Below, piece after piece: positions 1 through 64,000 of a stretch of DNA of 64,000 nucleotides. The position numbers and the translations under genes were made by a program. The notes under the pieces were generated by a model. It was not told where the DNA came from. It did no database searches and worked only from the letters and a program-made list of their open reading frames with translations. The stretch is from the IMG/VR virus record IMGVR_UViG_3300028786_000006, positions 64,001 through 128,000 of that record; one strand, written 5' to 3'. Within the stretch, counting starts at the first letter, position 1, and every line of letters starts with the position of its first letter. This DNA comes from a virus.

Positions 1-222
1 GTCCGGGTGAACGCCAAAGGCGTGAAGACCAAACGCAAGAAGTGCCCACCCGGTTACAAGCTGTCCTCTGATGGTTCCCATTGCGTGCGTATCGGTGCTG
101 CTGAGCATCTTCGCCGCGCCAAGGGCGCCAAACGGGGCAACAAGAAAATGAAGTCCAAGCGCTCCCTGATCAATCGAAACCGCGACAAAGCGATGAAGAA
201 ACGTCATAGCATGGGCCTCTAA
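1..222 (+). CDS. 68: Prohead core protein gp68-like (5' truncated by window edge)
   Basis: Frame is open from base 1; basic C-terminus ...KAMKKRHSMGL resembles gp68; lies directly before the prohead protease. Confidence 0.7.
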   Translation, partial: VRVNAKGVKTKRKKCPPGYKLSSDGSHCVRIGAAEHLRRAKGAKRGNKKMKSKRSLINRNRDKAMKKRHSMGL

Positions 223-235
223 CGGAGAACTCAAG

Positions 236-883
236 ATGGCTCTTCAGCTACTGATCGAAAAGAGTGAGTCTCGTCTTGAGACTCTGACTGAGAACACCTC
301 TGACGGGCGTGTGATGTACATCGAAGGACCGATGATCATGACCGACGCGGTGAACCGAAATAAACGGGTCTACCCGCGCTCCGTCATGGAAGAATCTGTG
401 GAGCGCTATATCGCCGACTATGTAAAAGAGCGGCGAGCCATTGGCGAACTCAACCACCCCGAATACCCATTTCCCGACCCGGCCCGCGCCGCGTTGAAGG
501 TGGAATCACTGGAGTGGCGAGGGAACCTGGTTTACGGCAAAGCGAGGATTCTGAATAACGCTTACGGCGAACAGATCAAGTCCTTGCTCGAGGCAGACTT
601 CAACCTCGGGGTTTCAACCCGTGGCCTGGGGGAAGCTGACGCGAACGGTTACGTCAAGCGCGGCTACATGATGAATGCCATCGACGCGGTCGACCGCCCA
701 AGCGGGCAAGCGTGCTATGTAAACCAAGTGATGGAATCCGTTCAGTGGGAATTGAACGAATCCACCAACATGTGGATGCCTGTGCGTCTCGAAGAAACTG
801 CGGCTGAGGCCTTGAAGGGCATTGGTCCTGACCTCGCTCGCAAGATCGAACGAATGTTCGCAAGCTTGTCGGCCACTAAATAA
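236..883 (+). CDS. 21: Prohead protease gp21
   Basis: YIEG, NRNKRVYP, GELNHP and GVSTRGLG motifs; GGAG RBS. Confidence 0.95.
   Translation: MALQLLIEKSESRLETLTENTSDGRVMYIEGPMIMTDAVNRNKRVYPRSVMEESVERYIADYVKERRAIGELNHPEYPFPDPARAALKVESLEWRGNLVYGKARILNNAYGEQIKSLLEADFNLGVSTRGLGEADANGYVKRGYMMNAIDAVDRPSGQACYVNQVMESVQWELNESTNMWMPVRLEETAAEALKGIGPDLARKIERMFASLSATK
876..882 (+). promoter_or_regulatory. Late promoter (CTAAATA) for gp22
   Basis: TAAATA core as in T4-superfamily late promoters, ~30 nt before the gp22 start. Confidence 0.65.
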
Positions 884-913
884 ACCAGAACACCCCGGAT
901 CACGGAGATATTC

Positions 914-1783
914 ATGTCCATCCTTCAACAATTGCTGGAAAGCAGCGAACTGCCTGCAGAGCTGATCGAAAAGACTCAGACTCTGTTCGAAGCCGCTGTC
1001 AACGAAAAGGTCGGCGAAAAACTGACCGAAGCAACCGTCCAGATCAAAGCTGATCATGCGCTGTTGCTGCAACAGGAAATCAAGGTCCAGACCAATCTGC
1101 TGACCGAAGCTGCCGAAGTCGAAAAAGTCGCGCTTCTGGCCCTGGTTGAATCCACCCTGCAGACCGCTGTCCTGGATTGGGCCGGCGAGAACAAGGTTGA
1201 GCTCGACGGCAAGATCAAGGTTCAGCTCGCTGAAAGCATGATCCAGGCAACCGCCGGTGTAATGGCCGAGCACAGCGTCGTCATTCCTGATGGCAGCACC
1301 TCGCTTCTGGAAGAGCAAGCTCTGCGCATCGAGCAGCTGGAAAGCACCCTGTTGGAAACCCTCCAGGAAAGCACCGCCGCCCACGAGCAGCTGCAGACCA
1401 TCCACCGCACCGCCGCCCTGAACGAATCGACCTCCAACCTGACCGACACCCAACGTGAACGCGTTGTGGCCCTGTTGGAAGGTGTTGACTCTGCCGATTT
1501 GGAGCAGTTTAAACGCAAGGTAGGTATTCTGGTAGAGGCCGTTATCGACCCAACCGGCGCTGCCGCTGCCGCTGCGAAAAAACTGAACGAGCAAGCTGCT
1601 CTGCCAGACGCTGCTGCACTGGCTGCTGCCGCTGCGAAAAAGCTGAACGAAGACGCTGCTGCCGCTGCTCTTGCCCTGGGCAAAGGCGACGGTCTGTTGG
1701 TCGAAAGTCAGCCGAACGCGGTTCCAGTTGTCAAGGTTCCAGAAGTAGATCCAGCGGTCGCCGGTTACCTGGCAAACCTCTGA
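914..1783 (+). CDS. 22: Prohead scaffold gp22
   Basis: Acidic coiled-coil between gp21 and gp23; TLFEAAV motif; many L-x-E protease sites. Confidence 0.85.
   Translation: MSILQQLLESSELPAELIEKTQTLFEAAVNEKVGEKLTEATVQIKADHALLLQQEIKVQTNLLTEAAEVEKVALLALVESTLQTAVLDWAGENKVELDGKIKVQLAESMIQATAGVMAEHSVVIPDGSTSLLEEQALRIEQLESTLLETLQESTAAHEQLQTIHRTAALNESTSNLTDTQRERVVALLEGVDSADLEQFKRKVGILVEAVIDPTGAAAAAAKKLNEQAALPDAAALAAAAAKKLNEDAAAAALALGKGDGLLVESQPNAVPVVKVPEVDPAVAGYLANL
1555..1680 (+). repeat. In-frame imperfect tandem repeat (AAAAAKKLNE x2) in scaffold
   Basis: gctgccgctgcgaaaaa(a/g)ctgaacga occurs twice, about 60 nt apart. Confidence 0.8.
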
Positions 1784-1797
1784 TTTAAGTCTGCCCA

Positions 1798-1804
1798 CTA
1801 AATA
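1798..1804 (+). promoter_or_regulatory. Late promoter (CTAAATA) for major capsid gene
   Basis: CTAAATAccc in the gp22-gp23 intergenic region. Confidence 0.75.
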
Positions 1805-1844
1805 CCCACATCATCACCAAATCGATTTATCAAGAGGAACACCC

Positions 1845-3278
1845 ATGAGTGCTCGCATGATCACCGAATCCCAGCGCCAAAAGTGGAAGCCGGTGCTGGA
1901 TAAGGAAGCGTCTCCGTCCAAAGGCCTGAGCCGCGAAGACATCTTCTCCCGCTTGCTGGAAAACCAGGAAGTGTGGTGCAAACAGAACCTGTCGGAAACT
2001 TCGCAAGTTCTGAACGAATCCGGCGAACCGATCAACCAGATCGGCGTTGCTGACGGTGTATCCGGTGCGGCTGGTTCGATCAAAACCTGGACCCCGACCC
2101 TGATCAAGATGGCCAAGCGTCTGCCGCCAAACCTGGTCGCGTTCGACTTCTTCGGCGTACAGCCGATGACCGGTCCTGATGGTCAAGTGTTCGCCCTGCG
2201 TTCGCGCTACAACGACAACGTGGGTGCCGGTGAAACTGGCGTCAACTTCAACGACTCGGAAGCACTGGTCAATGAAGCACTGACCGGCTTCAGCGGTAAC
2301 GGCGTTGCACAGACCGGCGACACCTCGGGCTTCCCGCAGGGTCACATGTACAAGAACGGCGTTCAAGTGCCAGCAGCCAACCCAGCCTTCGGCCAGGGTA
2401 TGGGCGTTGACGCTGCGCAGAAACTGGGTTCGACCTCGCCTTGGTCGAAGATGGGCATCACCATCGAGAAGAGCGGCGTGACCGCCAAGTCTCGTGGCCT
2501 GTATGCTGACTACAGCCATGAGCTGCGTCAGGACATGCTGGCCGTTCACGGTGAAGACGTGGATTCCATCCTGACTGAAGTTCTGCTTCAGGAAATTCAG
2601 GCTGAAATGAACCGTGAGTTCATCCGCACCATGAACGTTGCAGCTGAGTTCGGCTACAGCGGTACTGCGTACGACCGCAACGCCGGCGACACCGGTTGGG
2701 ATACTGTTCGCCGTGCAGGCGTACTGAACATCTCCACCGACCTGGACGGCCGTTGGGCTCTGGAACGTTGGAAAGGCTTGCTGTTCCGCATCGAGCTGGA
2801 AGCCAACGCCATCGCCAAGCGCACTCGTCGCGGCAAAGGCAACAAAATGATCACCAGCTCCAACGTCGCATCCGCAATGATGCTGACCGGCATGCTGGAC
2901 TTCTCCCCGGCGCTGGCTGGCCAGGGTGACATGGTCGTTGACGATACCGGTCAGACCTACGTCGGCAAGCTGGCCAACGGTGTTGATGTCTTCATCGACC
3001 CATGGGCTGAGCTGGATTACTTCACCATCGGCTACAAAGGCCAAGGTGAACTGGATGCCGGTGCGATCTTCTGCCCGTACATCCCGATCGAGATGTACCG
3101 TGCGAACGATACCGACTCGTTCCAGCCGCGCATGGGCTTCAAAACCCGTTACGGCCTGATCGCGAACCCGTTCGTGAGCAAGACCGCAGCTGGTGTTGAC
3201 CTGGCTGGTAAAGGCCTGGGCGCCCAGGAGAATAGTTATTTTCGTAAGGTGGCTGTATTGAATTTGACTCAGTACTGA
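1845..3278 (+). CDS. 23: Major capsid protein gp23
   Basis: GVQPMTGPDGQVFALRSRY, AKSRGL, EMNRE and FQPRMGFKTRYG motifs. Confidence 0.98.
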   Translation: MSARMITESQRQKWKPVLDKEASPSKGLSREDIFSRLLENQEVWCKQNLSETSQVLNESGEPINQIGVADGVSGAAGSIKTWTPTLIKMAKRLPPNLVAFDFFGVQPMTGPDGQVFALRSRYNDNVGAGETGVNFNDSEALVNEALTGFSGNGVAQTGDTSGFPQGHMYKNGVQVPAANPAFGQGMGVDAAQKLGSTSPWSKMGITIEKSGVTAKSRGLYADYSHELRQDMLAVHGEDVDSILTEVLLQEIQAEMNREFIRTMNVAAEFGYSGTAYDRNAGDTGWDTVRRAGVLNISTDLDGRWALERWKGLLFRIELEANAIAKRTRRGKGNKMITSSNVASAMMLTGMLDFSPALAGQGDMVVDDTGQTYVGKLANGVDVFIDPWAELDYFTIGYKGQGELDAGAIFCPYIPIEMYRANDTDSFQPRMGFKTRYGLIANPFVSKTAAGVDLAGKGLGAQENSYFRKVAVLNLTQY

Positions 3279-3288
3279 GTCGGTTCGG

Positions 3289-4140
3289 TCAGCCTCTAAC
3301 GAGTAACTGAAACGAAAAGGGGAGTGGCGAAAGCCACTCCCCTTTTTCTATTGCGGGTCGAAACCCCCACCCCATTTCAGCCCAGGTCTTACCAACGTGG
3401 GCTAGCTTTTCTTCTGGTGATAGGTCCCAGTTTGACTGAAGGGCGTGAGCCGTGATCGCCTTGGCGTTTAGAACTCGACAACGGTTCAATATCCCAGTCG
3501 GGCTTTTCATCGCGTGCGCCCTCATCGCATCTTCCTTGGTGTCAAACCTGCCTTTGGGTGTGACCCAATGACCGACGAAAGCGTTGCTCTTTGCACCCCG
3601 GCGTACACCAGTGTTGAAGTGTCGATACTTCGACTTGTCCTTGGCCTCTTCCTTGGACACCATGACCATCTTCTCATCGCTGAGCCTGACCATGGCCACC
3701 TGACCCAACATGATACCCGCGTACCTGTCTGGTTCGGAGTCCATCTGTCCCTGGGTCAGCCTCACCACCTTGCCCGTCTGTGTATCAAGGCGAGTGATGA
3801 TGCCATCCATCTTGGCCGACGACTTCTTTGAGTGGATCGCCCTGGCCTTCTCGTAATCACGGGATCGTCGTTCCTCGATCCTGTAGTCGTATCGCTTGCT
3901 GTTACACATACTGAAGAATGCGAACTGCAGGCCATGACTGTCGGGGTACGCCCGGCGCAATAGCCTGTGAGCTATGAAGTGTTCACGCCTCGTCAGCTTG
4001 ATGAGGTTGCCGGGGCTGTCGTCCCCACCGAGGCATCTGGGGTTGATATGGTGGCGCTCTATTCCGGTCCCGCGTGGGATGCTTCGAGCGGCACGAGAGG
4101 AGATGAAGCGATGGTATCTGTCGTGGTAATGTCTATTCAT
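3289..4140 (-). mobile_element. Free-standing HNH homing endonuclease (Mob-like)
   Basis: ERHHINPRCLGGDDSPGNLIKLTRREHFIAHRLL HNH motif; antisense insertion beside a conserved gene. Confidence 0.9.
3314..3348. terminator. Intrinsic (probably bidirectional) terminator after gp23
   Basis: aaaaggggagtggc-gaaa-gccactcccctttt perfect hairpin with A and T tracts. Confidence 0.85.
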
Positions 4141-4218
4141 ACCGGTAGCTTACTCAACATCTAGATTATGAGCAAGTTCACTATGTACCGTATAGGCCAA
4201 ACATCAGAGGAACACACC

Positions 4219-4503
4219 ATGCATCCATTTCTCAGCGACAAGCGAATGCTGGTCGAGAACATTAACCCGATCAACCGAGCGCTGTACAGTTCCAAAGACC
4301 CGATTGCCGACCGCGCCCGTAAGATGATGGCCTTGCAGAAGGTGACCAAAGATGTCACCGGTAAGTCCAGCATCAAGGACGGCAGCATGTACATGTCCGA
4401 CGTTGACCTGAAGAAAAAGACCGGCAAGTATACCAAGGATGGCAGGGTGTACGGCGCGGTCAAGGTCGAGAAGGTTTGGTACCTGACTGGGCAGTTGAGC
4501 TGA
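4219..4503 (+). CDS. Small basic hypothetical protein, possibly head-packaged
   Basis: GAGG RBS before ATG 4219; N-terminus contains an L-V-E site resembling a gp21 cleavage site. Confidence 0.55.
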   Translation: MHPFLSDKRMLVENINPINRALYSSKDPIADRARKMMALQKVTKDVTGKSSIKDGSMYMSDVDLKKKTGKYTKDGRVYGAVKVEKVWYLTGQLS

Positions 4504-4506
4504 TTC

Positions 4507-4728
4507 ATGAGCCACGACCTGAAGGTCCAGGATGAGCCAGGCCTAGTCCGTAAGGGCGGGAATCCTGGCGTCATATCCAATGTCGATTACGAGGCGTTCC
4601 AGGCATACCAAGCCCGGCGCCAAAAGCTAATGACGGATCAGGAACGCATCCAGAATCTGGAGCAGAAGGTTGATGACCTCGGCTCCAAGCTCGACCTGAT
4701 TCTGAACCATATCAAAGGAGCCAACTGA
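4507..4728 (+). CDS. Conserved small coiled-coil protein of T4-like phages
   Basis: LKVQDEPGLVRK...VISNVD...YQARR plus coiled coil; stop overlaps the gp13 start. Confidence 0.7.
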   Translation: MSHDLKVQDEPGLVRKGGNPGVISNVDYEAFQAYQARRQKLMTDQERIQNLEQKVDDLGSKLDLILNHIKGAN

Positions 4729-5477
4729 TGGCCAGATTGAACAGCCGCGAGGACATGGTCGACTACATCATGAAGCGCCTGGGTTCGCCCGTAATTCAGG
4801 TCAACGTTTCGCCTGACCAGGTGGAAGTGTCGATCGACGAGGCCATCCAGCTCTTCGTGATGCACCACCGTGATGGCTCCGAGGAGACCTTCTACGCGTA
4901 CAAGATGACCGCGCAGGATATCACCAACGGTTACCTCCCGGTCCCAGACAGCATCTACGACATCATCGAGGTGATCCCGAAGGGTGTTGGTATTTCCAAC
5001 ATGGACTTCGCCACCGTCGAATGGCAGATGGTCAACAGCCTGATGAGCCAGGGCCGTAGCTTTGTGCCGATCGGACTGGCAGATTACAACGCGACCCGCA
5101 TGGCGCTGACCAACGTCAACATCATGGTCGGCACGTACAACCAGGCGTTCGTGTTCAAGAAATACAAGCGTCACGTGGTGCCTCAGTTCCCGACATCTGA
5201 AGGCCAGGTCATCTGCTTCCGGTGTTATGAACAGATCAACCCTGATGACGAAGGCAACTCAGCAGCCTGGGACGACCAATGGCTGAAGGCGTACGCCACT
5301 GCGGCGGTCAAGGAGAAGTGGGGCCTGATTCTGAAGAAGGCCGACGGCATTCGTTTGCCGGGTGGTATCACCCTGAACGGCCAGCAGATCTATGATGAAG
5401 CGGTCGACGCCAAAGAGAAGCTGATGGAAGAGCTTCGCAAGAAACACGAACCCCCTGCTGACTTCTTCATAGGCTGA
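4728..5477 (+). CDS. 13: Neck protein gp13
   Basis: KRLGSPVIQVNV, WLKAYATA and LPGGITLNG motifs. Confidence 0.95.
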   Translation: MARLNSREDMVDYIMKRLGSPVIQVNVSPDQVEVSIDEAIQLFVMHHRDGSEETFYAYKMTAQDITNGYLPVPDSIYDIIEVIPKGVGISNMDFATVEWQMVNSLMSQGRSFVPIGLADYNATRMALTNVNIMVGTYNQAFVFKKYKRHVVPQFPTSEGQVICFRCYEQINPDDEGNSAAWDDQWLKAYATAAVKEKWGLILKKADGIRLPGGITLNGQQIYDEAVDAKEKLMEELRKKHEPPADFFIG

Positions 5478-5481
5478 ACCA

Positions 5482-5979
5482 ATGAAATCTTTCAACCATT
5501 TTCTGTGCGAACAGACAGGCCGGGCGCTGATCAACGGCAAGGGCCTGAACGCATTGTTCACCAGAGGCCTGGGTAGCTACTCCAAGACAAAGGTCAAATC
5601 GGGGAAGTTTTTCTTCAAGAAACTGTTGGCAACCCCGACCGAAGTGAAGGTCGAAATGACCTTCTCGTTTATGCCTGGTGACGAGAAGGGTGGGTACTCC
5701 GAAAACGGGTTCGCCACCGTCCGTCGCATCCTGGATTCTGAGTTGCAGGATGCCGGCCAGGTGTTCAATAATACTCAGAATACTCCTCAAAGCCTGGCCT
5801 TTCACGGTAAGTCTCCGGTGGAGTACCACGGTAAGACCGAGCTGACCCAGAAGACCCTGGATATGACGTTCGCGATCAAGCGTACAGGTATCGTGTCTGA
5901 CCTTCTGGGGTATCTTTCCGATACACCGCTGGGTAATGCCGAACTGTACGTCGCAACCATCACCAAAAAGCTGATCTGA
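5482..5979 (+). CDS. Putative internal head protein with capsid-targeting sequence
   Basis: N-terminus MKSFNHFLCE matches the T4 internal-protein CTS pattern (MKTYQEFIAE-like). Confidence 0.6.
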   Translation: MKSFNHFLCEQTGRALINGKGLNALFTRGLGSYSKTKVKSGKFFFKKLLATPTEVKVEMTFSFMPGDEKGGYSENGFATVRRILDSELQDAGQVFNNTQNTPQSLAFHGKSPVEYHGKTELTQKTLDMTFAIKRTGIVSDLLGYLSDTPLGNAELYVATITKKLI

Positions 5980-5981
5980 AC

Positions 5982-6016
5982 GAAGGGCGGCGCCGGGCAA
6001 CCGGGCCGCCTTTTTC
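5982..6016 (+). terminator. Intrinsic terminator
   Basis: ggcggcgccgg-gcaa-ccgggccgcc followed by TTTTT. Confidence 0.75.
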
Positions 6017-6025
6017 GTTTGACGT

Positions 6026-6032
6026 CTAAGTA
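6026..6032 (+). promoter_or_regulatory. Late promoter variant CTAAGTA for gp14-17
   Basis: Same position relative to the start codon as the CTAAATA sites. Confidence 0.6.
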
Positions 6033-6056
6033 CAGAAAACTTCAGAGTGCCTGAAC

Positions 6057-6761
6057 ATGGCCGTGAACCAATATTTCAACCATTTCAACCGGCAATCTGA
6101 ACAGAAGCTGGTTGAGGACTTGCTCATTGAAGCGGTCCAGGCCCGTGGGGTCGATGTCAAGTACATCCCCCGTGAGCGCTTCGGCGACGACTACTTCCTC
6201 GGCGAAGCCCCCATCTCGGAGTTCACAGACTACTACACCGTCGAAATGTACGTGGAGTCCGTCCAGAATTTCAACGGCGACGGCGACATGTTCGCCAAGT
6301 TCGGGATCATGTTCCAGGACAAGACCGAGCTGTACGTCATCCACAGCCGGTTTACCGCCGAGCTGTTGGCTGCTGACATCGAGCGGCCGCGTGAAGGTGA
6401 CCTCATCTACCTCCCCTTCTCAAACAGCCTGTTTGAGATCAACAAGGTGAAGTATGACGAGGAGTACTACCAGACCGGGATCAACTTCGGCTTCCGCCTG
6501 GTTTGCAACCTGTTCGAATATTCACACGAGAAGATGGACACCGGTATCCCCGACATCGACGACATCAATCGCATCCACGAACGCAACCCGGTGGATGGTA
6601 ACGAAAGTGAAGTTGAAGTAGTACAGACTGGGTTCTTTGCCCAGGACGGCGCGGCGATGACCAAAGAGGCCGTCGGAAACTTCAAATCGTTCGACCCGAA
6701 AAACCCGTTTGGTGAATACGACCCAGACGCTCGCCACGAAAGGGGTGATGGCTCATGCTAG
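6057..6761 (+). CDS. 14: Neck protein gp14
   Basis: EQKLVEDL, YIPRE, RPREGDLIY and FEYSHE motifs. Confidence 0.95.
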   Translation: MAVNQYFNHFNRQSEQKLVEDLLIEAVQARGVDVKYIPRERFGDDYFLGEAPISEFTDYYTVEMYVESVQNFNGDGDMFAKFGIMFQDKTELYVIHSRFTAELLAADIERPREGDLIYLPFSNSLFEINKVKYDEEYYQTGINFGFRLVCNLFEYSHEKMDTGIPDIDDINRIHERNPVDGNESEVEVVQTGFFAQDGAAMTKEAVGNFKSFDPKNPFGEYDPDARHERGDGSC

Positions 6762-7573
6762 CCAATCAGCATTTCTACCATGGGTCCATCCGCCGGTATA
6801 CCGTGCTGATGGGGAGCCTGTTTGACGGCATGACCATCCGGCGTAAGGCCGGGACCAAATCTGAATTGGTGCCTGTCCCGGTCAGTTACTCTTCTGGACA
6901 GGCATACCTGAAGTATACAGGTGAGCGTGACTCCCGGGAGAAGGACATCCCCCGGGTCAGTAAGATCCTACCGGCCCTGGTGTTTTCCCTGACCAGCTTC
7001 TCGTTCGACCCAATGCGCAAGCAAAACTCACGAGAGCGCATCCAGAACACCGTGAACAAAGGTGACGGGTCAGTCACCAGCTACGTCTTCGGGCGTGTAC
7101 CGTACGACTTCGAATATGAGGTCGCGGTGAAGACTAAGAATATGGATGACATGCTGCAAATCGTTGAGCAGATCATCCCATATTTCGACCCTTCGCTGGT
7201 GATCAAGATGGATGACTTGCCGGCCACCGACCTGGATGCTCACCAAGACATCCGGATAGAGATGACCAACGTCCAAATCGACGACATCTACGAAGGTGAC
7301 ATGGAAGACCACCGGATGGTCGAGTGTACTATGAACTTCATCCTCCATGGATTCCTGTACAAGCGGGTACTGTCCGGCGCCTCAATCGAGAAGCTGAACT
7401 ATCGCTATACCACGGATGGGTCTGGAGACCAAACTTCCCTCGAAGATCTGTTCAGCGCCAAGGGTGAAGAGACCCCGGTGGAAACCGCCGCGCGACTTCT
7501 GAGCAACACTCTCGAGGGTGAACTATTTGCCCGTGTCAACGTGAACGCCGGGCTTGCTGAGGATCAGCCATGA
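6755..7573 (+). CDS. 15: Tail terminator/sheath stabiliser gp15
   Basis: HFYHGSIRRY, VPYDF and QIVEQIIPYF motifs. Confidence 0.95.
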   Translation: MLANQHFYHGSIRRYTVLMGSLFDGMTIRRKAGTKSELVPVPVSYSSGQAYLKYTGERDSREKDIPRVSKILPALVFSLTSFSFDPMRKQNSRERIQNTVNKGDGSVTSYVFGRVPYDFEYEVAVKTKNMDDMLQIVEQIIPYFDPSLVIKMDDLPATDLDAHQDIRIEMTNVQIDDIYEGDMEDHRMVECTMNFILHGFLYKRVLSGASIEKLNYRYTTDGSGDQTSLEDLFSAKGEETPVETAARLLSNTLEGELFARVNVNAGLAEDQP

Positions 7574-8187
7574 AAGATGATGACGAAAGCGGCGAACGCC
7601 CGTCGATGAAAGCCACGCTCGGGTTGGTTGTGAACAACGACCCGCGCAGCAAGAACATCCGGGATGTCACCGACGACCTGGACCGCCTGACCCGCTCTCT
7701 CGCGGGTGATGGTATGGACATCAAGAGCTTCGGGCCTGGCCAGGACGATGACGACGAAGAGCCCCTACTGGAAGAGGCTGAGCTGGTAATTCTGGCCAAA
7801 CCGAGTTCGGTGATGGACTACCGAGAGTCTGATGTCAGCGAGGACTACCGGTACAGCCGTCAGATGCTCTATACGCTCCTCCATGAAGGAGGCTTGGCGT
7901 TGGCGTCAGCCTTACGGCTTGCGAAGCAGAGCCAGCACCCGAGGGCATTCGAGATCGTCAACAGCATGACCAATACCATGCGCGATCTCACCAAAGACCT
8001 GATGGTTCTTCAGAAAGCCTTCAACGACGTCACAGCCGGCAAGGAAGAGATGAAGAAGTTGCCGGGCGCGGTAGACGGCCAGGCGGCCTTGCCTGAACAC
8101 GAGAAGAAGATGTCAGGGACGACTGCAGACATCCTGAGGCTCGTGAAAGAAGCCCAAGGGGTGACGAGTGAGCAAAAGACAAACTGA
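7570..8187 (+). CDS. 16: Terminase small subunit gp16
   Basis: EDYRYSR and HPRAFEIV motifs; precedes gp17. Confidence 0.9.
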   Translation: MKDDDESGERPSMKATLGLVVNNDPRSKNIRDVTDDLDRLTRSLAGDGMDIKSFGPGQDDDDEEPLLEEAELVILAKPSSVMDYRESDVSEDYRYSRQMLYTLLHEGGLALASALRLAKQSQHPRAFEIVNSMTNTMRDLTKDLMVLQKAFNDVTAGKEEMKKLPGAVDGQAALPEHEKKMSGTTADILRLVKEAQGVTSEQKTN

Positions 8188-9877
8188 ATATGCGCCTTTC
8201 AAGCAGGGGTTCCCGGTAGCCGACGTCAGGCTTCCAATGGACAAGACGTACCGGGATAACCCCCAGATTAAGAAAGCTGATGTTGTCCTAGACCTGAATG
8301 AAGAACAGGTCATGGAACTCATCAAGTGCATGAACGACCCGATTTACTTCTGTCGTAACTATGTGAAGATCAGGACCACGGACGGTAAGATTCAGAACTT
8401 TGAACCTTACCCGTACCAGATCGAACTGATCAAGATGATGGTCGAATGTCGGTTCGTTGCCGCGCTGTTCGGGCGTCAGCAAGGTAAGACCACGACAGTA
8501 GGCGCGGTGATTGCCTGGTTCGGCATCTTCAACGAAAACCAGGACATGGCCATCCTCGCGAACAAGGGTGACCAGGCTCAGGAAATCGTTAGCCGTATCC
8601 AATTGGTGATCGAAAACCTTCCGTTCTTTATGCAGCCAGGTGTGCGCATCTGGAACAAACGATCCATGGAGCTCGGTAATGGCACCCGGATCTTCTCTGC
8701 TGCTACATCGGCCAGCTCCATCCGGGGCCGGTCCGTGTCCTTCCTCTATATCGACGAAGCGGCACACATCGCCAATGACATGGAATTCTATGAGTCCACC
8801 TACCCGGTAATTTCGGCTGGTGAAAACTCACGGGTGGTTATGACCACCACACCGAAGGGTGCGAGGGGGATGTTCTATCACCTCTATACCCAGGGCGAGA
8901 AAAAGCTCAACGATTACGCCACCATCAAATCGATCTGGAGCGACGTACCGGGTCGGGGTGAGAAGTGGAAGGCGACCACGCTGGCCAACATTGGCGGCAT
9001 GGCTCAGTGGCTCCAGGAATTCTGTTGTGAGTTCATCGGTTCCAGCGGCACGCTGATCAACCCTGAAGTTCTTCAGAGATTACAGTTCTCGAACCCCCTG
9101 AAAGAGTCGAAAGACGGTCACACCAAGATCTATTCTGAGGCTCGGGAAAACCGTAAGTACATCGCCATCGCTGACTGCGCCGAAGGCGTCGAGCAGGACA
9201 GTTCAGTACTCACAATCATCGATGTGGAAGAAATCCCATATCAGGTCGTGGCCAAGTACAAGAACAACAAGATCAGCCCGCTGCTGTTTCCATACACGAT
9301 TGTCAGCATGTGTAAGCAGTATGGCGGTTGCCCGGTCCTTGTCGAGTCCAACAATGACGTCGGTGGCCAGGTCACATACATCCTGAAGTACGAACTCGAA
9401 TACGAGGGAACACTGGGGTGCACGACTGACCGCAAGGGCCGTGAACTGAAGATCGGCGGGTACGGCGCCAAGCCTGGGGTCAAGACGACCCGGAAGGTCA
9501 AGAACGTTGGCTGTTCCAACCTCAAGACCCTCGTGGAAATGGACAAGCTGGTCCTTCACGACGAAGACATGCTCCAGGAACTGGGGACATTCATCGAGAA
9601 GAACAACAGCTACGAGGCCGACGACGATTGCCACGACGATTGCGTCATGACCTTGGTCCTGTTTTCGTGGTTGGTGAAACAGACATTCTTCATGGACTAT
9701 TCCAACAGCAACATCGTGACCAACCTGTATGACACCGTGGTGTCGGTAATGGATGAAGAGCTTCTTCCATTCGGGTTCATCGTCGATGCGGCTGAAGACA
9801 ACGAATCGGAATACAGAGAATACATGGGGATCAGGATCCACGAAGGTGGTTCCCTCGATGAATTCTTTCAGAACTGA
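8168..9877 (+). CDS. 17: Terminase large subunit gp17
   Basis: GRQQGKTT Walker A, YIDEAAH Walker B, TTTPKG, nuclease motifs ADCAEG and HDDCVM. Confidence 0.97.
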   Translation: MSKRQTEYAPFKQGFPVADVRLPMDKTYRDNPQIKKADVVLDLNEEQVMELIKCMNDPIYFCRNYVKIRTTDGKIQNFEPYPYQIELIKMMVECRFVAALFGRQQGKTTTVGAVIAWFGIFNENQDMAILANKGDQAQEIVSRIQLVIENLPFFMQPGVRIWNKRSMELGNGTRIFSAATSASSIRGRSVSFLYIDEAAHIANDMEFYESTYPVISAGENSRVVMTTTPKGARGMFYHLYTQGEKKLNDYATIKSIWSDVPGRGEKWKATTLANIGGMAQWLQEFCCEFIGSSGTLINPEVLQRLQFSNPLKESKDGHTKIYSEARENRKYIAIADCAEGVEQDSSVLTIIDVEEIPYQVVAKYKNNKISPLLFPYTIVSMCKQYGGCPVLVESNNDVGGQVTYILKYELEYEGTLGCTTDRKGRELKIGGYGAKPGVKTTRKVKNVGCSNLKTLVEMDKLVLHDEDMLQELGTFIEKNNSYEADDDCHDDCVMTLVLFSWLVKQTFFMDYSNSNIVTNLYDTVVSVMDEELLPFGFIVDAAEDNESEYREYMGIRIHEGGSLDEFFQN

Positions 9878-9886
9878 AGCCCGCGC

Positions 9887-9893
9887 CTAAGTA
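9887..9893 (+). promoter_or_regulatory. Late promoter variant CTAAGTA for gp18-19
   Basis: Intergenic, about 45 nt before the gp18 start. Confidence 0.6.
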
Positions 9894-9937
9894 TCCGACA
9901 CTGCTATCAATCTGCGTGAACAACGAGGACCATCTCA

Positions 9938-12376
9938 ATGGCATTTTCCGTATCACCTTCCGTCGAGTTCACCGAACGCGACGCATCGGTATACGCGGAC
10001 CCACAGGTAGACGTGATCGGCGGTATGCCCGGCGTCTTCCTGTGGGGTCCAGCAAACGTACCGACCCTCATCACCGGCGGCGAACGCAATCTGGTCGACG
10101 TCTTCTACAAGCCGAATGACGAGACCTACCTGAGCTTCTTCGTGTTGGCCGACTACCTGTCGTACAGCTCGAAAGCCCAAGTGATTCGTTGCCTCGGCCC
10201 AGCGGCCCGCAACGCCGTACCGGAAGGCCAAGAACCTGTCAAAGTCGAAAACGACGATGACGCTGAGACCACTCAGCTGCCTGGCTACGACTTCTACGCT
10301 CGCTTCCCGGGCGCCCTGGGCAACGGCCTGTCGGTCGAAATCTGCGGTAAAGATGAATACGCCGCCTGGGAATTCCGTGGTTCGTTCAACTACACCCCAC
10401 AGGTAGGTGAATACCACATCGCTGTGATCGACACCACCGGCGCGTTTACCGGCGAAGGTGCGGCTCAGCAAACCGAAGGCCTGAACCTGAGCGGTAAAGT
10501 CGTTGGTGGCACCTACGAAGCTTTCACCCTGGCGGTGACTGCTGCGGCCCCAATCGCTTCCGGTAAACCTGAGATCATTCAGGTGCAGCTGGCAGGCGCG
10601 ACCACTGGCACCACTGTGACCATCCTCGGTCAAGCTGTTACTGTGAACGTCGGTGAAGATGCTTCGGTTGTAGCCGGTAAGGCTGAAACTCTGCTGAACA
10701 GCCTGCCAGCATTCGCGGGTGTTGTTCGTACTGGTGCAACCCTGGTTGTCACCTACGCCGCGAACACTGACCAGTCGCCTGTGCCTAACGGCGTGGAAAA
10801 CGGCATCACCAAGACGCATAGCGTGATTCAGCAGGGCAACAACACCAGCGTGATCGCCCTGGGTGGTACCAACGTGACCCTGACCGATGGCTTCACCGCC
10901 GCCGAAGTCGTGGCCGCCATCGCTACCGCCCTGACCGCTGACCCGGCTGTCAAGGAAGTTACCGTCCAAGGCACTAACGTCATGGCGAAGCGCTCTCCAG
11001 CTGCTTCTCTCGTGCCGATCGTGGAGTTTAATGCTGGTGGCCTGGTTATCGAGCCGACCATCACGACTCCTGCCAATACCGCCACTCCGGTGACTGTATT
11101 CGGTATTGTCGTGCAACTGGCCGACGGCGACACCCCTGGCCAAGCCGCGACCAAAATCGCGTCTGCTATCACCACATCCCCTGATGTGGCTAGCGCGACC
11201 GCTGCGGGTTCCACTGTCGTGTACCTGCGCAAGACGAAAGGCCGCAAGGTTGCCCTGACCGGTTTCGCCTCTTCGGGTCTGATCGGTACTGTCAACGTCC
11301 GTCAGACTGGTCGCCTGGGCTCGGTGCTCGAGAAATACGAGCTGATGAACGCCACCAAGGGTTCGAAGCACGCGAACGGCACCAGTGCTTACTTCGTGGA
11401 CAGCATCAACCGTAGCTCTCGCTATGTACGTGTTGGTGATGGCAGTGTTCTTCTGAGCACTCGCAGCGTGGCCTTCCTCGGCGGCGTCGATGACAACGTG
11501 AACGTGAACCTGACCAGCGGCTTCAACGAGTTGCTGAACAGCGAACGTCTCTCGGTGGACAACATCATCGCCGGCGCGGTAAGCGTTCAGGAACAGAAGG
11601 TCGCGTTCGACACCGCTGAATCCCGTCGTGACTGCATTGGCTGGGCTTCCCCTCCGATGGAAGCGGTGGTGAACAACCGCCAGAACGAAGTCGCTGCAGT
11701 CGTCGAATGGCGTCTGAACGAGTTCAACCCGAACACCTCCTACGGTGTGATGGACTGCAACTGGGCACTCATCTACGACAAGTACAACGATGTCAACCGC
11801 TGGATTCCTTGCTGCGGTGGCACTGCTGGCCTGTCGGCCCGGACTACCATCCTGGGCGAAGCGTGGTTCAGCCCGGCCGGCTACACCTACGGCCGTTACA
11901 AGAACTACATCCGCCTGGCATGGTCACCTGAGAAAACGCAGCGCGATGAGCTGTTCAAGAATCAGGTTAACCCGGTCATCAACGATCTCGGTAACGGCAT
12001 CGTGTTGTTCGGTGACAAAACTTCGATCACTCGCCCGAGCTCTTTCGACGCCATCAACGTCCGGAAGCTGTTCATCTTCCTCGAGAAGACCATGGCGAAC
12101 ATGGCGAAGTTTTACCTGTTCGGCATCAACGATGCGTTCACCCGCAAACAGTTCCTCGCGGCGGCCAACCCGCTGTTCCGAACTGTCCAGGGTCGCCGGG
12201 GCATCACCGACTTCCGCATCATCTGCGACGAGTCGAACAACCCAGGCGATGCGGTCGACCGGAAAGAGATGAACTGCGCGTTCTACGTGAAGCCAACCCT
12301 CTCCATTCGGAACATCTACCTGAACTTCGTCAGCGTCGGCCAGTCCGTCAGCTTCGAAGAAGTGGAAGGCATCTGA
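9938..12376 (+). CDS. 18: Tail sheath protein gp18 with large repeated insertion
   Basis: SPSVEFTERD, WGPAN, WFSPAG, LFGDKT and INVRKLF motifs; 812 aa. Confidence 0.97.
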   Translation: MAFSVSPSVEFTERDASVYADPQVDVIGGMPGVFLWGPANVPTLITGGERNLVDVFYKPNDETYLSFFVLADYLSYSSKAQVIRCLGPAARNAVPEGQEPVKVENDDDAETTQLPGYDFYARFPGALGNGLSVEICGKDEYAAWEFRGSFNYTPQVGEYHIAVIDTTGAFTGEGAAQQTEGLNLSGKVVGGTYEAFTLAVTAAAPIASGKPEIIQVQLAGATTGTTVTILGQAVTVNVGEDASVVAGKAETLLNSLPAFAGVVRTGATLVVTYAANTDQSPVPNGVENGITKTHSVIQQGNNTSVIALGGTNVTLTDGFTAAEVVAAIATALTADPAVKEVTVQGTNVMAKRSPAASLVPIVEFNAGGLVIEPTITTPANTATPVTVFGIVVQLADGDTPGQAATKIASAITTSPDVASATAAGSTVVYLRKTKGRKVALTGFASSGLIGTVNVRQTGRLGSVLEKYELMNATKGSKHANGTSAYFVDSINRSSRYVRVGDGSVLLSTRSVAFLGGVDDNVNVNLTSGFNELLNSERLSVDNIIAGAVSVQEQKVAFDTAESRRDCIGWASPPMEAVVNNRQNEVAAVVEWRLNEFNPNTSYGVMDCNWALIYDKYNDVNRWIPCCGGTAGLSARTTILGEAWFSPAGYTYGRYKNYIRLAWSPEKTQRDELFKNQVNPVINDLGNGIVLFGDKTSITRPSSFDAINVRKLFIFLEKTMANMAKFYLFGINDAFTRKQFLAAANPLFRTVQGRRGITDFRIICDESNNPGDAVDRKEMNCAFYVKPTLSIRNIYLNFVSVGQSVSFEEVEGI

Positions 12377-12425
12377 TTAACCGGGCCGGGGAAACTCGGC
12401 CCAACACCCATTCAGGAGAATATCC

Positions 12426-12956
12426 ATGCCTAACATCGCTGATTTCTTGGCGAGTATCTCGTCTGGCGTTCACCGCCAGTACAAGTACCGGGTAACCGTC
12501 AACTTCCCGCCTACCGTCGGGGACAATGACACCACCCGTACTGCGTCGCTCCTGGCCAAGTCTACCTCGGTGCCCCAGAGCATCCTTGGTGAGATCGTCA
12601 TCAACTGGGGTGGTCGTGAGATCCCGTTGCCGGGCGACCGTACCTTCCCTGAGTTTACGCTCAGCTTCATCAACACCAACGACTACGACGTGCGGAACGC
12701 CTGGGAATCCTGGTCTGAAATGATCAACGGTTCCGAGTCCAACACCGCCGGTGTCATCGATCCTGATGACTACATGCGCGACGTCACGCTCGAGATGCTC
12801 GGCCCTACCGACAATGTCATCAAGACCTACGTTCTCCAGAACGCCTGGCCGAAAGAAGTGGGTGCCATCGCCCTCGACATGACGTCTCTTGACAGTTTTT
12901 CAGAATACGATGTAGTGATGCGTTACATCAACCTGGCGTCTAACGTCACTCGTTGA
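12426..12956 (+). CDS. 19: Tail tube protein gp19
   Basis: PGDRTF, RNAWESW and AWP motifs; follows the sheath gene. Confidence 0.93.
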   Translation: MPNIADFLASISSGVHRQYKYRVTVNFPPTVGDNDTTRTASLLAKSTSVPQSILGEIVINWGGREIPLPGDRTFPEFTLSFINTNDYDVRNAWESWSEMINGSESNTAGVIDPDDYMRDVTLEMLGPTDNVIKTYVLQNAWPKEVGAIALDMTSLDSFSEYDVVMRYINLASNVTR

Positions 12957-12971
12957 TCCTTCGGGCGCAAA

Positions 12972-13045
12972 GCCAACCGCCCCTGACGGCTATGGTTGGT
13001 GGAGGAACCCAGGTGGCCATCAGGGGCTACGCTGGGTGAGACCTC
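12972..13045 (+). ncRNA. Candidate structured RNA (two hairpins with kissing loops) in the gp19 3' UTR
   Basis: Stems 12972-79/12993-13000 and 13007-12/13032-37; loops CCCCUGACGGCU and GGCCAUCAGGGG are complementary. Confidence 0.6.
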
Positions 13046-13054
13046 GAAGAAACA

Positions 13055-13090
13055 AAAGGGAGCCAGCGCAAGCTGACTCCCTTTTTCTTT
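13055..13090 (+). terminator. Intrinsic terminator after gp19
   Basis: aaaagggagccagc-gcaa-gctgactcccttttt. Confidence 0.85.
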
Positions 13091-13127
13091 GCCTGAATGG
13101 TTCTAGTTGAGCGAAACTAGCTCGCAC

Positions 13128-13134
13128 CTAATTA
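13128..13134 (+). promoter_or_regulatory. Late promoter variant CTAATTA
   Basis: About 36 nt upstream of the VrlC-like gene start. Confidence 0.5.
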
Positions 13135-13170
13135 TTCACAGTATGGGTATCCACACCACAGGAATTCAGT

Positions 13171-16100
13171 ATGTCCGATATCGACACAAGTAACGCGCCC
13201 TACTACGATGATTTTGACGCGGACAAGGGATTCTTGCGAGTCCTGTTCCGCCCGAAGTCGGTCCAAGCGCGTGAGCTGACACAGGCTCAAACCATTCTGC
13301 AGGAACAGGTTAACCGCCTGGGCCGGCATCTGTTCACCGAGGGGGCTATGGTCATCCCTGGTGGTATTCGCATCAGCAGCCAGCAGGACTACGTCAAACT
13401 GACGTTTATCTCTGGCTCGGTGTATGACGACATCGTTGACCGCACCGACATGGTCGTGTCCTCTGTCGTAAGCGGCCTGACTGCCAAAGTCAAGAAGGTT
13501 ATCCCAGCCGAAGGCGAAGACCCACCGTCGATCTTCGTGGAGTACACCAACTCCGGCTCGGACAACATGACCAAGAAGTTCTCGGTCGGGGAAAGTCTGA
13601 AGTTCTCTATCACCGTGGACAGCGTCAACCAGAACATCGCGAACGCTCGTTCGGATGCAGTAGGCTTCGGCACCTGGGCTCAGGTAGCGGCCGGCGTTTA
13701 CTTCGTGCGCGGCTTCATGGTTCAGAACGCAGCCCAAGACGTGGTGGTGTCGAAGTACACCCAGGACTCGTCCAATCGTATCGGCTTCAATGTTGTCGAA
13801 AGTATCGTCACCGAAGACGACGACGACAGCCTGCTGTCGAACGCCCAGGGTACTCCCAACTTCAAAGCGCCGGGCGCTCATCGCCTGAAGATCGAACTGA
13901 AGCTGGCGACCGTGTCCACGGATTCGGCTGTCGACGACAATTTCATCGAGCTCGCTCGGGTCGAAGACGGTGAGACCAAGGAGCTGGTGGTTGACACCGA
14001 ATACGCTCAGCTGATGAAAACCCTGGCTCAGCGCACTTACGAAGAGTCTGGTGACTACAGCCTGGGCCAATACGATTTCGTGCTGCGTGAGCACATCAAG
14101 GACTCCACCCATCCGGATGGCGTGTTCTCTGATGACAAGGGCGGCGACGAGTCGAAATTCGTGTTCGGTGTCAAGCCGAGCATCTCGTATGTCAAGGGCT
14201 ACCGGGTTCAGAACATCGCGACTGATTACGTCCCTGTTGAGAAGGCCCGCGACACCAATTTTGTGAACAACGCCGTGAGCTCGGCGATCTACCAGAACTA
14301 CCTGATCATCACCGGCATTCACAGCTTGCCTCCGACCGACATCCGGAAGAAGATCAGCCTGCATGATGCCCCGATCGTAGCCGGCAACACCGCCGGTTCC
14401 ATCATCGGCACCGCCCGCGTTCGCGCCATCCAGTTCGTGGCCGCCGGTTCCATCAAGGTGTTCCTGACCGACATCAAGATGAACAGCGGTAAGACGTTTA
14501 GCCAAGTACAGGGTCTGCGTTATACCGATGCTTCCAGCCTGTTCGGTGCAACTGTTTCCAGTGCTTCCATGTACGGTAGCAACCAGAACACCATGCTGTT
14601 CCCGTTGCCTTACCCGGCGACCAAGTCCCTGAAGCGGGCCGGTGCATCTGACACCACCTACGCGGTGACCCGTCAATACACGGTGACCACCAACGCATCT
14701 GGCGTTGCAACGGTTTCTCTGTCGTCCAACGAAACCTTCTCGACGCCTAACCAGGTCGAGTACCTCCTCTCCGCTACCGGGGCGGCTAACACAGGCGGCG
14801 CAGTAGCTTGGGCCGAGGGTCTGTTTGTACTCAGTGGCAGCCCCGTAGGACGTTCGATCACCATCAACGCCGGTGTGGGTAACGCGAGCAAGACCTTCGT
14901 GGCGAACGTGGTGGTTATCAAGCAACAACCACTGGAGAAGACCAAGACCAAGACCGTCAAGGTCGACGTCGTCACATTCACAGCCGAAACGTTCAAGGCT
15001 CTGACGAAGTGTGATGGGTTCAAACTGAACTCGGTTATCAACGACGCCACCGGCGAAGTAGTGACCAACAGCTACAACTTCTTCAATGGTCAGACTGATA
15101 ACGGTTACCGGGTCTGTGAGTTGCGCAGCAAAAGCGGCGCGGTCACCGGCGTTTTCCAGGTCACCTACGAATACTTCGAACACAGCCTTGGCGACTTCTT
15201 CAGCGTCGACTCGTACTCGAACGTGAATTATCAGGACATCCCGACTTACATCTCGTCTTCTGGGGCAGCTTATGAACTCAGCGATTGCTTGGACTTCCGG
15301 GCTCTCTACGATGCTTCTGGTGAAATCACTTCGGTTACTTTCGCTGGTGACGTTATTCGCCCTAGCGATACTGTGCGTGTTGATGTTGAGTACTATCTTC
15401 CTCGGCGCGATAGTGTATATGTGTCTTCTGATGGCACTTTTGGCGTTGTCAAAGGCGTTCCTGGTGATGAACCAGTATACCCGGAAGTGCCAACGGACTC
15501 GATGAAGATTGCTGAGCTGACTATCTCAGCTTACACCTTCGACCCGCTCAACGTCATCGTCCGCTTGATCGACAACAAGCGCTACACCATGCGCGACATC
15601 GGCAAGCTGGAACGTCGGATCGAAAACCTCGAGTACTACACCACTCTGAGCGCCATCGAATCGAAGGTCAACAAGACCCAGATCATTGACCCGGTAACCG
15701 GTAATGACCGATTCAAAAACGGTTTCGCGACTGACGGTTTCAGCGACTTCCGCCTGTGCGACCTCGACAGCGAAGAGTTCATGTTTGCCCTTGACCTCGA
15801 CGCAACCGTAGGCCAACCGGCATTCAGCCAGTTCCCTGGCGATATGGAATTCGGGTCCGGGGCCAACCATGCGAAGGGCCTGGGCCTTGTGAGCAAGTCT
15901 TACACGCTCAAGAAGACCATCGAACAGCCGTACGCGACCCGCATGATCAACGTTAACCCGTTTGCAGTGTTCACATGGAACGGTTACGTGAGTCTGAACC
16001 CAGCGTCGGACTTCTGGAGGGACGTCTGGTACTTGCCGCCGGTCATGGTCAACCAAACGGTCGACAACCGGGGCGCGGCCGTACAGGGCACAGTGGTCAA

Positions 16101-17991
16101 CCAATGGCGGTCGAGCTGGAAGAATCGGGACCTGAACACCCTGACTACAGTGACCACGTTTTCCGAATCCACTTCGGTGAGTATCGCGGACAACTTCATA
16201 CAGAATGTGGTCTACACATTCATGCGGGCTATCGGTATCGCGTTTTCTGGTACGTGCCTGCGCCCGTTCACCCGAGTGTACCCGTTCTTCGAGGACAAAC
16301 CTGTTTCGGCCTTCTGTCGACCGGCCGGTGGTGCTAACGGCCAAGCCCTGGTCACTGACGGCTCCGGCGCAATCAATGGGGTGTTCTCGGTACCAAACAC
16401 TTCAGCGAACAACTTCCGGACAGGAACCAACGTGTTTCGCCTTACAGACCAGGCGGATGATTCTCGCAACCCTAATCTGCTGACCACATTTGCTCAGACC
16501 ACGCACGCATCTGGTGGTTCGATCGATTATCGGCAGCAGACCGTTACTTCCACCCGCATCCTGTCGTTTACTGAATCTTCGTCTCTGACCACGGTGTACC
16601 AGAAGGATCCAATCGCTCAGACTTTCTGGGTCACGTCTACCGGCGGCGAGTACCTCGCGGCGGTTGATATCTTCATGGCCACGAAGTCGAGCACGATTCC
16701 CCTGATCGTGGAACTGCGGACTGCGGAAAACGGTTACCCAGGCGGCGATGCCCTGCCGTTCGGTCGTAAGGTGTTACTGCCTTCTCAGGTCGCCGTCAGC
16801 GCTAACGGGATGACGCCAACCCGAGTGACGTTTGATGATTTGGTTTACTTGGAACCTGGGCGCGAGTATTCTATCGTTCTGATGGCGGACACCCAGGAGT
16901 ACAACGCTTGGATCTGTCAGATGGGTGAAACCGTGTTGGGTACTACCCGCTCAGTTTCGGCACAACCAAACCTGGGATCGTTCTTCGTGTCTCAGAACGG
17001 CACCACTTGGACCGCCAACCAGAACCAGGATATGAAGTTCACCTTCTACCGGGCGCTGTTTAATACTGACGACACGGTGGTGACCTTCAATAACACGGCT
17101 CCTGTTTACCGCCCGGCCAAAGGGTTTAACCCGATAGTGACTGTTTCGGGAAACAGCCGCATCGTGTTGTCCCAGGCTACACACGGTTTGAAAGCTGGTG
17201 ATACTTGCATCATTCGCGGTGCAGTCGGCGGTAACGGCTTCAGCTCGGCCCTCCTGAACAAGTCTCAGGTGGTTGAGAGCGTCTCTGGGGATGATGTCAC
17301 CATTAACCTTGGCACTCTAGCGACCGCGACGGGGAACATCGGAGGGGATGCCGTAGAGGTGCTCTCGTCCTACCCTTTCAGCTTGCTCTACGCCAACGTG
17401 AACCAGTTGATCCTGGACGGCACTTCGGTTGAGTGGAAGGTGGTCGCCAAGAACCAAAGCAACCGGGGGCTTTCATCGCCGTTCTCGTTTACACCGGGCG
17501 AAAACCATGGCATGGACGCAGAGTCAGTGATTCAGGTTGGTGGTGACCTTCAGATGACTGCAACGCTGAAGACCACCCGCGATAACCTGAGCCCAGTGAT
17601 CGACCTTGACGGCTTCACCGCCGCCCTGGTACAGCCTCGAATCAACACCGACGTGTCCAACCCGCTTTGCCGGTACGTCACCAAGGATGTGAAGTTCGAT
17701 ACCCCAAGCACCACCGCCAAGATGTATGTCGGTGCGTTGTTACCGGGCGCGACCACCATGAAGTTCTACTACAAGTTGATCAGCACCGGCAGCAGCGCGG
17801 CCAGTGGTACTTGGGTGGAGCTTGCACCTTCGGCTGGGATTGTGAACGACGATATCCGGTTCATGGAGTACACGTACAACCTGACTGGGGTCGGCTCATT
17901 CAGCGGCTTCAAAGTGAAGATCGTTCTGTTGGGTGATGACCCGACCAACGTTCCTAAGCTGTCAGACTTCAGAGCCATCGCTCTGGCGTAA
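13171..17991 (+). CDS. Large virion/baseplate protein, VrlC/DUF4815 family
   Basis: PYYDDFD...VLFRP..VQARELTQ, APGAHRLKI, RTYEESGDY, YTMRDIG, RFKNGF and DPIAQTF motifs. Confidence 0.9.
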   Translation: MSDIDTSNAPYYDDFDADKGFLRVLFRPKSVQARELTQAQTILQEQVNRLGRHLFTEGAMVIPGGIRISSQQDYVKLTFISGSVYDDIVDRTDMVVSSVVSGLTAKVKKVIPAEGEDPPSIFVEYTNSGSDNMTKKFSVGESLKFSITVDSVNQNIANARSDAVGFGTWAQVAAGVYFVRGFMVQNAAQDVVVSKYTQDSSNRIGFNVVESIVTEDDDDSLLSNAQGTPNFKAPGAHRLKIELKLATVSTDSAVDDNFIELARVEDGETKELVVDTEYAQLMKTLAQRTYEESGDYSLGQYDFVLREHIKDSTHPDGVFSDDKGGDESKFVFGVKPSISYVKGYRVQNIATDYVPVEKARDTNFVNNAVSSAIYQNYLIITGIHSLPPTDIRKKISLHDAPIVAGNTAGSIIGTARVRAIQFVAAGSIKVFLTDIKMNSGKTFSQVQGLRYTDASSLFGATVSSASMYGSNQNTMLFPLPYPATKSLKRAGASDTTYAVTRQYTVTTNASGVATVSLSSNETFSTPNQVEYLLSATGAANTGGAVAWAEGLFVLSGSPVGRSITINAGVGNASKTFVANVVVIKQQPLEKTKTKTVKVDVVTFTAETFKALTKCDGFKLNSVINDATGEVVTNSYNFFNGQTDNGYRVCELRSKSGAVTGVFQVTYEYFEHSLGDFFSVDSYSNVNYQDIPTYISSSGAAYELSDCLDFRALYDASGEITSVTFAGDVIRPSDTVRVDVEYYLPRRDSVYVSSDGTFGVVKGVPGDEPVYPEVPTDSMKIAELTISAYTFDPLNVIVRLIDNKRYTMRDIGKLERRIENLEYYTTLSAIESKVNKTQIIDPVTGNDRFKNGFATDGFSDFRLCDLDSEEFMFALDLDATVGQPAFSQFPGDMEFGSGANHAKGLGLVSKSYTLKKTIEQPYATRMINVNPFAVFTWNGYVSLNPASDFWRDVWYLPPVMVNQTVDNRGAAVQGTVVNQWRSSWKNRDLNTLTTVTTFSESTSVSIADNFIQNVVYTFMRAIGIAFSGTCLRPFTRVYPFFEDKPVSAFCRPAGGANGQALVTDGSGAINGVFSVPNTSANNFRTGTNVFRLTDQADDSRNPNLLTTFAQTTHASGGSIDYRQQTVTSTRILSFTESSSLTTVYQKDPIAQTFWVTSTGGEYLAAVDIFMATKSSTIPLIVELRTAENGYPGGDALPFGRKVLLPSQVAVSANGMTPTRVTFDDLVYLEPGREYSIVLMADTQEYNAWICQMGETVLGTTRSVSAQPNLGSFFVSQNGTTWTANQNQDMKFTFYRALFNTDDTVVTFNNTAPVYRPAKGFNPIVTVSGNSRIVLSQATHGLKAGDTCIIRGAVGGNGFSSALLNKSQVVESVSGDDVTINLGTLATATGNIGGDAVEVLSSYPFSLLYANVNQLILDGTSVEWKVVAKNQSNRGLSSPFSFTPGENHGMDAESVIQVGGDLQMTATLKTTRDNLSPVIDLDGFTAALVQPRINTDVSNPLCRYVTKDVKFDTPSTTAKMYVGALLPGATTMKFYYKLISTGSSAASGTWVELAPSAGIVNDDIRFMEYTYNLTGVGSFSGFKVKIVLLGDDPTNVPKLSDFRAIALA
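15272..15505 (+). CDS. Candidate embedded +1-frame membrane protein (77 aa)
   Basis: Very hydrophobic ORF coinciding with a local switch to T-ending codons in the host frame. Confidence 0.5.
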   Translation: MNSAIAWTSGLSTMLLVKSLRLLSLVTLFALAILCVLMLSTIFLGAIVYMCLLMALLALSKAFLVMNQYTRKCQRTR

Positions 17992-17995
17992 AACC

Positions 17996-18031
17996 AAAAA
18001 AGGGGAATGGCTTGCGCCATTCCCCTTTTTT
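17996..18031. terminator. Bidirectional terminator between convergent late operons
   Basis: aaaaaaggggaatggc-ttgc-gccattcccctttttt. Confidence 0.9.
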
Positions 18032-18062
18032 ATTGCCTGTTACCCAGAGTGGTTGATATAGA

Positions 18063-18785
18063 TCAACGCTCGAAGAAGTACCCCAAGATGTAGACGGTAA
18101 CACCGCCTGTTGAAGTCGCCGTGTTTTTGGCCTGAAATCTACCGTTGGAACCGATAGGAATATCCAATTTAGCGATGACACTGGCGCTAACGCTGGACAG
18201 CCAATTAGGTCCGGCCAGCGCGTTGACTTGATCAACGTTACCGAATACTACGGCGGCGGAGCCGGCGGAGACGCTGGTACAAGCCGTATGCGCAGTAACT
18301 GGGATGGCGGCGGCGGGGTCGATATCGTAAGTGGTGGTGGTTGTACCGCCCGCAAGTACGATGAAAGGTGCTACGCCTGCGTTGGCCACCAGGTAGTACA
18401 TCTGCCCAGTTGACGGGTAGTGGATGAACTTTTGCAGGGTGTTGGAGGCCCCGGCCAGCGCGCTGCCGATGTACCGGCGCGAGCTATCGCCAGTCTTCTG
18501 AAACGCAGAACCTGACACCCGTACCGGCGCGGTCGTGGACATCTCAATATCACCGACACCGGCATTTTCATACAGGTAGAAGTGATAAAAAGTTGCCGCC
18601 GTTAATGACAAACCGGTAAGCGCTTTGTCAGTGCCGAGTTCTACAGCTTTATTCAGTGACGGAACGTAGGCACTGCCTGCCTGTACCGTAAGGGCGTTGG
18701 CTGAGACGTATACCAGGCGTAAACCCTCGATGAACCCTTTGCCCATACCACGTAATTTGGCCGAAGCCCTTTGGATGCTACCCAT
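18063..18785 (-). CDS. Tail fibre-associated/receptor-binding protein
   Basis: Beta-rich; GFIEGLRL..VSANALTVQAGSAY and RRYIGS resemble prophage tail proteins; last gene of the fibre operon. Confidence 0.6.
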   Translation of the reverse strand: MGSIQRASAKLRGMGKGFIEGLRLVYVSANALTVQAGSAYVPSLNKAVELGTDKALTGLSLTAATFYHFYLYENAGVGDIEMSTTAPVRVSGSAFQKTGDSSRRYIGSALAGASNTLQKFIHYPSTGQMYYLVANAGVAPFIVLAGGTTTTTYDIDPAAAIPVTAHTACTSVSAGSAAVVFGNVDQVNALAGPNWLSSVSASVIAKLDIPIGSNGRFQAKNTATSTGGVTVYILGYFFER

Positions 18786-18827
18786 TTTCAGATTCCCGGA
18801 AGCCGCCCTTTTCAGGGCGGTTATTGA

Positions 18828-19553
18828 TTAGAACCAGCGGCCCCATGCCGTGTACGTTATGGTGTAGTTGGCAGAGGCTTGTGAAACCGCTGACATGAGC
18901 ACGCCTGTTGGTGTCAGGGATGCTGTGGCGGAAGAGATGGTTGACCACCAAGTGGCCTGTGTGCCGTTACCGCTAGAAAAAACTATTTCGTTGGGCACAG
19001 CCGTAAATGGCTGTGCCCAACTTAAAGCTGCCTCAAGGGCCACTGTAGTGAATAAGGATCCTGTTGACCCAGTTAGTGCCCGAGTTACGGCGACTCTACG
19101 ACTGCACATCATAGTGCCGTCAGCCCACTTGGTCCAACTACCATTGGCGTTGGTGCCTGTTTCGATAATGGCGCCAGTGGGCACACCCCCGACCTGTGAT
19201 ACAGTCCCCAATACCTTGGCGTCGGATTCCGACTTGGTATAGCAGTTGGCCACTAAGAACGACCCGAATGCAACCACTTGCACCAAGTCCCCGAGCGCTG
19301 CCCCTTCGACCAACACCACAGACGTCCCGGTTGTGGCCGCATAATCAACCGTTTTCTGGAGGATGAACCCGTTGAGCGCGACGATGGTTGATCCTACAGT
19401 GTAGGCCAGGCTCACGCCATTGACGTCAGCCCCGCTGAACGAAGTCTGCCCCGCCGTCGCGTTGTACGAGTAGTGAACCATGGTGCTACTGGTGGCCGCA
19501 ACTAGAGCATCAAACTCTTTGCCCAGGCCGGATAAACGTGCTGCCCTTGTCAT
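18828..19553 (-). CDS. Short tail fibre protein
   Basis: ATAGQTSF adaptor domain plus GAIIETGTNANGSWTKWADGTM...GRW C-terminal fibre domain. Confidence 0.8.
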   Translation of the reverse strand: MTRAARLSGLGKEFDALVAATSSTMVHYSYNATAGQTSFSGADVNGVSLAYTVGSTIVALNGFILQKTVDYAATTGTSVVLVEGAALGDLVQVVAFGSFLVANCYTKSESDAKVLGTVSQVGGVPTGAIIETGTNANGSWTKWADGTMMCSRRVAVTRALTGSTGSLFTTVALEAALSWAQPFTAVPNEIVFSSGNGTQATWWSTISSATASLTPTGVLMSAVSQASANYTITYTAWGRWF

Positions 19554-19615
19554 TGTTGAACCCTTTGTGTTCGTTGCCGGGAACCCGCTCCAAGGGGGCG
19601 GGTTATTCGATGCCT

Positions 19616-20050
19616 TTAGCTCGGGGTTTCAGTTACGGTCGGACCCTGAAGCCCAAGGGCCGGTAATTCGAACAGAAACTGTTTGACGGTTGGTTGGGTG
19701 CGGTTGCCGGCTTCAACTGCAGCCAGCTGGGTGTAGCAGTAATCCCAAACCAGCGAGCGCCAGGCTCGGAACGCCTTACCGTCTTTCTGAAACTTAGTCA
19801 CTGCTGGTTCTTCAGCATACGTGACCGCGTTGATGATGTTGTCGTAGCCATAGAGCTTGGCCGCTGAGTCGAGGTGGTTCTGAACGGCCACCTCATATTC
19901 CTTTTCAGTAGCGTCAGGCAGCCCCCACTTACCGGTAGCCAGGGCAACAAACGTCGGGTCTGTGCGCTCCGTTTTCATGGTGATCCAGCCTTCAGGGCAG
20001 ACACCATCGTACTGTTGGAGGGATTGTCCTACTTTAGCGAAAACTGCCAT
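19616..20050 (-). CDS. Tail fibre assembly chaperone-like protein
   Basis: VQNHLDSAA..GYDNI..AVTYA..FRAWRS.VW pattern; follows the fibre gene. Confidence 0.7.
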   Translation of the reverse strand: MAVFAKVGQSLQQYDGVCPEGWITMKTERTDPTFVALATGKWGLPDATEKEYEVAVQNHLDSAAKLYGYDNIINAVTYAEEPAVTKFQKDGKAFRAWRSLVWDYCYTQLAAVEAGNRTQPTVKQFLFELPALGLQGPTVTETPS

Positions 20051-21564
20051 TACACTGCTCCTTTAGACTTCCAAACTTTGACTCGTGATGGTAGAGAAGT
20101 AACAGTCCCTGTCGTCCCAAATGGGTCCCCCATGCTGGAACTATCTACCTTGATGGCCGTAACCCCTGTTTGGACGACAATACTACCCCCGTTGAGCTGG
20201 TTTGCCGCCGCGCCATACGAGGATGGAGACGAAAGTTGAAACCCTGGGTTACCCCACACCCCACCATATAGAACTTCCAATTGGCACATGACATGATAGC
20301 CAGGGAACGGGTTCGAAATCACATACCGGCTATTGACACCAATGTTGGCAGGGGAAGCCTGAGTACCGCCGTTAGGGTAAACGATGGTAAAATCGACCTG
20401 GCCGTTCAGAGTCTGAAAAGCGGCGTTCAGAACAGCGTAATCCGTTGCCAGCTGGGCGGCGTTGGCCGAGCCAGGATTGACTACTGCACCGAACAGTTTG
20501 ATCACCCAGCAACCGGTGGCACTGATCGGTCGGGATTCAGAACCACCGGAATTGTTGATCGTGATGCCTGTGGTCTTGCTGCCTGTGTTGGTTGAACCAG
20601 CAATAGCGCTGAACACGCCACCAGCTGTATACGCGGTGCCTGTTGTCACACCCATTGAGTGGAAGTGACCTGGGTCATTGATTGTATGGCCGTGGTCGAG
20701 GTTGCTAGACGATTGAATCACACCCGCAATGGCCGCCGACAACGTACCATCACCCCGCATGAACACAGCGCCCAAGCTACCAGCCGCTTTACCGTTGTAA
20801 TCTGGCATGCGGAACGTAGTAGAACCATCACCTACCGTGAAAGAACCGCGCTGTGTTGGGTCAGCGGTCCAGTTGGCTTCAGTGACGACAGGCATTTGGC
20901 CGCCGAGAATGGCCGTCGTCGCATCAGGGTAGGTGGCCCGAGAAACGGTTTGGCCGTCGGCCGGTACTCGACCGGCCGGAATCGCGGCCCGCAAACCAGG
21001 CCACCATTCAACGTGGAACATCGGTACAGCTGAGGCCAGGATCTTGGCGTCTGCTTCCGCTTTGGTGTAGACGTTTGCGATGTTGAACGTATCGAAGGCA
21101 ATAACCTGAAGGATGTCACCGGCCTGTAGACCAACACCAACGACAACGCTCGTGCCAGTGGAGGCGGTTACATCAGTGCCCTGGGAGAGAGCCACGCCGT
21201 TGACGGAGATAATCGTCGCTGTTGGAACATACCCCAGGTTCACGCCGTGAATGTCAACGCCGCTGAAGGTCGTCTGGCCAGCGCTGGCCACGAACTCATA
21301 CGTCACCAGGGTGCCGTTGATGCTGCCGATACCCAGGGTTACCCAGCCGCCGGCGATGTAACCTTCAAACTTCCCAGTTTCGGTGTTAGCCCGGAGGATA
21401 CCGTCGACGGGCGCCGGGTCACGGGCAGCGGTGTTACCAGAGGTGAGAACCAGGGTGCCCACCATGGTGAGCTTGCCGTTTACCGTGACACCCTTGGCAA
21501 ACGTCGAATCTTCCATGGACCACAGCCCATGCTTTACTTTGAATGGAACTTTATTGACAGCCAT
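20050..21564 (-). CDS. Tail fibre protein with collar domain
   Basis: IPAGRVPADGQTVSRATYP, GDGSTTFRMPDYNG and ESRP collar motifs. Confidence 0.85.
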   Translation of the reverse strand: MAVNKVPFKVKHGLWSMEDSTFAKGVTVNGKLTMVGTLVLTSGNTAARDPAPVDGILRANTETGKFEGYIAGGWVTLGIGSINGTLVTYEFVASAGQTTFSGVDIHGVNLGYVPTATIISVNGVALSQGTDVTASTGTSVVVGVGLQAGDILQVIAFDTFNIANVYTKAEADAKILASAVPMFHVEWWPGLRAAIPAGRVPADGQTVSRATYPDATTAILGGQMPVVTEANWTADPTQRGSFTVGDGSTTFRMPDYNGKAAGSLGAVFMRGDGTLSAAIAGVIQSSSNLDHGHTINDPGHFHSMGVTTGTAYTAGGVFSAIAGSTNTGSKTTGITINNSGGSESRPISATGCWVIKLFGAVVNPGSANAAQLATDYAVLNAAFQTLNGQVDFTIVYPNGGTQASPANIGVNSRYVISNPFPGYHVMCQLEVLYGGVWGNPGFQLSSPSSYGAAANQLNGGSIVVQTGVTAIKVDSSSMGDPFGTTGTVTSLPSRVKVWKSKGAV

Positions 21565-21602
21565 CTACCTTTCCCTTTCCAGGTATGATTGGGGTGTAGC
21601 CC

Positions 21603-23618
21603 TCACAGGAGGGCTACGGTCTTGAGTGAGAAGGAACATGAGCCGGTGTTCGGTAACACGTTCAGGATCACGTTGTTGCCGCTGACAGAGTACGAGAGGG
21701 TCATGAGGTCAGGGCCGACTTGCCCATACTCAGTTACATAGACTTCGGCCGCGCCGTCATGAGCCAGAAGCACCTCTACCACCTGACGAGGCCCGCCGGC
21801 TGTCGCAACGCAGCTGATGATGAACTTACCGCCCTGATAGACAGTTTTGTCTATGCTGGTAATGGCCGTACTCGTCGTGATGTTGGTCAGAAAGACGTTG
21901 GCTGCGTACAACGAAGCGACCTTGGCGTTCAAAGTCTTCAGGTTGACAGCGTCGTTGTCCGCAACCGGATCAGCCAACCAGTTGATCTGCTTGGCAGTAC
22001 CGGCGCTTGTGCCCATGGCCACCGGCACTGCCATCAATACAGAAGTGCTCTGAATTCTGACCTTCTCAACCCCAGTAACACTGAAACCAATACCGGTGCC
22101 AATGTTGAACATACCGTCAGCCGGGTATCCATTGAAGTTCAGAATCGGGAGAGCTGCTGTGCCCTGCTCCAACACCAATTGCTTCTTGGCGGAGATCGCC
22201 GTGGGTGTGACCCGCAGAACATCAACACCGCCCGGCCTGATTGCCACCAGGGTCGGGTCAGCAGCGATTATGTCAACATCGTTCGTTCCGCGGATACGAA
22301 CTGTCGAACCACGCACCCGTGCTTCGTTGGTTGCACTGAGCAGGACGTGGCGGGTTGCGCCGTCCAGGTAGTCAGTCAGGTAACCCAGTGAGTTCAGGGA
22401 GATGTATTTCCCCGCCTTGGTGAAGAGGCCTGTGGACTTGACCGAGAACACCTCTTGACCGGAGACCTGATGAACCACTTCACCGGCCAGGGCGTACGCG
22501 CCTGTGGTTGCGTCGCTGAAATTGTATGAGAGGGCACCGGTACTGCCGTCCTGGAACGTAGCCGATCCCAGGATTACCGGGTTCAGGCGCGGTAACTTCT
22601 TGTCATCCAGGTCCGAGATCGCAGTTTCGGTGTCAACTGTAGAAGCCTGGATGTCTTTCTTGTTCGCGTTCAGGCGGTCGTACGTGACCATCGAGGACCT
22701 GTAGTCACCGTAGGCGGCAACGACCATGCCCTGGCGATACGAACCCTGGGCCCCGGCAAACGAAACGACCTTGGACTGGTCGCGGAGCAGAAGCCATGCA
22801 CTACCAGACCAAACAACCGAGTCTCCCTGCCTGAACAGCTCAGTTGTTCCATCACCGACGATGTCAGCAGACCCGTCAGCAGACACCACATACTGAGAAC
22901 CATCCGGGCTGTCACCAGTCGGCGTTACTGGCGCGACAGCTTTCGCCAGGGTGGCATTGAGCGCATCACCGGCAACCGCGTTGGTGCTTGGGTCCCATGT
23001 ACCGCGAATCCTCAGACTCTTGGTGAGTCCACCCAAGAATGCAGACTTCTTGATCTTCCTGAGCAACCCGTCGGTCACACTGTGGAACAGCAGCTCATCC
23101 TCTTGGGCCGCTGTACCCGCCTCCGGTGTACCTGTGATGTCGACACGCAGCTTCGCGTTCGCGTCGTTCGTGGTTAATTTCAGACCGGGGATGAAGTCCA
23201 GTTCAACTTCGATGCTGTTGGGGGAACCCGCAACAAATCGAAGGCCCTTGCCGGCGACGTTGGTGTCTACGGCGCGCTTGTCCATGTACTCCTTGGCCAC
23301 CGCCCCGCGCCCGCCAACTGGGTCCGTCGCAATCGTAACCTCCTGGCCACTCGGGACGGTCAACCCAGAACTGAACAGCGCCGGGGCGAGGAAGTTCTTT
23401 TCGCCCTCGATCGACTGGGCCATGTCGTTATTGACGAAGCGTTCGTACAGGATGTCGACCAGGCGCTTCAGTTCGTGAGACATGGCCGAGGACGGTACGT
23501 GGTCTTCAAGGTTGGTTTCGAACGATTGGGTGATGGCGCTCTTGGGGATCAGGTAGTCTACCCGCTCAAGCCGCTCGTCGATCTCCTCACCATTATACTT
23601 GGACAGAAAGTCAGACAT
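21603..23618 (-). CDS. Tail fibre anchor/structural protein
   Basis: GTWDP...GDSVVW domain, DAVNLKTL trimeric motif, C-terminal HDG...TEYG beta domain. Confidence 0.65.
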   Translation of the reverse strand: MSDFLSKYNGEEIDERLERVDYLIPKSAITQSFETNLEDHVPSSAMSHELKRLVDILYERFVNNDMAQSIEGEKNFLAPALFSSGLTVPSGQEVTIATDPVGGRGAVAKEYMDKRAVDTNVAGKGLRFVAGSPNSIEVELDFIPGLKLTTNDANAKLRVDITGTPEAGTAAQEDELLFHSVTDGLLRKIKKSAFLGGLTKSLRIRGTWDPSTNAVAGDALNATLAKAVAPVTPTGDSPDGSQYVVSADGSADIVGDGTTELFRQGDSVVWSGSAWLLLRDQSKVVSFAGAQGSYRQGMVVAAYGDYRSSMVTYDRLNANKKDIQASTVDTETAISDLDDKKLPRLNPVILGSATFQDGSTGALSYNFSDATTGAYALAGEVVHQVSGQEVFSVKSTGLFTKAGKYISLNSLGYLTDYLDGATRHVLLSATNEARVRGSTVRIRGTNDVDIIAADPTLVAIRPGGVDVLRVTPTAISAKKQLVLEQGTAALPILNFNGYPADGMFNIGTGIGFSVTGVEKVRIQSTSVLMAVPVAMGTSAGTAKQINWLADPVADNDAVNLKTLNAKVASLYAANVFLTNITTSTAITSIDKTVYQGGKFIISCVATAGGPRQVVEVLLAHDGAAEVYVTEYGQVGPDLMTLSYSVSGNNVILNVLPNTGSCSFSLKTVALL

Positions 23619-24495
23619 TGTTTACCTCAGCATTCTTCTGGAGATGCACTTTGAACCCAGCTGGGTGGAAATTGGTCAGGAAAATAGTCCTGAAGAAGAA
23701 ATCGTATTCAGCGGGGTCGCGGTTCGTGAGGATCACGTAGGTGAACTCGTTGAACACCTCGTCGTCCCGCAAGCGCTTGGCGCTGTCCAGAACCATACAG
23801 TCGTCGGCAACCATGATGTCGACCTTTGGGTTGTAGGTCTCGATCGTTTCACCGAAGAAGATGTTGAAGAACAGCTCAGCGGCCTTTTCAGTACCTCGGA
23901 TGGCGTAGATGTGGTTCAAAAGCTTCAAAAGCCTGATGTTATCTAGTGTTCGATAACGTTTCGGATTTTCACTGTTGAACACCACCACGTTTTCACTGTC
24001 CGAGGTATTGAACGGGTCGTATGACGCGGTCAGGAGGTGGCTGTAGTTCTCGATGAGATTGTCTGCAGTCTTCGCGAAGTTGAACGAGCTGAACCACTCG
24101 TTCATGTGCTTCTCGTTGACCCGAGTCGACTCCATAGGGCGGTCGCTGTGGTCGGAGAACGACTCGCCATCAGCGGTTTCGAACTCTTCGAAGCGACGCT
24201 CCATGCGGTAGTCATCAGCCAGGCGGTCGGCCTCAGTACCCGGCGGCGTCTCCCTGATCTTGTCAATCAGCGGGCTTTGGCCCGCGAGAGACTCTTCACC
24301 AGTCCGGATGAACCCATCGATGTCGATCTTCTGCCAGCTGGTGTCAGACTTCAACATTTCCAGCTCGCCGGGGGTAACGTTGTCAGTGCGATGGAGCCAC
24401 TCGTAGTACCCCTTCAGGAACGCCACGAAATCCGGGTAGTGTTCTCTGAAGTGGGACGGGAGTTGCGACTCGATCCGGAGGGATTGGTTAGGCAT
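23611..24495 (-). CDS. Baseplate wedge subunit (gp7-like)
   Basis: QLPSHFREHYPDFVAFLKGYYEWL, IYAIRGT and FHPAGF motifs; likely start at ATG 24495, overlapping the gp6 stop. Confidence 0.75.
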   Translation of the reverse strand: MPNQSLRIESQLPSHFREHYPDFVAFLKGYYEWLHRTDNVTPGELEMLKSDTSWQKIDIDGFIRTGEESLAGQSPLIDKIRETPPGTEADRLADDYRMERRFEEFETADGESFSDHSDRPMESTRVNEKHMNEWFSSFNFAKTADNLIENYSHLLTASYDPFNTSDSENVVVFNSENPKRYRTLDNIRLLKLLNHIYAIRGTEKAAELFFNIFFGETIETYNPKVDIMVADDCMVLDSAKRLRDDEVFNEFTYVILTNRDPAEYDFFFRTIFLTNFHPAGFKVHLQKNAEVNNV

Positions 24496-26257
24496 TGCTC
24501 GATACCAGGTTGATGGACACCGTGTTGACTTCGATGATGTCGCTGCGCAAGGCGTTGATGTTCTGGTCGTAACCAGAGCTGGTGGCCTTGACAACCACGA
24601 AATCTCCGATCAGCTTGTTGGGCCGGAACTTCACGAGGTTGACAACGCCAGTCAGGTAGTTTACTGAGCCCGCGCTGCCCATCGATTTGACCTCAGTACC
24701 CTTGGTTTTCATTAGCTTCAGAACACCCAGGCCGTCGTCGATGATCCGGTAGGTGTACCCCATGTCAGCATCAGACACTGCGAAACCTGTGATGATGACG
24801 CTATTGGGCTTCAGATCTTTGTTGAAGTTGATGCTGTAAGCGCCGGCGAAGTTCAGTTCAGGAACGACATGCTTCTCGTACTCGACCTGGGTCACGTTAC
24901 CACTGAAGGAACGATCGATGTTCTTGATGAACGCGGTCAGTTGCGACAGGTCGAAGTTGCGCCCGAAGCGCTCCAGGTTGTTCTTGGAGAAGGTTGTGAT
25001 GTAGTCGGCAACTTTCTTCTTCAGGGAGGCTTCGTCGAGACTGGTGGCGCTCGGGTTGTACTTGATCGTGCTGCTGACGTTCAGGTAGTAATACGTCGGG
25101 TCAACCGCGATCGGGGTCATGGACCCCACGTTGTGCTTCTTCAGTAGCTTGACCAGGTCAGCTTTCTGAAGGTCATCCAACACTTCCGAGCTGTGCGGCT
25201 TCACTGCCACAAAGGTGTAACCGTAGCGCCGTGGCTCGTTCTCTTCGCCGCCCCAGCTGATCACGTCATCGGCTTCAGGGTACAGGCGCTTGGTGATGAT
25301 CGCATAGTCAGAATCAACAACAGCGGCCCCGCCGGAACGGAAGTTGATCGGGGCAATCTTCTTGATCGACTCGATGCTCTCCTCGTCCGTCCCTCCGACG
25401 CTTCGAGCGCTTTTCTCGCTAACTGCTACGACGCTATACCCGCCGACAGAAGATGCCGCTGTGATGCCCTTGATGCCGTTACCGGCCACGCCTTCAGTCA
25501 CTAGGTAACGAGCCAGGATGACGTTGCCATCGGACAGCTTCTTCGACAGCTGGTCATCACCAAATTCCATCTGGTAGTAGCCATTGCGGCCCAGGGACAG
25601 ATAGTAGAGCTGATTCTGCGCGCCCAGGTCATACGGCGTCCGATAGCGGCGGTAGGTGTTCAGGGTGTCGATAGTGGATGAGACCATCACACTGACATCC
25701 AGGGTGTCGATGTCGATCGAGGTACTTGGGATTTCATATACGTCGATCGCGCTACCGAGAACGTCATACGAGTTGACGATCCAGGTGCCCTGCAGCAGTT
25801 TCACGTCGCTGAAGAGGTAGTTGCCGTCATCACCCAACACGGCAGAGTACTCGGTGTTTGGGCTGAAGCTGTACGGCGTACCGTCGCGGACTGCCATGAA
25901 CCGGGCGTCGCGCTTCATTACCAGCTCCGAGGGAGCCGTGAGAGGGTCTGGAGGCGTTACCAGCACATCTACCACGAAGGTGGAGGCCTTTTTAGAGCCG
26001 GGCGTATACGCCAAGATGGCACAGTTGGAGCCCACGTTGTTGCGTTGTTCAGCGGTGTCCAAGTGCAGCTCGTTGAAGAGCATGTTGTTGGAGAACGCCT
26101 GGTTGTTGGCGTTGTAGCTCAACAGCCGAAGGAGCTGAGTGATACCGGCGCCTTCAAAGTTATAATCTTTGAATTGATCTTGGGACTGGTAGAATCGCTT
26201 CAGCGAGTCCATGATGCCATCAAAGTCGAGATTGGTGAAAGTTTGGCGGGTAGACAT
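24488..26257 (-). CDS. 6: Baseplate wedge subunit gp6
   Basis: LDFDGI, FKDYNFEG, FGDD, ESIESIK and WGGEEN motifs. Confidence 0.93.
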   Translation of the reverse strand: MSTRQTFTNLDFDGIMDSLKRFYQSQDQFKDYNFEGAGITQLLRLLSYNANNQAFSNNMLFNELHLDTAEQRNNVGSNCAILAYTPGSKKASTFVVDVLVTPPDPLTAPSELVMKRDARFMAVRDGTPYSFSPNTEYSAVLGDDGNYLFSDVKLLQGTWIVNSYDVLGSAIDVYEIPSTSIDIDTLDVSVMVSSTIDTLNTYRRYRTPYDLGAQNQLYYLSLGRNGYYQMEFGDDQLSKKLSDGNVILARYLVTEGVAGNGIKGITAASSVGGYSVVAVSEKSARSVGGTDEESIESIKKIAPINFRSGGAAVVDSDYAIITKRLYPEADDVISWGGEENEPRRYGYTFVAVKPHSSEVLDDLQKADLVKLLKKHNVGSMTPIAVDPTYYYLNVSSTIKYNPSATSLDEASLKKKVADYITTFSKNNLERFGRNFDLSQLTAFIKNIDRSFSGNVTQVEYEKHVVPELNFAGAYSINFNKDLKPNSVIITGFAVSDADMGYTYRIIDDGLGVLKLMKTKGTEVKSMGSAGSVNYLTGVVNLVKFRPNKLIGDFVVVKATSSGYDQNINALRSDIIEVNTVSINLVSSNA

Positions 26258-26290
26258 CAGCCTAATCCTCTGAGTATAGAACGTCTCGGT

Positions 26291-26327
26291 TACTTACACT
26301 GGCCAACTTCCCCGTGCCCTTTAAGTA
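26291..26327. promoter_or_regulatory. Divergent late promoters (TAAGTA on both strands)
   Basis: TAAGTA on - at 26291-26296 facing gp6; TTAAGTA on + at 26321-26327 facing the lysis genes. Confidence 0.55.
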
Positions 26328-26368
26328 TCCGTAGAGCAACCCCACCAACTTTCTTCAGGTTCCCTCCC

Positions 26369-26698
26369 ATGGTAACGATTCAAATCGTCCCCATCATCGC
26401 GTGGCTGTTTGTACTGGCCAAAAGTGTCAGAATTATCAGCCTCTGTAAGTGCAAGGTGAACCCGAAGCGCAAGGAAGCGGCTATCATTCTCACCAGCGCA
26501 ACGGCCGCCGTGTTTTCAATCGGCCTACAGCTTGACATCATGTTCAACGGCTCTCGATACCTCGACAGCGTTGTCATAAACCGAATGATGGTCGCAGTCT
26601 TCCTGTTGTTTGCGCTTTGGGATATCTTCATTCTGAAGTACATCACTGAGACTTCCAACATCTGCGTCAGACGAAAGGAAGCCCCCTGTGAGCACTGA
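26369..26698 (+). CDS. Multi-pass membrane protein (lysis-associated?)
   Basis: Three hydrophobic segments; overlaps the holin start. Confidence 0.6.
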   Translation: MVTIQIVPIIAWLFVLAKSVRIISLCKCKVNPKRKEAAIILTSATAAVFSIGLQLDIMFNGSRYLDSVVINRMMVAVFLLFALWDIFILKYITETSNICVRRKEAPCEH

Positions 26699-27023
26699 AA
26701 CCTTGATTTTCGAACTTTCCGAGAAGGCGCAGCGCTACCTGTCGGTGGGCATCGTGTCGGCAATTGGTGGTATCGCCAGTTACCTGTACGAGCACGTGAA
26801 AGGTGAACGCGACTTCTCCTTCCTGTCGTTCCTGACCATGATCTTCCTGGCATTCTTCGTCGGTAACGTCCTGGGTGAGTTCATCCCCCACGACATGAAG
26901 TCGCGTGATGGAATCCTGATGGTCGCTGGCTTCTCGAGCTGGCCTATCCTGGACGCCCTCAAGTCCAACGGCAAAAAGATCGCCGAGGCCGTCTTCAGCC
27001 GTGTCCTCAAGATCTTCAAGTAA
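26688..27023 (+). CDS. Holin (LydA-like)
   Basis: Three TM segments, GGIASYL, AFFVG and AGF motifs, basic C-terminus. Confidence 0.7.
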   Translation: MSTETLIFELSEKAQRYLSVGIVSAIGGIASYLYEHVKGERDFSFLSFLTMIFLAFFVGNVLGEFIPHDMKSRDGILMVAGFSSWPILDALKSNGKKIAEAVFSRVLKIFK

Positions 27024-27173
27024 TAAATTCGTCAGGGGCCGCCCCGCTACGGCCCCATGAATCCTTTGAGCTACCCGAACACCAAATCGATTTACAGATC
27101 AACACCCGCCCGCTACCCTAAAGCCCAAACGCAGAGACAGATTCGATAAGGGCTCCTTGAGCCGCCCCGTGCT

Positions 27174-27201
27174 TTGCCTGGCCGCACGCCTTGAGTATAC
27201 T
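27174..27201 (+). promoter_or_regulatory. Sigma70-type early promoter
   Basis: TTGCCT-N16-TATACT. Confidence 0.7.
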
Positions 27202-27218
27202 GCGTCGACCAACATATC

Positions 27219-27524
27219 ATGGATCCTGTTATGGAAATTGAAATCCGTTCAATCGGCGTGGGCTGGAATAAGGACCGCCAAAACGAAAAGAAATGGCGTG
27301 TCAAAGTTACTGGCACAGTCAAATGCCGCGAGGCCACTGTTCAATTCACCCTCTTCAAACATCGCGGTGAGGCCAGTTCTTTGAAGTTCTCTGCGGGCCG
27401 GTTGTTTGAGGTGAACATGGCCCCTGCTTCTCGCATGGAACTTGCGCTCAAAATCAAGGCGCACTGTGAGAAGCACTTGACCGAGCAAATTCAAATCATT
27501 ATGCGCACAAGGTCTCCACTATGA
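27219..27524 (+). CDS. Hypothetical early protein
   Basis: First ORF after the promoter; coupled to the next ORF. Confidence 0.6.
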   Translation: MDPVMEIEIRSIGVGWNKDRQNEKKWRVKVTGTVKCREATVQFTLFKHRGEASSLKFSAGRLFEVNMAPASRMELALKIKAHCEKHLTEQIQIIMRTRSPL

Positions 27525-27682
27525 GAGTGTCCGTGGGTAAACGCCCTGTCGTGTACTTGACCAACGGCCCGTACGCCGGGCGAACCGTTCGAGCCAATGC
27601 GAACCGCAGCCTTCAGATCCGCGTGAACGGCTTCTTCGGCTATTACTGTGATGGGGCGTGGGTTGATGCTATACCCTCTTGA
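27521..27682 (+). CDS. Small hypothetical protein (53 aa)
   Basis: ATGA overlap with the previous stop; MRVSVGKRPVVYLTNGPYAG... Confidence 0.5.
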   Translation: MRVSVGKRPVVYLTNGPYAGRTVRANANRSLQIRVNGFFGYYCDGAWVDAIPS

Positions 27683-27775
27683 GCTGTTGATGCATTGCCT
27701 GATGACGTATGGCCGGCCTATCGTTTTATTCGCTTACGCCGTGGCCTCAACCGTCACATTCATTTGGAGTTGAAC

Positions 27776-28111
27776 ATGAATCAAACCGAAGAGCCCAAAG
27801 AGCCCGATACCCGGGACATACTTGAAAAGCTCACCTCGTGGAGAAAGGAATTGCCCGGTATCTGGTACGGTAACCCCGTGATTGAAGGTAGCATCGACGA
27901 AATCAAGCGTCTTCGCACCGAAAATGCTGAGTTGCGCGGCGAACCCGCCCCCAACTTCTCGAACCTCGACCGCATCAAAAACCCGCTGGGGTACTGCCCG
28001 CACTGCCATAAGCCCGGTAATCGGCGCGAGAAAAGCATCAACGGCAACGACACCTGTGACGGCGGCCACGTCTACCCGTCTTCCGCAGCCCTTCAACTTC
28101 TGACCGAGTAA
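27776..28111 (+). CDS. Hypothetical protein with C-terminal Zn-ribbon
   Basis: GGAG RBS; CPHC...CDGGH. Confidence 0.65.
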   Translation: MNQTEEPKEPDTRDILEKLTSWRKELPGIWYGNPVIEGSIDEIKRLRTENAELRGEPAPNFSNLDRIKNPLGYCPHCHKPGNRREKSINGNDTCDGGHVYPSSAALQLLTE

Positions 28112-28116
28112 CCACC

Positions 28117-28449
28117 TTGAGCAAATCTATCGTAACCCTGATCATCGCGTTCGCCCTGGTCGTTGCTTCCCAGGTCTGGCCCCACTTCATCCGCAACGAG
28201 CAAACGGTGACGGTCAACAAGACCGAGCAACGCTGTGAAGCTCAGAAGACCTGCAAGTACCTGGTCTTCACCGACAAAGGCGTGTACAAGAACACCGACA
28301 CCTGGTTGGAGTTCAAGTGGAACAGCTCGGACATGTACGGTGATTTGGTGGCCGGCAAGTCCTACACCATCAAGTCCTACGGCTTGCGCTGGTCGTTCTT
28401 CAGCTGGTATCCGAACATCGTCAAAGCCACCCCGGTGGCCGCGCAATGA
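28117..28449 (+). CDS. Secreted/membrane-anchored conserved phage protein
   Basis: N-terminal TM segment; KYLVFTD..NTD..KWNSSD..G.R...SWYPNI pattern. Confidence 0.7.
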   Translation: MSKSIVTLIIAFALVVASQVWPHFIRNEQTVTVNKTEQRCEAQKTCKYLVFTDKGVYKNTDTWLEFKWNSSDMYGDLVAGKSYTIKSYGLRWSFFSWYPNIVKATPVAAQ

Positions 28450-28739
28450 GGGCGGTTGAACTCGGAACTGGCAAGTTCATCCTCTCGTTCGGTATGGCAA
28501 CTCTGAGCACTAACGGTAAAGTGCAAGAATGCCTGCGCATGCTCCACGTCGGCGACCGTGGGTTTGCCCCTGGGGAAAAGTTAGGTGAGCACATCAGCGA
28601 ACTCGAACTGGCCTCTATGGCGGACGACAGCAAGTCGGTGGCGATCCTTTTCCGTACCCCGGAAGACCGCAAGCGCCTGATTGATTACCTGTCGCAGATT
28701 CCTTTTGAAGCGACGGTAAATACAGCCCCAACAGCCTAA
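28446..28739 (+). CDS. Hypothetical protein
   Basis: Translationally coupled ORF. Confidence 0.55.
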   Translation: MRAVELGTGKFILSFGMATLSTNGKVQECLRMLHVGDRGFAPGEKLGEHISELELASMADDSKSVAILFRTPEDRKRLIDYLSQIPFEATVNTAPTA

Positions 28740-28765
28740 CCCCACCCATGTAGGAGAGCCGCCCG

Positions 28766-29224
28766 GTGCACATAATCCAAGACATCCTGACCGTGATCAA
28801 CAACCTGATTCTTCCGGTTGGGAACCTGGGATACACCCGTGGCTCAATGCCTCAGATCGACAGCGACCGGGTCGACGAGTTCATTGAGTACCTTCACCAA
28901 AACGGGGTTGAAGTATCGCCCGTGAAAGTTCGAACCAAGATGCTGCGCTTGACCCAGAACGAGGTCAACAAGCTCAAAGTGTTTGAAGTCATGCAGCGGT
29001 TGCGGAAGGGGTACAAGCTCCCTCCGTTCTTCTACTCGAAGGACTACTATGTGCTCGACGGCTCACACCGCTTCGTGGGCCAGTTCAACCTCGACAAAGA
29101 AAAGCCAGTGCCTGCGTGGAAGGTCGACATGCCAATGCAGCAGCTGATCAAACTGGCCAACCTATTTTCTGGTGTCCGCCACCGTACCGTGTCGGACCGC
29201 AAACTTGAGAAACCGAAGAAATGA
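28766..29224 (+). CDS. ParB/Srx-like domain protein
   Basis: LRLTQ...PPFFYSKDYYVLDGSHRF; AGGAG RBS; GTAAATA late-promoter-like site at 28716. Confidence 0.7.
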   Translation: MHIIQDILTVINNLILPVGNLGYTRGSMPQIDSDRVDEFIEYLHQNGVEVSPVKVRTKMLRLTQNEVNKLKVFEVMQRLRKGYKLPPFFYSKDYYVLDGSHRFVGQFNLDKEKPVPAWKVDMPMQQLIKLANLFSGVRHRTVSDRKLEKPKK

Positions 29225-29676
29225 AACAGCTCGCCCCGTTTGACCCGGCCCGCCTCAAAGGCGTCCCGGAACAGATCGTCTCAATGATCAAACTGACTGA
29301 GGCCGGCACTTCGGCCTTCGTTATCGGCTGGAACGGTGAAGTGATCGGCTGGGCGAACTCTTACACCGAAGCCTTGCGGTTGCTTGTCAGTGCCAAATCC
29401 ACTACCCTGGTCGCCGACATCAACCGGCTATGCATCGAAACAGTCACCGCGATGGAGCACAAGCTCCTGGTGTCGGAGTTGAAGCGTAACTTTCAGGGCT
29501 CGTGGGCAAGCCCTGACTGGCAAGAAACGTTCAATGAACACTTCATTGAGCATGTCAAGAAGGGCGACCCAATTGACGTCATCATCTACGGCGCCTTCGC
29601 GGCATACCACGGCTGGTCTCTTGAACAGACTATCCCTGAACCGGTGTGCCTGCCCTCCCCAACCCAGGTCATTTGA
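29221..29676 (+). CDS. Hypothetical protein
   Basis: Coupled ORF; HVKKGDPIDV motif seen in phage proteins. Confidence 0.6.
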   Translation: MKQLAPFDPARLKGVPEQIVSMIKLTEAGTSAFVIGWNGEVIGWANSYTEALRLLVSAKSTTLVADINRLCIETVTAMEHKLLVSELKRNFQGSWASPDWQETFNEHFIEHVKKGDPIDVIIYGAFAAYHGWSLEQTIPEPVCLPSPTQVI

Positions 29677-31350
29677 ATGCTCCAGTACGTCGAAATTCCA
29701 ACGGACGAGGAGATCGCTAACGCGGTCAACATGTTGTTCCCGTTCGCTGTGGCCAACCCAGGCCAAAAGGAAGCTATCTTCCTGGCCTGCCAGGCTATCT
29801 TTCAGGGGATCCCTCACGTAATCATTGAGGCCCCCACCGGCACCGGCAAGTCCGTGATCGCTACCACGATCCACAACGTCATCCACGCCTTCGACCCCAA
29901 GTTCCGTACCAGCATCTCCACTGCCACCAAAAACCTGCAGATGCAGTACCAGCACACCCCGAAGGCTGACATCTACGACCTGATGGGTAAGACGAACTAT
30001 TCCTGTCCGATCGGTTGCGGCCCGTACAATTCACCAAAGTGCCGTAGCACCGTCGGGCAGAAGAAGTGTATCCCGAAGAACGCCTGTCCGTACATCACGC
30101 GCCGGTTGCGTTGGACCATGTCAGCCCAGCTGCGGTCGACCAACAACAGCTTCATGATAGAGGCTTGTACAGAGATCATCTGCACCGATGACACCCGCAG
30201 CGACCTGACCGTCCTGGACGAGTGCCACAAGCTGGAAGATCACCTTCTCGACCACACCACGGTCAAGATCACCGAGGCCGAGATGTATTCGATCTCGAAC
30301 ATGTTCGCCGACCTTGAGATCCTTCAAAAGACGCGGGACTACATTGACAGCCTGGCTGAATATGAAGTCGGTACTGTGATCAAGGTTCAGGGACACTTCC
30401 GCAATACCCTGATGGCTCTGTCGTCGGCCATGTCTGAAGCCCACCAACGCCTCAAGGTAATGGTTGAGCGCGCCAAGGCCAACGGGTCGGACGCCGGCCA
30501 GCTGATTTATGAAGCGATCAGCGAGCTGCAGGGCATTGAAGACAAGGCCAAGCTGTTCACCGACACCGAGTCCTCCTGTGTGATCCTGCAAGAGCGCGAA
30601 GTCAACGGCCAGGGCGTTACCATCAAGCCAGTGTTCGCTGCTGACGTGAGCGAGTTCGGGATGTTCCGGAAGGGCGACTACCACGTCCACATGTCTGCGA
30701 CTATCTGTGGCACCAAGGAGTATGCCCGTTCGTTGGGTATCGCCGAGGGCGACTACAAAGAGATTCAGATCGACAATCCGATCCCGCTGGAAAACCGCCC
30801 GGTACACGTGGTTCCTGTGGTCAAAATGACCGGCGGCCAGGATGACTTCAAGATCGCTGAATTGGTCAAGCACATTGACAACATCATCGACTCGCACGCC
30901 GGGCAAAACGGTATCGTCCACACCGTCAGCTACAAGCTCGCCGAGGCCATCTACGCCAAGTCGCGCCACAAGAAGAACATGTTGGTCAGCGGTAAGGTCA
31001 AGGACATCATGGAGGCCCTGGTTACCAACAAGGGGCGCGTGATCCTTTCGCCGTCAATTGAAGAGGGCGTCGACCTCAAGGGTGACTTGAGCCGATTTCA
31101 GATTCTGGCCAAGGTGCCGTATGGCTATTTGGGCGACCCACTTGTCAAGCTGCGCAGCGAGCGGTATCCTTCCAGCTATGCTCGGACAGCCATCTTGAGG
31201 ATTGTCCAGGCCTGTGGCCGTTCGGTACGGGGTATTGATGACTCGGCCGACACTTATATTCTTGACTCATCTTTTGAACAACTGCTGACCCGGAACTCTG
31301 ACTTGTTCCCAGTGTGGTTCAAAGAAGCACTACATTTCCATGAAGTGTAA
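29677..31350 (+). CDS. DinG/XPD-family SF2 helicase
   Basis: EAPTGTGKS, Cys cluster, DECH, MSAT, EGVDL and QACGRSVR motifs. Confidence 0.9.
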   Translation: MLQYVEIPTDEEIANAVNMLFPFAVANPGQKEAIFLACQAIFQGIPHVIIEAPTGTGKSVIATTIHNVIHAFDPKFRTSISTATKNLQMQYQHTPKADIYDLMGKTNYSCPIGCGPYNSPKCRSTVGQKKCIPKNACPYITRRLRWTMSAQLRSTNNSFMIEACTEIICTDDTRSDLTVLDECHKLEDHLLDHTTVKITEAEMYSISNMFADLEILQKTRDYIDSLAEYEVGTVIKVQGHFRNTLMALSSAMSEAHQRLKVMVERAKANGSDAGQLIYEAISELQGIEDKAKLFTDTESSCVILQEREVNGQGVTIKPVFAADVSEFGMFRKGDYHVHMSATICGTKEYARSLGIAEGDYKEIQIDNPIPLENRPVHVVPVVKMTGGQDDFKIAELVKHIDNIIDSHAGQNGIVHTVSYKLAEAIYAKSRHKKNMLVSGKVKDIMEALVTNKGRVILSPSIEEGVDLKGDLSRFQILAKVPYGYLGDPLVKLRSERYPSSYARTAILRIVQACGRSVRGIDDSADTYILDSSFEQLLTRNSDLFPVWFKEALHFHEV

Positions 31351-31359
31351 AGGAAACGC

Positions 31360-32691
31360 ATGAACTTCAAAGACTTCGCAGCCAAAGACCTCAAAGAGTT
31401 CTCGATCTATGCCAACGTGCGGACGATCCCCTCGATGGTGGACGGCCTGAAAGTCCCCCAACGGAAGGCGCTGTTTGGCGCCCTCCACCACGGTGGACAG
31501 ACCACGGTTGCCCGTATGGCCAACCACGCCGCTGAAGTGACGTCGTATACCCACGGCGAAGAGAACATGGGCGACACCCTGGTGATCATGGGTCAGGACT
31601 TCCCTGGGTCCAACAACATGCCACTGATCCAGCGCAAGGGTCAGTATGGCACGATCCTGGACCGCAAGGCTTCGGCCGCCCGGTATATCAAGGCCAGCGT
31701 TCACCGCGAAAACTTCGATCTTCTGTTCTCCAAGGACGACACCCCGATACTGCAAATGCTGTTTCAGGAGGAGCAGTACGTGGAGCCGGTGCATTACCTG
31801 CCCTGCCTGCCCCTGGCGTTGATCAACGGTGCTGACGGGATTGGGGTAGGCTATGCCACCTCGGTCTTCCAGCACTCTGTCAAGGACGTTCGAAGGGCTG
31901 TCAAGGAGGTGATGGAGCACGGCGCGGTTGTAACGAAGCTGGTCCCACACTTCAACGGCTACAAGGGTACTGTCAAGCGCCTTGAGAACGACCAGATCGA
32001 AATTCGTGGGGTCATTACGATCATTGACCGTACGACCCTGCGCATTTCTGAGGTCCCACCAAAATGGGATCGCAAGAAGTACCGCGACTTCCTCAACGGT
32101 CTGACCAAAAAGGTGTTCGATGCGAACAGCTGCTGGGTCAAGTCGTACGCCAACCACTCATCCGACGAAGCCGGCTGGAACATCACCGTCAAGGTGCCGA
32201 TGGCGGTAACACGGCTGGACGAGGAAGATCTGTTGAAGGCGTTCAATTTAATTGAACGCAACACACAGAACGTGGTCTTCTGGGATACCGTTGGTCAGCT
32301 CAAGGCGTACCAGAACGTCGAAGAGGTTGTTGAAGAGTTCGTCGCCTACCGCCACGAGAAGTATGCGGAGCGCAAGCAAAGTATGCTGGACGCCCTTGAG
32401 GCTGACCGGCTGACGGCTGACCTCAAGATTCGCTTCATCCGCTACTGGAACGAGGCGTCCTCTACGCTGGTCTCTCTCAACAAAGCCGGTATGTTGGACA
32501 ATGTGGTCAATGCCCTGGCTTGCACGCTCGAACAAGCCGAGAAGCTGCTGGAGATGAACATCTACAGCCTGACCAAAGAAAGGCTCGAGTCGCTTGTCAA
32601 GGCCAAGGAAAAACTGTATCATTCCTACCAGGAACTACAGCAAACCACACCCGCCCAGATCTGGGAAGAAGACTTGAAGAAAGTCAAATAA
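31360..32691 (+). CDS. 52: Type II topoisomerase subunit gp52
   Basis: DGLK..QRK, YTHGE, AARYI (catalytic Tyr) and GIGVGYAT motifs. Confidence 0.93.
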   Translation: MNFKDFAAKDLKEFSIYANVRTIPSMVDGLKVPQRKALFGALHHGGQTTVARMANHAAEVTSYTHGEENMGDTLVIMGQDFPGSNNMPLIQRKGQYGTILDRKASAARYIKASVHRENFDLLFSKDDTPILQMLFQEEQYVEPVHYLPCLPLALINGADGIGVGYATSVFQHSVKDVRRAVKEVMEHGAVVTKLVPHFNGYKGTVKRLENDQIEIRGVITIIDRTTLRISEVPPKWDRKKYRDFLNGLTKKVFDANSCWVKSYANHSSDEAGWNITVKVPMAVTRLDEEDLLKAFNLIERNTQNVVFWDTVGQLKAYQNVEEVVEEFVAYRHEKYAERKQSMLDALEADRLTADLKIRFIRYWNEASSTLVSLNKAGMLDNVVNALACTLEQAEKLLEMNIYSLTKERLESLVKAKEKLYHSYQELQQTTPAQIWEEDLKKVK

Positions 32692-32692
32692 G

Positions 32693-32726
32693 CGGGGGCC
32701 AGGGTTAGCGCCCCGGCCCCTTTTCT
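32693..32726 (+). terminator. Probable intrinsic terminator
   Basis: ggggcc...ggcccc followed by TTTT. Confidence 0.6.
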
Positions 32727-32754
32727 ATGTCCGTAAATCGAAACGGAGTTTTGA

Positions 32755-33339
32755 ATGACCACGTTGACCAGCGCTTTGAAGTCACATAAAGCCCTGGCGA
32801 TGCTTACGAACCGCCGCCCTATCGTGGCAGTTGACGTCGACCTGACTTTTGTCGACACCCTTACGCCGTACTTTGAATGGTTCAAAACGCACGCTGGTTT
32901 CCCAGTCCCTCCGTCTGTATACGAGGGACACTTTGATCTAAACCCGATCTTCGCTGAGTATGGCGTTGATGGGCATGCTTTCTGGATGCAGGCCGACCTG
33001 TATGACAACCTGATCCCCCTACCGGGGGCGACCGGGAAACTCAAGGCCCTGAGCGAACACTGTGATATCGTGTTCGTCAGTACCTGCTACCCTGAGCACA
33101 TTGCGAGCAAACGCCGCCTGTTGGCTAAGTTCTGCGAATTCCCGTTCGATTTCATCGACACGGATGCGAAGTGGGCCGTGGATTATGCCGTCTTGATTGA
33201 CGACAGCCCAACCGTGATGAAGAAAGCCGCCGCCCGCCGGCCAGGCTCGCTCCATCTGTTGTTTGACACCAAGATCAACTGTAAGTTTGATCACACTAAA
33301 CATGACATGCAGCGGCTCCATAGCTGGGCTGAACTGTAA
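32755..33339 (+). CDS. HAD 5'(3')-deoxyribonucleotidase
   Basis: VAVDVDLT, VFVS, K and LIDDSP HAD motifs. Confidence 0.85.
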   Translation: MTTLTSALKSHKALAMLTNRRPIVAVDVDLTFVDTLTPYFEWFKTHAGFPVPPSVYEGHFDLNPIFAEYGVDGHAFWMQADLYDNLIPLPGATGKLKALSEHCDIVFVSTCYPEHIASKRRLLAKFCEFPFDFIDTDAKWAVDYAVLIDDSPTVMKKAAARRPGSLHLLFDTKINCKFDHTKHDMQRLHSWAEL

Positions 33340-33368
33340 CCAATAAACGTAACTGGAGTATTTTGAGT

Positions 33369-33863
33369 ATGGCCACAACCTTGAACTGGTCTCTGTTGAG
33401 CGACGATGAAAAGAGCACTATGTCCATTACGCTGCAGATGGAAACCATCCGTAAGCGCCAGATCGACCATCGTCGACAACAGGCCGAAATCAAGCGCGTT
33501 GGTCGCCGCCAGGTTCGTCATGCCGATAAGGAGGACGCTGTCAGCGAAATGCTGGGTAATTTGAACAACTCAGACATGGCTGGCACCGTGTTCATCAACC
33601 GTTCCGACGTGAACTACATCCCCAAGGGCTTCGAAAAGGAAGACGTGGTGGCTTACATCAACGTCTCGGCAGTAGACAAGCCCGTCCGCGTGTTCCTCTA
33701 CAGTGCAAACTCGACCATTCGGGTCAATGAGGTTGCGGAAGCGCTTCACATGTTTTATACTGGCATGGACAACAGTAAATGCCACGCCCAGCAAGCCGTC
33801 ATGACAGGCGTTGATTTCGCCATGGTCCCACGCTTGCTGGGGGAACTTGAGAAGCTGATCTGA
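33369..33863 (+). CDS. Hypothetical protein
   Basis: GGAG RBS; phage-like codon usage. Confidence 0.6.
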   Translation: MATTLNWSLLSDDEKSTMSITLQMETIRKRQIDHRRQQAEIKRVGRRQVRHADKEDAVSEMLGNLNNSDMAGTVFINRSDVNYIPKGFEKEDVVAYINVSAVDKPVRVFLYSANSTIRVNEVAEALHMFYTGMDNSKCHAQQAVMTGVDFAMVPRLLGELEKLI

Positions 33864-33870
33864 GGCCGTT

Positions 33871-34080
33871 ATGGCGAAATGCATGCTAGAAGAACTGTTT
33901 GACACAGTCGAGCAGCTGCGGGACCGGGTTGCTGACCTTGAGGCTGAGCGCGACGGGCAAGTACCGCCAAGCGTTAAGCGCAAGCGACAGGCCCGGCTCG
34001 ATGAACTGGTCGCCCTGGGGATGACCAAGAAAGAAGCCAAAGGCATGATTCACCGCGAAATTAAAAGGGGAGAACTCTGA
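33871..34080 (+). CDS. Hypothetical protein
   Basis: GAGG RBS; coupled to the next ORF. Confidence 0.55.
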   Translation: MAKCMLEELFDTVEQLRDRVADLEAERDGQVPPSVKRKRQARLDELVALGMTKKEAKGMIHREIKRGEL

Positions 34081-34340
34081 TGGAAATCATTTCAACCAAA
34101 CAGCTGATGGAGAACCTGGGCGAATATGCCAAGTCCTCTACTGGTGCGTCTACCGCAGAGTTCGAACTGGCCATGGCTTGCGCCGGGGCCGGGCAACGGA
34201 TGGAATTCGGTGTTGGCATTCTGATCGACGACCAACAAGCCCCTCTGTTCCTGAGCTCTGATCTGCTGCGTGAGCTGGCCGACCATGTCGACGCTTACGA
34301 GCAGAAGACCAAAACTGATCTCAAGACCAGGGGTAACTGA
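34080..34340 (+). CDS. Hypothetical protein
   Basis: TGATG overlap; GGAG RBS. Confidence 0.55.
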   Translation: MEIISTKQLMENLGEYAKSSTGASTAEFELAMACAGAGQRMEFGVGILIDDQQAPLFLSSDLLRELADHVDAYEQKTKTDLKTRGN

Positions 34341-34341
34341 A

Positions 34342-35325
34342 ATGGGCCTCCCAACGGATCTGAGCCTTATTACGACAAACATGACCCCAGCCAAGCTGGC
34401 CCGTGTTTGTGCCGCCCTTGACCGCGAGAGCCCCCACCGGGCGGACATCAAGTGGAACGAAACCACTGAGCTGGCCGGCTACCTCCATGCCAAATTCACT
34501 CTTCATGGCGAGACGTACACGCTGGACGAAGAGTTTGAAATGGTCAAGAGCATGTACCTGGAACCGTGTCGCCGCCAGCCGGCGGGACCGTTCATGTCGG
34601 TTGTGCGCGGTACGTCAGGCACCGGCAAGGGCACCCGCGTTTGCCAGGTGCTGGAATACCTGAAGACCAAGTTCGAACCAACCACTCTGAACTTCGAGTT
34701 CGAAGGGAAGACCAAGCAGTACGGTATCTGCTTCGAAGACCTCAAACTGATCTTCATCGGCACCACGACCAAGTCCAACAAGTCAGGTCTGTCCAGCTGG
34801 TCGTCTATGGACTACATCCATAGCACCGTGAAGAAGGCAGAAAACGCCCGGCCGATCGCCAAGTCATGGATCGAAAAGGGCTACAGCCTGGTCCTGGAAG
34901 GCGAGCCAATGATGCAGTCGGACAAGTTCCGACCGTTGTTCATGCAACCTTACTTCGGCGTCGCCCGCTTCCTGATGCCTCACTATTGGTACCAGAACCG
35001 TGAACAATATGACGAGCGCATCATGGGGCGGTCGGGTAAACTTGCTGGCGATAGTGGTTGGGGCCGCAACGAGTCGTATAAGCGAGAGTATGAACGCACC
35101 CTGGAAGAGCTTCAGGAGCTGGAGCTGGATGCTACCGGTTGCACACTGCTCCCTCACGACGCGCCCCTGGAGGGCTACGGTGCCTCACTGCTGGCATACC
35201 TTGGGCGTGCTGACCTCATTGACGAATTCGTCCGATGGACAGCTGAGAACCCAATGCTCCGGTCGATAGGCGGCGGCAACCCGCTGGCCACGACCAACAA
35301 CGTCTTCGACATCTTCGGTGCATGA
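34342..35325 (+). CDS. P-loop kinase, probable 5-hmdU DNA kinase
   Basis: VRGTSGTGKGT P-loop, VLEGE and ERIMGRSG motifs; coupled to the amino acid:DNA transferase. Confidence 0.8.
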   Translation: MGLPTDLSLITTNMTPAKLARVCAALDRESPHRADIKWNETTELAGYLHAKFTLHGETYTLDEEFEMVKSMYLEPCRRQPAGPFMSVVRGTSGTGKGTRVCQVLEYLKTKFEPTTLNFEFEGKTKQYGICFEDLKLIFIGTTTKSNKSGLSSWSSMDYIHSTVKKAENARPIAKSWIEKGYSLVLEGEPMMQSDKFRPLFMQPYFGVARFLMPHYWYQNREQYDERIMGRSGKLAGDSGWGRNESYKREYERTLEELQELELDATGCTLLPHDAPLEGYGASLLAYLGRADLIDEFVRWTAENPMLRSIGGGNPLATTNNVFDIFGA

Positions 35326-36550
35326 CATGATAGTTGAAAAGCAGTACAAACACCCGGCCCTGTCGGAGTTCATCTACCCCATCGAAAAGGGCGTGGACTA
35401 CCGGCTGAAAGAAAACCGGGCGCACCTCGCCTTTGCCTGGCAAGAAACCCTCTGCTACACCGAGGAGCACAACCAGCAGCTTCGGTTGATGCTTTGGGCC
35501 ATCGACAACCAGGACATCAGCGCCGTGCGCGCCCTGGAACAGAAGCTGTGGTGTGCGTTCCTGTGGGGTTGCTGCTACAACCTGATCGGCCCGTGGGCCA
35601 TCATGCAAGAGTACCCTGAGCCCCCACGCGGTAAGGACGGCCTGCAGCGATTCGCTGACTGGTACAACAAGAATTTCGACCGGATGCGCTTCGATACCGA
35701 CTGCCGCTACCGCAAGTCGAAAATGATCGCATGCGTGACCAGCTATGTCGAATGGCTGGAGGGTAAGGACCAGTTCGCGGCCTTCGCCCCGATCATTCAG
35801 CTGGGTAACAAGAAAGAGCAGTTCCAGCAACTATGGGACGCTTGTAACAGCTGGAAGTTCTTCGGTCGACTGAGCAACTGGAACACCATCGAGGCGATCG
35901 AGCTCGCCACCGACCACCATTACAAGATCGACATCCCATCGTTCATGTTGACGGACGTCAGTGGTTCTGAGTCCAATCGCAACGGCGCGGCCTTCCTGGC
36001 TGGTCACGACGAGCTTGTCACTAAGCACGGCAAGCGCAAGGACACTGGTGAGACCATCAGCCAGGCGGACTGTGAGAAGCTCGAAGTTTTGGCTGAAATG
36101 TACTTCCAGCAGGCCAAAGCCGACCTGGGCCACCTCAGCTTCATCAACCGTCTGAACGCCGAGACCAGCATCTTCTGTTGGTTCAAGAAGTTCTTCCGTC
36201 TGAAGTCCACCCGTTATGTGGGCTGGGATGGCGAGCGGACTTACGAAGAGCTGCAGTACATGCATCGGGAATGGCCTGAAGCCAACCTGGAGCCTCTGTG
36301 GGAAGCGCGGTATGCCCTGCTCCCAGACTTCCTGCTATGTGAACAGGCGCCCGAGGGCGAGCAGCGCGGCGTGAACAAAGCCAAGATGCCGCTGTTCTAC
36401 GAGACCGGCTTCCCCGAGCACATCTACAAGTTCCAGCGCGGTGAACGTTGGTCGTTCCCCGAAGTAATCACCACCCCGGCCCGCAAACCAGCCCTAAACA
36501 AACCGACTGTCGCGGATACCACCCACAGCCTCAACGACTTCTTCGGATAA
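35318..36550 (+). CDS. Amino acid:DNA transferase (aGPT-Pplase2 family)
   Basis: FDTDCRY.K, FGRLS, DVSGSESNRNG, ETS.FC.FKK and RYVG motifs. Confidence 0.82.
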   Translation: MHDMIVEKQYKHPALSEFIYPIEKGVDYRLKENRAHLAFAWQETLCYTEEHNQQLRLMLWAIDNQDISAVRALEQKLWCAFLWGCCYNLIGPWAIMQEYPEPPRGKDGLQRFADWYNKNFDRMRFDTDCRYRKSKMIACVTSYVEWLEGKDQFAAFAPIIQLGNKKEQFQQLWDACNSWKFFGRLSNWNTIEAIELATDHHYKIDIPSFMLTDVSGSESNRNGAAFLAGHDELVTKHGKRKDTGETISQADCEKLEVLAEMYFQQAKADLGHLSFINRLNAETSIFCWFKKFFRLKSTRYVGWDGERTYEELQYMHREWPEANLEPLWEARYALLPDFLLCEQAPEGEQRGVNKAKMPLFYETGFPEHIYKFQRGERWSFPEVITTPARKPALNKPTVADTTHSLNDFFG

Positions 36551-36553
36551 CCC

Positions 36554-36730
36554 ATGATCTACAAGAAAGACGACCGCCCGGATTGCCCGGCCTGCGGTGA
36601 CCCCCTTGACGAGACCTGCAAAGAGCTTGCCAAGGCCGGCGGTACGCACAACCACTACTGTGGTGCTGTGTACACAGTTCGTAAACTCAACAACGGTCAA
36701 TATGACGTTGCCTATGACGGGAATGCGTAA
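36554..36730 (+). CDS. Small Zn-finger protein (58 aa)
   Basis: MIYKKDDRPDCPACGD...HYCG; stop overlaps the next start. Confidence 0.6.
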   Translation: MIYKKDDRPDCPACGDPLDETCKELAKAGGTHNHYCGAVYTVRKLNNGQYDVAYDGNA

Positions 36731-37293
36731 TGAGCAAGAAGATGAAGGCGCAGCACGCGCTTATCACTGAACACTTTTCGAAGCTGGACGGTGTCCACTA
36801 CCTGCGTCTGACCGATGCGACCCTGGTCGCCAAAATGACCGATGACCAGATCCTGTCGTTCTGTGGGCATCACCTGTCTAAGCAGACAGGGCTGCCGGTG
36901 CGTGGCCTGGCGGTTGCCCCCGGCTTCCACCTGACCGCCAAGAGCATGATGTACTTCAACTTCAACTTCTTCAACACCGACGACTCGATCTCGGCAGTTG
37001 AGCTGCGCGGTAAGCTGCGTTCGAAGTTGGAACCACACCAGGCCGGCCACTACCCCGAGCTGTTCCGCTTCGGCGTGGGTAAGGCTGACTTCTTCTGGGT
37101 GGTGGGTGAAGTTGACCGCAGCACCCAGATCGTGCGCTTCTCGTACGTTGGTCACGTCGACCGCCCGGCAACCTTCTTCCGACGCATCCGGGTCAGCCGC
37201 GAAATGGCTCCTGGGCAGCTGACCAACGTACGCCAGTCGACTCACTACATCGACCCGGAATACAAGAAGCAGTATGTGTCGGAGCTGGCATAA
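36730..37293 (+). CDS. Hypothetical protein within the DNA-modification cluster
   Basis: Coupled on both sides (TAATG). Confidence 0.7.
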   Translation: MSKKMKAQHALITEHFSKLDGVHYLRLTDATLVAKMTDDQILSFCGHHLSKQTGLPVRGLAVAPGFHLTAKSMMYFNFNFFNTDDSISAVELRGKLRSKLEPHQAGHYPELFRFGVGKADFFWVVGEVDRSTQIVRFSYVGHVDRPATFFRRIRVSREMAPGQLTNVRQSTHYIDPEYKKQYVSELA

Positions 37294-38471
37294 TGCAAGG
37301 GCGCCCGGCTGATATTCGTTACAATGGCGTCCGCCCTGACAAGATCGACAACGCCAATCCGAAGCTTAACCAAAAGAACCTGGGCCGGTGCTTGGATTGG
37401 ATCGTCGAGCGCTACAAGATCCACGTGAAGAAAGACGTCCTGGGCCTACCCTCGCCCTGGACGGAAGACCCGGTACTACGGGACCACAAGTTCACGAACG
37501 TCCGGAGAGAGCACGACAGGGAGTCCAAGCACGTCATTCGTGGCATCTGCGAGAACCCATCCCTGTCGATGGAACAGAAGGTCCAAAACCTGATCATGTT
37601 CCGAATGTTCAATGTTTGGTCCACGGTCGAATTGATCGGCGGCCCCTTCACCAACTTCGGGTCGATTGACCTGGACGCGGTGCGGGCAAAGCTGAAGGTG
37701 GTTGATGGTGAGCGAGTGTTCACCAACGCCTTCAACTGCGGTGGCCTGAAGCAATGCCTGGCCTTTCCTGATCTCGATTATGTCAACCATGCGCACCAGC
37801 GCCGGGGTGGCATGATGGTCAAGGTGATGGACCTCCCGAACATGGCTGAGTCGGAAATGGACTACAAGGTAGCCCGTGACCTGGCGCAAGCTGAGCCCGA
37901 TCGGTACTCCATCGAAGGGTGGGAACCGAACATGGCGATGCGGGTGGTTCGTTACCTGAACACCTTCTTCAAGAACAACCCAAACTGGGTGTCTGAGTTC
38001 TTGATGTCGAGCACTCAGAAGGCGGCGTTCCTGAAGCTGAATGAAGTGCGAGGCATCAGCGAGTTCCTGGGTTACCAGATCTTCGTCGACTGCACGTACT
38101 GCCCGGAGTACCCGTTCAGCGAGAACGAGTTCACCATCGCCGGGCCGGGTTGTAAGATGGGCCTGGACTTCATCTTCGATGATCGCGACGGAATGACGTA
38201 CGAGGAGTGCATCTTCTGGCTCCGCGATCATCAGGAAGAGTTGCTCTGGGACTTGAAGAGTGTTCACCACTCCGAGTTCATGGACGACCAATACGTCGAA
38301 GAGCAAACGTTCAGTGTCATGTCGTGGGAAAACGTCATGTGCGAGACGAGCAAGTACATCCGCTGTATGGATGCCCTGGAACGCGGTGACAAGCCTCGCA
38401 CCAGGGTTAAGTTCAACGGCGGCGCAAGCAAAGCACCGTCAACCACCAAATCAGTGCTGGACCTCTTCTGA
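37293..38471 (+). CDS. aGPT-Pplase1-family thymidine hypermodification enzyme
   Basis: WTEDPVLRDHKFTNVRREHDR, FRMFN, FLGYQ..D, GPG and ENVMCE.SKY motifs. Confidence 0.88.
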   Translation: MQGRPADIRYNGVRPDKIDNANPKLNQKNLGRCLDWIVERYKIHVKKDVLGLPSPWTEDPVLRDHKFTNVRREHDRESKHVIRGICENPSLSMEQKVQNLIMFRMFNVWSTVELIGGPFTNFGSIDLDAVRAKLKVVDGERVFTNAFNCGGLKQCLAFPDLDYVNHAHQRRGGMMVKVMDLPNMAESEMDYKVARDLAQAEPDRYSIEGWEPNMAMRVVRYLNTFFKNNPNWVSEFLMSSTQKAAFLKLNEVRGISEFLGYQIFVDCTYCPEYPFSENEFTIAGPGCKMGLDFIFDDRDGMTYEECIFWLRDHQEELLWDLKSVHHSEFMDDQYVEEQTFSVMSWENVMCETSKYIRCMDALERGDKPRTRVKFNGGASKAPSTTKSVLDLF

Positions 38472-38491
38472 GACCAGCTCTAGGAGTTTGA

Positions 38492-38854
38492 ATGATCAAC
38501 CGCCTGAAACGGCTATTCGGGCGCAAGCCCAACCCGTCTCTACAGCTCCAACAGCAACAATCCCGCGCCGGTCGTATACCACCTCCCACACCGGAGTTGG
38601 TCAAATACAACGATGAATTCCCCCTGAGTGCGTTCAATACGCCCAGGCAATCCAGAATCGTTGATACCATCCGTGATGTACCGGCTGAACGCGACCCAAG
38701 CCCGCCTCATGTACCTCGGGTCGCCTACGTTGAACGTGACGTGAGTGCATATGAAGCCCCGGTTCACCACCAAAGCGATAGCCATAGCCGTTGTGGCGGC
38801 GGGGATAGCCCTACGAGTGGCGATAGCGGTTCTCCTTGCGGGGGTACTGACTAA
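38492..38854 (+). CDS. Hypothetical protein (low-complexity C-terminus)
   Basis: AGGAG RBS. Confidence 0.55.
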   Translation: MINRLKRLFGRKPNPSLQLQQQQSRAGRIPPPTPELVKYNDEFPLSAFNTPRQSRIVDTIRDVPAERDPSPPHVPRVAYVERDVSAYEAPVHHQSDSHSRCGGGDSPTSGDSGSPCGGTD

Positions 38855-39375
38855 TGGCAGCCCTTAGACCTGTCCGCTACCTGGAAATTTCGCCACGCCA
38901 AACCGGCAAAACTGAACGTTTGGTTCAGGATGCGACCTACCAGCACGTCGTGAATAACAAGAAGATCGTCCTGGTTGGCATGAGAATGTCCTGGGCTCGC
39001 GACCTCATGCCATTCGTGTACGCCGCCGGTGAATCTGAAGATGAGGTGCTTCGCCAAATCGGCGGCCGCGCCAAACCTGAAGAGCTCATGTGGTACTACG
39101 ATGAGTTCGACCATATGCGTTCGCGATTCAGTATCCGCGAAAACGGCTATTACTGCACCACGGCCAAGTACGTGCGGACCTTCAGCAAGGAGCACCCTGA
39201 AGCGATCCTCACTGACCAGCTGTTGCAGCTCGTGGATGGGAATGGTGGCGTGTATGCCACCTCGGCCCATAACCCGCTCAAACGGTCCAGCCTGGCTAAA
39301 CACGTCCGCGACATCCACCCAGATGCCATCAAAACTGAGCTTAATGGCCAGCTGATCGCGTTTGAAGCAAGCTAA
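38854..39375 (+). CDS. Small P-loop NTPase-like protein
   Basis: SPRQTGKT and YYDEFD motifs. Confidence 0.6.
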   Translation: MAALRPVRYLEISPRQTGKTERLVQDATYQHVVNNKKIVLVGMRMSWARDLMPFVYAAGESEDEVLRQIGGRAKPEELMWYYDEFDHMRSRFSIRENGYYCTTAKYVRTFSKEHPEAILTDQLLQLVDGNGGVYATSAHNPLKRSSLAKHVRDIHPDAIKTELNGQLIAFEAS

Positions 39376-39469
39376 ACCCCGTTTGAAGGCGTAACGCCTT
39401 TCTATCAACCTGGAGGCCATGTACAATAAGGCCTCTTAACGAATCAACACCCACATCCGAGGCATTTGA

Positions 39470-40153
39470 ATGACCCAGCAAGTAAAACTCTCCAAGGATA
39501 CTCTTGAAGTCCTCAAGATGTTCAGCACCATCAACGGTAGCCTGGCATTCAAAGCCGGCAATAAGCTGCGCACCATCTCCCCAGGCGGCGGCGCGGTCTT
39601 TGCAGAAGTTGAGATCCCGGAAGAGTTCCCGATCCCTTTCAACATCTACGAGCTGAACCGCTTCTTGAGCGTGTTGAGCCTGGCGACCATGAAAGAAGCC
39701 GTGCTCGAATTCAGCGACGACAAAAAGGTCGTGATCAAAGGCACCGGCGGCACCAAGATCAATTACTACTTCACCAGCGACTCCTTCGTCACGGCGCCGG
39801 ACCGCGAGCTGAAGCTGCCAAGTGTTGACCTCGACGTCACCCTGACCCCGGAAGTGATCGACGGTTTCATGCGTGCTGCCAGCGCCCTGGGCCACAAGAT
39901 CATGGCTTTCACCGTTCGCGGCGACGAAGCGTTCCTGGTCGGCACCAGCCCTGAGCTGGGCGATGCGTCCAACGACTACGAAGTCAGCCTGGGTACGGTT
40001 GAAGGCGCTTCTGAAGGCACCTACCGCCTGAAGATCGAGAACATCAAGCTGTTGGCCGGCGACTACCGCGTCCAAGTCTGTGCTCGCGGCATGGTGGCCT
40101 TCTCCAACGAACAGCGCAAGCTCAAGGTGTTCGTCGGTCTGGAAATGGTCTAA
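39470..40153 (+). CDS. 45: Sliding clamp gp45
   Basis: KLSKDTLEVLKMFSTIN, IYELNRFL and KLLAGDYRV motifs. Confidence 0.93.
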   Translation: MTQQVKLSKDTLEVLKMFSTINGSLAFKAGNKLRTISPGGGAVFAEVEIPEEFPIPFNIYELNRFLSVLSLATMKEAVLEFSDDKKVVIKGTGGTKINYYFTSDSFVTAPDRELKLPSVDLDVTLTPEVIDGFMRAASALGHKIMAFTVRGDEAFLVGTSPELGDASNDYEVSLGTVEGASEGTYRLKIENIKLLAGDYRVQVCARGMVAFSNEQRKLKVFVGLEMV

Positions 40154-40223
40154 TCGGCCACCCCGCTTGAAATCAGGTTGACCAACGGTTGACCTGATAC
40201 ACCCCGCTAACTTGAGGTTAAAC

Positions 40224-41174
40224 ATGTCGCAGCAAGAACACATCTGGGCTCAAAAGTACCGTCCCACCACCATCAGCGATATCATCCTGCCGGCCGGCCT
40301 GGTTAACGAACTGGCCAACTACGTCAAGGATGGCAAAGCGCCTCACCTGCTCCTCGCCAGCCGCTTGCCGGGCACCGGTAAGACCACCCTGGCCCTGGCC
40401 CTGTGTGCTGACCTGGGTGCAAACCCTCTGGTGATCAACGCCAGCCTGAACAACAGCATCGACGACATCCGCTCCAATGTGACCCAGTACGCTACCGGCG
40501 TATCCGTCATGGGCGGCCCGAAGATCGTTGTCCTGGACGAAGCCGAGCGTCTGTCCCAGGCCGCCCAAGAAGCCCTCAAAGGCATCCTCGAGGCTGTCTC
40601 CAAGAACTGCACGTTCATCCTTACGACCAACAACCCTCAGCGTATCATTGAGCCGCTGCGCGATCGTTGCATCGTCAAGGAATTCGTCTGGTCGGCCGAA
40701 GACACCACCGCCATGCGTGCCAAGATGATGCGCCGCTGCGCTGAAATCCTGACTGCTGAAGGCGTGACCTTCAAGCCGGCGGCCCTGGCCGGTGTTGTCA
40801 AGAAGCACTTCCCGAGCAACCGCCGTATCCTGAACACCCTTCAGGAATACTCGAACCAGTTCGACAAGAACATCGACGAAGGCATCCTGGGTATGCTCAA
40901 CGTGGGTGACGTTGACAACCTGCTCGAAGCCCTGGTCAAGAAGGACTTCCAGGCCGTCAAAGAGTGGTGCTCCACCAACGCAGACCAGTTGTCTGACGGC
41001 ATCTACCTCAAGCTGTTCGAAACCCTCAAGGACAGGCTGCACCCTCAATCGGTGCCGCAGTTGATCTTGACCCTGGGCGACTTCCAGCGTTTCCACGCAA
41101 CGGTCCCTGATCTGTTCATCCACAGCCTTGCGCTGATGACTACCATCATGGCCGACTGCACCTTCACCAAGTAA
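40224..41174 (+). CDS. 44: Clamp loader ATPase subunit gp44
   Basis: WAQKYRP, PGTGKTT, INAS and VLDEAE motifs. Confidence 0.95.
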   Translation: MSQQEHIWAQKYRPTTISDIILPAGLVNELANYVKDGKAPHLLLASRLPGTGKTTLALALCADLGANPLVINASLNNSIDDIRSNVTQYATGVSVMGGPKIVVLDEAERLSQAAQEALKGILEAVSKNCTFILTTNNPQRIIEPLRDRCIVKEFVWSAEDTTAMRAKMMRRCAEILTAEGVTFKPAALAGVVKKHFPSNRRILNTLQEYSNQFDKNIDEGILGMLNVGDVDNLLEALVKKDFQAVKEWCSTNADQLSDGIYLKLFETLKDRLHPQSVPQLILTLGDFQRFHATVPDLFIHSLALMTTIMADCTFTK

Positions 41175-41186
41175 GGGGCGACTGCT

Positions 41187-41603
41187 ATGGCTGACGATGG
41201 TAAAATTGGACTGTTTGATTGGCTCAACGCCTTGAACAGCTCCAAAACCGAGCTGATGGTAGACGAGGCGAGTGAGAAGTCGTTCGACCCGTTCATTATC
41301 CGCCGGGGCGTTGCCCAGAACATGGACACCGTCCTCCTCGCGCAAGAGATGAACAAACTCCACGCCCTGCCAAAGCGGATGGTGCATGACTTCTTTATGA
41401 AGGCCATCACCAGGAAGAAGCGGTACGGGAAGTGGGCAAAGAAAGAGGTGGTGGACTCGGGTATTACCGTGATCTCCGCCTACTATAAGGTCTCCATCCG
41501 GGAGGCCACCGAATACGCCAAGCTGATGACCCCAGAGCAGATCAAAGAGCTCGAAGGTCGGATGGACCAAGGCGGCCGCAAGGGCGAAAAGAGCGGCAAG
41601 TGA
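41187..41603 (+). CDS. 62: Clamp loader subunit gp62
   Basis: LFDWLNA, EMN, KKRYGKWAK and YY.VS.REA.EY motifs. Confidence 0.92.
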   Translation: MADDGKIGLFDWLNALNSSKTELMVDEASEKSFDPFIIRRGVAQNMDTVLLAQEMNKLHALPKRMVHDFFMKAITRKKRYGKWAKKEVVDSGITVISAYYKVSIREATEYAKLMTPEQIKELEGRMDQGGRKGEKSGK

Positions 41604-41623
41604 TTTCTGGAGTAAGGCGTAAC

Positions 41624-42109
41624 ATGAGCATCAAAGCAGTTGATTTGGTTAATTCGCCGTTGAGTGGCGATGAAATTTTGCCGTACATGGTCGAGGTTAG
41701 TTTGCCGACCGCCATCCAGGATGAGCGTGATGCTTTCCTGAAGATTCGTGAAACACTGACCCGCATTGGCATTGCCTCCCGTCGCGACGTCAACACCCTG
41801 TACCAAACTTGCCACATCCTGAGCAAGCGCGGCAAGTTCTACATCTGCCACTTCAAGAGCATGTTCGTGCTCGACGGTCGCGAGAACAATCTGAGCGTGA
41901 GCGACATTGCCCGCCAGAACCGCATTGCCCGCCTGTTACAAGAATGGGGCCTGCTGACCATCCTGGACCCATCCATCTGCGACGAACCCGTTGCGAGCAT
42001 GGGTAACCTGAAGGTCATCCCACACCGCGAGCGCTCTGAGTGGATTTTATCGCCAAAATATCAGATAGGCAAGAAAGGCGGCCCTAACACGCCCGGTGCA
42101 ACTTTGTAA
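41624..42109 (+). CDS. regA: Translational repressor RegA
   Basis: FLKIRETLTRIGIAS, LYQTCHIL, HFK and QNRIARLLQEWGL motifs. Confidence 0.95.
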   Translation: MSIKAVDLVNSPLSGDEILPYMVEVSLPTAIQDERDAFLKIRETLTRIGIASRRDVNTLYQTCHILSKRGKFYICHFKSMFVLDGRENNLSVSDIARQNRIARLLQEWGLLTILDPSICDEPVASMGNLKVIPHRERSEWILSPKYQIGKKGGPNTPGATL

Positions 42110-43001
42110 AATTGCACACGTCGATCTCCTTTCGACAGAACGAACAGCACACCCTGGGCCGCGAAGTAGCGGCCTGTTTCATCCGGTCTTTGGTCGCATC
42201 GCTCGCCCGCTTACCGACGAACTTCTGAATATGAGCTTCTGTCATCTTCCGGCCTTTGGCCCAACCGTCTAACCGGTATTTTTGAAGATGGCTAGCATCA
42301 ATCCTCAGATGGTCGTCACCCCGGTTAACCCAGATGGTGCCCTTGACAGCATCGGAAATATCAGACTTTGATGCAGGGTTGGATTTGATCCACCCATCGG
42401 CGAGTAGGGCATCAACTTCTTCGGGGCGTACCATGCGGCGTTCGCCAGTGGGTGATAAGACCCACACGGTGCCTTTTGCATTTGTGTTACCCATGAGACC
42501 TGGTGGTGTGCCTATTACCCAACTGTCGTCCAGGTAGGGTTGGAGGTTTTCGATCTTCACCCTCTTGGTAACCCCTCCCCTGGTTATGAACTTGCGGCCC
42601 TTGGCGGCTTCTGATAAATGGGAGAAGTCGCTGTTGCGGTGTTCGATTCTGAGCTTCTCGAACATCCTGGAATTGATCTTGTACGTGCGACCATCGCGTG
42701 TACCGGTACACATGGCCCAGAACCCGAACCGAGTGTCTCGGTTACCAGGTAACGCCCTCCACAGTATGGCGTGCGCGATGTAGTGTGCACGCGGCGACAG
42801 AGGGGCTGTGTTCCAAGGGTGTTTGGCTAAGCTGGTGAACTGAGGAAACAAGCCAGGGGCTTTGGGAAGGATGTGGTGGTTCTCTACAACGGAGGCCGCC
42901 GGCTGGGACAGGACGAACTTCAGGTAACGAATAAGGTGATGCTGATTCACTGGTACGTTGAGATCGTTGAATTGCTTGATAAAGAAATTGATGGTTTTCA
43001 T
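42084..43001 (-). mobile_element. Second free-standing HNH homing endonuclease
   Basis: ENHHILPK...WN..LSPRAHYIAH.ILW; repeated KGT.WV..G modules; terminal CxxC...H..C. Confidence 0.88.
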
Positions 43002-43075
43002 TTCGGTTTCACTAATTGGCTATGAAGTAGTTAGCGAACCGTGTAAGAACCGAAGTATGCCATTGGCGCGACGCC

Positions 43076-43633
43076 ATGAATTTAGAGGATTTACCGTTGA
43101 ACACCACTGCAAATGTAATTCCAACCAACACCGAAGCCTGCCTGGTTCAGACCACGTTCCAAAAGAACACCATCATGAACCTGGCCTTCGGTAACCCCAA
43201 GGGCGACAAGCATAACCCGGACTGGGCTGCCATCGAGCGTCAGTACAAGATCAGCCTGTCGGAAATGCTGGAAATTGGTAAGGCGATCGAGGATCGCAAT
43301 TTCAAGGAAGTGATCGACGGCATCGCCGACGTGACCACCACCAACGACGGCCTGGCGCACATTGCCGGTGTCAACGGTGACGTGGCACTGGACTGCGTGT
43401 ATCGCAGCAACATGTCCAAGTTCTGCGCAGATGGTGCTGAAGTGGACGCCACCCTGGCCAAGTACGCAGCCAAGGGCGTGGAACTGACAGTTCACGGCGT
43501 TTACCCGGCCGCGTTCGTTCGCTCAGCCAAAGAGCAGCTGCTCGACGGCGAAATCATTCCTGCAGGCAAGTTCCTGAAGGGTATCAACTACAACCGCCCG
43601 GACTTCTCCGCGGTGATGGCGACGGCAGACTGA
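43076..43633 (+). CDS. MazG-like/PRA-PH nucleotide pyrophosphohydrolase
   Basis: EMLE...EVIDGIAD...SNMSKF...GKFLKG motifs. Confidence 0.82.
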   Translation: MNLEDLPLNTTANVIPTNTEACLVQTTFQKNTIMNLAFGNPKGDKHNPDWAAIERQYKISLSEMLEIGKAIEDRNFKEVIDGIADVTTTNDGLAHIAGVNGDVALDCVYRSNMSKFCADGAEVDATLAKYAAKGVELTVHGVYPAAFVRSAKEQLLDGEIIPAGKFLKGINYNRPDFSAVMATAD

Positions 43634-43635
43634 AC

Positions 43636-44040
43636 ATGAGCCTCATTACGAAACTGAAAGCGGCCTGGGCTCTCCTGGTCGCGAAGGAAACCATCACGGC
43701 CCAGATGATCCGTGGGTTCGGGGATCCGAAAGCTGAAGCTAGCCTTCAGTGCCCAGTGGAACTGGCCCAGGGCGCGCTGAGCGTCTTCCGCACTGCACTG
43801 TCTAGCGCTGAAGACGCGCTCGATACTCTGAACAAGCAACGGTCCAGGCATTCGGCCGACGTACAGGTTCTGGTGGATTCGCTGTCGTCACACGATGCTG
43901 AAATCGCTTCCCTGGAAAACGCGGCGGACCAGATCCGTGGCCTGCTCGGTCTGAAAGTGGAGGCTATCCAGCCCCTGGCGCACGTGAACGTAGCCGGTAC
44001 TCAGCAACCAATCCTCCCACCTGGTTACATCCCAGGCTGA
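43636..44040 (+). CDS. Hypothetical coiled-coil protein
   Basis: Directly follows the MazG-like gene. Confidence 0.6.
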   Translation: MSLITKLKAAWALLVAKETITAQMIRGFGDPKAEASLQCPVELAQGALSVFRTALSSAEDALDTLNKQRSRHSADVQVLVDSLSSHDAEIASLENAADQIRGLLGLKVEAIQPLAHVNVAGTQQPILPPGYIPG

Positions 44041-44090
44041 GGAACATGATCTAGCCTTGAAATGTTGAACTATGAATAAAGGTCTTCGTG

Positions 44091-44118
44091 TTGCGCGGCC
44101 GCTCGGGTCGCGTATACT
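44091..44118 (+). promoter_or_regulatory. Sigma70-type early promoter
   Basis: TTGCGC-N16-TATACT. Confidence 0.7.
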
Positions 44119-44210
44119 GAGCTCATCGAAGGCGTTACCGACGAGGCAAACCCCTGCGATGGTAACACCCTAAATCATGGAGACCAATAGCTCATTGAGA
44201 GGCTTAGATT

Positions 44211-44888
44211 ATGAAGATCCTTCAGCATTCCGAAAAGAAACTGATGATTCTCATCAACGATGGAATCACCCAGTCCCAGCTGCGCGCCCAGGCCGTTGAC
44301 CTTGGTGCGCCGGTAGGGAAACAGAAACTGTCCAACCTGTTGGGTGGTCGTGTTGGTGAAGCCGATGGCTGGTCCCTGGCCCTGGCCAAACTGGACGTGG
44401 CCCCACAGCCGGCCCCACCTGCCAAGACCAAGCCAAACGCGGTGAATCCGTCTGGTACAGGCCATCCGAAACCGGAAAAGCCTTTCGCCAAGACCACTCC
44501 GGCCGGCGCGAAGCAAGACCTGAAGCTGGCGAAGACTGTCGTTTTAGGTGGGCAACAAATGCCTGAATACGACAAGGACGACACTGTTAAGGTTCTCCTG
44601 GCCATTAAAGGGTATGATATCACCCCCAAGATTGCGGCGTCTGAGACGTACGTGACCTTCCGGTTGGATACTGCCCGTGTTCAGGCGACAGTTGGTATTC
44701 GCGGCGTAACGCTGATGATCTTCCCTCTCAAGGGTCTGGACCTGAAGCACATCGACGCGGCTGAAACCGGCTGGGAAGTAAAGGCGCAATATATCAAGGT
44801 TGGTGTATTCGCCCCAGAGCAGGTTGCCTCGCAGCTTGCGTATATCAAGACTGAAGTAGAGCGGGCATCCGCTCAGACTGCAGCCTGA
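44211..44888 (+). CDS. Two-domain early protein, paralog A
   Basis: N-domain, Pro/Ala/Lys linker and C-domain; clearly similar to 45123-45842. Confidence 0.8.
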
Positions 44889-44904
44889 GAGTAACATTTA
44901 CACC

Positions 44905-44940
44905 AAAAGGGCCGAACCGATGAGTTGCGGCCCTTTTTTA
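44905..44940 (+). terminator. Intrinsic terminator
   Basis: aaaagggccg...cggccctttttt. Confidence 0.75.
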
Positions 44941-45024
44941 TTGTCTCAACGTGGTTCGAAGTATCGGGTTAGAGACCTCGGTTCAAGAATAATAAAAAAG
45001 ATTCAAAAAAGTTGAATAAAGGGG

Positions 45025-45052
45025 TTGCCTGCCTTGATTAATCGGGTATAAT
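45025..45052 (+). promoter_or_regulatory. Strong sigma70-type early promoter with UP-like A tracts
   Basis: TTGCCT-N16-TATAAT; A-rich 44987-45020. Confidence 0.85.
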
Positions 45053-45122
45053 GGCAACCATCGAAAGGCAAACGCCAATCGAAACAAACAGCCCCACCCC
45101 TTATAGAAGCCAAGGATTTATC

Positions 45123-45842
45123 ATGACCAACTCCAAACTCGTACATGCTGACCAAAACCTCGTTATCGAATTCAACGAGACTGTTACACAGTCGGAACTG
45201 CGCGCCAAGAGCATCGAGTTGGGCGCTCCGATTGGTAAGACCAGCCTCAGCAACCTGCTGAACGGTAAAGTGGAACAAACCGGCGGCTGGTCCCTGGTTG
45301 CCGCTGTGGCCGCTAAAGAAGGTCACGCTGACACCGCCAAAACCACGCCAGATGCCCCTTCGGCCCCGATCAACGATGCCCCGGCGCTTACCCTGGTGGT
45401 TACCCCGACCGTCGCTCCTGTCGTCGAAGAAGCCCCGGTCGTTGTCACCGCCCCTGTAGCGGCACCTGCGCCGGCTGCAGCCGCCCCGGTGGTTCAACCA
45501 AAGCCAGCCGCAGCCGCCAAGGCCTCCGCTGTTCGCTTTGAGAAAGACGCTTCCATCAAAGCCCTCATGGAACTGAACTCCTACGAGCCGGTGTTGAAAG
45601 AAGCCCCGACCGAGACCTACGTCACCCTCAAACTGGCCAAGGCCCGCATCCAGGCAACCATCGGTGTCCGTGGTGTCACCCTGATGCTCTTCCCGCTCAA
45701 AGGTCTGGTGCTTCAAGAGATCGACGCCGTCGCTACCGGTTGGAACGTCAAATCCCAGTACGCCAAGGTCGGTGTGTTCGCCCCAGAAGCTGTGGCAGCA
45801 CAACTGGTCGTCATCGAAGAAGTCATCGCCAAGTTGGTCTAA
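45123..45842 (+). CDS. Two-domain early protein, paralog B
   Basis: AAGGA RBS; shares TQS.LRA...LGAP.GK..LSNLL and ETYVT...AR.QAT.G.RGVTLM.FPLKGL with paralog A. Confidence 0.85.
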   Translation: MTNSKLVHADQNLVIEFNETVTQSELRAKSIELGAPIGKTSLSNLLNGKVEQTGGWSLVAAVAAKEGHADTAKTTPDAPSAPINDAPALTLVVTPTVAPVVEEAPVVVTAPVAAPAPAAAAPVVQPKPAAAAKASAVRFEKDASIKALMELNSYEPVLKEAPTETYVTLKLAKARIQATIGVRGVTLMLFPLKGLVLQEIDAVATGWNVKSQYAKVGVFAPEAVAAQLVVIEEVIAKLV

Positions 45843-45901
45843 GTGGTCACCGCATAGGGGCTGGGGGCAACCTCAGCCCCTTCGTGCGTTTAGGAGAATA
45901 G

Positions 45902-46948
45902 ATGTCCGTATACCTTGACAGAATGTTCATTGATCGGATGGCCTTCACCCTCCTCCGTTTCAAGTGGATCAAGCCCAACGTAGCACGCTGCCGTTGCCCG
46001 TTCTGTGGTGACAGTAGGACCAGCACCATCAAGGCCCGTGGTTACTTCTTTCTTTCCGACACGGGTGACGGATACACCTTCAGCTGCAAGAACTGCGGCG
46101 TCGGTCGTAACGTGTACAGCTTCCTGGAAGAGCAAGACCAACTGCTCTGGAAGGAATACATCCTCGAGCGCCTACGTGAACGAGGCGGCGGCATTACACA
46201 GCCCCGCCAGCAGGTAGCGGCCAGACCCGAAAACGGGTTCATGGCCAAGCTCGTGGAAGCCACCATGGCCTACGTGGATCCCCTGGAAGGCCTCCCTCGC
46301 TTGTCCTCTCTGCCCGACGACCACCCGGCCGTGCGGTATATGGTAGACGAGCGCAAGTTCCATCCAGCCATGCTGGAGCGCCTCTTCTACGCCGCTGATT
46401 TCAACCTAGTGGCCAGGGTGGTCGACAAGACCCTGGAAGAGACCCAGGTGCCTCACGACAAGCGCATCATCATCCCCTTCTACTTCCCTGATGGCAAGCT
46501 GAAATGCATCCAGGGCCGGGCGCTTGACCCCAAGGCCATGCGATACATCACTGTCAAAACTGCAGACGAGGTAGACAAGATCTTCGGCCTGGAGCGAATC
46601 GATGACACCCGCGTGAAGCTGGTGTTCGAAGGGCCGTTCGACAGCATGTTCTTCCCCAACGCGGTAGCCACCTGTGACAGCTCACTGACCAAGTACACGG
46701 CTGACAACGTCATCTATGTCTGGGACAATCAGCCTCGCAACAAGGAGGTGATGAACAACATCGCCAAGGCTGTGGCTGCTGGGTTCAGAGTGTGTATCTG
46801 GGCCGACAACTGCCCTTTCATCGGCAAAGACGCCAATGAGATGATCAAAAACGGCGCAACCCCGCGTGAGATACTTGCCTGGATCGCAGGCCACACGTAT
46901 AATGGCCTGAGAGCCAACCTTGAACTAAGCAAGTGGCGTAAGGTTTAA
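45902..46948 (+). CDS. 61: DNA primase gp61
   Basis: RCPFCGDS...CKNCG Zn finger; EGPFDSMF, WDNQPRN and KDANEM TOPRIM motifs. Confidence 0.95.
   Translation: MSVYLDRMFIDRMAFTLLRFKWIKPNVARCRCPFCGDSRTSTIKARGYFFLSDTGDGYTFSCKNCGVGRNVYSFLEEQDQLLWKEYILERLRERGGGITQPRQQVAARPENGFMAKLVEATMAYVDPLEGLPRLSSLPDDHPAVRYMVDERKFHPAMLERLFYAADFNLVARVVDKTLEETQVPHDKRIIIPFYFPDGKLKCIQGRALDPKAMRYITVKTADEVDKIFGLERIDDTRVKLVFEGPFDSMFFPNAVATCDSSLTKYTADNVIYVWDNQPRNKEVMNNIAKAVAAGFRVCIWADNCPFIGKDANEMIKNGATPREILAWIAGHTYNGLRANLELSKWRKV
46875..46903 (+). promoter_or_regulatory. Early-type promoter embedded in the primase 3' end
   Basis: TTGCCT-N17-TATAATGGC, same signature as 45025 and 63511. Confidence 0.6.
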
Positions 46949-46964
46949 TTGATGGAACTTCGAT

Positions 46965-47216
46965 ATGAAAATGCTCAGCATTATTGACCCGACATCCAAA
47001 ACCAATTTTCATGGTTTCATGATCCCTGTACTTCCGGACGATGAGTTCCTGGCAGCGGACCCTGACGGCGTGGTGTATGCCTACATCGGCGAGCCACCAC
47101 AGCAGCGGGTCCATTACTGGGACGGCGCCCGCGCCCGCCGGGTTGGCATTGTTGACCTTGATGGTTTCGACTGGCGCCAGACGCTCGTTGAAGTTGACCC
47201 TGTAATTGGAGCTTAA
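46965..47216 (+). CDS. Hypothetical protein
   Basis: FLAADPDGVVYAY...P...W pattern common in phage early proteins. Confidence 0.65.
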   Translation: MKMLSIIDPTSKTNFHGFMIPVLPDDEFLAADPDGVVYAYIGEPPQQRVHYWDGARARRVGIVDLDGFDWRQTLVEVDPVIGA

Positions 47217-47218
47217 TC

Positions 47219-47485
47219 ATGGCCTTAGCAGCTACTGTATTCTTCATGTTGATCCAAACATCGAGCGAACCTGGCGTGGCGTTCAATAACACCAGTGCGA
47301 TGCCGGCTGCTCATACCTTTCAAATCACCCGCGTTGATGGGTTTGGAAGTTTGGACGGCTGTAACATCGTAGCCCAGGAAGTTGTAAAGAATCAGATGGT
47401 TTCGACCAAGGCGGTAACCCGCTATACCAAGGCGGATTGCTACCCATTTATTGAACTTCAGGAGCCGGCTAATGGCGAAGAGTAA
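47219..47485 (+). CDS. Hypothetical protein
   Basis: GGAG RBS; hydrophobic N-terminus. Confidence 0.55.
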   Translation: MALAATVFFMLIQTSSEPGVAFNNTSAMPAAHTFQITRVDGFGSLDGCNIVAQEVVKNQMVSTKAVTRYTKADCYPFIELQEPANGEE

Positions 47486-47906
47486 AAGGGTTGTCATCGA
47501 AGTCGGTGACATGATCGTATACGCCAACAACCACCGCGATCTGGTCCAGGGCCTTCCAAAGATCAATGGCAGGCCGGGTTTGCTCGTCCAGCCGTTGGAC
47601 TCCCAGATCATGTTGGCGTCTGACCAATTCAAAGACCTCGAGTGGGTCCAGAAGTTCGTCGAAGTTGGGGTGTTCAATATCGTCAAGGGTATGCCCGGCG
47701 TCAACCCGATCACCGGTGAGCTCAATTCTGAGCATATCAAACTGAGCATCTTCGAAATGGCTCGTGTAGAAGCCAGCGCGCTACTCGACGCGGCCAAGGG
47801 TAAGCACGGCACCGAAGACCTGAAGATGTTCCGTGATGAATGGGAACTCGAACGCCGTCTGGGTTCGATTGTCGGCACTTTACGACGTCAGGTTTCGGGG
47901 CTATAA
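47472..47906 (+). CDS. Hypothetical protein
   Basis: AGGAG RBS. Confidence 0.6.
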   Translation: MAKSKRVVIEVGDMIVYANNHRDLVQGLPKINGRPGLLVQPLDSQIMLASDQFKDLEWVQKFVEVGVFNIVKGMPGVNPITGELNSEHIKLSIFEMARVEASALLDAAKGKHGTEDLKMFRDEWELERRLGSIVGTLRRQVSGL

Positions 47907-47908
47907 TC

Positions 47909-48109
47909 ATGTCCAGTACTGAACAGCTATTCATGTGGGGCTACTGGAAGGAGGACAAGGGGTTAACCCGCGCCCTGGTCGACTACTTCCCCGAAACCCT
48001 GGCCAATGATATCCGGCTTCAGCAAGCCCTGGCATCTATCCGCAACGCTGAGGCCGCAATCGACCAAAGAATGTCTGAGCTTGCTGAGCTGGAACCAGAC
48101 GAAGAATGA
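47909..48109 (+). CDS. Hypothetical protein
   Basis: Short acidic ORF that tiles the region. Confidence 0.5.
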   Translation: MSSTEQLFMWGYWKEDKGLTRALVDYFPETLANDIRLQQALASIRNAEAAIDQRMSELAELEPDEE

Positions 48110-48122
48110 AGGAACTTTCATT

Positions 48123-48548
48123 ATGAAGGCAATGGCAACGCATCAACCCACGGGCCAGGCCCTGGCCCTACGCGAAATGATCGACCCTGAGCAGGCTATG
48201 TACGGCCGCATGCAGCCGGCGGTCAACGCGTTGTGCCGGGAACTGGAAGCCCATCCTGAAGACTGGCACTTTGCTACCTTCGTGTTCTACCACAAGAAAG
48301 TCCCGGTAAATTACTGGTATGAGGGTAGCGAACCAGTGATCAACACGTGGGATGGTCACAGCCGCACCCAGGTGTTCAGCGTAGCCCAGGGGAACCAGAT
48401 TCGCCGGTCCGTCGAGGCTGCCCTCAAGGCCCTCAATGGGAAGATCGACGCTGTGATGAACGACACGTACGACCACACAGACGAAGATGTCGACAACCGG
48501 CCCTGGTATAAGCGCTGGTGGCATGCCTTCAGGGTTGCCGTTTGGTGA
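48123..48548 (+). CDS. Hypothetical protein
   Basis: AAGGA RBS; RPWYKRWW amphipathic C-terminus. Confidence 0.6.
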   Translation: MKAMATHQPTGQALALREMIDPEQAMYGRMQPAVNALCRELEAHPEDWHFATFVFYHKKVPVNYWYEGSEPVINTWDGHSRTQVFSVAQGNQIRRSVEAALKALNGKIDAVMNDTYDHTDEDVDNRPWYKRWWHAFRVAVW

Positions 48549-48604
48549 CCGAGGCGGCTCCGATTGCTATGTAGTAACACTATTATGCGATCGGAGCAGT
48601 CCCC

Positions 48605-49864
48605 GTGTCCAACGCCAAGCCAAGTCTTGTTGAACGCGATACCTCGATGTATGCTGAATTCCTCCAGACCCAGGACATTGCGGAAGTTGCCAAACTTCAC
48701 AGTGTCAGCGAGTCGACCGTCCGCCGCGCATTGAAGCGAGCCCGCGAAATACTGGAAGTCCACGCCGATGGGGAGCTCGTTGATGAGAACCTCCGCCTGG
48801 GCGCCAGCAAGCAATACCTGCAAGACCGCAACCGCATCGAGCGGAAATCCTGGCGTGAACACATTCGCATTCAGAATGCAATCGAAGGCCTGAGCCATAA
48901 CCTCGAGGCCGCCCTGATCGGTTTCGAATTCCAGCGCCCGGTTGACACCCCTGTCCCAGCTGTGGGCTTGCCTACCGACCCGGTGGGCGTCATCCAGTTC
49001 AGTGACATTCACATCAATGAGATCATCCGGGGCCTGACAGGCAACTCGTATGACATCGACATCGCCTCCCGCCGCATTCACAAGCATGTCCACAAGAGCC
49101 TGAATATATTCAAAGCCCAGGGCGTGAAGAACGTGTTGGTGGCTTTCACCGGTGACATTCTGAACAGCGACCGCCGCCTGGACGAGCTCCTCAATGCCGC
49201 CGCGCCGCGTGCCAACGCTGTCCTGTTAGCCGTTGACATCTTCCAGCAGGCCATCCAGGAAGTGGCGAGAGAGCACCGAGTGACCGTTGCCAGCATCACC
49301 GGTAACGAATCGCGCCTCGGCGAGCACATCCACTACGACGACTTCCTGGCGATGGACTCTTTCGACATTACGATCCACAACATCCTGGCCCGCCTGTTTG
49401 CCGGCTATCCAGGTGTTGAGTTCGCGAAGGTCAGCAACCCTCTCGAGCAAGTGGTGTCCATCAACGGCTTCAACCTGTTGCTGGTTCACGGTCACTGCCA
49501 TAAAGGCCTGGCCCGCAACCCTGAAAACGAAGTGTCCCACATCAAGTCGCGGTATGCTGCACACGGCATGGTGATCGACTACGTCATCTGTGGCCACATC
49601 CACTCGGCTTACGTGTCTGACATGTTCAGTCGATCGTCTGGGTTGCCTGGCTCCAACGCCTACTCCGACCGGGCGCTGAACCTCAACGGTAAGGCCAGCC
49701 AGAACTCGTACGTGATCTGGGCAGACAAGTCCATCGATGCGTACAAGATCGACCTACAGACCTGGGCTGATGTTGAACCATACGCCTACGACAAGGGCCT
49801 CGATATGACCGACCGCAACAGCAAGCTGAAGCCGACGGTCCTCATCAACTCCATCACTATCTGA
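48605..49864 (+). CDS. HTH-fused calcineurin-like metallophosphoesterase (T5 A1-like nuclease?)
   Basis: N-terminal HTH (IAEVAK...VSESTVRR); SDIH, GD, GNE, HGH and GHIH motifs. Confidence 0.8.
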   Translation: MSNAKPSLVERDTSMYAEFLQTQDIAEVAKLHSVSESTVRRALKRAREILEVHADGELVDENLRLGASKQYLQDRNRIERKSWREHIRIQNAIEGLSHNLEAALIGFEFQRPVDTPVPAVGLPTDPVGVIQFSDIHINEIIRGLTGNSYDIDIASRRIHKHVHKSLNIFKAQGVKNVLVAFTGDILNSDRRLDELLNAAAPRANAVLLAVDIFQQAIQEVAREHRVTVASITGNESRLGEHIHYDDFLAMDSFDITIHNILARLFAGYPGVEFAKVSNPLEQVVSINGFNLLLVHGHCHKGLARNPENEVSHIKSRYAAHGMVIDYVICGHIHSAYVSDMFSRSSGLPGSNAYSDRALNLNGKASQNSYVIWADKSIDAYKIDLQTWADVEPYAYDKGLDMTDRNSKLKPTVLINSITI

Positions 49865-49867
49865 CCC

Positions 49868-49941
49868 AAAACCCGGTTGCCGCAAGGCGCCGGGTTTTTT
49901 ATTGTCTGAGGGGTTGTATTGGTTCAAAGTTAGAGTATAAT
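49868..49941 (+). promoter_or_regulatory. Terminator plus early promoter cassette
   Basis: aaaacccgg...ccgggtttttt, then TTGTAT-N16-TATAAT (49914-49941). Confidence 0.8.
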
Positions 49942-49977
49942 GAACACATACCAACCAGTTCACTGAGGAACGCAGCC

Positions 49978-50280
49978 ATGACCATGATCACCCTGATCGA
50001 ATCTGCTAAAGAAGCCGCCAAGACCGTAGCCCCAGGCTACTCCGACGGCTTCAGCGAAACTCTGAAGGACGGTTCCGTGGTCACCTGCATCGGCGTCCGC
50101 AGCTCCAACGCCTTCGAAACCGTGGTCGGTCACATCAAGACCACCTGGAAGTTGAACGGCAAGCGCGCCAGCGCCGCTGTTATCGAAACCCTGTATCTGG
50201 GCCAGGCCACCGACGAAGAAAAGGCCGAGATCACCAAGCACAAAGAAATGCAGAAGTGGCTGGCCAAGTTCGGTCTCTGA
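49978..50280 (+). CDS. Hypothetical early protein
   Basis: GAGG RBS; strong codon bias. Confidence 0.7.
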   Translation: MTMITLIESAKEAAKTVAPGYSDGFSETLKDGSVVTCIGVRSSNAFETVVGHIKTTWKLNGKRASAAVIETLYLGQATDEEKAEITKHKEMQKWLAKFGL

Positions 50281-50289
50281 GATAAAATA

Positions 50290-50333
50290 TTTTGAACCAG
50301 CCACTTGCGCTGGTTCAAAAACCTGAGTATAAT
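50290..50333 (+). promoter_or_regulatory. Early promoter with a 12-bp inverted repeat around the -35
   Basis: TTTTGAACCAGC-N7-GCTGGTTCAAAA; TTGCGC-N17-TATAAT. Confidence 0.75.
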
Positions 50334-50377
50334 GGTCTGACTGGCCCACTAAGGGGTCAGCTAAACGGAGATACATC

Positions 50378-50641
50378 ATGCAAAACGACCTCGCTGTGTT
50401 CATTGCAGAAAACGCTGGCGACTTCAACGTTGACGTCCGCCTGTATTCCAACTACTCCGGTCGGGGTATGATGGGCGAAACTACCACCGGCCTGGTTGTC
50501 CCAAGCCCGATGGTGTTCGCCACCTTGTTGCTGCAAATGAACGAGGCGATCCACGAAGCTGTGGAAAGTGGGGAAATCGGCCTGTATGTGATACAAACGC
50601 TGCGGTCTGACAACCTCGGCCACGACACCATCATTTACTGA
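50378..50641 (+). CDS. Hypothetical early protein
   Basis: YSGRGMMG...G.V...DNLG..IIY motif common in large phages. Confidence 0.75.
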   Translation: MQNDLAVFIAENAGDFNVDVRLYSNYSGRGMMGETTTGLVVPSPMVFATLLLQMNEAIHEAVESGEIGLYVIQTLRSDNLGHDTIIY

Positions 50642-50711
50642 TGGCCCCGGCCCCGGTAAACTACCGGGGCCACCTCCCCTTCTTCCCCTGAACTTTATTT
50701 TGGTTCGGGGC

Positions 50712-50740
50712 TTGCGTTATGTTGAATGCTGGTCTATACT
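50712..50740 (+). promoter_or_regulatory. Sigma70-type early promoter
   Basis: TTGCGT-N17-TATACT. Confidence 0.65.
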
Positions 50741-50775
50741 CCCTTCATGTTCACACAACAACGGAATTCTTTATC

Positions 50776-51162
50776 ATGGCAACTAAGCGTAAATTCAAGG
50801 TCACCATCACCGTTCGCAAGAAAGGGTCTAGTGATGCGTACGTCGTCCGCATCCGCACGGTGGAAGCCCTGAATGCGCTGGAAGCCGAATATCTGGTGAC
50901 CAAGGCGATGCGCCGAACGGGCTTTGACGTCGGCATCGTCCTGGAAATCAACTCCGGGCTGTTCAGGTTCAGTTGCATGCTTCGTCCGAAGGGGAACGTC
51001 GACGATAAGTTCGTTGAATTCAGCGCCCCCGTCAAAGCGGTCGACATGATGGCAGTGCCAAAGGCCGCCCGGGACATGATGGAAGGTAAAGGCTACGAAG
51101 TTGGAGCTATATTCAACATTTATGACAACGGAGATGCCAAGCGCGGCTTCTCGAAGGAGTGA
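50776..51162 (+). CDS. Hypothetical protein
   Basis: ORF after the promoter. Confidence 0.6.
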   Translation: MATKRKFKVTITVRKKGSSDAYVVRIRTVEALNALEAEYLVTKAMRRTGFDVGIVLEINSGLFRFSCMLRPKGNVDDKFVEFSAPVKAVDMMAVPKAARDMMEGKGYEVGAIFNIYDNGDAKRGFSKE

Positions 51163-51165
51163 TCC

Positions 51166-51297
51166 ATGAACGAGTTAGACAGCACACTATTCATATTTCT
51201 TCTGGGATGCGCCGCGTTCCTGTTCGCCATATTTGGCGTGGGTTTGTGGGCACTGAAGAAGTTCCTCAGGATGGTGGGGAGAGCATTCCGGAGCTGA
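51166..51297 (+). CDS. Small membrane protein (43 aa)
   Basis: AAGGAG RBS; single TM segment with basic tail. Confidence 0.55.
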   Translation: MNELDSTLFIFLLGCAAFLFAIFGVGLWALKKFLRMVGRAFRS

Positions 51298-51352
51298 GGC
51301 TCCGGTTTTGCGTTAAGTATGGTCACATCCTCATTCACGCATCGAGATCAGC

Positions 51353-52987
51353 ATGACAGACCTCTCCAAACGACTTGATGAGTCGTTCGACACCGAGCCA
51401 TACCCGACCCACCTGGTGCGGAAGGATGGCTCCTTCAACTACGAATTCACCGCAGACAGCGGCGAGGTCTACCGCGTTCAGTTTTACCCGTCCAATGGGT
51501 TGGGAACCAACGTACGCCGGGTGTACCTGGGGCACAAGAAGGGCTCCATCTTCAAAGATGTGATGACCAAGTTCCAAGACCCGATGCGCATCATTTCGAC
51601 CATGCTGGCATCGTTCGCTGAATTCCAGGCGACGCCACTGGGCAAGGCCACCGATGGTTTCGTGATTGATGCCACCGCCAAGGCGTTCGGCCCCACCATC
51701 CGTCTGTTGAAGCGCCTGGCCGCCCGCAACCCGGCGATCAGGGCCAAATTCAACATCCTGGATACCACTTACACCTGGGATACCGCCCGTTCGCCGATCT
51801 GGATCTACCGTAAGGGCACTGACCCTATGGAAGTATTCAATGGCAAGAATGTCGACACCCCGATGTTGGTTGATAGCAAGGCCAAGCCGACGCAACCACG
51901 CATCTCCCCTGTGGCGCCGACTGCCCCGGCCCCGGCCCCTTCTCCGACGGCGGCACCAACAAGCGCCCCGGCCAACACTCTCGGTCACGTAGAGCTCACT
52001 TCTCCGATTGGTAATCTCGTCGTCCTTCCCGAAGGGAAAGGCGTGAAGATCGTTAAGGTCAGCTCTGGCACAACCATTGCGGTGGCAGACAACGCAGGGT
52101 CCGCGGAGAAGATTATCGACGCGTTGTTCAATGTTATCGACCTCGGTAGCGGGGTGATTTCATATGGCAACAAGGTATTATGGTCTAAGACCAAAGACAA
52201 TTACTATCAGATCATTGCAGGCATCGGCACCTACCGGGTTCTTATGAACGGTAGGGTGGACATCGGCGAGCGGGAGAGCGTTGGTAGCGCCATCGCCATG
52301 ATCAGGAAAATCATGGGCGTCGACTCACAGGAACAGAAAACGCTCCGCCAGCTCAGAACCATCCTCATGAAGACGGATGACTCGTTGATTGTCACTGCGA
52401 AGGTTGGTGCCCGGACGATCGTCGGCTCCCCTGACGAGGTTAGACATACACTGTCTGACATGAACGACCAGGACGCCCTGGGGCGTATCGTTTCAACTAG
52501 ACTCGCCCCCGCCCCCAAGCCAACTATCAAGGCCTCCGTTCCAAAGACCGCAGCGGTTGCTCCTAAAGCTGCCCCTCCGGTGGCGGGGCCAGTGCCCAAT
52601 GTGGCCCCGAAACCTACCCCTTTGGAGTCACTCACTACCCTCCAGGCCAAGTGGAAGGAGCGCTACGACGGTGTGAATTATGGTCAGATTTACATTCAGG
52701 TGAACGGCGTCTACAATGACAACCAGTTCAGTGTAAGCTGGGATATCACCGAGCGCCGGACAACCCCTCGTGAGATCTACACCCAGAACAAGTATGACAT
52801 CGGCTCAGCCAACAGTGTTATCACCCAGCTGGAAGGTATTGCCCGCACCATGGGCTTCGATACCCAAGCGGCGTACTGTACCTTCGATACTATCGTGGAC
52901 GATGAGCGCCGGATCGAGTCGAACGGCGACAGCCTCTACAGTGAATATGAACAGTCGATCGGTGGCCACCTCGACGTGAAACTGTAA
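51353..52987 (+). CDS. Alt-like packaged protein without an evident ADP-ribosyltransferase domain
   Basis: TTAAGTA late promoter at 51313; LDE cleavage-like site; N-domain resembles the T4 Alt N-terminus. Confidence 0.6.
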   Translation: MTDLSKRLDESFDTEPYPTHLVRKDGSFNYEFTADSGEVYRVQFYPSNGLGTNVRRVYLGHKKGSIFKDVMTKFQDPMRIISTMLASFAEFQATPLGKATDGFVIDATAKAFGPTIRLLKRLAARNPAIRAKFNILDTTYTWDTARSPIWIYRKGTDPMEVFNGKNVDTPMLVDSKAKPTQPRISPVAPTAPAPAPSPTAAPTSAPANTLGHVELTSPIGNLVVLPEGKGVKIVKVSSGTTIAVADNAGSAEKIIDALFNVIDLGSGVISYGNKVLWSKTKDNYYQIIAGIGTYRVLMNGRVDIGERESVGSAIAMIRKIMGVDSQEQKTLRQLRTILMKTDDSLIVTAKVGARTIVGSPDEVRHTLSDMNDQDALGRIVSTRLAPAPKPTIKASVPKTAAVAPKAAPPVAGPVPNVAPKPTPLESLTTLQAKWKERYDGVNYGQIYIQVNGVYNDNQFSVSWDITERRTTPREIYTQNKYDIGSANSVITQLEGIARTMGFDTQAAYCTFDTIVDDERRIESNGDSLYSEYEQSIGGHLDVKL

Positions 52988-53001
52988 CACTACGTTACAC
53001 C

Positions 53002-53075
53002 AAAAGACGCACCGGGCAACCGGGGCGTCTTTTTATTGTCTGAGGGGTTTACAAGTTCAAGAAACCAAGTATACT
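53002..53075 (+). promoter_or_regulatory. Terminator plus early promoter cassette
   Basis: aaaagacgc...gcgtcttttt ATTGTCTGAGGGG, then TTTACA-N16-TATACT. Confidence 0.8.
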
Positions 53076-53111
53076 GAGCTCACTGAAACACAAACCACTG
53101 AGGGTTTAACC

Positions 53112-53510
53112 ATGAAACACCAACACACCATCACCGCAGAATACCCAGCTTACGACGTCCTGACCCGCGCTGAAGTCGATGGCGTCCTCTGGATCTCGGT
53201 TGACGACAAGCTTTGCTTGGTCGGTGACCACATGCGTCACTACCAGGCTGGCAGCGTGGTGCGCTACGCCCAGCAGTACGACGAGTGCCCAATCAAGGCC
53301 GTCAAGCGTGCCACCGATAACGGCCACGACCTGCACTGGATCAACCAGCTGTCCGCTTCGATCACCAGCCACCAGCGCCCTCGTGAAACCTACATCTGCG
53401 TCGCCATCGGCCAGACCGTCCGCTTCGAGGGCCTCTACTTCCTGGTCACCCTCGAGGGCAACAATAACCTGGGCCTGAAGCCTCACAGCCTCCTGAAAGA
53501 ACACAACTAA
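53112..53510 (+). CDS. Hypothetical early protein
   Basis: GAGG RBS; strong codon bias. Confidence 0.7.
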   Translation: MKHQHTITAEYPAYDVLTRAEVDGVLWISVDDKLCLVGDHMRHYQAGSVVRYAQQYDECPIKAVKRATDNGHDLHWINQLSASITSHQRPRETYICVAIGQTVRFEGLYFLVTLEGNNNLGLKPHSLLKEHN

Positions 53511-53553
53511 ACTGAACCAGGCCCCTCCGGGGGCCGCCCCTTGGAGATACATC

Positions 53554-53838
53554 ATGCTGAAGTTTTTGCTTGGGTTGTTCGCTGGCCTCATTATCGCCCT
53601 GAATTTCCCCCAGGCCCCGGCCGCAGCCAACGCGATGGCCCGTGCCGGTGGGGCCGCCCTCTGTCGCTTTGCCGAGTCTGAGAAGTGCTCCACCATGGTT
53701 CTGCGTATGTTCTCGCCGGCTGACGAGATGGTTGGCCTGTCCCCAGAAGAGATGGTAGCGGCCCCAACAGGAACCCTCAGTCGCATCGTGAGCAACGCAA
53801 TGCGCCCGGCGCCGGTACGTGGCACCCCGGTGGAATAA
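53554..53838 (+). CDS. Hypothetical exported protein
   Basis: Signal-peptide-like N-terminus; GGAG RBS. Confidence 0.6.
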   Translation: MLKFLLGLFAGLIIALNFPQAPAAANAMARAGGAALCRFAESEKCSTMVLRMFSPADEMVGLSPEEMVAAPTGTLSRIVSNAMRPAPVRGTPVE

Positions 53839-53911
53839 CCGGTTGAACCCCAAACGCATACCCTGGGCCTTGAGCTTGGGGTATGATGGGCACCTACCAA
53901 TGGAGGCTGCC

Positions 53912-54154
53912 ATGAAAACTCTGTACAGCATCACCGGCCGGGAACAGGATGTGCGCATTCTGACTAGCTTAACTGAAGTCCGGGAAGAGGTCGTCGCTTT
54001 CAGCGGCACCGGCCCAGAAGCTTGCTGGATCAGTGCTGACCCGCTGAGTAACCTGAACCAGCGCGACGGCAAACTGAAAATTCGACAGCTGGACGGTTGC
54101 GGTGTGTTCGAACACAACATCGTTGTTATCCAGCGCCACGACGTCAACATCTAA
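53912..54154 (+). CDS. Hypothetical protein
   Basis: GGAGG RBS. Confidence 0.6.
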   Translation: MKTLYSITGREQDVRILTSLTEVREEVVAFSGTGPEACWISADPLSNLNQRDGKLKIRQLDGCGVFEHNIVVIQRHDVNI

Positions 54155-54179
54155 ACAAGCTCTCACTGAGGAGAACACC

Positions 54180-55337
54180 ATGCAACCTGCGATCAATAGT
54201 ACCATCTTCGACACCCTGTCCATCAACCGTGCCAAGTCCCGTTGGGACGAGCACCTGTTCGACATGGTGCCTGTGCAAGAACTGGCCAACCCGGTAACCG
54301 GTCAAACCATGAAGTTCAAGCGTGGCGACTACTTCGCCCCCCTGGGCTACGGTGGCATCAACGGCGACAAGCTACGAGTGGCTATCCACATCCTGAGCGA
54401 GCACGCCAAGCGCGGCGGTGCCAAGTTGCTGGCCCACGGTACAGTCATGGGCTCCCCACAGTCCCCGATGGCCGCTGCAGTTGCCCGCCACTTCGACTAC
54501 AAGACCATCACCGTCCTGGGCGGCACCAAGCCTGAGACCTGCATCAAGAAAGACACCATTCAGATGGCCGCCTGGTTCGGCAGCGAGTTCGCCTTCGTGG
54601 GCAACGGCTACAACAACGTCATCCAGCCTCGTGTTCAGAAGATCCTGGCTGAGCGAGCGCCGACCGGCTTGTACCTCGAGTACGGCATCACCCTGGACCA
54701 CAACAAACACCCGGCGGCCGACATCGCAGCCTTCCATGGCATCGGTGCTGAGCAAGTACAGAACATCCCTGACGACGTCGACACCCTGGTCATCCCGTTC
54801 GGCTCGGCGAACTCCGGCACCTCCATCCTGCTGGGCCTGTGCAAGTATCCCAAGCCCAACATCAAGGAAGTGGTCCTGGTAGGCATCGGCCCCAACCGCG
54901 TACGCTTCATGCAAGAGCGCCTGGCGGTTATCGGTAAGCATCTGGGCATCGACACCGACATGTTCGACCTGACCGAGACTGACAAGGTCGAAGTGAACAA
55001 GACGGCAGACATCGCCAACTTCTTCGACGGCGGGCCGACCACGCGGGCCAAGTATTACCGCATGACCCACTATGACCTGCACTCCACCAAGTACGTTGAG
55101 TACAATGACCTGATGGAATACAACTGGAACGGCCTGGAGCTGCACCCTCGATACGAAGGCAAGGTGATGACCTACCTCCAGGAAAAGCATCCTGAACTGA
55201 TCCGCCCAACCGCGCTGTTCTGGATCGTCGGCAGCAAGCCGCGCATCGAGCCGATGCTGGCCAGTATGGGCCACGAGATCAGCGAGGAAGCCCCGACTGC
55301 AGTCGACCTGCTGACTCCGGTACAAGCGGCGGCGTAA
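54180..55337 (+). CDS. PLP-dependent enzyme (fold II) of thymidine hypermodification
   Basis: FKRGDYFAPLGYGGINGDKLR, SPQ, QVQNIPD, GSANS, HPRYEGK and FWIVG motifs. Confidence 0.88.
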   Translation: MQPAINSTIFDTLSINRAKSRWDEHLFDMVPVQELANPVTGQTMKFKRGDYFAPLGYGGINGDKLRVAIHILSEHAKRGGAKLLAHGTVMGSPQSPMAAAVARHFDYKTITVLGGTKPETCIKKDTIQMAAWFGSEFAFVGNGYNNVIQPRVQKILAERAPTGLYLEYGITLDHNKHPAADIAAFHGIGAEQVQNIPDDVDTLVIPFGSANSGTSILLGLCKYPKPNIKEVVLVGIGPNRVRFMQERLAVIGKHLGIDTDMFDLTETDKVEVNKTADIANFFDGGPTTRAKYYRMTHYDLHSTKYVEYNDLMEYNWNGLELHPRYEGKVMTYLQEKHPELIRPTALFWIVGSKPRIEPMLASMGHEISEEAPTAVDLLTPVQAAA

Positions 55338-55375
55338 AGTCGTAACGGCACAGAGACGGCACTCGAGGAGGCCTG

Positions 55376-55609
55376 ATGTTCAGTAACAAGCGAATTCGCT
55401 GCCATATCCTAGACCGGACAGACCAGGTCGCTATGGGTAAGGAGCACCTGGCGTATATGGTGAAGCGTACCCCTGGCTTGGAGAAGGCCATCACGGATGC
55501 TCAGAAAGCTCTAGACGACCACCGTGCGGCCATTGCCGATCAGGAAAAGTTCATCAAGGACGTCGAGGCCACTCTGGGCATCCACTGGCTGGAAAACCCA
55601 CCATACTGA
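55376..55609 (+). CDS. Hypothetical protein
   Basis: GGAGG RBS. Confidence 0.6.
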   Translation: MFSNKRIRCHILDRTDQVAMGKEHLAYMVKRTPGLEKAITDAQKALDDHRAAIADQEKFIKDVEATLGIHWLENPPY

Positions 55610-55617
55610 GGACACAT

Positions 55618-56343
55618 ATGAGCACGTTATTCCGTAAGGATGCTGTACACCACCACATGTTCGACGAGCCGGACTACAGCCAGGTGGAAGCATTCATGAA
55701 CCGGGCCGGGGCTCACAAGGCCCCAATCTTGTTGTACCTGAAAGGCACCAATGGTTCAGGGAAGTCGACAATTCCGACCCTGCTCCGCGACTATGATCCT
55801 GATGCTTTTTTCGCGGTGGTGAATAACCGCAAGCTGCTGACCGTGTTCCCGTCCTTTCGCATCGTTGCCTGTGGCAAGTATGACGACAGCAACAGCAAGG
55901 GGTGCGATGCCCTGAAGGATACGGAGGAGATGATTGAGGCCCTGAAACTGGCGGCTGAACACTTCCCTGCGTACGACCTGATATTCGAGGGTATCATCCC
56001 TGCGACGATTGAAGGTCCATGGGTGCCCCGGTTACTGGAACATGCAGGGCCGTACCGGACACTGGTGCTGGGGTACATCAACATCCCAGTGGAAACCTGC
56101 ATCGAGCGTATCAAAGGCCGCAACGCGCCGGGTAAAGAGTTCAAAGAAGACCTGGTGCGCGGCAAGTACGAAGGCATGATGAAGTCGATGGAGCGCCATC
56201 ATGAGGTGTTCCCGGACATCTTGATGTACCACATCGACACCGACAAACCCAAGAACGATATGCTCTGGGACTTCTTGAACCGTTCATGGTTTGTCGGCCA
56301 CCAACCAGGCGAGGCATTGAGCCTTGCGGAGCTTGCCTCGTAA
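55618..56343 (+). CDS. Second P-loop kinase, probable 5-hmdU DNA kinase
   Basis: LKGTNGSGKST, GKY...GCD, FEG and CIERIKGRN motifs. Confidence 0.85.
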   Translation: MSTLFRKDAVHHHMFDEPDYSQVEAFMNRAGAHKAPILLYLKGTNGSGKSTIPTLLRDYDPDAFFAVVNNRKLLTVFPSFRIVACGKYDDSNSKGCDALKDTEEMIEALKLAAEHFPAYDLIFEGIIPATIEGPWVPRLLEHAGPYRTLVLGYINIPVETCIERIKGRNAPGKEFKEDLVRGKYEGMMKSMERHHEVFPDILMYHIDTDKPKNDMLWDFLNRSWFVGHQPGEALSLAELAS

Positions 56344-56395
56344 CACTGTTCGCACTACTATACACCCAGCTACACATCTCTGGCGTTTCCCTTTG

Positions 56396-56432
56396 AGCCC
56401 CGGCGTCTAACCCCGCGCCGGGGCTCCTTTTT
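56396..56432 (+). terminator. Intrinsic terminator
   Basis: gagcccggcg...cgccgggctc followed by cTTTTT. Confidence 0.7.
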
Positions 56433-56444
56433 GATGGAGCATGT

Positions 56445-56774
56445 ATGACCCGCCACGACCCTTTGATTATGGAAGACCAACAGAAGCACGACAACAGACG
56501 CGGTAAGATCGCTCTGTCTCTCGCAGCTGCTCTAGCCATGGTAGGCGGCCCAACATCAGGGATCCCCTTCTTTGGCCCGGCACCCCGGTCCTTCCGCCCA
56601 CGCCCCCAAGCCACGCCAGAACAGATCGCGGCTGGTTTGAAGGCAAGCGCTGAAGCCAAGCTCAAGCGAGAAAAACGTCGTCTTCGTAATGTTCGCCATT
56701 CCGGAGCCTCCCCAACGCATGTCAATCCACCAATCCCTCGACTTCAATGTGATTCAGGGCAAGTCGACCTCTGA
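56445..56774 (+). CDS. Hypothetical protein
   Basis: GGAG RBS; hydrophobic stretch and basic helix; 3' end overlaps the next gene. Confidence 0.5.
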   Translation: MTRHDPLIMEDQQKHDNRRGKIALSLAAALAMVGGPTSGIPFFGPAPRSFRPRPQATPEQIAAGLKASAEAKLKREKRRLRNVRHSGASPTHVNPPIPRLQCDSGQVDL

Positions 56775-57873
56775 TACCATCTACCAGGCGTATGACGCCA
56801 TCTTGACCCGAGGCGTTGATGTTCAGACCCGCAATGGGGCCGCTCGAACAATCTTCAACGCTTTGATGTTCACCGAAAACCCACGCCACCGCCACCTGGC
56901 CCTTGAAGGCCGCAGCTCCAACATCTTCCAAATGATGGCGGAAACCCTCTGGGTGCTGTCTGGTAGCGGCCGCGTCACCGGGTTCCTTGAGTACTTCTTG
57001 CCTCGCGCTTTGAACTATTCCGACGACGGCGTAAGCTGGCGCGGCGCCTACGGCCCACGTCTGCTGCGTAACAACCAGCTCGACGCAGCGGTTGAAGCCT
57101 TCGTACAGGATGGTCTGCAAACCCGCCGGGCAATCGTGTCGATCTTCGACCCTTCCCTGGACACCCAGGACGCCCTGAAAGAAGTCTATGGTCTGGACAA
57201 CACCAAGGACTTGCCGTGCAACCTTCTGCTGAACTTCTACACCGACGCCCTGGGCCGCTTCTGTGTGAAGCTGGTTCAACGTTCTGGTGACGTGTTGTTC
57301 GGCGCCGGTAGCATCAACCCGTTTGAGTTCACGCTCATTCAAGAGCTGGTCTATCAGAAGGTTCGCCAACACTACCCAGGCCTCCAGCTCGGCCCGTTCG
57401 TTCATGACGTGACCAACCTCCACGTCTACGAGCAGTTCAAACCCCAGGCCCAAAAGGCTTGCGGTACGCCCCAGGTCGCATTGGGCCACAACACCGATCT
57501 GGCCTGCCAGGAAGCCTGGAACGTCTGCTCATTTGAAGAGCTGGCCTATACCCTGGAAGCGTTCGTTGATGCCGCCGAGGACTTCATTCGGTCCCCGAGC
57601 CGCGATACCAGCGACGCCTTTGAACGCCAGTTCGCCCTGACTGCTCAAAAGATCAACCACTCGATGGATAGCGCTGACAATCTTCTGATTGACTACGCCT
57701 TCATCACCATGCGTTACCTGCAGGCTAAATTGTTGCCTAGCGTCCTTGAACATAAGCGCATCGGCCTCTGCAAGCATGCGCCGGAAGACTTGATTTTGGC
57801 TATCAAACAATCCAAATTCAACCCTTTCGACCGAGTTATCATCTATGACGGCAGCTTCGCCTCTCTGCAGTAA
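56719..57873 (+). CDS. Thymidylate synthase-fold dUMP hydroxymethylase
   Basis: YSDDG..RGAYGPR, TRRA, DLPCN, QRSGD, N (dUMP-specifying position) and LHVY motifs; hypermodification context. Confidence 0.85.
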   Translation: MSIHQSLDFNVIQGKSTSDTIYQAYDAILTRGVDVQTRNGAARTIFNALMFTENPRHRHLALEGRSSNIFQMMAETLWVLSGSGRVTGFLEYFLPRALNYSDDGVSWRGAYGPRLLRNNQLDAAVEAFVQDGLQTRRAIVSIFDPSLDTQDALKEVYGLDNTKDLPCNLLLNFYTDALGRFCVKLVQRSGDVLFGAGSINPFEFTLIQELVYQKVRQHYPGLQLGPFVHDVTNLHVYEQFKPQAQKACGTPQVALGHNTDLACQEAWNVCSFEELAYTLEAFVDAAEDFIRSPSRDTSDAFERQFALTAQKINHSMDSADNLLIDYAFITMRYLQAKLLPSVLEHKRIGLCKHAPEDLILAIKQSKFNPFDRVIIYDGSFASLQ

Positions 57874-58486
57874 CATCGTAGCTCTCGTGGCGCGCAAGCG
57901 CTGCGGGAAGGACACCCTGGCCGATGTACTGGGCCACGAGTACGGGGCTCACAAGCTGAGCTTCAGCGACGGGGTACGGGCCATCACCAGCGACCTGTTC
58001 CCCTGGGTCCCTTCTGAGGTTCCCGACTCCATCAAGGACAACGTGGTAGACCACCCGGCAAACGTCCGGGGTCTGACCTACCGCGAAGTCTGGCGCACTG
58101 TAGACCACCTGCGAGCCAACGTCGACCCCCACCTGTTCATCAACTGGTTCCGTGACAACCAGCTGGATATGGCCGTCAAGAACCCAACCCTGTGCTTCGT
58201 TATTGCGCGGGTCAGTACTGCGGAAGAGTTCGCTCTCCTCAAGGCCCTGGGTATCAAGACCGTCCGCATCATCCGCAAGGACATGACGGGGGTCGACCTT
58301 GACCCGTTTGAAGACTATCTCAGCCAGGCTGAGGTTGATCATGAATATCTGTTCGACATTAATGACGGCACCGCGCCGTTTCTTGACTTTTTTCGCGAGG
58401 AAGTGCTTTGGAAATCCAATCAAGTGTGGCAACAACGGTCAGCCCTGACGTCGTCCTTGGGTATATGCGACGGTCGGACTACCTGA
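57845..58486 (+). CDS. Deoxynucleoside monophosphate kinase (gp1-like)
   Basis: ARKRCGKDT, SFSD and TYREV motifs. Confidence 0.8.
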   Translation: MTAASPLCSNIVALVARKRCGKDTLADVLGHEYGAHKLSFSDGVRAITSDLFPWVPSEVPDSIKDNVVDHPANVRGLTYREVWRTVDHLRANVDPHLFINWFRDNQLDMAVKNPTLCFVIARVSTAEEFALLKALGIKTVRIIRKDMTGVDLDPFEDYLSQAEVDHEYLFDINDGTAPFLDFFREEVLWKSNQVWQQRSALTSSLGICDGRTT

Positions 58487-59034
58487 ACACCCGCTACACC
58501 GGGCCGGACTGGATCGATATCGGCTGGGACAAGTTCACGGCCGCCGCCGAGACCGAATTCGTTGAGTTTCTCTCCGAAATGACCGGTGAATGGAAGTGGT
58601 ACAGCAACAACCCACGCATTCAGCGGAACAAGGCGCTGTTCGAGCTGGTTGACTGGTTCCTGTTCACCGCTTCAGCGATCCACTGCGCAAACCGCTATAT
58701 CGGCCTCGACGGCGTTGAGGATGCCCTGGTCAGCTACCAGGCGTTCGGTACTGACCCGTCTTGGTGGCCACCGAAGGACATCGGCGTCGGTAAGGTGATG
58801 GTTTGGAAGTCTGAACTGGTCGTACTGTCGGAATACGCCTCGATCTCGGTCAGCATCCAAAAGCTGGCTGTTACCCTCGACATCATGCTGGGTTACATCG
58901 GTGCCACCCCGGCCGACTTTGACCAGGCGTACGAGGAGAAATATGCGATGTGCTTGAAGCGGGTTGAGGCCGGCATCATGCGCGGCGTACCGTACGACAA
59001 GACCAAAGAAGTGTACTCGGAGATCTTGGTATGA
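58408..59034 (+). CDS. Dimeric all-alpha dUTPase/dTTPase-like protein
   Basis: EFVE...WKWY...ELVDW..F...Y.EK...R motifs; start uncertain. Confidence 0.75.
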   Translation: MEIQSSVATTVSPDVVLGYMRRSDYLNTRYTGPDWIDIGWDKFTAAAETEFVEFLSEMTGEWKWYSNNPRIQRNKALFELVDWFLFTASAIHCANRYIGLDGVEDALVSYQAFGTDPSWWPPKDIGVGKVMVWKSELVVLSEYASISVSIQKLAVTLDIMLGYIGATPADFDQAYEEKYAMCLKRVEAGIMRGVPYDKTKEVYSEILV

Positions 59035-59945
59035 CCTTTACCGTGAAAGAAGGCGTGAGCATCGCCACGCTCACTTCGAACACCACCCACCGGGCTGCTG
59101 TCAATATCAACCCGATGGACCCCCAGGGCGGCCTGGGTATGGAGTTCTTCCTGACCGGTCACCTGGCCCACCGCTTCCCGTTTGCTGAGCTCATTGAATG
59201 TGCGAAGGACGTGCGCGCTGAAATCGTAGCCGAGGGTGAAAAGCTGAAGGCTTGGGTTGCCGGCCTGACCAAGATGGGACGTAAAGACGACCCTCAACTG
59301 GTGCCTTCTGTACTGACCTCGATCCGAGAGGCAAACAGCGAAGCCTTCAAGCAGATCAACCGGCGCGTCGTCCGTATGGACAGCATGATCAAGGTGGTCA
59401 CTGCCGCATGCAGCCACGGATGCCTGTTCCCACTGGACAACCCGGCCAGCGCCCGCGACCTCCTGACTTGTCCGTGCTGTAAGGCTCAGGTTTTGTCTGG
59501 CGAGGTTGTTCGCCTGAACTCCATGACCACCGCCAAGCAACTCAAAGAAGCCTGGGTGAACATGGTTCAGTCGCCAGCCAACGAAAGCCGGGCCATTATG
59601 GACCGGTTGAACTCTCTTACACAGATGTTCCCTGGTAACGGTTGGAGCGAATACGACGGGATCGACCCAGCACTCACCCCAGCCCTTCGGGTGGTGGTAG
59701 ATGAGTCCAAGGCCCGCCTGGAAGCCCAGCTGAAGAAAGCCCGTGAGGTCAACGAGGCCTTCTACGTCGACAGCGACTCGTTCCTGGGGATGGTCTTCCT
59801 GTCCCAAACGCTCCACATGACCAACATCACCGGCGGTAATGGGTTGGACAACTTGCGGGCCATGGTCGGGGCGTACGCTGACCAATCTTCCAACCTGCGC
59901 AAGTGGGCTCGCCAACAAACGGTTGCATGCCAGTTCGGGGGTTGA
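59031..59945 (+). CDS. Hypothetical protein (Cys motifs)
   Basis: Coupled ORF; C..GC and CPCC. Confidence 0.65.
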   Translation: MTFTVKEGVSIATLTSNTTHRAAVNINPMDPQGGLGMEFFLTGHLAHRFPFAELIECAKDVRAEIVAEGEKLKAWVAGLTKMGRKDDPQLVPSVLTSIREANSEAFKQINRRVVRMDSMIKVVTAACSHGCLFPLDNPASARDLLTCPCCKAQVLSGEVVRLNSMTTAKQLKEAWVNMVQSPANESRAIMDRLNSLTQMFPGNGWSEYDGIDPALTPALRVVVDESKARLEAQLKKAREVNEAFYVDSDSFLGMVFLSQTLHMTNITGGNGLDNLRAMVGAYADQSSNLRKWARQQTVACQFGG

Positions 59946-59946
59946 T

Positions 59947-60507
59947 ATGCCCAATGAAGTCCTGTTACAGTTCCGATGCGAAACCCAGGCGGCCTTCGAC
60001 GAAGTAGTCGCCAACATCAGCGAAGCGCGGGCCGGTAATCTGCGGGTCAACGTCACCTTCGAACAACAGGAAGGCGACCGCTGCGAGGTGTATGTTCCAG
60101 TGCTCGCCGAGCCGTTCCTGGCTGAACAACTTGTGACGCTCGAAAACCACGCTTTGAGTGCCGAAGGTGTTGTGCCAGAGCTTGTTCGGGCTATACTTGC
60201 CGCTCCTCCCGAAAACCCGATACTCATCGGGGAATACGTGGATTTCCTTGAGCGCAAGATAGACCACTTGATGGTCAGGTCTCTCAATCAACACACAGAG
60301 ATTCAGGACGCGCTCAACTCCACCGCTCTGTCCCTCGCCGAAATGCAAGAAGCCAACAAGCGATGCGAGGGCCTGTATGCCCACCTTGAACAACTCGGGG
60401 TCATTTGCCACTTCGATATGATCTCCAAGCTGGGCGAAGCCATGCGCCTTCACTCCGGGGAAAACCCCCTTGAAGGCTACGAAGGCCTGAATTTCAAACT
60501 CCACTGA
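59947..60507 (+). CDS. Hypothetical protein
   Basis: Tiles the region before uvsX. Confidence 0.6.
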   Translation: MPNEVLLQFRCETQAAFDEVVANISEARAGNLRVNVTFEQQEGDRCEVYVPVLAEPFLAEQLVTLENHALSAEGVVPELVRAILAAPPENPILIGEYVDFLERKIDHLMVRSLNQHTEIQDALNSTALSLAEMQEANKRCEGLYAHLEQLGVICHFDMISKLGEAMRLHSGENPLEGYEGLNFKLH

Positions 60508-60527
60508 TACAGCACCAGGAATCCTGA

Positions 60528-61637
60528 ATGTCTGACCTGATGAAACGAATGCTGGCCGTCACCAAAAAGGACGGCCGCGTCACCACCCTGGATGAGTCGC
60601 AGTATGCTGACAAATCCGTCGTGGCGTCAACCGATGTACCGATGTTGAACGTCGCCATGAGCTCCAAGGTTGACGGCGGTCTGATCCCCGGCCTCACTAT
60701 GGTGGTAGGTGAAAGCCGTACCTTCAAAAGTAACTTCTGCGTCAAGGCCATGGCGGCCTACCTGCGCAAGTTCCAGGACGCGATCGCCATCTTCGCTGAC
60801 TGTGAGTTCGGCGCCGCCAAGAAGCTGTTCACCAAGTACGGCATCGATCCGAAGCGCGTCATCCACATGCCTTTCGAGGACGTGGAAGAGATGAAGATCA
60901 AGCTGACCAAATCGATCAATGCGATCGAAGAAGGCGACCACGTCTTCATTATGGTCGACTCGGTCAGCCAGGTGGCATCCCGCAAGGAGTCGGAAGACGC
61001 CGAGAACGAGAAAGTCACCCAGGACATGACCCGCGCCCGCGCCCTGAACAGTTTCTGGCGTATCATTACGCCGAAGCTGACCCTGCGCGGCATCCCGATG
61101 TTCGCGATCAACAGCTTCTACGAGGACATCGGCAACAAGTACGCCGACCCGATCATCAAGGGCGGTAAGCAGGGCTTCCTGAGCTGCGACCAGGTGTGGT
61201 TCATTAGCCGTCGCCAGATCAAGGACGAAGCGAGCAAGGCCCTCCAGGGCTGGGACTTCGTGATCAACATCATGAAAGGCCGGTTTGTCAAGGAAAAGGC
61301 CAAGATCGTTATCACCGTGCTGTTCGACGGCGGTATCTCGCGCTGCTCCGGTCTGCTGGAAATCGCCCGCCTGGGTGGGTTCGTTGAGATGTACGCTGGG
61401 TCGCGCTACCGCCGCACGGCGTTGTGTGGGTTCAAGTCGGACCCTGGCCTCTTCAAGAAAGAGATCGCCGACAACTGGGAGTGGTGGGAGCCTGTGGTTG
61501 AGAACCCGGCGTTTGCTGCGTACGTTGAGCGCTTCTATGGCATCAACGAAAGCATGGTGATGCTGGACGAGATCGATTTCGACGAAGAAACCGGCCTGGT
61601 CAAGTCTGTCGCTGGTGTTGCTACGGCAGCTGAGTAA
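60528..61637 (+). CDS. uvsX: UvsX RecA-like recombinase
   Basis: LNVAMS..DGGL, GESRTFKS, DCEFG, DS, DMTRA and VKEK motifs. Confidence 0.93.
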   Translation: MSDLMKRMLAVTKKDGRVTTLDESQYADKSVVASTDVPMLNVAMSSKVDGGLIPGLTMVVGESRTFKSNFCVKAMAAYLRKFQDAIAIFADCEFGAAKKLFTKYGIDPKRVIHMPFEDVEEMKIKLTKSINAIEEGDHVFIMVDSVSQVASRKESEDAENEKVTQDMTRARALNSFWRIITPKLTLRGIPMFAINSFYEDIGNKYADPIIKGGKQGFLSCDQVWFISRRQIKDEASKALQGWDFVINIMKGRFVKEKAKIVITVLFDGGISRCSGLLEIARLGGFVEMYAGSRYRRTALCGFKSDPGLFKKEIADNWEWWEPVVENPAFAAYVERFYGINESMVMLDEIDFDEETGLVKSVAGVATAAE

Positions 61638-61683
61638 CACGAACCGGGGGTTGGTTGCCGGCCCCCGGCCTCTGGAGTAGCGT

Positions 61684-62004
61684 ATGTCCTCGCCTCAAGC
61701 CCTCCACAAGTTCTTCGTTGACCCAGACGAAGTTGATTGTCCGACGTTGGTTGTCACGCGTGGCCCGCTTGCCGGGCGAACGATCAAGGTGACCAACATC
61801 GACGGAGCCCAGGAAGCTGCTGGGCAACACATCGAATTAACGTTCTACTACGATCTGCTCAGCAATGACAGCTCGGAGAGCATCCGTGAGTTCAGGAAAG
61901 GTGATACCCCGACCCTTGACGACACCCATAAGGCTGTCAACGAGGTCATCGTGGCTTACATCCTGAGCATCACCGGGGACGACGATGGCGATCCGCCATC
62001 TTAG
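61684..62004 (+). CDS. Hypothetical protein at the gp40 position
   Basis: Small acidic ORF between uvsX and gp41. Confidence 0.55.
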   Translation: MSSPQALHKFFVDPDEVDCPTLVVTRGPLAGRTIKVTNIDGAQEAAGQHIELTFYYDLLSNDSSESIREFRKGDTPTLDDTHKAVNEVIVAYILSITGDDDGDPPS

Positions 62005-62035
62005 GTAGTACCCCGACCCCCTGTTGGAGAATTGA

Positions 62036-63484
62036 GTGTTTATCGAGAAGACCTGCATTTCAAGTCTGCTGTTTGACAAAGATTACAGCCGGAAGGTTCT
62101 ACCCTACCTGAAGGACGAATACTTCTCGGATGAATCCAACCGGGTGCTCTTTGGGCACATTCGTTCATTTAACGCCCGGTACAACTGCGCCCCCACGAAG
62201 GAGGCTCTCGTCCTGCTCCTGGAGGATTCAACCCTCAACGAGAAGCTATATGAGGGGTGCATTGAGACGGTCGCCGAGGTAGAGGCAAGCGCCACCCCCA
62301 CGGAATTTATGGTGGATAGCACCGAGAAGTGGGTGAAAGACCGGGCCGTGTTCTTGGCCCTGACGGAATGTGTGCAGATCGCCGAGGGTATGTCAAAGGG
62401 CATGACCAAGGAGTGTATCCCTGATATCCTCCAGCAAGCGCTCGCGGTTCACTTTGACACCTACCTCGGCCACGATTACTTCGAACATGCGTCCCAGCAC
62501 TATGACGCAATGCACGAGGACGTGATCAAGTTCAAGTTTGCCCAGGACATCCTCAACAAAGCAACCCGTGGGGGTATCCCCAACAAGACTCTGAACATCG
62601 TCCAGGCCGGCATCAACGTCGGCAAGACGACCTTCATGATCGACCAAGCGGCGCATTGGGTTAGCCAGGGCAAGAACGTGATCTACTTCTCGGCCGAGGT
62701 TGCTGAGAACGTTATCCGCCACCGGGCGGACGTAAACTTCTTCGACATCTCGTTCGACGAGCTTGAAAAGCTGGACAAGCAGACGTACCTGAACCGGGTC
62801 ACGTCGCTCAAGCAGAAGACGAGCGGTAAGCTGATTATCAAGGAGTATCCATCGGGTTCGGCCAGCGCGGCGAACTTCATGCACGACATCCAAGAAATCA
62901 AGATGAAGACGGGTATTGAGTTTGACATGGTTTGCGTCGACTACCTCGGCGAGATCATTTCTAGTACCCTACCCATGTCCGCGATGAGCAACACCAACAC
63001 GTACTACACACAGATTGCGCGTGAGCTACGGGCCATGGCCTTCCGCTTAGACTTGCCTGTGTGGACCGCAGCACAGTTTGGTCGGTTGGGCCAGGCCAGC
63101 AAAGACGTTGACATGACGGACATCGCCGATGCAATCGGTATTGCCCGCGTGGCCGACTTCATGATCGCTCTGTTACAACCAGACGAGCTTGCTGAGCTGA
63201 ACCAGGTGATCGGGAAGATCCTCAAGAACCGGTATGCCAACAAGGCCAAGCTGCGTCGCTTCCTTATGGGGGTTGACAACGACCGCCAGAAGTTCTACGA
63301 TGTTGACCAAGCGAACGTCAAGGAAGAGTTCAAGAAGCTGCCACCTGAAGCCCAGGCCGTACTGGAAGGACTTGAGGTCGGGTTGAAGACCCAGGCTGAC
63401 GATGATGCTGAATTACCGCGCCTGACCCCTGTGGGTAACCGCTCCGGTAAGCCAGCTCGCACCTTTGAAGGGTTCAAGGTATAG
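62036..63484 (+). CDS. 41: Replicative helicase gp41
   Basis: RKVLPYLKDEYF, AGINVGKT, IIKEYP, VDY, WTAAQ and KNRY motifs. Confidence 0.95.
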   Translation: MFIEKTCISSLLFDKDYSRKVLPYLKDEYFSDESNRVLFGHIRSFNARYNCAPTKEALVLLLEDSTLNEKLYEGCIETVAEVEASATPTEFMVDSTEKWVKDRAVFLALTECVQIAEGMSKGMTKECIPDILQQALAVHFDTYLGHDYFEHASQHYDAMHEDVIKFKFAQDILNKATRGGIPNKTLNIVQAGINVGKTTFMIDQAAHWVSQGKNVIYFSAEVAENVIRHRADVNFFDISFDELEKLDKQTYLNRVTSLKQKTSGKLIIKEYPSGSASAANFMHDIQEIKMKTGIEFDMVCVDYLGEIISSTLPMSAMSNTNTYYTQIARELRAMAFRLDLPVWTAAQFGRLGQASKDVDMTDIADAIGIARVADFMIALLQPDELAELNQVIGKILKNRYANKAKLRRFLMGVDNDRQKFYDVDQANVKEEFKKLPPEAQAVLEGLEVGLKTQADDDAELPRLTPVGNRSGKPARTFEGFKV

Positions 63485-63510
63485 TTTGAACTCTTTGAAC
63501 AATCTAATGG

Positions 63511-63538
63511 TTGCCTGGTACGACGAAAGCTGTATAAT
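63511..63538 (+). promoter_or_regulatory. Sigma70-type promoter for the ncRNA/downstream gene
   Basis: TTGCCT-N16-TATAAT. Confidence 0.8.
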
Positions 63539-63544
63539 GGCAAC

Positions 63545-63920
63545 CAGGACGACAAGCCGAACCGGGTTTACCGGGTTGACTCGAGTCCTTGTTAGGGGTT
63601 AGACAAGAGGGGCCATTGATACACTACCCCTTGAGTCGCAGGAAACGTGATTGTTTGGGCCGGTTCCTGTAGGGTGATGTACCTCGGCCAACGCTAGGTG
63701 CTATCAACACCCCGAGAACACCAGTAGACCCTGGGATACCCCGCCCTGGACTACACCACTTCGTTGGTGTTGCTGGTACACATTAGACGGTCGGAGACCC
63801 AACCCCGGTCGTTTTAGTCCCCTGGTTACCCCAGGGGGTTTTTGAAAGGGTCAACAGGATTACACCCTGGACCGCTTGGTTCGGCTGCAGTAGCCTGATG
63901 ACCCTTTCAAAACACCCCTC
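63545..63920 (+). ncRNA. Candidate large structured non-coding RNA or leader
   Basis: About 400-nt gap with no sense ORF of 60 aa or more in a gene-dense genome; many nested helices plus a 5'-to-3'-loop pseudoknot. Confidence 0.65.
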
Positions 63921-63943
63921 ATTAACGCAACAGGAGCATTGAC

Positions 63944-64000
63944 TTGAGCAACGTTGAAATCGCGATCCCAAGTGGTACGGCCGATCGTTTGAAGTTGAAG
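63944..64000 (+). CDS. Start of a DsbA-like dsDNA-binding protein (3' truncated)
   Basis: AGGAG RBS, TTG start; MSNVEIAIPSGTADRLKLK resembles the N-termini of T4-superfamily DsbA homologues. Confidence 0.45.
   Translation, partial: MSNVEIAIPSGTADRLKLK

Follow-up and report, generated by a model that had tools for sequence, protein, structure and literature searches.

A hydrophobic reading frame hidden in the baseplate gene vrlC of Cygsa01-like phages, very likely a gene and possibly an accessory to lysis

The vrlC locus and its +1 reading frame

The window analyzed here, a stretch of 64,000 nucleotides, comes from a virus record of 162,341 bases that has T4-like head and tail genes. On its plus strand lies vrlC (13171-17991), which encodes a virion/baseplate protein of 1606 aa with a Pfam DUF4815 match spanning VrlC residues 582-951. 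The orthologue in LIMEstone1 carries the annotation "confirmed structural protein", and VrlC homologues are virion proteins, with that of Listeria phage A511 placed at the baseplate by work cited in PMC4621102. Among cultured relatives, Pseudomonas phage Cygsa01 comes closest by VrlC, at 63.7% identity; Ralstonia phage RSP15 and the Ackermannviridae are next, at ~38-40%. For 169 genes of the record there are orthologues in Cygsa01, with a median identity of 67.5%. Cygsa01 is a 166-kb myovirus on P. syringae, genus Cygnusvirus (PMC11256456), and the phage of the window presumably has a Pseudomonas host.

Some features of these records lie outside the main question. GenBank record PP179332.1 of Cygsa01 leaves vrlC (L081:6498-11318) without annotation, and a "tRNA-Ala" on the opposite strand (10646-10725) occupies its place, probably a false call that displaces a 1606-codon gene. 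In the window, hairpins between the tail-tube gene and vrlC (13021-13091, plus strand) give a weak Rfam match to BjrC68 (24.6 bits, under the cut-off of 39). Two HNH-like ORFs with HHI motifs lie on the opposite strand, at 3289-4140 after the major capsid gene and at 42084-43001 after regA, and are probable homing endonucleases.

Inside vrlC, a second ORF runs in the +1 frame from an ATG to a TGA (15272-15505, plus strand; 77 aa), over host codons 701-778 and within the DUF4815 match. The first-pass annotation had described it as an embedded hydrophobic gene whose selection leaves a footprint of T-ending codons in the host gene. The ORF, its translation and its +1 offset from the host frame were confirmed exactly, and the hand counts behind the footprint were exact as well, with 34 of the 53 codons at 15310-15468 (plus strand) ending in T, against 8 of 40 in a control stretch. 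Across the whole of vrlC, 317/1607 codons end in T.

We compared this patch with a null in which the VrlC protein is held fixed and synonymous codons are redrawn from the rest of the gene (20,000 draws). The 34 T-ending codons observed stand against a redraw mean of 11.4 (sd 2.9, maximum 23), and the mean hydropathy of +1 residues 14-66 is 2.23, against -0.17 in the redraws (sd 0.32), a level unreached in 20,000 draws. The two measures are linked, because T at that position makes the +1 residue hydrophobic. Among 33,831 windows of 40 codons in the genome, the patch ranks first for third-position T (T3), with a z of 7.3 against 4.7 for the next independent peak. The highest hydropathy of any 30-mer across all six frames of the genome (2.67) likewise falls in the +1 product. 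An open +1 frame of this length alone is not rare, arising at equal length in 5-44% of redraws per genome, and the stop codon is no evidence for a gene, since it is dictated by a Met-Lys pair of the host protein and is found in non-carriers as well. The second T3 window of the genome (z 4.7) lies in the insertion region of the tail sheath gene (10628-10750, plus strand), where the +1 frame is interrupted by stops; judging from that frame, it is not a hidden gene of the kind seen in vrlC.

Conservation of the hidden frame and its origin

Five orthologous loci carry the same frame (Cygsa01, L164, L166, L167 and L168), with VrlC proteins 62-70% identical to that of the window. In all six carriers, which are related and amount to about three or four independent lineages, the 77-codon +1 frame is open, and start position, length and stop are alike. 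The joint chance of an open frame in four lineages, which are not fully independent, is ~0.001 by synonymous redraw and 0.018 under a T-matched null. Of the 53 codons of the patch, 26-32 end in T in the five orthologues, where the fraction over the gene is 0.13-0.21, and no vrlC window of any carrier scores higher for T3 than the patch does (z 5.0-7.5). A comparison of 169 gene pairs with Cygsa01, 38,199 aligned codons in all, gave this patch as the sole shared T3 peak (7.3, next 3.6). Within the clade, the orthologues show neither +1 stops nor a lost T3 bias, and the patch does not behave as a recombined AT-rich tract.

The suppression of synonymous variation that the first-pass annotation predicted proved weaker than expected. 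Plain synonymous identity is raised in the patch (z ~4) but is not the highest of the gene, reaching 7.6 elsewhere, in strongly codon-biased parts of vrlC. Shared rare third bases, in contrast, are unique to the patch in their density: they score 32.6 there against at most 15.0 elsewhere in vrlC (four lineages), and the sites that have them number 15/79 inside and 35/1527 outside. We regard this as the fair control, as P-values for identity of the +1 protein assume independent synonymous sites and are too small. At the residue level, Val/Ala swaps in the host protein (GTT/GCT) are silent in the hidden frame, where they read as TTG/CTG Leu at residues 37 and 59, and residues A30 and A62 are invariant among carriers. 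Host residue 728 is Ile or Val in all carriers, whereas Met728 forces a +1 stop in L186 and L170.

The closest non-carrier (L084/L186) has a VrlC of 57.5% identity and similar GC, with 9/53 T-ending codons and two +1 stops. It retains an ATG at the start site of the hidden ORF, so the ATG alone is no marker of carriers. Two quick tree searches place it differently, one as the sister group of the carriers (support 26) and the other within them (support 92), and its retained start context would fit a possible loss of the gene. Between the tail-tube gene and vrlC, L186 has twelve small minus-strand genes (L186:4933-9886), where the window has none and the other carriers have one to three. No such T patch was present in about 170 more distant vrlC loci or in twelve named phages. 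Open +1 stretches in RSP15, L001, Vi01, Det7, AG3 and May were left uncounted, as none showed an excess of T (z -0.5 to 1.9) or a start in common. IMG/VR scans and a DNA pattern gave no further close orthologue beyond 54% identity, and an orthologue search among shorter proteins was empty.

The patch could instead encode no protein and be a nucleic-acid feature (an AT-rich import, an unwinding element, an RNA structure, a pause cluster or an antisense gene) or a decaying relic, which we consider improbable. Plain synonymous identity is, as noted, also high elsewhere in vrlC, a weak hairpin can be folded at ~15341-15368 in the six carriers, and the antisense frame is likewise open. However, the rise at third positions concerns T alone: codons ending in A show no increase, and TTG encodes none of the Leu residues in the patch, which argues against an AT-rich import and against a patch that is simply T-rich. 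Protein identity of the patch to outgroups equals that of its flanks. Outside the patch, identity at four-fold sites is down to 37-54%, close to saturation, so a neutral tract would have decayed, as in L186. An RNA structure is opposed by a covariation term of +0.17, that is, none, and by the lack of any Rfam hit at the patch, and an antisense gene by the lack of a start codon above the patch in 3/6 carriers. Pausing was rejected, as slow codons would be expected to be the A-ending ones, the rarest in vrlC, and these are not raised. An extended -10-like TGATATTAT within the ORF of four carriers could speak for an internal promoter, but it is missing in this genome and in L164.

The orthologue frame, the T3 bias and the redraw tests thus support well a selected overlapping gene for a membrane protein, as the first-pass annotation had proposed, and 15272-15505 is very likely a gene that is translated and under selection. 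Searches with its product gave no homologue in Pfam, PHROG or NCBIfam, only weak hydrophobic noise, and none in the ESM Atlas; a profile run against 1.84 billion representative proteins found none either, and six-frame searches of four genomes led back only to vrlC and its own +1 frame. As the host frame is ancient, the hidden one is younger, and with no homologue among 1.84 billion proteins the gene looks born by overprinting. In the T-richer relatives RSP15, L001 and Det7, the same VrlC stretch gives fairly hydrophobic, partly open +1 frames with no T excess, which shows that raw material for such a birth exists and mirrors the account of the origin of phiX174 E (PMC8227390). On the present sequences, it is very probably a real gene, overprinted and restricted to the Cygsa01-like group. 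The open literature that we searched holds no description of it, and it is annotated in no record checked.

Start signals, transcription and predicted product

The start codon is ATG in five carriers and TTG in one, at the same codon position. In the window, a Shine-Dalgarno-like GGGG (15262-15265, plus strand) lies 6 nt before the ATG; four orthologues have GGGGTGA at the same distance, and the fifth (L164) has TAAGGA at closer spacing. The predicted duplex with the 16S tail is -4.7 kcal/mol here, -6.1 to -15.3 kcal/mol in the orthologues and -3.3 kcal/mol in the non-carrier, so that the signal is weak in this genome, with its 4-nt GGGG, and strong in the four carriers other than L164. The strongest (-15.3 kcal/mol) precedes the single TTG start. 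The motif contains the rare Gly codon GGG in 5/6 carriers, whereas L186 has GGT at this place. The start region is less folded than shuffles in 4/4 genomes, a weak effect (z +0.9 to +2.1).

These signals also bear on a programmed +1 frameshift near vrlC codon 700-725, which would yield a truncated VrlC of ~780 residues with a membrane anchor and in which the SD-like motif would act as a stimulator. Constraint on the hidden frame is indeed weaker over residues 1-25 than in the core, and a rare AGA codon is found at host position 709 in three carriers. The AGA is confined to one subclade, though, and the alignment has no shared slippery run, while the start codon sits in the same place in 6/6 carriers, at initiation distance from the SD, and the strongest SD goes with the weak TTG start. 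We regard a frameshift as very improbable.

Upstream of vrlC, all six carriers have a late-promoter-like CTAATTA (13128-13134, plus strand), a variant of the TAA(A/G)TA motif that precedes the structural genes of this phage. From such sites, the late promoter of the group appears to be (C/T)TAA(A/G/T)TA; those in the window are at 876, 1798, 6026, 9887, 13128 and 26321, and the T4 late consensus TATAAATA is absent from the genome. No late-promoter-like motif was found inside vrlC of the six carriers, and no sigma-70 site upstream of the hidden ORF in the four carriers tested. With a late motif before vrlC and no promoter of its own, transcription of the hidden gene most likely occurs late, as part of the vrlC message, and the late expression suggested by the first-pass annotation gains indirect support. 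A terminator-like hairpin on the minus strand (15694-15678), in the same place in four carriers, may reflect only the conserved residues TQIIDP.

The predicted product has a central hydrophobic core, residues 26-60 (15347-15451, plus strand), with no D, E, K or R in any of the six carriers. Synonymous redraws would place about 2-3 K/R in the core per genome (2.2-2.9), against 0 seen. Across the carriers the uncharged stretch is 35-39 residues long and flanked by K/R, 17 residues follow the core, the net charge is +5 to +9, and there is no conserved Cys. The two TM segments proposed earlier are plausible in a stretch of 35-39 residues without charge, but two AlphaFold runs (1-5 sequences) both gave one unbroken helix; the core may span the membrane as one long or two short helices. 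The basic tail exists, with 5-6 K/R, but equals the null expectation of 3.3-5.6 and is no more than chance.

Possible functions of the hidden protein

The phage has lysis genes elsewhere. A two-gene membrane cassette (26375-27023), with a TTAAGTA motif at 26321, comprises a LydA-family holin (26688-27023, plus strand) and, upstream of and overlapping it, a 107-aa protein with about three hydrophobic segments and no Pfam hit (26375-26698, plus strand), which is conserved in Cygsa01, L164 and L186 and is a candidate second holin or antiholin. Two genes encode candidate cell-wall enzymes, one with DUF5675 that directly follows the portal gene and one of the Hydrolase_2 type (G000 62965-63414, 131091-131516; L176, L177); the Cygsa01 annotation names them an L,D-peptidase and a putative endolysin, respectively. 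PF03245 is absent from the genome, and together with any-frame lipobox scans this gave no spanin pair; the sole clear lipoprotein gene (G000 147185-147511, L178; 108 aa), conserved in Cygsa01 at 78709, has no i-spanin-like neighbor and no Pfam hit. Vi01, CBA120, AG3 and other family members (Ackermannviridae) are likewise listed as spanin-less (PMC6139136). The hidden gene lies ~11 kb from the holin and adjoins no lysis gene.

Its nearest parallels are other embedded genes. The lysis gene E of phiX174 is embedded in the +1 frame of the scaffolding gene D (PMC8227390), and both cases combine a +1 frame in a structural gene, host T3 that falls on position 2 of the embedded frame and yields a membrane helix rich in Leu, and birth by overprinting. 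In phiX174, however, E acts as the only lysis gene, in a genome of 5 kb with a high T content throughout, whereas this 162-kb genome favors C/G-ending codons, has a holin and candidate endolysins and keeps its T patch local, and the hidden protein has no sequence likeness to E. The leviviral lysis proteins in rep, including MS2 L (75 aa; PMC7693330), are also small, SD-preceded, TMD-bearing, in the +1 frame, lineage-restricted and unannotated; here, however, the gene is hidden in a dsDNA myophage with a multi-gene lysis system, and lytic activity is hypothetical. Lambda Rz1 within Rz (PMC6139136) is likewise a fully embedded +1 gene of a tailed dsDNA phage, of a type often missed by annotation. 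Like the disruptin gp28 of phiKT (bioRxiv 10.1101/515445), the hidden protein is under 80 aa, has a charge of at least +4, is helical and belongs to a phage with no recognizable spanins.

Membership was nevertheless rejected for the o-spanin, i-spanin, disruptin, L-like and Imm types, whereas the comparison with class II holins points both ways. An o-spanin of the Rz1 type is opposed by the lack of a lipobox or conserved Cys and by a host gene that is a DUF4815 baseplate gene, with no i-spanin partner. An i-spanin of the Rz type is opposed by the central core, after which only 17 residues follow, and by the absence of PF03245. For a disruptin, phiKT gp28 is hydrophilic (15/56 residues charged), has no membrane segment and lies in the lysis cassette, whereas the hidden protein has an apolar core and lies in vrlC. 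Proteins like MS2 L are marked by a Leu-Ser motif after the hydrophobic segment. In the carriers, Leu-Ser occurs at residues 39-40 in 3/6 and at 59-60 in 1/6, and a holin is present, so the L-like class was set aside too. Class II holins, pinholins and T4 Imm have 70-85 residues, room for two membrane helices and a basic C-terminus, and the hidden protein is of similar size; its 35-39 uncharged residues between flanking K/R could hold two helices, but AlphaFold gave one, and its tail charge stands at the null level. Unlike class II holins and pinholins, it has no family match, is not beside an endolysin and is embedded; it matches no holin family, sits in no lysis cassette, and its profile gave a probability of 0.9% against the holin of this phage. 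T4 Imm, unlike the hidden gene, is an early gene, and an Imm type was rejected on the lack of a Pfam hit and of an upstream sigma-70 site (the genome search with PF14373 lacked a positive control).

We propose that the vrlC message would be produced late in infection from the promoter at 13128 and that some ribosomes would initiate internally at the SD/ATG (15262-15274), reading the +1 frame into a 77-residue all-helical protein. Its apolar core of 35-39 residues would enter the inner membrane of the host, with basic residues flanking it on the cytoplasmic side, and selection on this core would keep the third positions of the host codons at T. As an accessory lysis factor, the protein could then tune or complete envelope failure by depolarizing the membrane, by shifting the timing of the LydA-type holin or, as the phage has no recognizable spanins, by aiding passage through the outer membrane. 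An accessory job in lysis seems the most likely because the protein would accumulate together with the virion proteins, lacks a soluble domain and, as a cationic product of 9 kDa, resembles small lysis proteins in size and charge pattern.

If the gene is real, a role in lysis, argued from precedent, stands just short of an even chance, and the explanation as a whole, an overprinted late inner-membrane accessory to lysis, is one that we hold tentatively, at somewhat less than that. Precedent points both ways: 21/33 active leviviral lysis genes lie in the +1 frame of rep, but 178/293 TMD-bearing embedded candidates were harmless on expression (PMC7693330). In the non-carrier L186 the same holin cassette is present but the hidden gene is missing, so the latter is not needed for lysis in the group, and enteric spanin-less relatives without it mean that it cannot be the general spanin substitute of the family. 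It is unlikely, although conceivable, that it represents a new kind of lysis component, for example an inner-membrane spanin substitute or an inhibitor of a host envelope enzyme that works beside the holin and endolysin, and was born in an essential baseplate gene.

Two other functions would suit a real gene. The protein could guard the infected cell or the progeny, as a membrane protein that acts late in exclusion, in lysis inhibition or in blocking a receptor or transporter, or as an inhibitor of membrane defense or stress responses of the host. T4 Imm is a small two-helix inner-membrane exclusion protein of about 80 residues, so such proteins exist, and the patchy presence of the gene, with its possible loss in L186, fits an accessory gene with a role in conflict. 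As a rule, however, exclusion genes are expressed early, and no early promoter was found upstream, nor any match among Pfam, PHROG or NCBIfam families; we consider a guard somewhat unlikely. A role in morphogenesis, as a membrane anchor or chaperone that tethers baseplate assembly to the inner membrane or as a minor virion protein at DNA entry, would draw on the location inside vrlC, which couples synthesis to VrlC in time and place, and on the conserved small residues A30 and A62, which hint that the helix packs against a partner. About 170 other vrlC loci, the close L186 included, build baseplates without the hidden gene, and the protein has no soluble domain with which to bind VrlC, making this reading decidedly unlikely.

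Embedded hydrophobic genes are known mostly from tiny, space-short phages and from the Rz/Rz1 pair, whereas the gene described here belongs to a 162-kb phage without such pressure and sits in a virion gene unrelated to lysis, without a homologue. Since Cygsa01 is a cultured carrier that grows on P. syringae, a VrlC-silent knock-out and plasmid expression are feasible, and a scan for third-position T is a cheap finder of such hidden genes in GC-rich phages. If the lysis role is true, the protein would be relevant to envelope rupture by phages that lack spanins and could represent a new antibacterial membrane protein. Whatever its function, the carrier and non-carrier genomes make a clean example of a gene born de novo, and the carriers together with a close non-carrier allow the birth or loss of the gene to be traced.

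Follow-up and report, generated by a model that had tools for sequence, protein, structure and literature searches.

Thymine-hypermodification enzymes of gp45-encoding phages carry putative sliding-clamp-binding peptides

The window analysed here, a stretch of 64,000 nucleotides (positions 64,001 to 128,000 of IMG/VR record IMGVR_UViG_3300028786_000006), is part of the genome of a 162-kb Ackermannviridae-like phage closely related to Pseudomonas phage Cygsa01; the genes given with coordinates below lie on the plus strand. A cluster of hypermodification genes opens with a 5-hmdU DNA kinase of the HMUD2 (ViI gp243) type (34342..35325, 327 aa; PF18747, E 5e-83; 43.5% identity to gp243), whose likely start at 34342 was chosen from the SD and the length of P0178, and whose last codons (35287-35325) encode a clamp-type tail ending NVFDIFGA. 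It is followed by the amino acid:DNA transferase ADDT, or aGPT-Pplase2, of the ViI gp247 type (35318..36550, 410 aa; PF18724, E 3e-44; 54% identity), which ends in a disordered linker and a clamp-type tail (36515-36550, ending SLNDFFG). A tailless 187-aa protein (36730..37293), without noteworthy matches in Pfam, PHROG or Atlas, has an orthologue in the matching place in Cygsa01. The last member of the cluster is aGPT-Pplase1/HMUDK_hel of the ViI gp160 type (37293..38471, 392 aa; PF18723, E 1e-58; 49% identity), an orphan enzyme as to its reaction that is assigned by homology; its tail (38439-38471) ends SVLDLF. The sliding clamp gp45, the predicted partner of these tails, is encoded at 39470..40153 (phrog_223, E 2.5e-57; T4/RB69 gp45 chains, E 1e-17), and the clamp loader genes for gp44 (40212-41174) and gp62 (41187-41603), recognized jointly by PF21328 and PF16790, come next.

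Further downstream lie a PLP-dependent decarboxylase of the ViI gp226 type (54180..55337; PF00291, E 3e-8; 50% identity), with the motif DIANFFD in a variable internal loop (55008-55028), and a second 5-hmdU kinase, HMUD1, of the ViI gp67 type (55618..56343; PF18748, E 3e-50), which is untailed in this phage, unlike phiW-14 gp37, a tailed kinase of the same family. A thymidylate-synthase-family enzyme without a tail (56689..57873; PF00303, phrog_3676) is, by its family match, probably a dUMP hydroxymethylase. With these genes, the ViI-type 5-NeOmdU set is complete: both kinases, both aGPT-Pplases, the PLP enzyme and the putative hydroxymethylase. The five genes of ViI thymidine hypermodification (gp243, gp247, gp226, gp160 and gp67; PMC5889632, PMC8989533) all have orthologues here, and the 44–54% identity of the four that were compared suggests that the DNA product of this phage is probably also 5-NeOmdU.

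The C-terminal peptides of gp43, gp33 and gp55 in T4 and RB69 are gp45-binding epitopes (PMC2988020), and the RB69 clamp–peptide complex has been solved (1B8H). Like these epitopes, the enzyme peptides are short, hydrophobic, acidic and aromatic, stand on a variable linker and are shared with the phage's own gp43, gp33 and gp55: outside the window, the polymerase gp43 ends SVMDFFS and gp33 (PF16805) ends SLTDLFGV, and gp55 bears a subterminal SIFDEFF. By analogy with T4, we infer that gp43 and gp33 bind gp45 in these phages too. A letter-for-letter match to the T4 consensus S/T-L-D-F-L was found in none of the tails, nor in this genome's gp43 and gp33; since the latter two also deviate, this lineage appears to use its own variant of the epitope. 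A pattern fitted on the tails matched the C-terminus of six of the 219 called genes (the polymerase, gp33, the terminase and three enzymes), where the rate of internal matches predicts about 0.34. When 217 genes were ranked by likeness to the polymerase and gp33 tails, the three enzyme tails took ranks 1–2, 1–2 and 3–4 (nominal p 2e-6), while the thymidylate-synthase-family enzyme, which acts on nucleotides and served as an internal control, ranked 129–152. The tails are encoded by differing synonymous codons and thus do not represent a DNA element shared between gene ends.

The peptides reported in the preliminary description for the kinase, both aGPT-Pplases, the PLP enzyme and the terminase were all recovered from the sequence, and the flexible linker described with them holds best for ADDT. 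There, the AlphaFold2 pLDDT exceeds 90 in most blocks up to residue ~380, falls to 67, 49 and 45, and is below 50 across most of residues 394–410, with a short helix at 405–408. The linker of the kinase is short, and its case for an unstructured tether is weaker. Among close homologues of aGPT-Pplase1, the tail T-T-K-S-x-x-D is invariant and the linker variable.

Across seven lineages, the enzyme tails change motif together with the tails of their own gp43 and/or gp33, although the lineages are few and the motif patterns were fitted after the fact. In ViI and SFP10, the polymerase ends VNLLSMM and the enzymes in VNLMSLL-like tails; in Vibrio phages K469 and 207E48.1, K/R-K/R-L-W/F terminates the polymerase, gp33 and all enzymes; in L111, TSALW of the polymerase is paralleled by ENALW-like enzyme tails; and in phiW-14, the polymerase ends LGAFF and gp37 and gp109 end LGGFF/LGSFF. 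SH-Ab 15599/nACB2 and L110 are further lineages with co-varying tails. The putative binders thus drift by lineage from the LDFL of T4/RB69 to K/R-K/R-L-W, V-N-L-L and L-G-x-F-F types, and gp45 itself is merely 20–46% identical between the lineages compared. The enzyme tails of Aeromonas phage phiA8-29 track gp33 and not the polymerase, and those of Kutterviruses track the polymerase and not gp33, so two motif classes coexist. Tails are missing from aGPT-Pplase1 of SH-Ab 15599 and nACB2 and from the HMUD1 kinase of ViI-like phages. On the unrooted transferase tree, the tailed members call for a minimum of two changes, and a single change was enough in 0% of the bootstrap trees. The clamp linker is more acidic where the tails are basic (charge -4 to -6) than in the other lineages (+1 to -3); the lineages are too few for charge complementarity between linker and tails to serve as evidence.

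When the positives were used to fit one union pattern, it matched 24 of 27 enzymes from clamp-encoding genomes and 3% of all genes. None of 54 homologues from 19 near-complete genomes without gp45 carried a tail, with absence of gp45 judged by one profile (phrog_223) that a very divergent clamp could escape. Nor was the motif found in ViI-clade transferases of small TET/ParB phages. The comparative tests that had been proposed for the core idea of gp45-binding peptides were retention in clamp-encoding relatives and absence from clamp-less phages; the sequences agree with it in both respects, and also in the co-variation of the tails with gp43 and gp33.

The internal DIANFFD of the PLP decarboxylase makes a stronger case than the preliminary description suggested, as the enzyme bears its lineage's motif within the variable loop and the loop motif switches with the lineage. 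Each of the K469 and 207E48.1 proteomes (~48–50,000 residues) contains only seven occurrences of the fitted motif, gp33, the three tails and the PLP loop among them. A comparable arrangement is found in T4 DNA ligase, an enzyme of a different class, which binds gp45 (Kd 10.7 uM) through a motif in a variable internal loop that is dispensable for catalysis (PMC6212786, PDB 6DRT), as the decarboxylase motif is likely to be. Pattern scans of the ligases of the phages studied here gave no gp45-binding-type motif.

Complex modelling, which among the tails covered that of ADDT, gave 0.62 for this tail with gp45 and 0.00 for the best of three controls; the mark used was reached by 58 of 80 solved pairs and 2 of 110 mismatched pairs. 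Run agreement was at least 67% and partner pLDDT at least 49. The modelled contacts, all within one gp45 subunit, involve residues 36–44, the 110–117 linker and residues 221–226. The tail of a DNA base-modifying enzyme may therefore sit in the canonical hydrophobic pocket, similar to that of the T4/RB69 epitopes, although the pass may owe something to likeness to the solved RB69/T4 clamp–peptide structures.

Some leads did not hold. The terminase large subunit (8168..9877) does end SLDEFFQN, but its orthologues follow a pattern of their own (DEWFKN in SFP10, DWMNS in Vibrio) rather than the lineage motif; its tail ranks 117–199 in SFP10, phiA8-29 and two Vibrio genomes and matches only in the Cygsa01-like lineage, so it is unlikely to be a clamp client and was not counted in the system. 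The gene cluster does lie 1.0 kb upstream of gp45, gp44 and gp62, as had been pointed out, but this spacing is not kept in relatives: in SFP10, phiA8-29 and K469, the cluster adjoins the polymerase instead, and proximity was dropped as evidence. In Kutterviruses, aGPT-Pplase1 is located far away. Within the window, no T4 late promoter TATAAATA was found, and a promoter and terminator scan gave results at chance level.

Considering these data, the hypermodification enzymes very probably bind phage gp45 through their motif peptides. In the mechanism that we propose, each DNA-acting enzyme would be flexibly tethered to a short clamp-binding peptide. This peptide, which forms the C-terminus of the kinase, the transferase and aGPT-Pplase1 and lies within an internal loop of the PLP decarboxylase, would dock in the gp45 pocket also used by gp43, gp33 and gp55. 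Held by clamps that have been loaded on freshly synthesized DNA containing 5-hmdU, the enzymes would find their sites faster and hand on 5-PmdU and serinyl intermediates, so that new DNA would be modified soon after synthesis; the clamp would be an accessory, with catalysis proceeding without it. Coupling of hypermodification to new DNA and replication through the clamp is slightly favoured; that this happens at the fork, and not on clamps that stay behind on DNA, is an inference. More tentatively, and a little short of an even prospect, the four enzymes could form a toolbelt on the clamp trimer directly behind the fork, with a lineage-specific docking code that evolves along with the clamp and is gained anew when a clamp-encoding phage takes up modifying enzymes. 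The proposal that the clamp restricts modification to phage DNA is unsupported, because the enzymes act on 5-hmdU and can do so clamp-free: the purified enzymes are active in vitro without gp45 (PMC8989533), and those of SH-Ab 15599, as a set, modify the chromosome of E. coli (PMC13458397).

The alternative that survives best agrees on gp45 binding and differs in timing only. It places the enzymes mainly on clamps that remain on DNA at a distance from the fork, in the late-transcription pool of gp33 and gp55, where the clamp would be a general processivity platform before packaging and not a link to synthesis. The gp33-like tails of phiA8-29, the two attachment sites of T4 gp45 and its role in late transcription (PMC2988020), and virion DNA without residual 5-hmdU, which needs only completion before packaging (PMC8989533), are all compatible with it. 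We consider it a plausible though less probable reading, as the enzyme tails match the polymerase in Kutterviruses, Miltonvirus-like phages and L111, and the Vibrio polymerase is extended at its end by the enzyme-type motif. That the tails attach to some other phage partner held in common (a scaffold, or one another within a modification complex), or function as degrons, is improbable: some genomes do have two motif classes, and small unknown proteins bear motifs too, but gp45 is the only known partner common to gp43, gp33 and gp55 (PMC2988020, PMC9690074). Moreover, an internal loop cannot serve as a C-terminal degron, and the motif is missing from those enzymes of the pathway that work at the nucleotide level.

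Binding to the host beta-clamp is more improbable still. The L-D-L-F end of one tail in this phage is reminiscent of the bacterial motif QL[SD]LF, but no tail has Gln at position 1. The beta-clamp pocket is conserved among Salmonella, Vibrio, Aeromonas and Pseudomonas, yet the tails of phages of these hosts are radically different, vary by phage lineage and track gp43/gp33, and gp45 itself diverges between lineages; tails are missing from phages that lack gp45, which stand to benefit most from binding beta. Chance resemblance or a DNA element at gene ends can practically be dismissed: short hydrophobic-acidic ends are not rare and the terminase fits the pattern without co-variation, but the ranks, the co-variation across unrelated folds, the internal loop and the synonymous divergence largely refute it.

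The precedents for clamp-borne DNA modifiers are DNMT1–PCNA and a contested claim for T4 alpha-glucosyltransferase and gp45, the one earlier phage-modifier case. DNMT1 is likewise recruited by a clamp to new DNA, through a PIP box (PMC9690074), but as a single enzyme of eukaryotic maintenance methylation, whereas here a phage pathway of several steps is concerned, with four of its enzymes. The glucosyltransferase interaction (Sommer 2004, PMID 15381072, as cited in PMC6024577) shares the idea of a post-replicative phage DNA modifier on the clamp, in a different pathway; it could be reproduced neither in vitro nor in vivo, though C-terminal His tags were used (10.64898/2025.12.06.692756), and that enzyme has no LDFL-type end. 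The ViI proteins themselves bear the clamp-type motif, and the ViI pathway papers (PMC5889632, PMC8989533) do not mention a clamp; our search of the literature, outside subscription journals, found no report of a clamp link for thymine hypermodification.

Thymine hypermodification is termed post-replicative, and the question addressed by a clamp link is how it keeps up with replication and how 5-hmdU comes to be absent from virion DNA. The motifs allow a direct test on enzymes that have already been purified (ViI gp243, gp247 and gp226; phiW-14 gp37 and gp109) and suggest that clamp-free reconstitutions omit an accessory factor. The tail also marks the orphan aGPT-Pplase1 as one of the pathway enzymes that act on DNA, and searches with a genome's own gp43/gp33 tail may be able to find unknown clamp clients.

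The phage genome measures 162,341 bp, of which bases 64001-128000 form the window. Among named phages, Pseudomonas phage Cygsa01 stands nearest to it (87% identity in the transferase, gene order shared), followed by Ackermannviridae at 47-58% identity. The tailed-enzyme cluster encodes a 5-hmdU DNA kinase (PF18747), an amino acid:DNA transferase (PF18724) and aGPT-Pplase1 (PF18723), with a 187-aa protein without a family match (36730-37293) encoded between the two aGPT-Pplase genes; the first of the clamp and clamp-loader genes (gp45, gp44 and gp62) starts 1.0 kb downstream. A PLP enzyme, a second, HMUD1-type kinase (55618-56343, PF18748) and a thymidylate-synthase-family gene lie in the 54-58 kb region. 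The kinase, transferase, aGPT-Pplase1 and PLP enzyme share 44-54% identity with gp243, gp247, gp160 and gp226 of phage ViI, whose set makes 5-NeOmdU (PMC5889632, PMC8989533), and by sequence likeness we infer the same product here. The gene for the 187-aa protein, possibly a pathway component, occupies the same place in Cygsa01 and apparently in contig L209. The family phrog_800, labelled 'terminase small subunit', takes in HMUD1-type kinases, including 55618-56343, and the GenBank entries for phiW-14 gp37 and PaMx11 gp49 carry the same mislabel. After RegA, on the opposite strand, a 305-aa gene (42084-43001, minus strand) with an HNH-like start, repeated basic modules and no Pfam match has the look of a homing endonuclease; a minus-strand gene is present at its place in Cygsa01 and absent in L209. 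Two adjacent paralogues of unassigned function (44211-44888 and 45051-45842) precede the primase, a pair also found in L209.

The preliminary description had quoted C-terminal and loop peptides, every one of which was found in the sequence, and had proposed that the tails bind gp45, a proposal supported by co-variation and clamp-less controls and consistent with a docking model. Of 219 called genes, only 6 carry the fitted tail pattern at the C-terminus, namely those for the polymerase, gp33, the terminase and the three enzymes, against about 0.34 expected from its internal rate. The polymerase (PF00136) ends in SVMDFFS and gp33 (PF16805) in SLTDLFGV; as both are encoded outside the window, this check is independent of what had first been seen. 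Ranking every gene's last 12 residues by BLOSUM likeness to these two tails placed the enzymes at 1-2, 1-2 and 3-4 of 217 genes. The terminase was set aside as a clamp client because its tail does not co-vary. Synonymous codons differ between the tails of one genome, so selection acts on the peptide. For the transferase, AlphaFold2 gives high confidence up to about residue 380; beyond it pLDDT falls below 50, and a short helix is modelled over the motif.

In homologues, each of the three enzymes still ends in a motif preceded by a variable linker; the motif varies by lineage, yet is common to the three unrelated proteins inside one lineage, and in whole-genome comparison it tracks the tails of proteins known as clamp clients. 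ViI and SFP10 have VNLMSLL-like tails on the enzymes and VNLLSMM, followed by basic residues, at the end of the polymerase. A terminal extension of the polymerase ends in K/R-K/R-L-W in Vibrio phages K469 and 207E48.1; gp33 has the same type of end but with F, and the enzymes share this type (ranks 1-6 of about 200). The polymerase of contig L111 ends in TSALW, and four enzymes have similar x-x-L-W tails. In phiW-14, the motifs are LGAFF (polymerase), LGGFA (gp33), LGGFF (kinase gp37) and LGSFF (transferase gp109), and further variants occur in SH-Ab 15599, nACB2 and contig L110. There are exceptions: enzyme tails resemble gp33 rather than the polymerase in phiA8-29, and the polymerase rather than gp33 in Kuttervirus, while aGPT-Pplase1 of both Acinetobacter phages (SH-Ab 15599 and nACB2) lacks a tail. 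Related genomes are not independent, and the effective sample is about seven lineages.

Several of these genomes showed additional features. The K469 (133511-136543) and 207E48.1 (68674-71703) polymerases retain an internal V-N-L-F motif, after which a basic extension (about 28 residues) closes with the gp33/enzyme-type motif, giving two candidate clamp motifs in tandem. HMUD2 kinases are duplicated in tandem in L111:8531-9988, with the tail on both. L110:8616-11734 derives from a T4-like phage (gp62, RegA, split polymerase) that also encodes a TET/JBP dioxygenase, a kinase and a ViI-clade transferase, the last of which alone bears a polymerase-like tail.

Among 42 IMG/VR records searched, gp45 was found in only three, all T4-like, and 19 records without it were at least 90% complete. 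The union of all lineage patterns, which was fitted on positives, matched 24 of 27 enzymes from the nine genomes that encode a clamp and 3% of all genes, but none of the 54 homologues of the transferase, kinase and aGPT-Pplase1 in those 19 records, where most transferases end at the domain boundary. The tail is also missing from ViI-clade transferases, 40-43% identical to that of the window, in small TET/ParB phages that show no clamp gene within 10 kb; on the unrooted tree it requires at least two changes. In a single case, L198 (about 10001-10804; a record without gp45, 59% complete), the transferase ends in Q-L-E-L-L, possibly a host beta-clamp motif.

In the PLP enzyme, a variable loop inside the protein holds the motif of its lineage: DIANFF in the window, SVSLAGLL in ViI and SFP10, TRKLF in K469 and TKKLW in contig L227. 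Each Vibrio proteome (48-50,000 residues) holds seven occurrences of the fitted motif, including gp33, the three enzyme tails and this loop. ESMFold2 docking of the gp45 trimer with the transferase's last 31 residues scored 0.62, against 0.00 for the best of three controls (contact agreement between runs at least 67%, partner pLDDT at least 49); 58 of 80 solved pairs attain the pass mark, as do 2 of 110 mismatched ones, and since RB69 and T4 clamp-peptide structures exist, a pass indicates likeness rather than binding. The modelled peptide, anchored by the motif's Leu, touches residues 36-44, the interdomain linker (110-117) and the C-terminal 221-226 of one subunit, which we take to be the canonical clamp pocket.

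These peptides would work like the gp43/gp33/gp55 epitope and the T4 ligase loop, and the concept is that of DNMT1 on PCNA (PMC9690074). They depart from the exact T4 consensus and are putative binders, so they are best filed as a lineage variant of the gp45-binding epitope, not a proven member. The T4 alpha-glucosyltransferase-gp45 precedent could not be repeated in work that used C-terminal tags (10.64898/2025.12.06.692756), and no such tail is present on that enzyme. The pathway papers (including PMC5889632 and PMC8989533) do not mention the clamp, and our literature search retrieved no report of clamp-binding tails for thymine hypermodification. Exonuclease gp32 of phiW-14 (phrog_298; 26496-27356, L234:97-957), which ends in L-G-G-F-F like the polymerase and modifying enzymes, is a further candidate client. 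Small proteins of unassigned function end in their own genome's clamp-type motif in K469 (58205-58528 and 75366-75902), 207E48.1 (151252-151551), phiA8-29 (67069-67290) and SFP10 (60114-60659); the first K469 gene and those of 207E48.1 and phiA8-29 adjoin a DNA ligase gene, the ligase itself lacking the motif.

The 5-hmdU substrate accounts better than the clamp for the proposed restriction of modification to phage DNA. Catalysis does not need the clamp, because the enzymes are active both as purified proteins (PMC8989533) and on the E. coli chromosome (PMC13458397); T4 ligase likewise functions without its gp45-binding loop (PMC6212786). The clamps concerned may be those at the fork or those left behind on DNA, which act in late transcription (PMC2988020). 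That the enzymes ride the clamp is very likely as regards binding of their tails to gp45, and coupling to replication is plausible, only somewhat favoured. Most likely, gp44/62 would put gp45 onto new 5-hmdU DNA, where the kinase, transferase, decarboxylase and aGPT-Pplase1 may swap on its three pockets, like T4 ligase and polymerase (PMC6212786). Such tethering would raise local concentration and may allow intermediates to pass from enzyme to enzyme.

Follow-up and report, generated by a model that had tools for sequence, protein, structure and literature searches.

The 459-nt gap that separates a gp41-like helicase gene from dsbA in a 162,341-bp IMG/VR virus record very probably contains a conserved structured RNA encoded on the + strand. 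Its core, of ~270-300 nt, comprises helices H1-H6 and is held by compensatory substitutions on that strand. On balance, the locus is probably a stand-alone gene for a trans-acting structured ncRNA, specific to Cygsa01-like Pseudomonas myoviruses and ending in a leaky terminator. Unless another sequence is named, positions are those of the window, i.e., the whole 64-kb stretch of DNA that was analysed, which corresponds to bases 64001-128000 of the record. The coordinates of the features discussed below are collected in Table 1.

Table 1. Features of the gp41-dsbA interval, in window coordinates.
Feature	Position	Strand	Evidence or remark
gp41-like DnaB-family replicative helicase gene	62036..63484	+	upstream neighbour; PF03796 DnaB_C
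Early promoter, sigma-70 type	63485..63538	+	TTTGAAC/TTGAAC boxes at 63485-63503; consensus scans
Structured RNA core	63539..63847	+	full-length covariance-model match, Cygsa01-clade family
H1 hairpin, CGA-A-CCGG / CCGG-G-UUG	63558-65 / 63571-78	+	MFE fold; compared by hand, outside the covariance-model consensus
5' elaboration specific to the window	63578..63637	+	insertion relative to the model; complementarity and MFE fold
H3, stem 63638-44/63664-70, conserved loop GAUUGUUUGGGC at 63649-60	63638..63670	+	both-side changes in 8 of 10 pairs
Candidate kissing loop, H3-loop half UUGGG; partner CCCAA at 63798-63802 in the H6 loop	63655..63659	+	
H4, outer GGGUG/CACCC 63672-76/63708-12, middle 63679-84/63696-701, inner 63687-88/63693-94	63672..63712	+	both-side changes in 7 of 14 pairs
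H5, multi-branch domain, closing stem 63720-25/63772-77	63720..63777	+	both-side changes in 6 of 8 pairs
H6, stem ACGGUCGG/CCGGUCGU 63787-94/63805-12, conserved loop AGACCCAACC at 63795-804	63787..63812	+	both-side changes in 7 of 9 pairs
T, GC-rich hairpin 63819-25/63831-37, then UUUUU 63839-43	63819..63843	+	both-side changes in 6 of 10 pairs
LH, long hairpin of ~19 bp with small internal mismatches	63835-53 / 63899-918	+	RNAalifold
Phage_DsbA gene, TTG start	63944..64000, past the window end to L001:2344	+	PF11126

The locus and its relatives

The nearest named relative of this phage is Pseudomonas phage Cygsa01 (PP179332, 166 kb), a P. syringae myovirus that has been cultured, on host P. 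syringae JD03, and sequenced; the paper describing it makes no mention of non-coding RNA (PMC11256456). The window helicase shares 77.9% identity with its Cygsa01 counterpart, and the two DsbA proteins are 66.7% identical. The downstream gene was assigned to Phage_DsbA, a family of dsDNA-binding late-transcription proteins, through a Pfam match (43.5 bits, for a cut-off of 25) and through tblastn matches to T4-type dsbA genes. It is preceded by a Shine-Dalgarno sequence (AGGAG, at 63932-36), and the next gene after it encodes a TerB domain.

Relatives were gathered by protein look-ups with gp41 and DsbA, on contigs from ENA, Logan and JGI. The same gene order, with a large gp41-dsbA gap, was found in Cygsa01 (L004) and in contigs L105/106/107, L108/109, L110, L111, L131 and L132. 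In seven to eight lineages, all from one narrow clade, the interval between gp41 and dsbA combines a promoter, a structured core, a GC-rich hairpin followed by a U-tract, and a long hairpin, and in the lineages with this module the RNA always lies directly 5' of dsbA and in the same orientation. Downstream of the promoter, Cygsa01, L132, L108/109, L105-107 and L131 share 66-92% identity, while the window and L110 copies are too diverged for detection by blastn. L111, whose gp41 is 68% identical, has the promoter followed by a probable, much diverged copy of the RNA (12 bits with the covariance model, E 0.02) that is devoid of a U-tract.

More distant relatives document the arrangement without the module. 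In L143 and L144, where gp41 is ~50% identical, dsbA starts 26-58 nt after gp41; in RSP15, small ORFs follow the helicase gene and no copy of the RNA is found anywhere in the genome. Since gp41 and dsbA are adjacent in L143 and L144, their adjacency is older, and the block formed by the promoter, the RNA, T and LH is an insertion that occurred in the Cygsa01-like clade. The inserted block brought its own transcription signals, in a moron-like manner.

Other elements were noticed around the same genes in some of the relatives. An extra ORF of 61-62 aa, with no Pfam match, is located between gp41 and the RNA promoter in L105 (4542-4727) and L110 (4534-4722), and is absent in the window and in Cygsa01; an ORF of this size precedes the promoter in L131 as well. 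A second long hairpin domain lies between LH and dsbA in L105 (5130-5320), L110 (5125-5305) and L131 (2810-2985); the window, Cygsa01, L108 and L132 lack it. Its stem is a perfect 24-27 bp helix whose sequence differs in each of the three lineages. In L105 and L110, the loop is ~125 nt long and retains GCUAUGAUC and CACCUAGGAAGG as motifs, which L131 preserves only in part. The long gp41-dsbA gap of L111, the most divergent relative, includes at 5430-5560 a perfect T-arm of the tRNA type, GUGG-UUCGAAU-CCAC, and then CCGGUCGCCCC. No tRNA or tmRNA is called there by ARAGORN or Rfam; the stretch could be either an unusual RNA of tRNA-like type or a tRNA-like fragment. Finally, a small ORF just 5' of gp41 in L111 (2224-2595) is listed in the Pfam record as Acb2_Tad1_hairpin, an anti-CBASS/Thoeris sponge fold. 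This call was not reproduced by a separate Pfam scan at E <= 0.01, and the window ORF at the equivalent place (61684-62004) has no Pfam match.

Covariation and helices of the RNA

A covariance model (R1) was built from a MAFFT alignment of seven relatives, from which the window and L110 copies were left out. With the plain MAFFT alignment of these seven sequences, again without the window, RNAalifold returned 63 pairs, of which 17 are compensatory. Searching with R1 (cmsearch) identified L110 over its full length at 68.9 bits, and the window copy at 24.3 bits with an E-value of 3e-6 to 9e-6 (model positions 1-273, L001:1640-1948). At 24 bits, the window copy is the most divergent one, and it is the sole R1 match in the 162-kb phage genome. 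These two copies, from outside model building, keep the helices with differing sequences. When all nine sequences are aligned, 96.6% of cells pair and 38 of the 63 pairs show changes on both sides, figures that lean toward structure because this alignment was fitted to the model, and that count sequences rather than independent events, in about six to eight lineages of one clade. Sliding the 3' partner by 1-3 columns brings pairing down to 36-46%, and 0 of 500 shuffles reach the observed values. In the same nine-sequence alignment, G-U combinations occupy 51 cells and A-C combinations 7, and the constraint therefore acts on the + strand RNA.

An earlier note on this DNA had proposed a structured RNA on the + strand, a claim now carried by the covarying helices together with the G-U excess. 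Conservation and covariation in relatives, on which that note had made its proposal depend, were indeed found, whether by RNAalifold, by the covariance model or by the count of both-side changes. Folding of the single sequence, which it had also named as a test, is modestly better than that of dinucleotide shuffles, with z = -2.9 for the + strand and -3.9 for the - strand; taken alone, these z-scores are weak evidence.

The window coordinates of the conserved helices were mapped from the model alignment and hand-checked against the sequence. H1 has the same architecture, in other sequence, in Cygsa01 (CAAC-A-GGGC/GCCC-G-GUUG) and in L110 (GACC-G-GCG/CGC-G-GGUC), as seen by hand comparison. In the 5' elaboration of the window copy, a predicted helix, 63578-85/63630-37, encloses both a hairpin stem (63588-92/63603-07) and the equivalent of H2 (GGGG 63609-12/CCCC 63627-30); the first two of these had also been drawn in the earlier note. 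The replacement of whole stems is well illustrated by H3, which reads CAGGAA/UUCCUG in the window, CCAACA/UGUUGG in Cygsa01, CCCAGC/GCUGGG in L105 and CCCCGCC/GGCGGGG in L110. H5 encloses two hairpins, one of which is ACACCA 63754-59/UGGUGU 63766-71 in the window, and these inner hairpins vary by lineage. The short motifs that survive in all relatives are UUGUU(C/U)GGG, a UUCG-capped hairpin, CCCGAAAGGC, GGAGACCC(G/A)ACCCC and UCCCC-hairpin-GGGUUUU. By our count, four of the internal helices drawn in the earlier note hold up; those at 63638-44/63664-70, 63672-76/63708-12 and 63720-25/63772-77 match covarying helices of the family. In addition, the hairpin that it had drawn at 63819-25/63831-37 and its long 3' stem (63835-53/63899-918) coincide with the covarying helices T and LH.

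The best candidate for a tertiary contact is a pairing between the near-invariant loops of H3, U(C/U)GGG(U), and H6, (A)CCC(G/A)A, which would form 5-7 bp. Over 5 pairs, 100% of the 45 cells are paired, for 0-60% in slid controls, and one compensatory change, C-G to U-A, is present in the window copy; furthermore, the H3 loop is the sole partner of the H6 loop that is found at a homologous place in all nine sequences. This pairing stays a candidate because its covariation amounts to a single event and the observed value is attained in 47 of 500 shuffles.

The long-range contacts proposed previously fared differently. The helix 63570-78/63800-09 corresponds to real complementarity in the window, yet it draws on the 3' arm of H1 and on the H6 loop, in competition with these two conserved helices. 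With no consistent counterpart in the relatives, where an equivalent exists in some lineages only, it was rejected as a conserved feature; pairing of the H6 loop with the H1 3' arm (GGUUG with CGACC) was likewise rejected, being restricted to some lineages. The pseudoknot between 63875-86 and 63555-66 also reflects true complementarity in the window, where the duplexes that the LH loop can form with the RNA body, this one included, outperform those of 98.5% of shuffled loops. Across six relatives, however, pairing between the LH loop and the RNA body is no better than with shuffled loops, and the pseudoknot is not conserved. Since the long-range helix and the pseudoknot are particular to the window, the multi-domain pseudoknotted architecture is unsupported as it was drawn, and the conserved tertiary candidate is instead the pair of H3 and H6 loops.

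Transcription signals and the 3' end

The consensus promoter that had been noted at 63511-63538 was retrieved by consensus scanning as a near-consensus sigma-70 element, TTGCCT-16-TATAAT, with the -35 box TTGCCT at 63511-16 (inside GGTTGCC) and the -10 box TATAAT at 63533-38. Both hexamers and their 16-nt spacing are kept in the window, Cygsa01, L105, L108, L110, L131 and L132, while the spacer sequence is free. From this sequence, the RNA is predicted to start near 63545; the core thus has its own promoter immediately 5', as expected of a stand-alone ncRNA gene.

This promoter belongs to a family, TTTGAAC..GGGGTTGC-N17-GTATAATGG, of which at least five further copies front ordinary genes of the phage. 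They are found at genome positions 47373 (- strand), 109046, 114327, 150319 and 153172, the second and third being window positions 45046 and 50327. An inverted repeat, with GGTTGCC at the -35 and GGCAACC just past the -10, brackets the core promoter at 63508-63546 and likewise at 45020-45060. A role as an element specific to the RNA was discarded, since the repeat also brackets the promoter of an ordinary protein gene (45025-45053); it could be bound as an operator by a dimeric regulator, or simply mark a subtype of promoter. The gene driven by the 45025-45053 promoter encodes 263 aa, with an ATG at ~45124 as read by hand (the ORF listing starts the frame at 45051).

At the 3' end of the core, the hairpin T, with a folding energy ranging from -14.3 kcal/mol in the window to -22.3 in relatives, can be read from its sequence as a leaky intrinsic terminator. 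It is followed by 4-5 U in seven lineages, the relatives having only four, and the consensus terminator scan does not flag it. The U-tract is kept at 4-5 U despite an imperfect A-tract partner in LH in the window and L131, which points to a constraint beyond pairing. As a terminator, T must be leaky, because dsbA lies downstream. For comparison, a canonical, bidirectional-looking intrinsic terminator, AAAAGGGCCG...CGGCCCTTTTTT, is present at 44910-44945 of the window, and T is weaker than this one.

RNAalifold recovers the long hairpin LH in all seven lineages tested, with both-side changes in 12 of its 24 pairs, and no other short-range inverted repeat of the 64-kb window is as strong. The possibility that hairpins of this type are a general intergenic element of the phage was ruled out by a survey of inverted repeats in the window. 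The base of LH (GGGGUUUUUGAAAGGGUCA / UGACCCUUUCAAAACACCCC; GGGUUUUCG/CGAAAACCC) includes the last G residues of T and the U-tract, and the two hairpins are in competition for 3-5 shared G residues. With about two turns of double-stranded RNA, the predicted geometry of the LH stem would fit an RNase III substrate.

Rival readings, known systems and function

The gap contains no credible gene, as had been stated earlier. Its longest ORF is 32 aa, no ORF is common to the lineages, where ORFs vary in frame and strand, and 1-2-nt indels occur throughout the alignment of the relatives; a small protein-coding ORF was rejected in the absence of any open frame conserved between lineages. The earlier view that no known RNA family explains the locus also holds. 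Rfam 15 (4227 covariance models, including those for RNase P, 6S, tmRNA, group I/II introns, riboswitches, pRNA, ROOL, GOLLD and HEARO) gave 0 matches at gathering thresholds for the window and eight related loci, and scans at permissive thresholds, run on the window, Cygsa01 and L110 copies, returned only sub-threshold chance matches, e.g., to miRNA hairpins on LH. ARAGORN identified no tRNA or tmRNA in the window and nine loci.

Wider searches were carried out at the sequence level. Blastn of the intergenic region against 50,697 phage records gave no match, because the promoter alone is alignable by blastn. Motif scans of IMG/VR (with GGAGACCCNACCCCG, and with GGAGACCCNACCCCG gapped and GGGTTTT) retrieved unrelated sequence only; no true homologue was obtained with three-part or two-part loop patterns in JGI metagenome contigs, nor with the two-part pattern in GTDB genomes. 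As the scans of these three collections found nothing but unrelated sequence, the family is a narrow one, of seven to eight lineages. A text search of papers revealed nothing similar.

Several explanations other than a stand-alone RNA gene have to be considered. That the interval is a degenerate remnant or spacer, i.e., functionless GC-rich intergenic DNA with chance hairpins or DNA-level palindromes, is extremely improbable. The modest single-sequence z-scores, with a + strand no better than the - strand, and the failure of blastn to align anything beyond the promoter between the window and its relatives would be compatible with it. However, the covariance model recovers the window copy over its full length, the helices are kept via changes on both sides even though the primary sequence is beyond blastn detection, the G-U excess is strand-specific, and invariant loops sit within variable stems; this reading is largely refuted by the covariance-model and covariation results. 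Only slightly less improbable, and still very unlikely, is a replication origin comparable to T4 oriF/oriG or to that of ColE1, with the transcript from the promoter forming a persistent R-loop or a primer. A strong promoter amid replication genes (UvsX, gp41) could suit such an origin, and T4 oriG lies near dsbA, rnh and gene 34. The R-loop origin had been put forward in the earlier note and finds no support here: the GC content of the region (0.559) is that of the genome (0.562), and the region has neither an AT-rich unwinding element nor a cumulative-skew extremum. Moreover, selection bears on G-U-containing, UUCG-capped RNA hairpins and on a hairpin followed by a U-tract, none of which is needed by a T4-type origin transcript, and the module is missing from close kin whose replication relies on the same genes.

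The main rival, which we consider rather unlikely but well ahead of the two previous ones, is a cis-acting leader of dsbA and of the downstream TerB-like gene. The core would then be a ~270-nt sensor, either a riboswitch or a protein- or RNA-dependent attenuator, that sets passage at T, and LH would form only in read-through transcripts. Such a role would agree with the invariable location of the RNA directly 5' of dsbA in the same orientation, with the lack of any separate promoter predicted between T and dsbA in the consensus scan of the window, with the shortness of the U-tract, a trait of terminators that are regulated or leaky, and with the competition of T and LH for the same G residues. 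In addition, as T is not called by the scan and only four U are found in the relatives, the RNA may mostly run on into dsbA as a leader. A sensor-like core and the T hairpin are present; inspection of the alignments of the relatives and of the model showed no conserved antiterminator overlapping the 5' arm of T. LH overlaps T at its 3' end only and lies downstream; being 3' of T, it cannot block T from forming at the time of the termination decision. Furthermore, dsbA comes straight after gp41, leaderless, in the relatives with ~50% gp41 identity and therefore does not need the RNA, the module came with its own promoter, and no Rfam riboswitch class matches at E-values up to 10.

If the locus is, as we favour, a stand-alone gene for a trans-acting RNA, host RNA polymerase would transcribe it early from ~63545, and a fraction of the transcripts would stop at T to give a discrete and stable RNA of ~300 nt. 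This RNA would then work in trans, its fold providing a scaffold for the binding of a protein or some other macromolecule; its stable UUCG-capped helices and invariant loops are in keeping with either a specific binding surface or a tertiary fold. Transcripts that do not stop at T, as well as those coming from gp41, would extend past it and allow LH to form, which could serve as an RNase III-type processing or stabilising hairpin and so part the RNA from the dsbA message. In this scheme the 5' and 3' ends of the transcript, the function of the terminator, the loop-loop pairing and the biological role are all predictions. A search of the phage genome for trans targets gave only 9-11-mers complementary to the conserved loops, at the level expected by chance.

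Few structured RNAs of bacteria and phages exceed ~200 nt and have many covarying helices, and those of this kind that have been solved are ribozymes, riboswitches, guide RNAs or RNP scaffolds. The closest parallels are the orphan large structured ncRNAs of Rfam, such as ROOL, GOLLD, HEARO and raiA. They share with the phage RNA a length that is long for a bacterial ncRNA (~300 nt here), numerous covarying helices, invariant loops or junctions, occurrence in phages and orphan status. In contrast, the RNA described here matches none of their models and falls far short of GOLLD or ROOL in size. Its distribution is limited to one narrow phage clade, and its own promoter is clear.

Other known systems resemble parts of the locus. 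Like phage morons, the module combines a sigma-70 promoter with a hairpin/U-tract and is set between genes that are adjacent in relatives, but its cargo is a structured RNA instead of a protein gene, and its terminator has to be leaky with dsbA downstream. Two conserved and complementary hairpin loops (5-7 nt) that covary once are reminiscent of the phi29 pRNA and of kissing-loop RNAs; however, there is no sequence or model match, the RNA does not lie beside packaging genes, and the phage is a T4-like/Ackermannviridae-like myovirus, for whose packaging motor we know of no RNA requirement. As to LH, its modelled shape, an irregular stem of ~19-20 bp with small mismatches between two units of one transcript, is similar to that of the RNase III hairpins of T7 early genes (e.g., R1.1). 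The base of LH differs in that it overlaps a terminator U-tract, which to our knowledge is not the case for the T7 sites.

More tentatively, and with less confidence than in the stand-alone gene as such, the RNA could represent an undescribed class of large, tertiary-folded phage RNAs with a biochemical job of their own, performed early in infection by Cygsa01-like phages of P. syringae. Candidate jobs include inhibiting a factor of host defence or RNA processing or serving as a decoy for it, self-assembly through the complementary H3 and H6 loops, and ligand sensing as a domain of a new riboswitch class. The family is missing from Rfam, to which it adds a new one, and the RNA sits, as an insertion equipped with a strong early promoter of its own, within the block of replication genes of a phage clade. 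Since this clade has a cultured and sequenced member, Cygsa01, what the RNA binds and whether it benefits the phage are directly testable.
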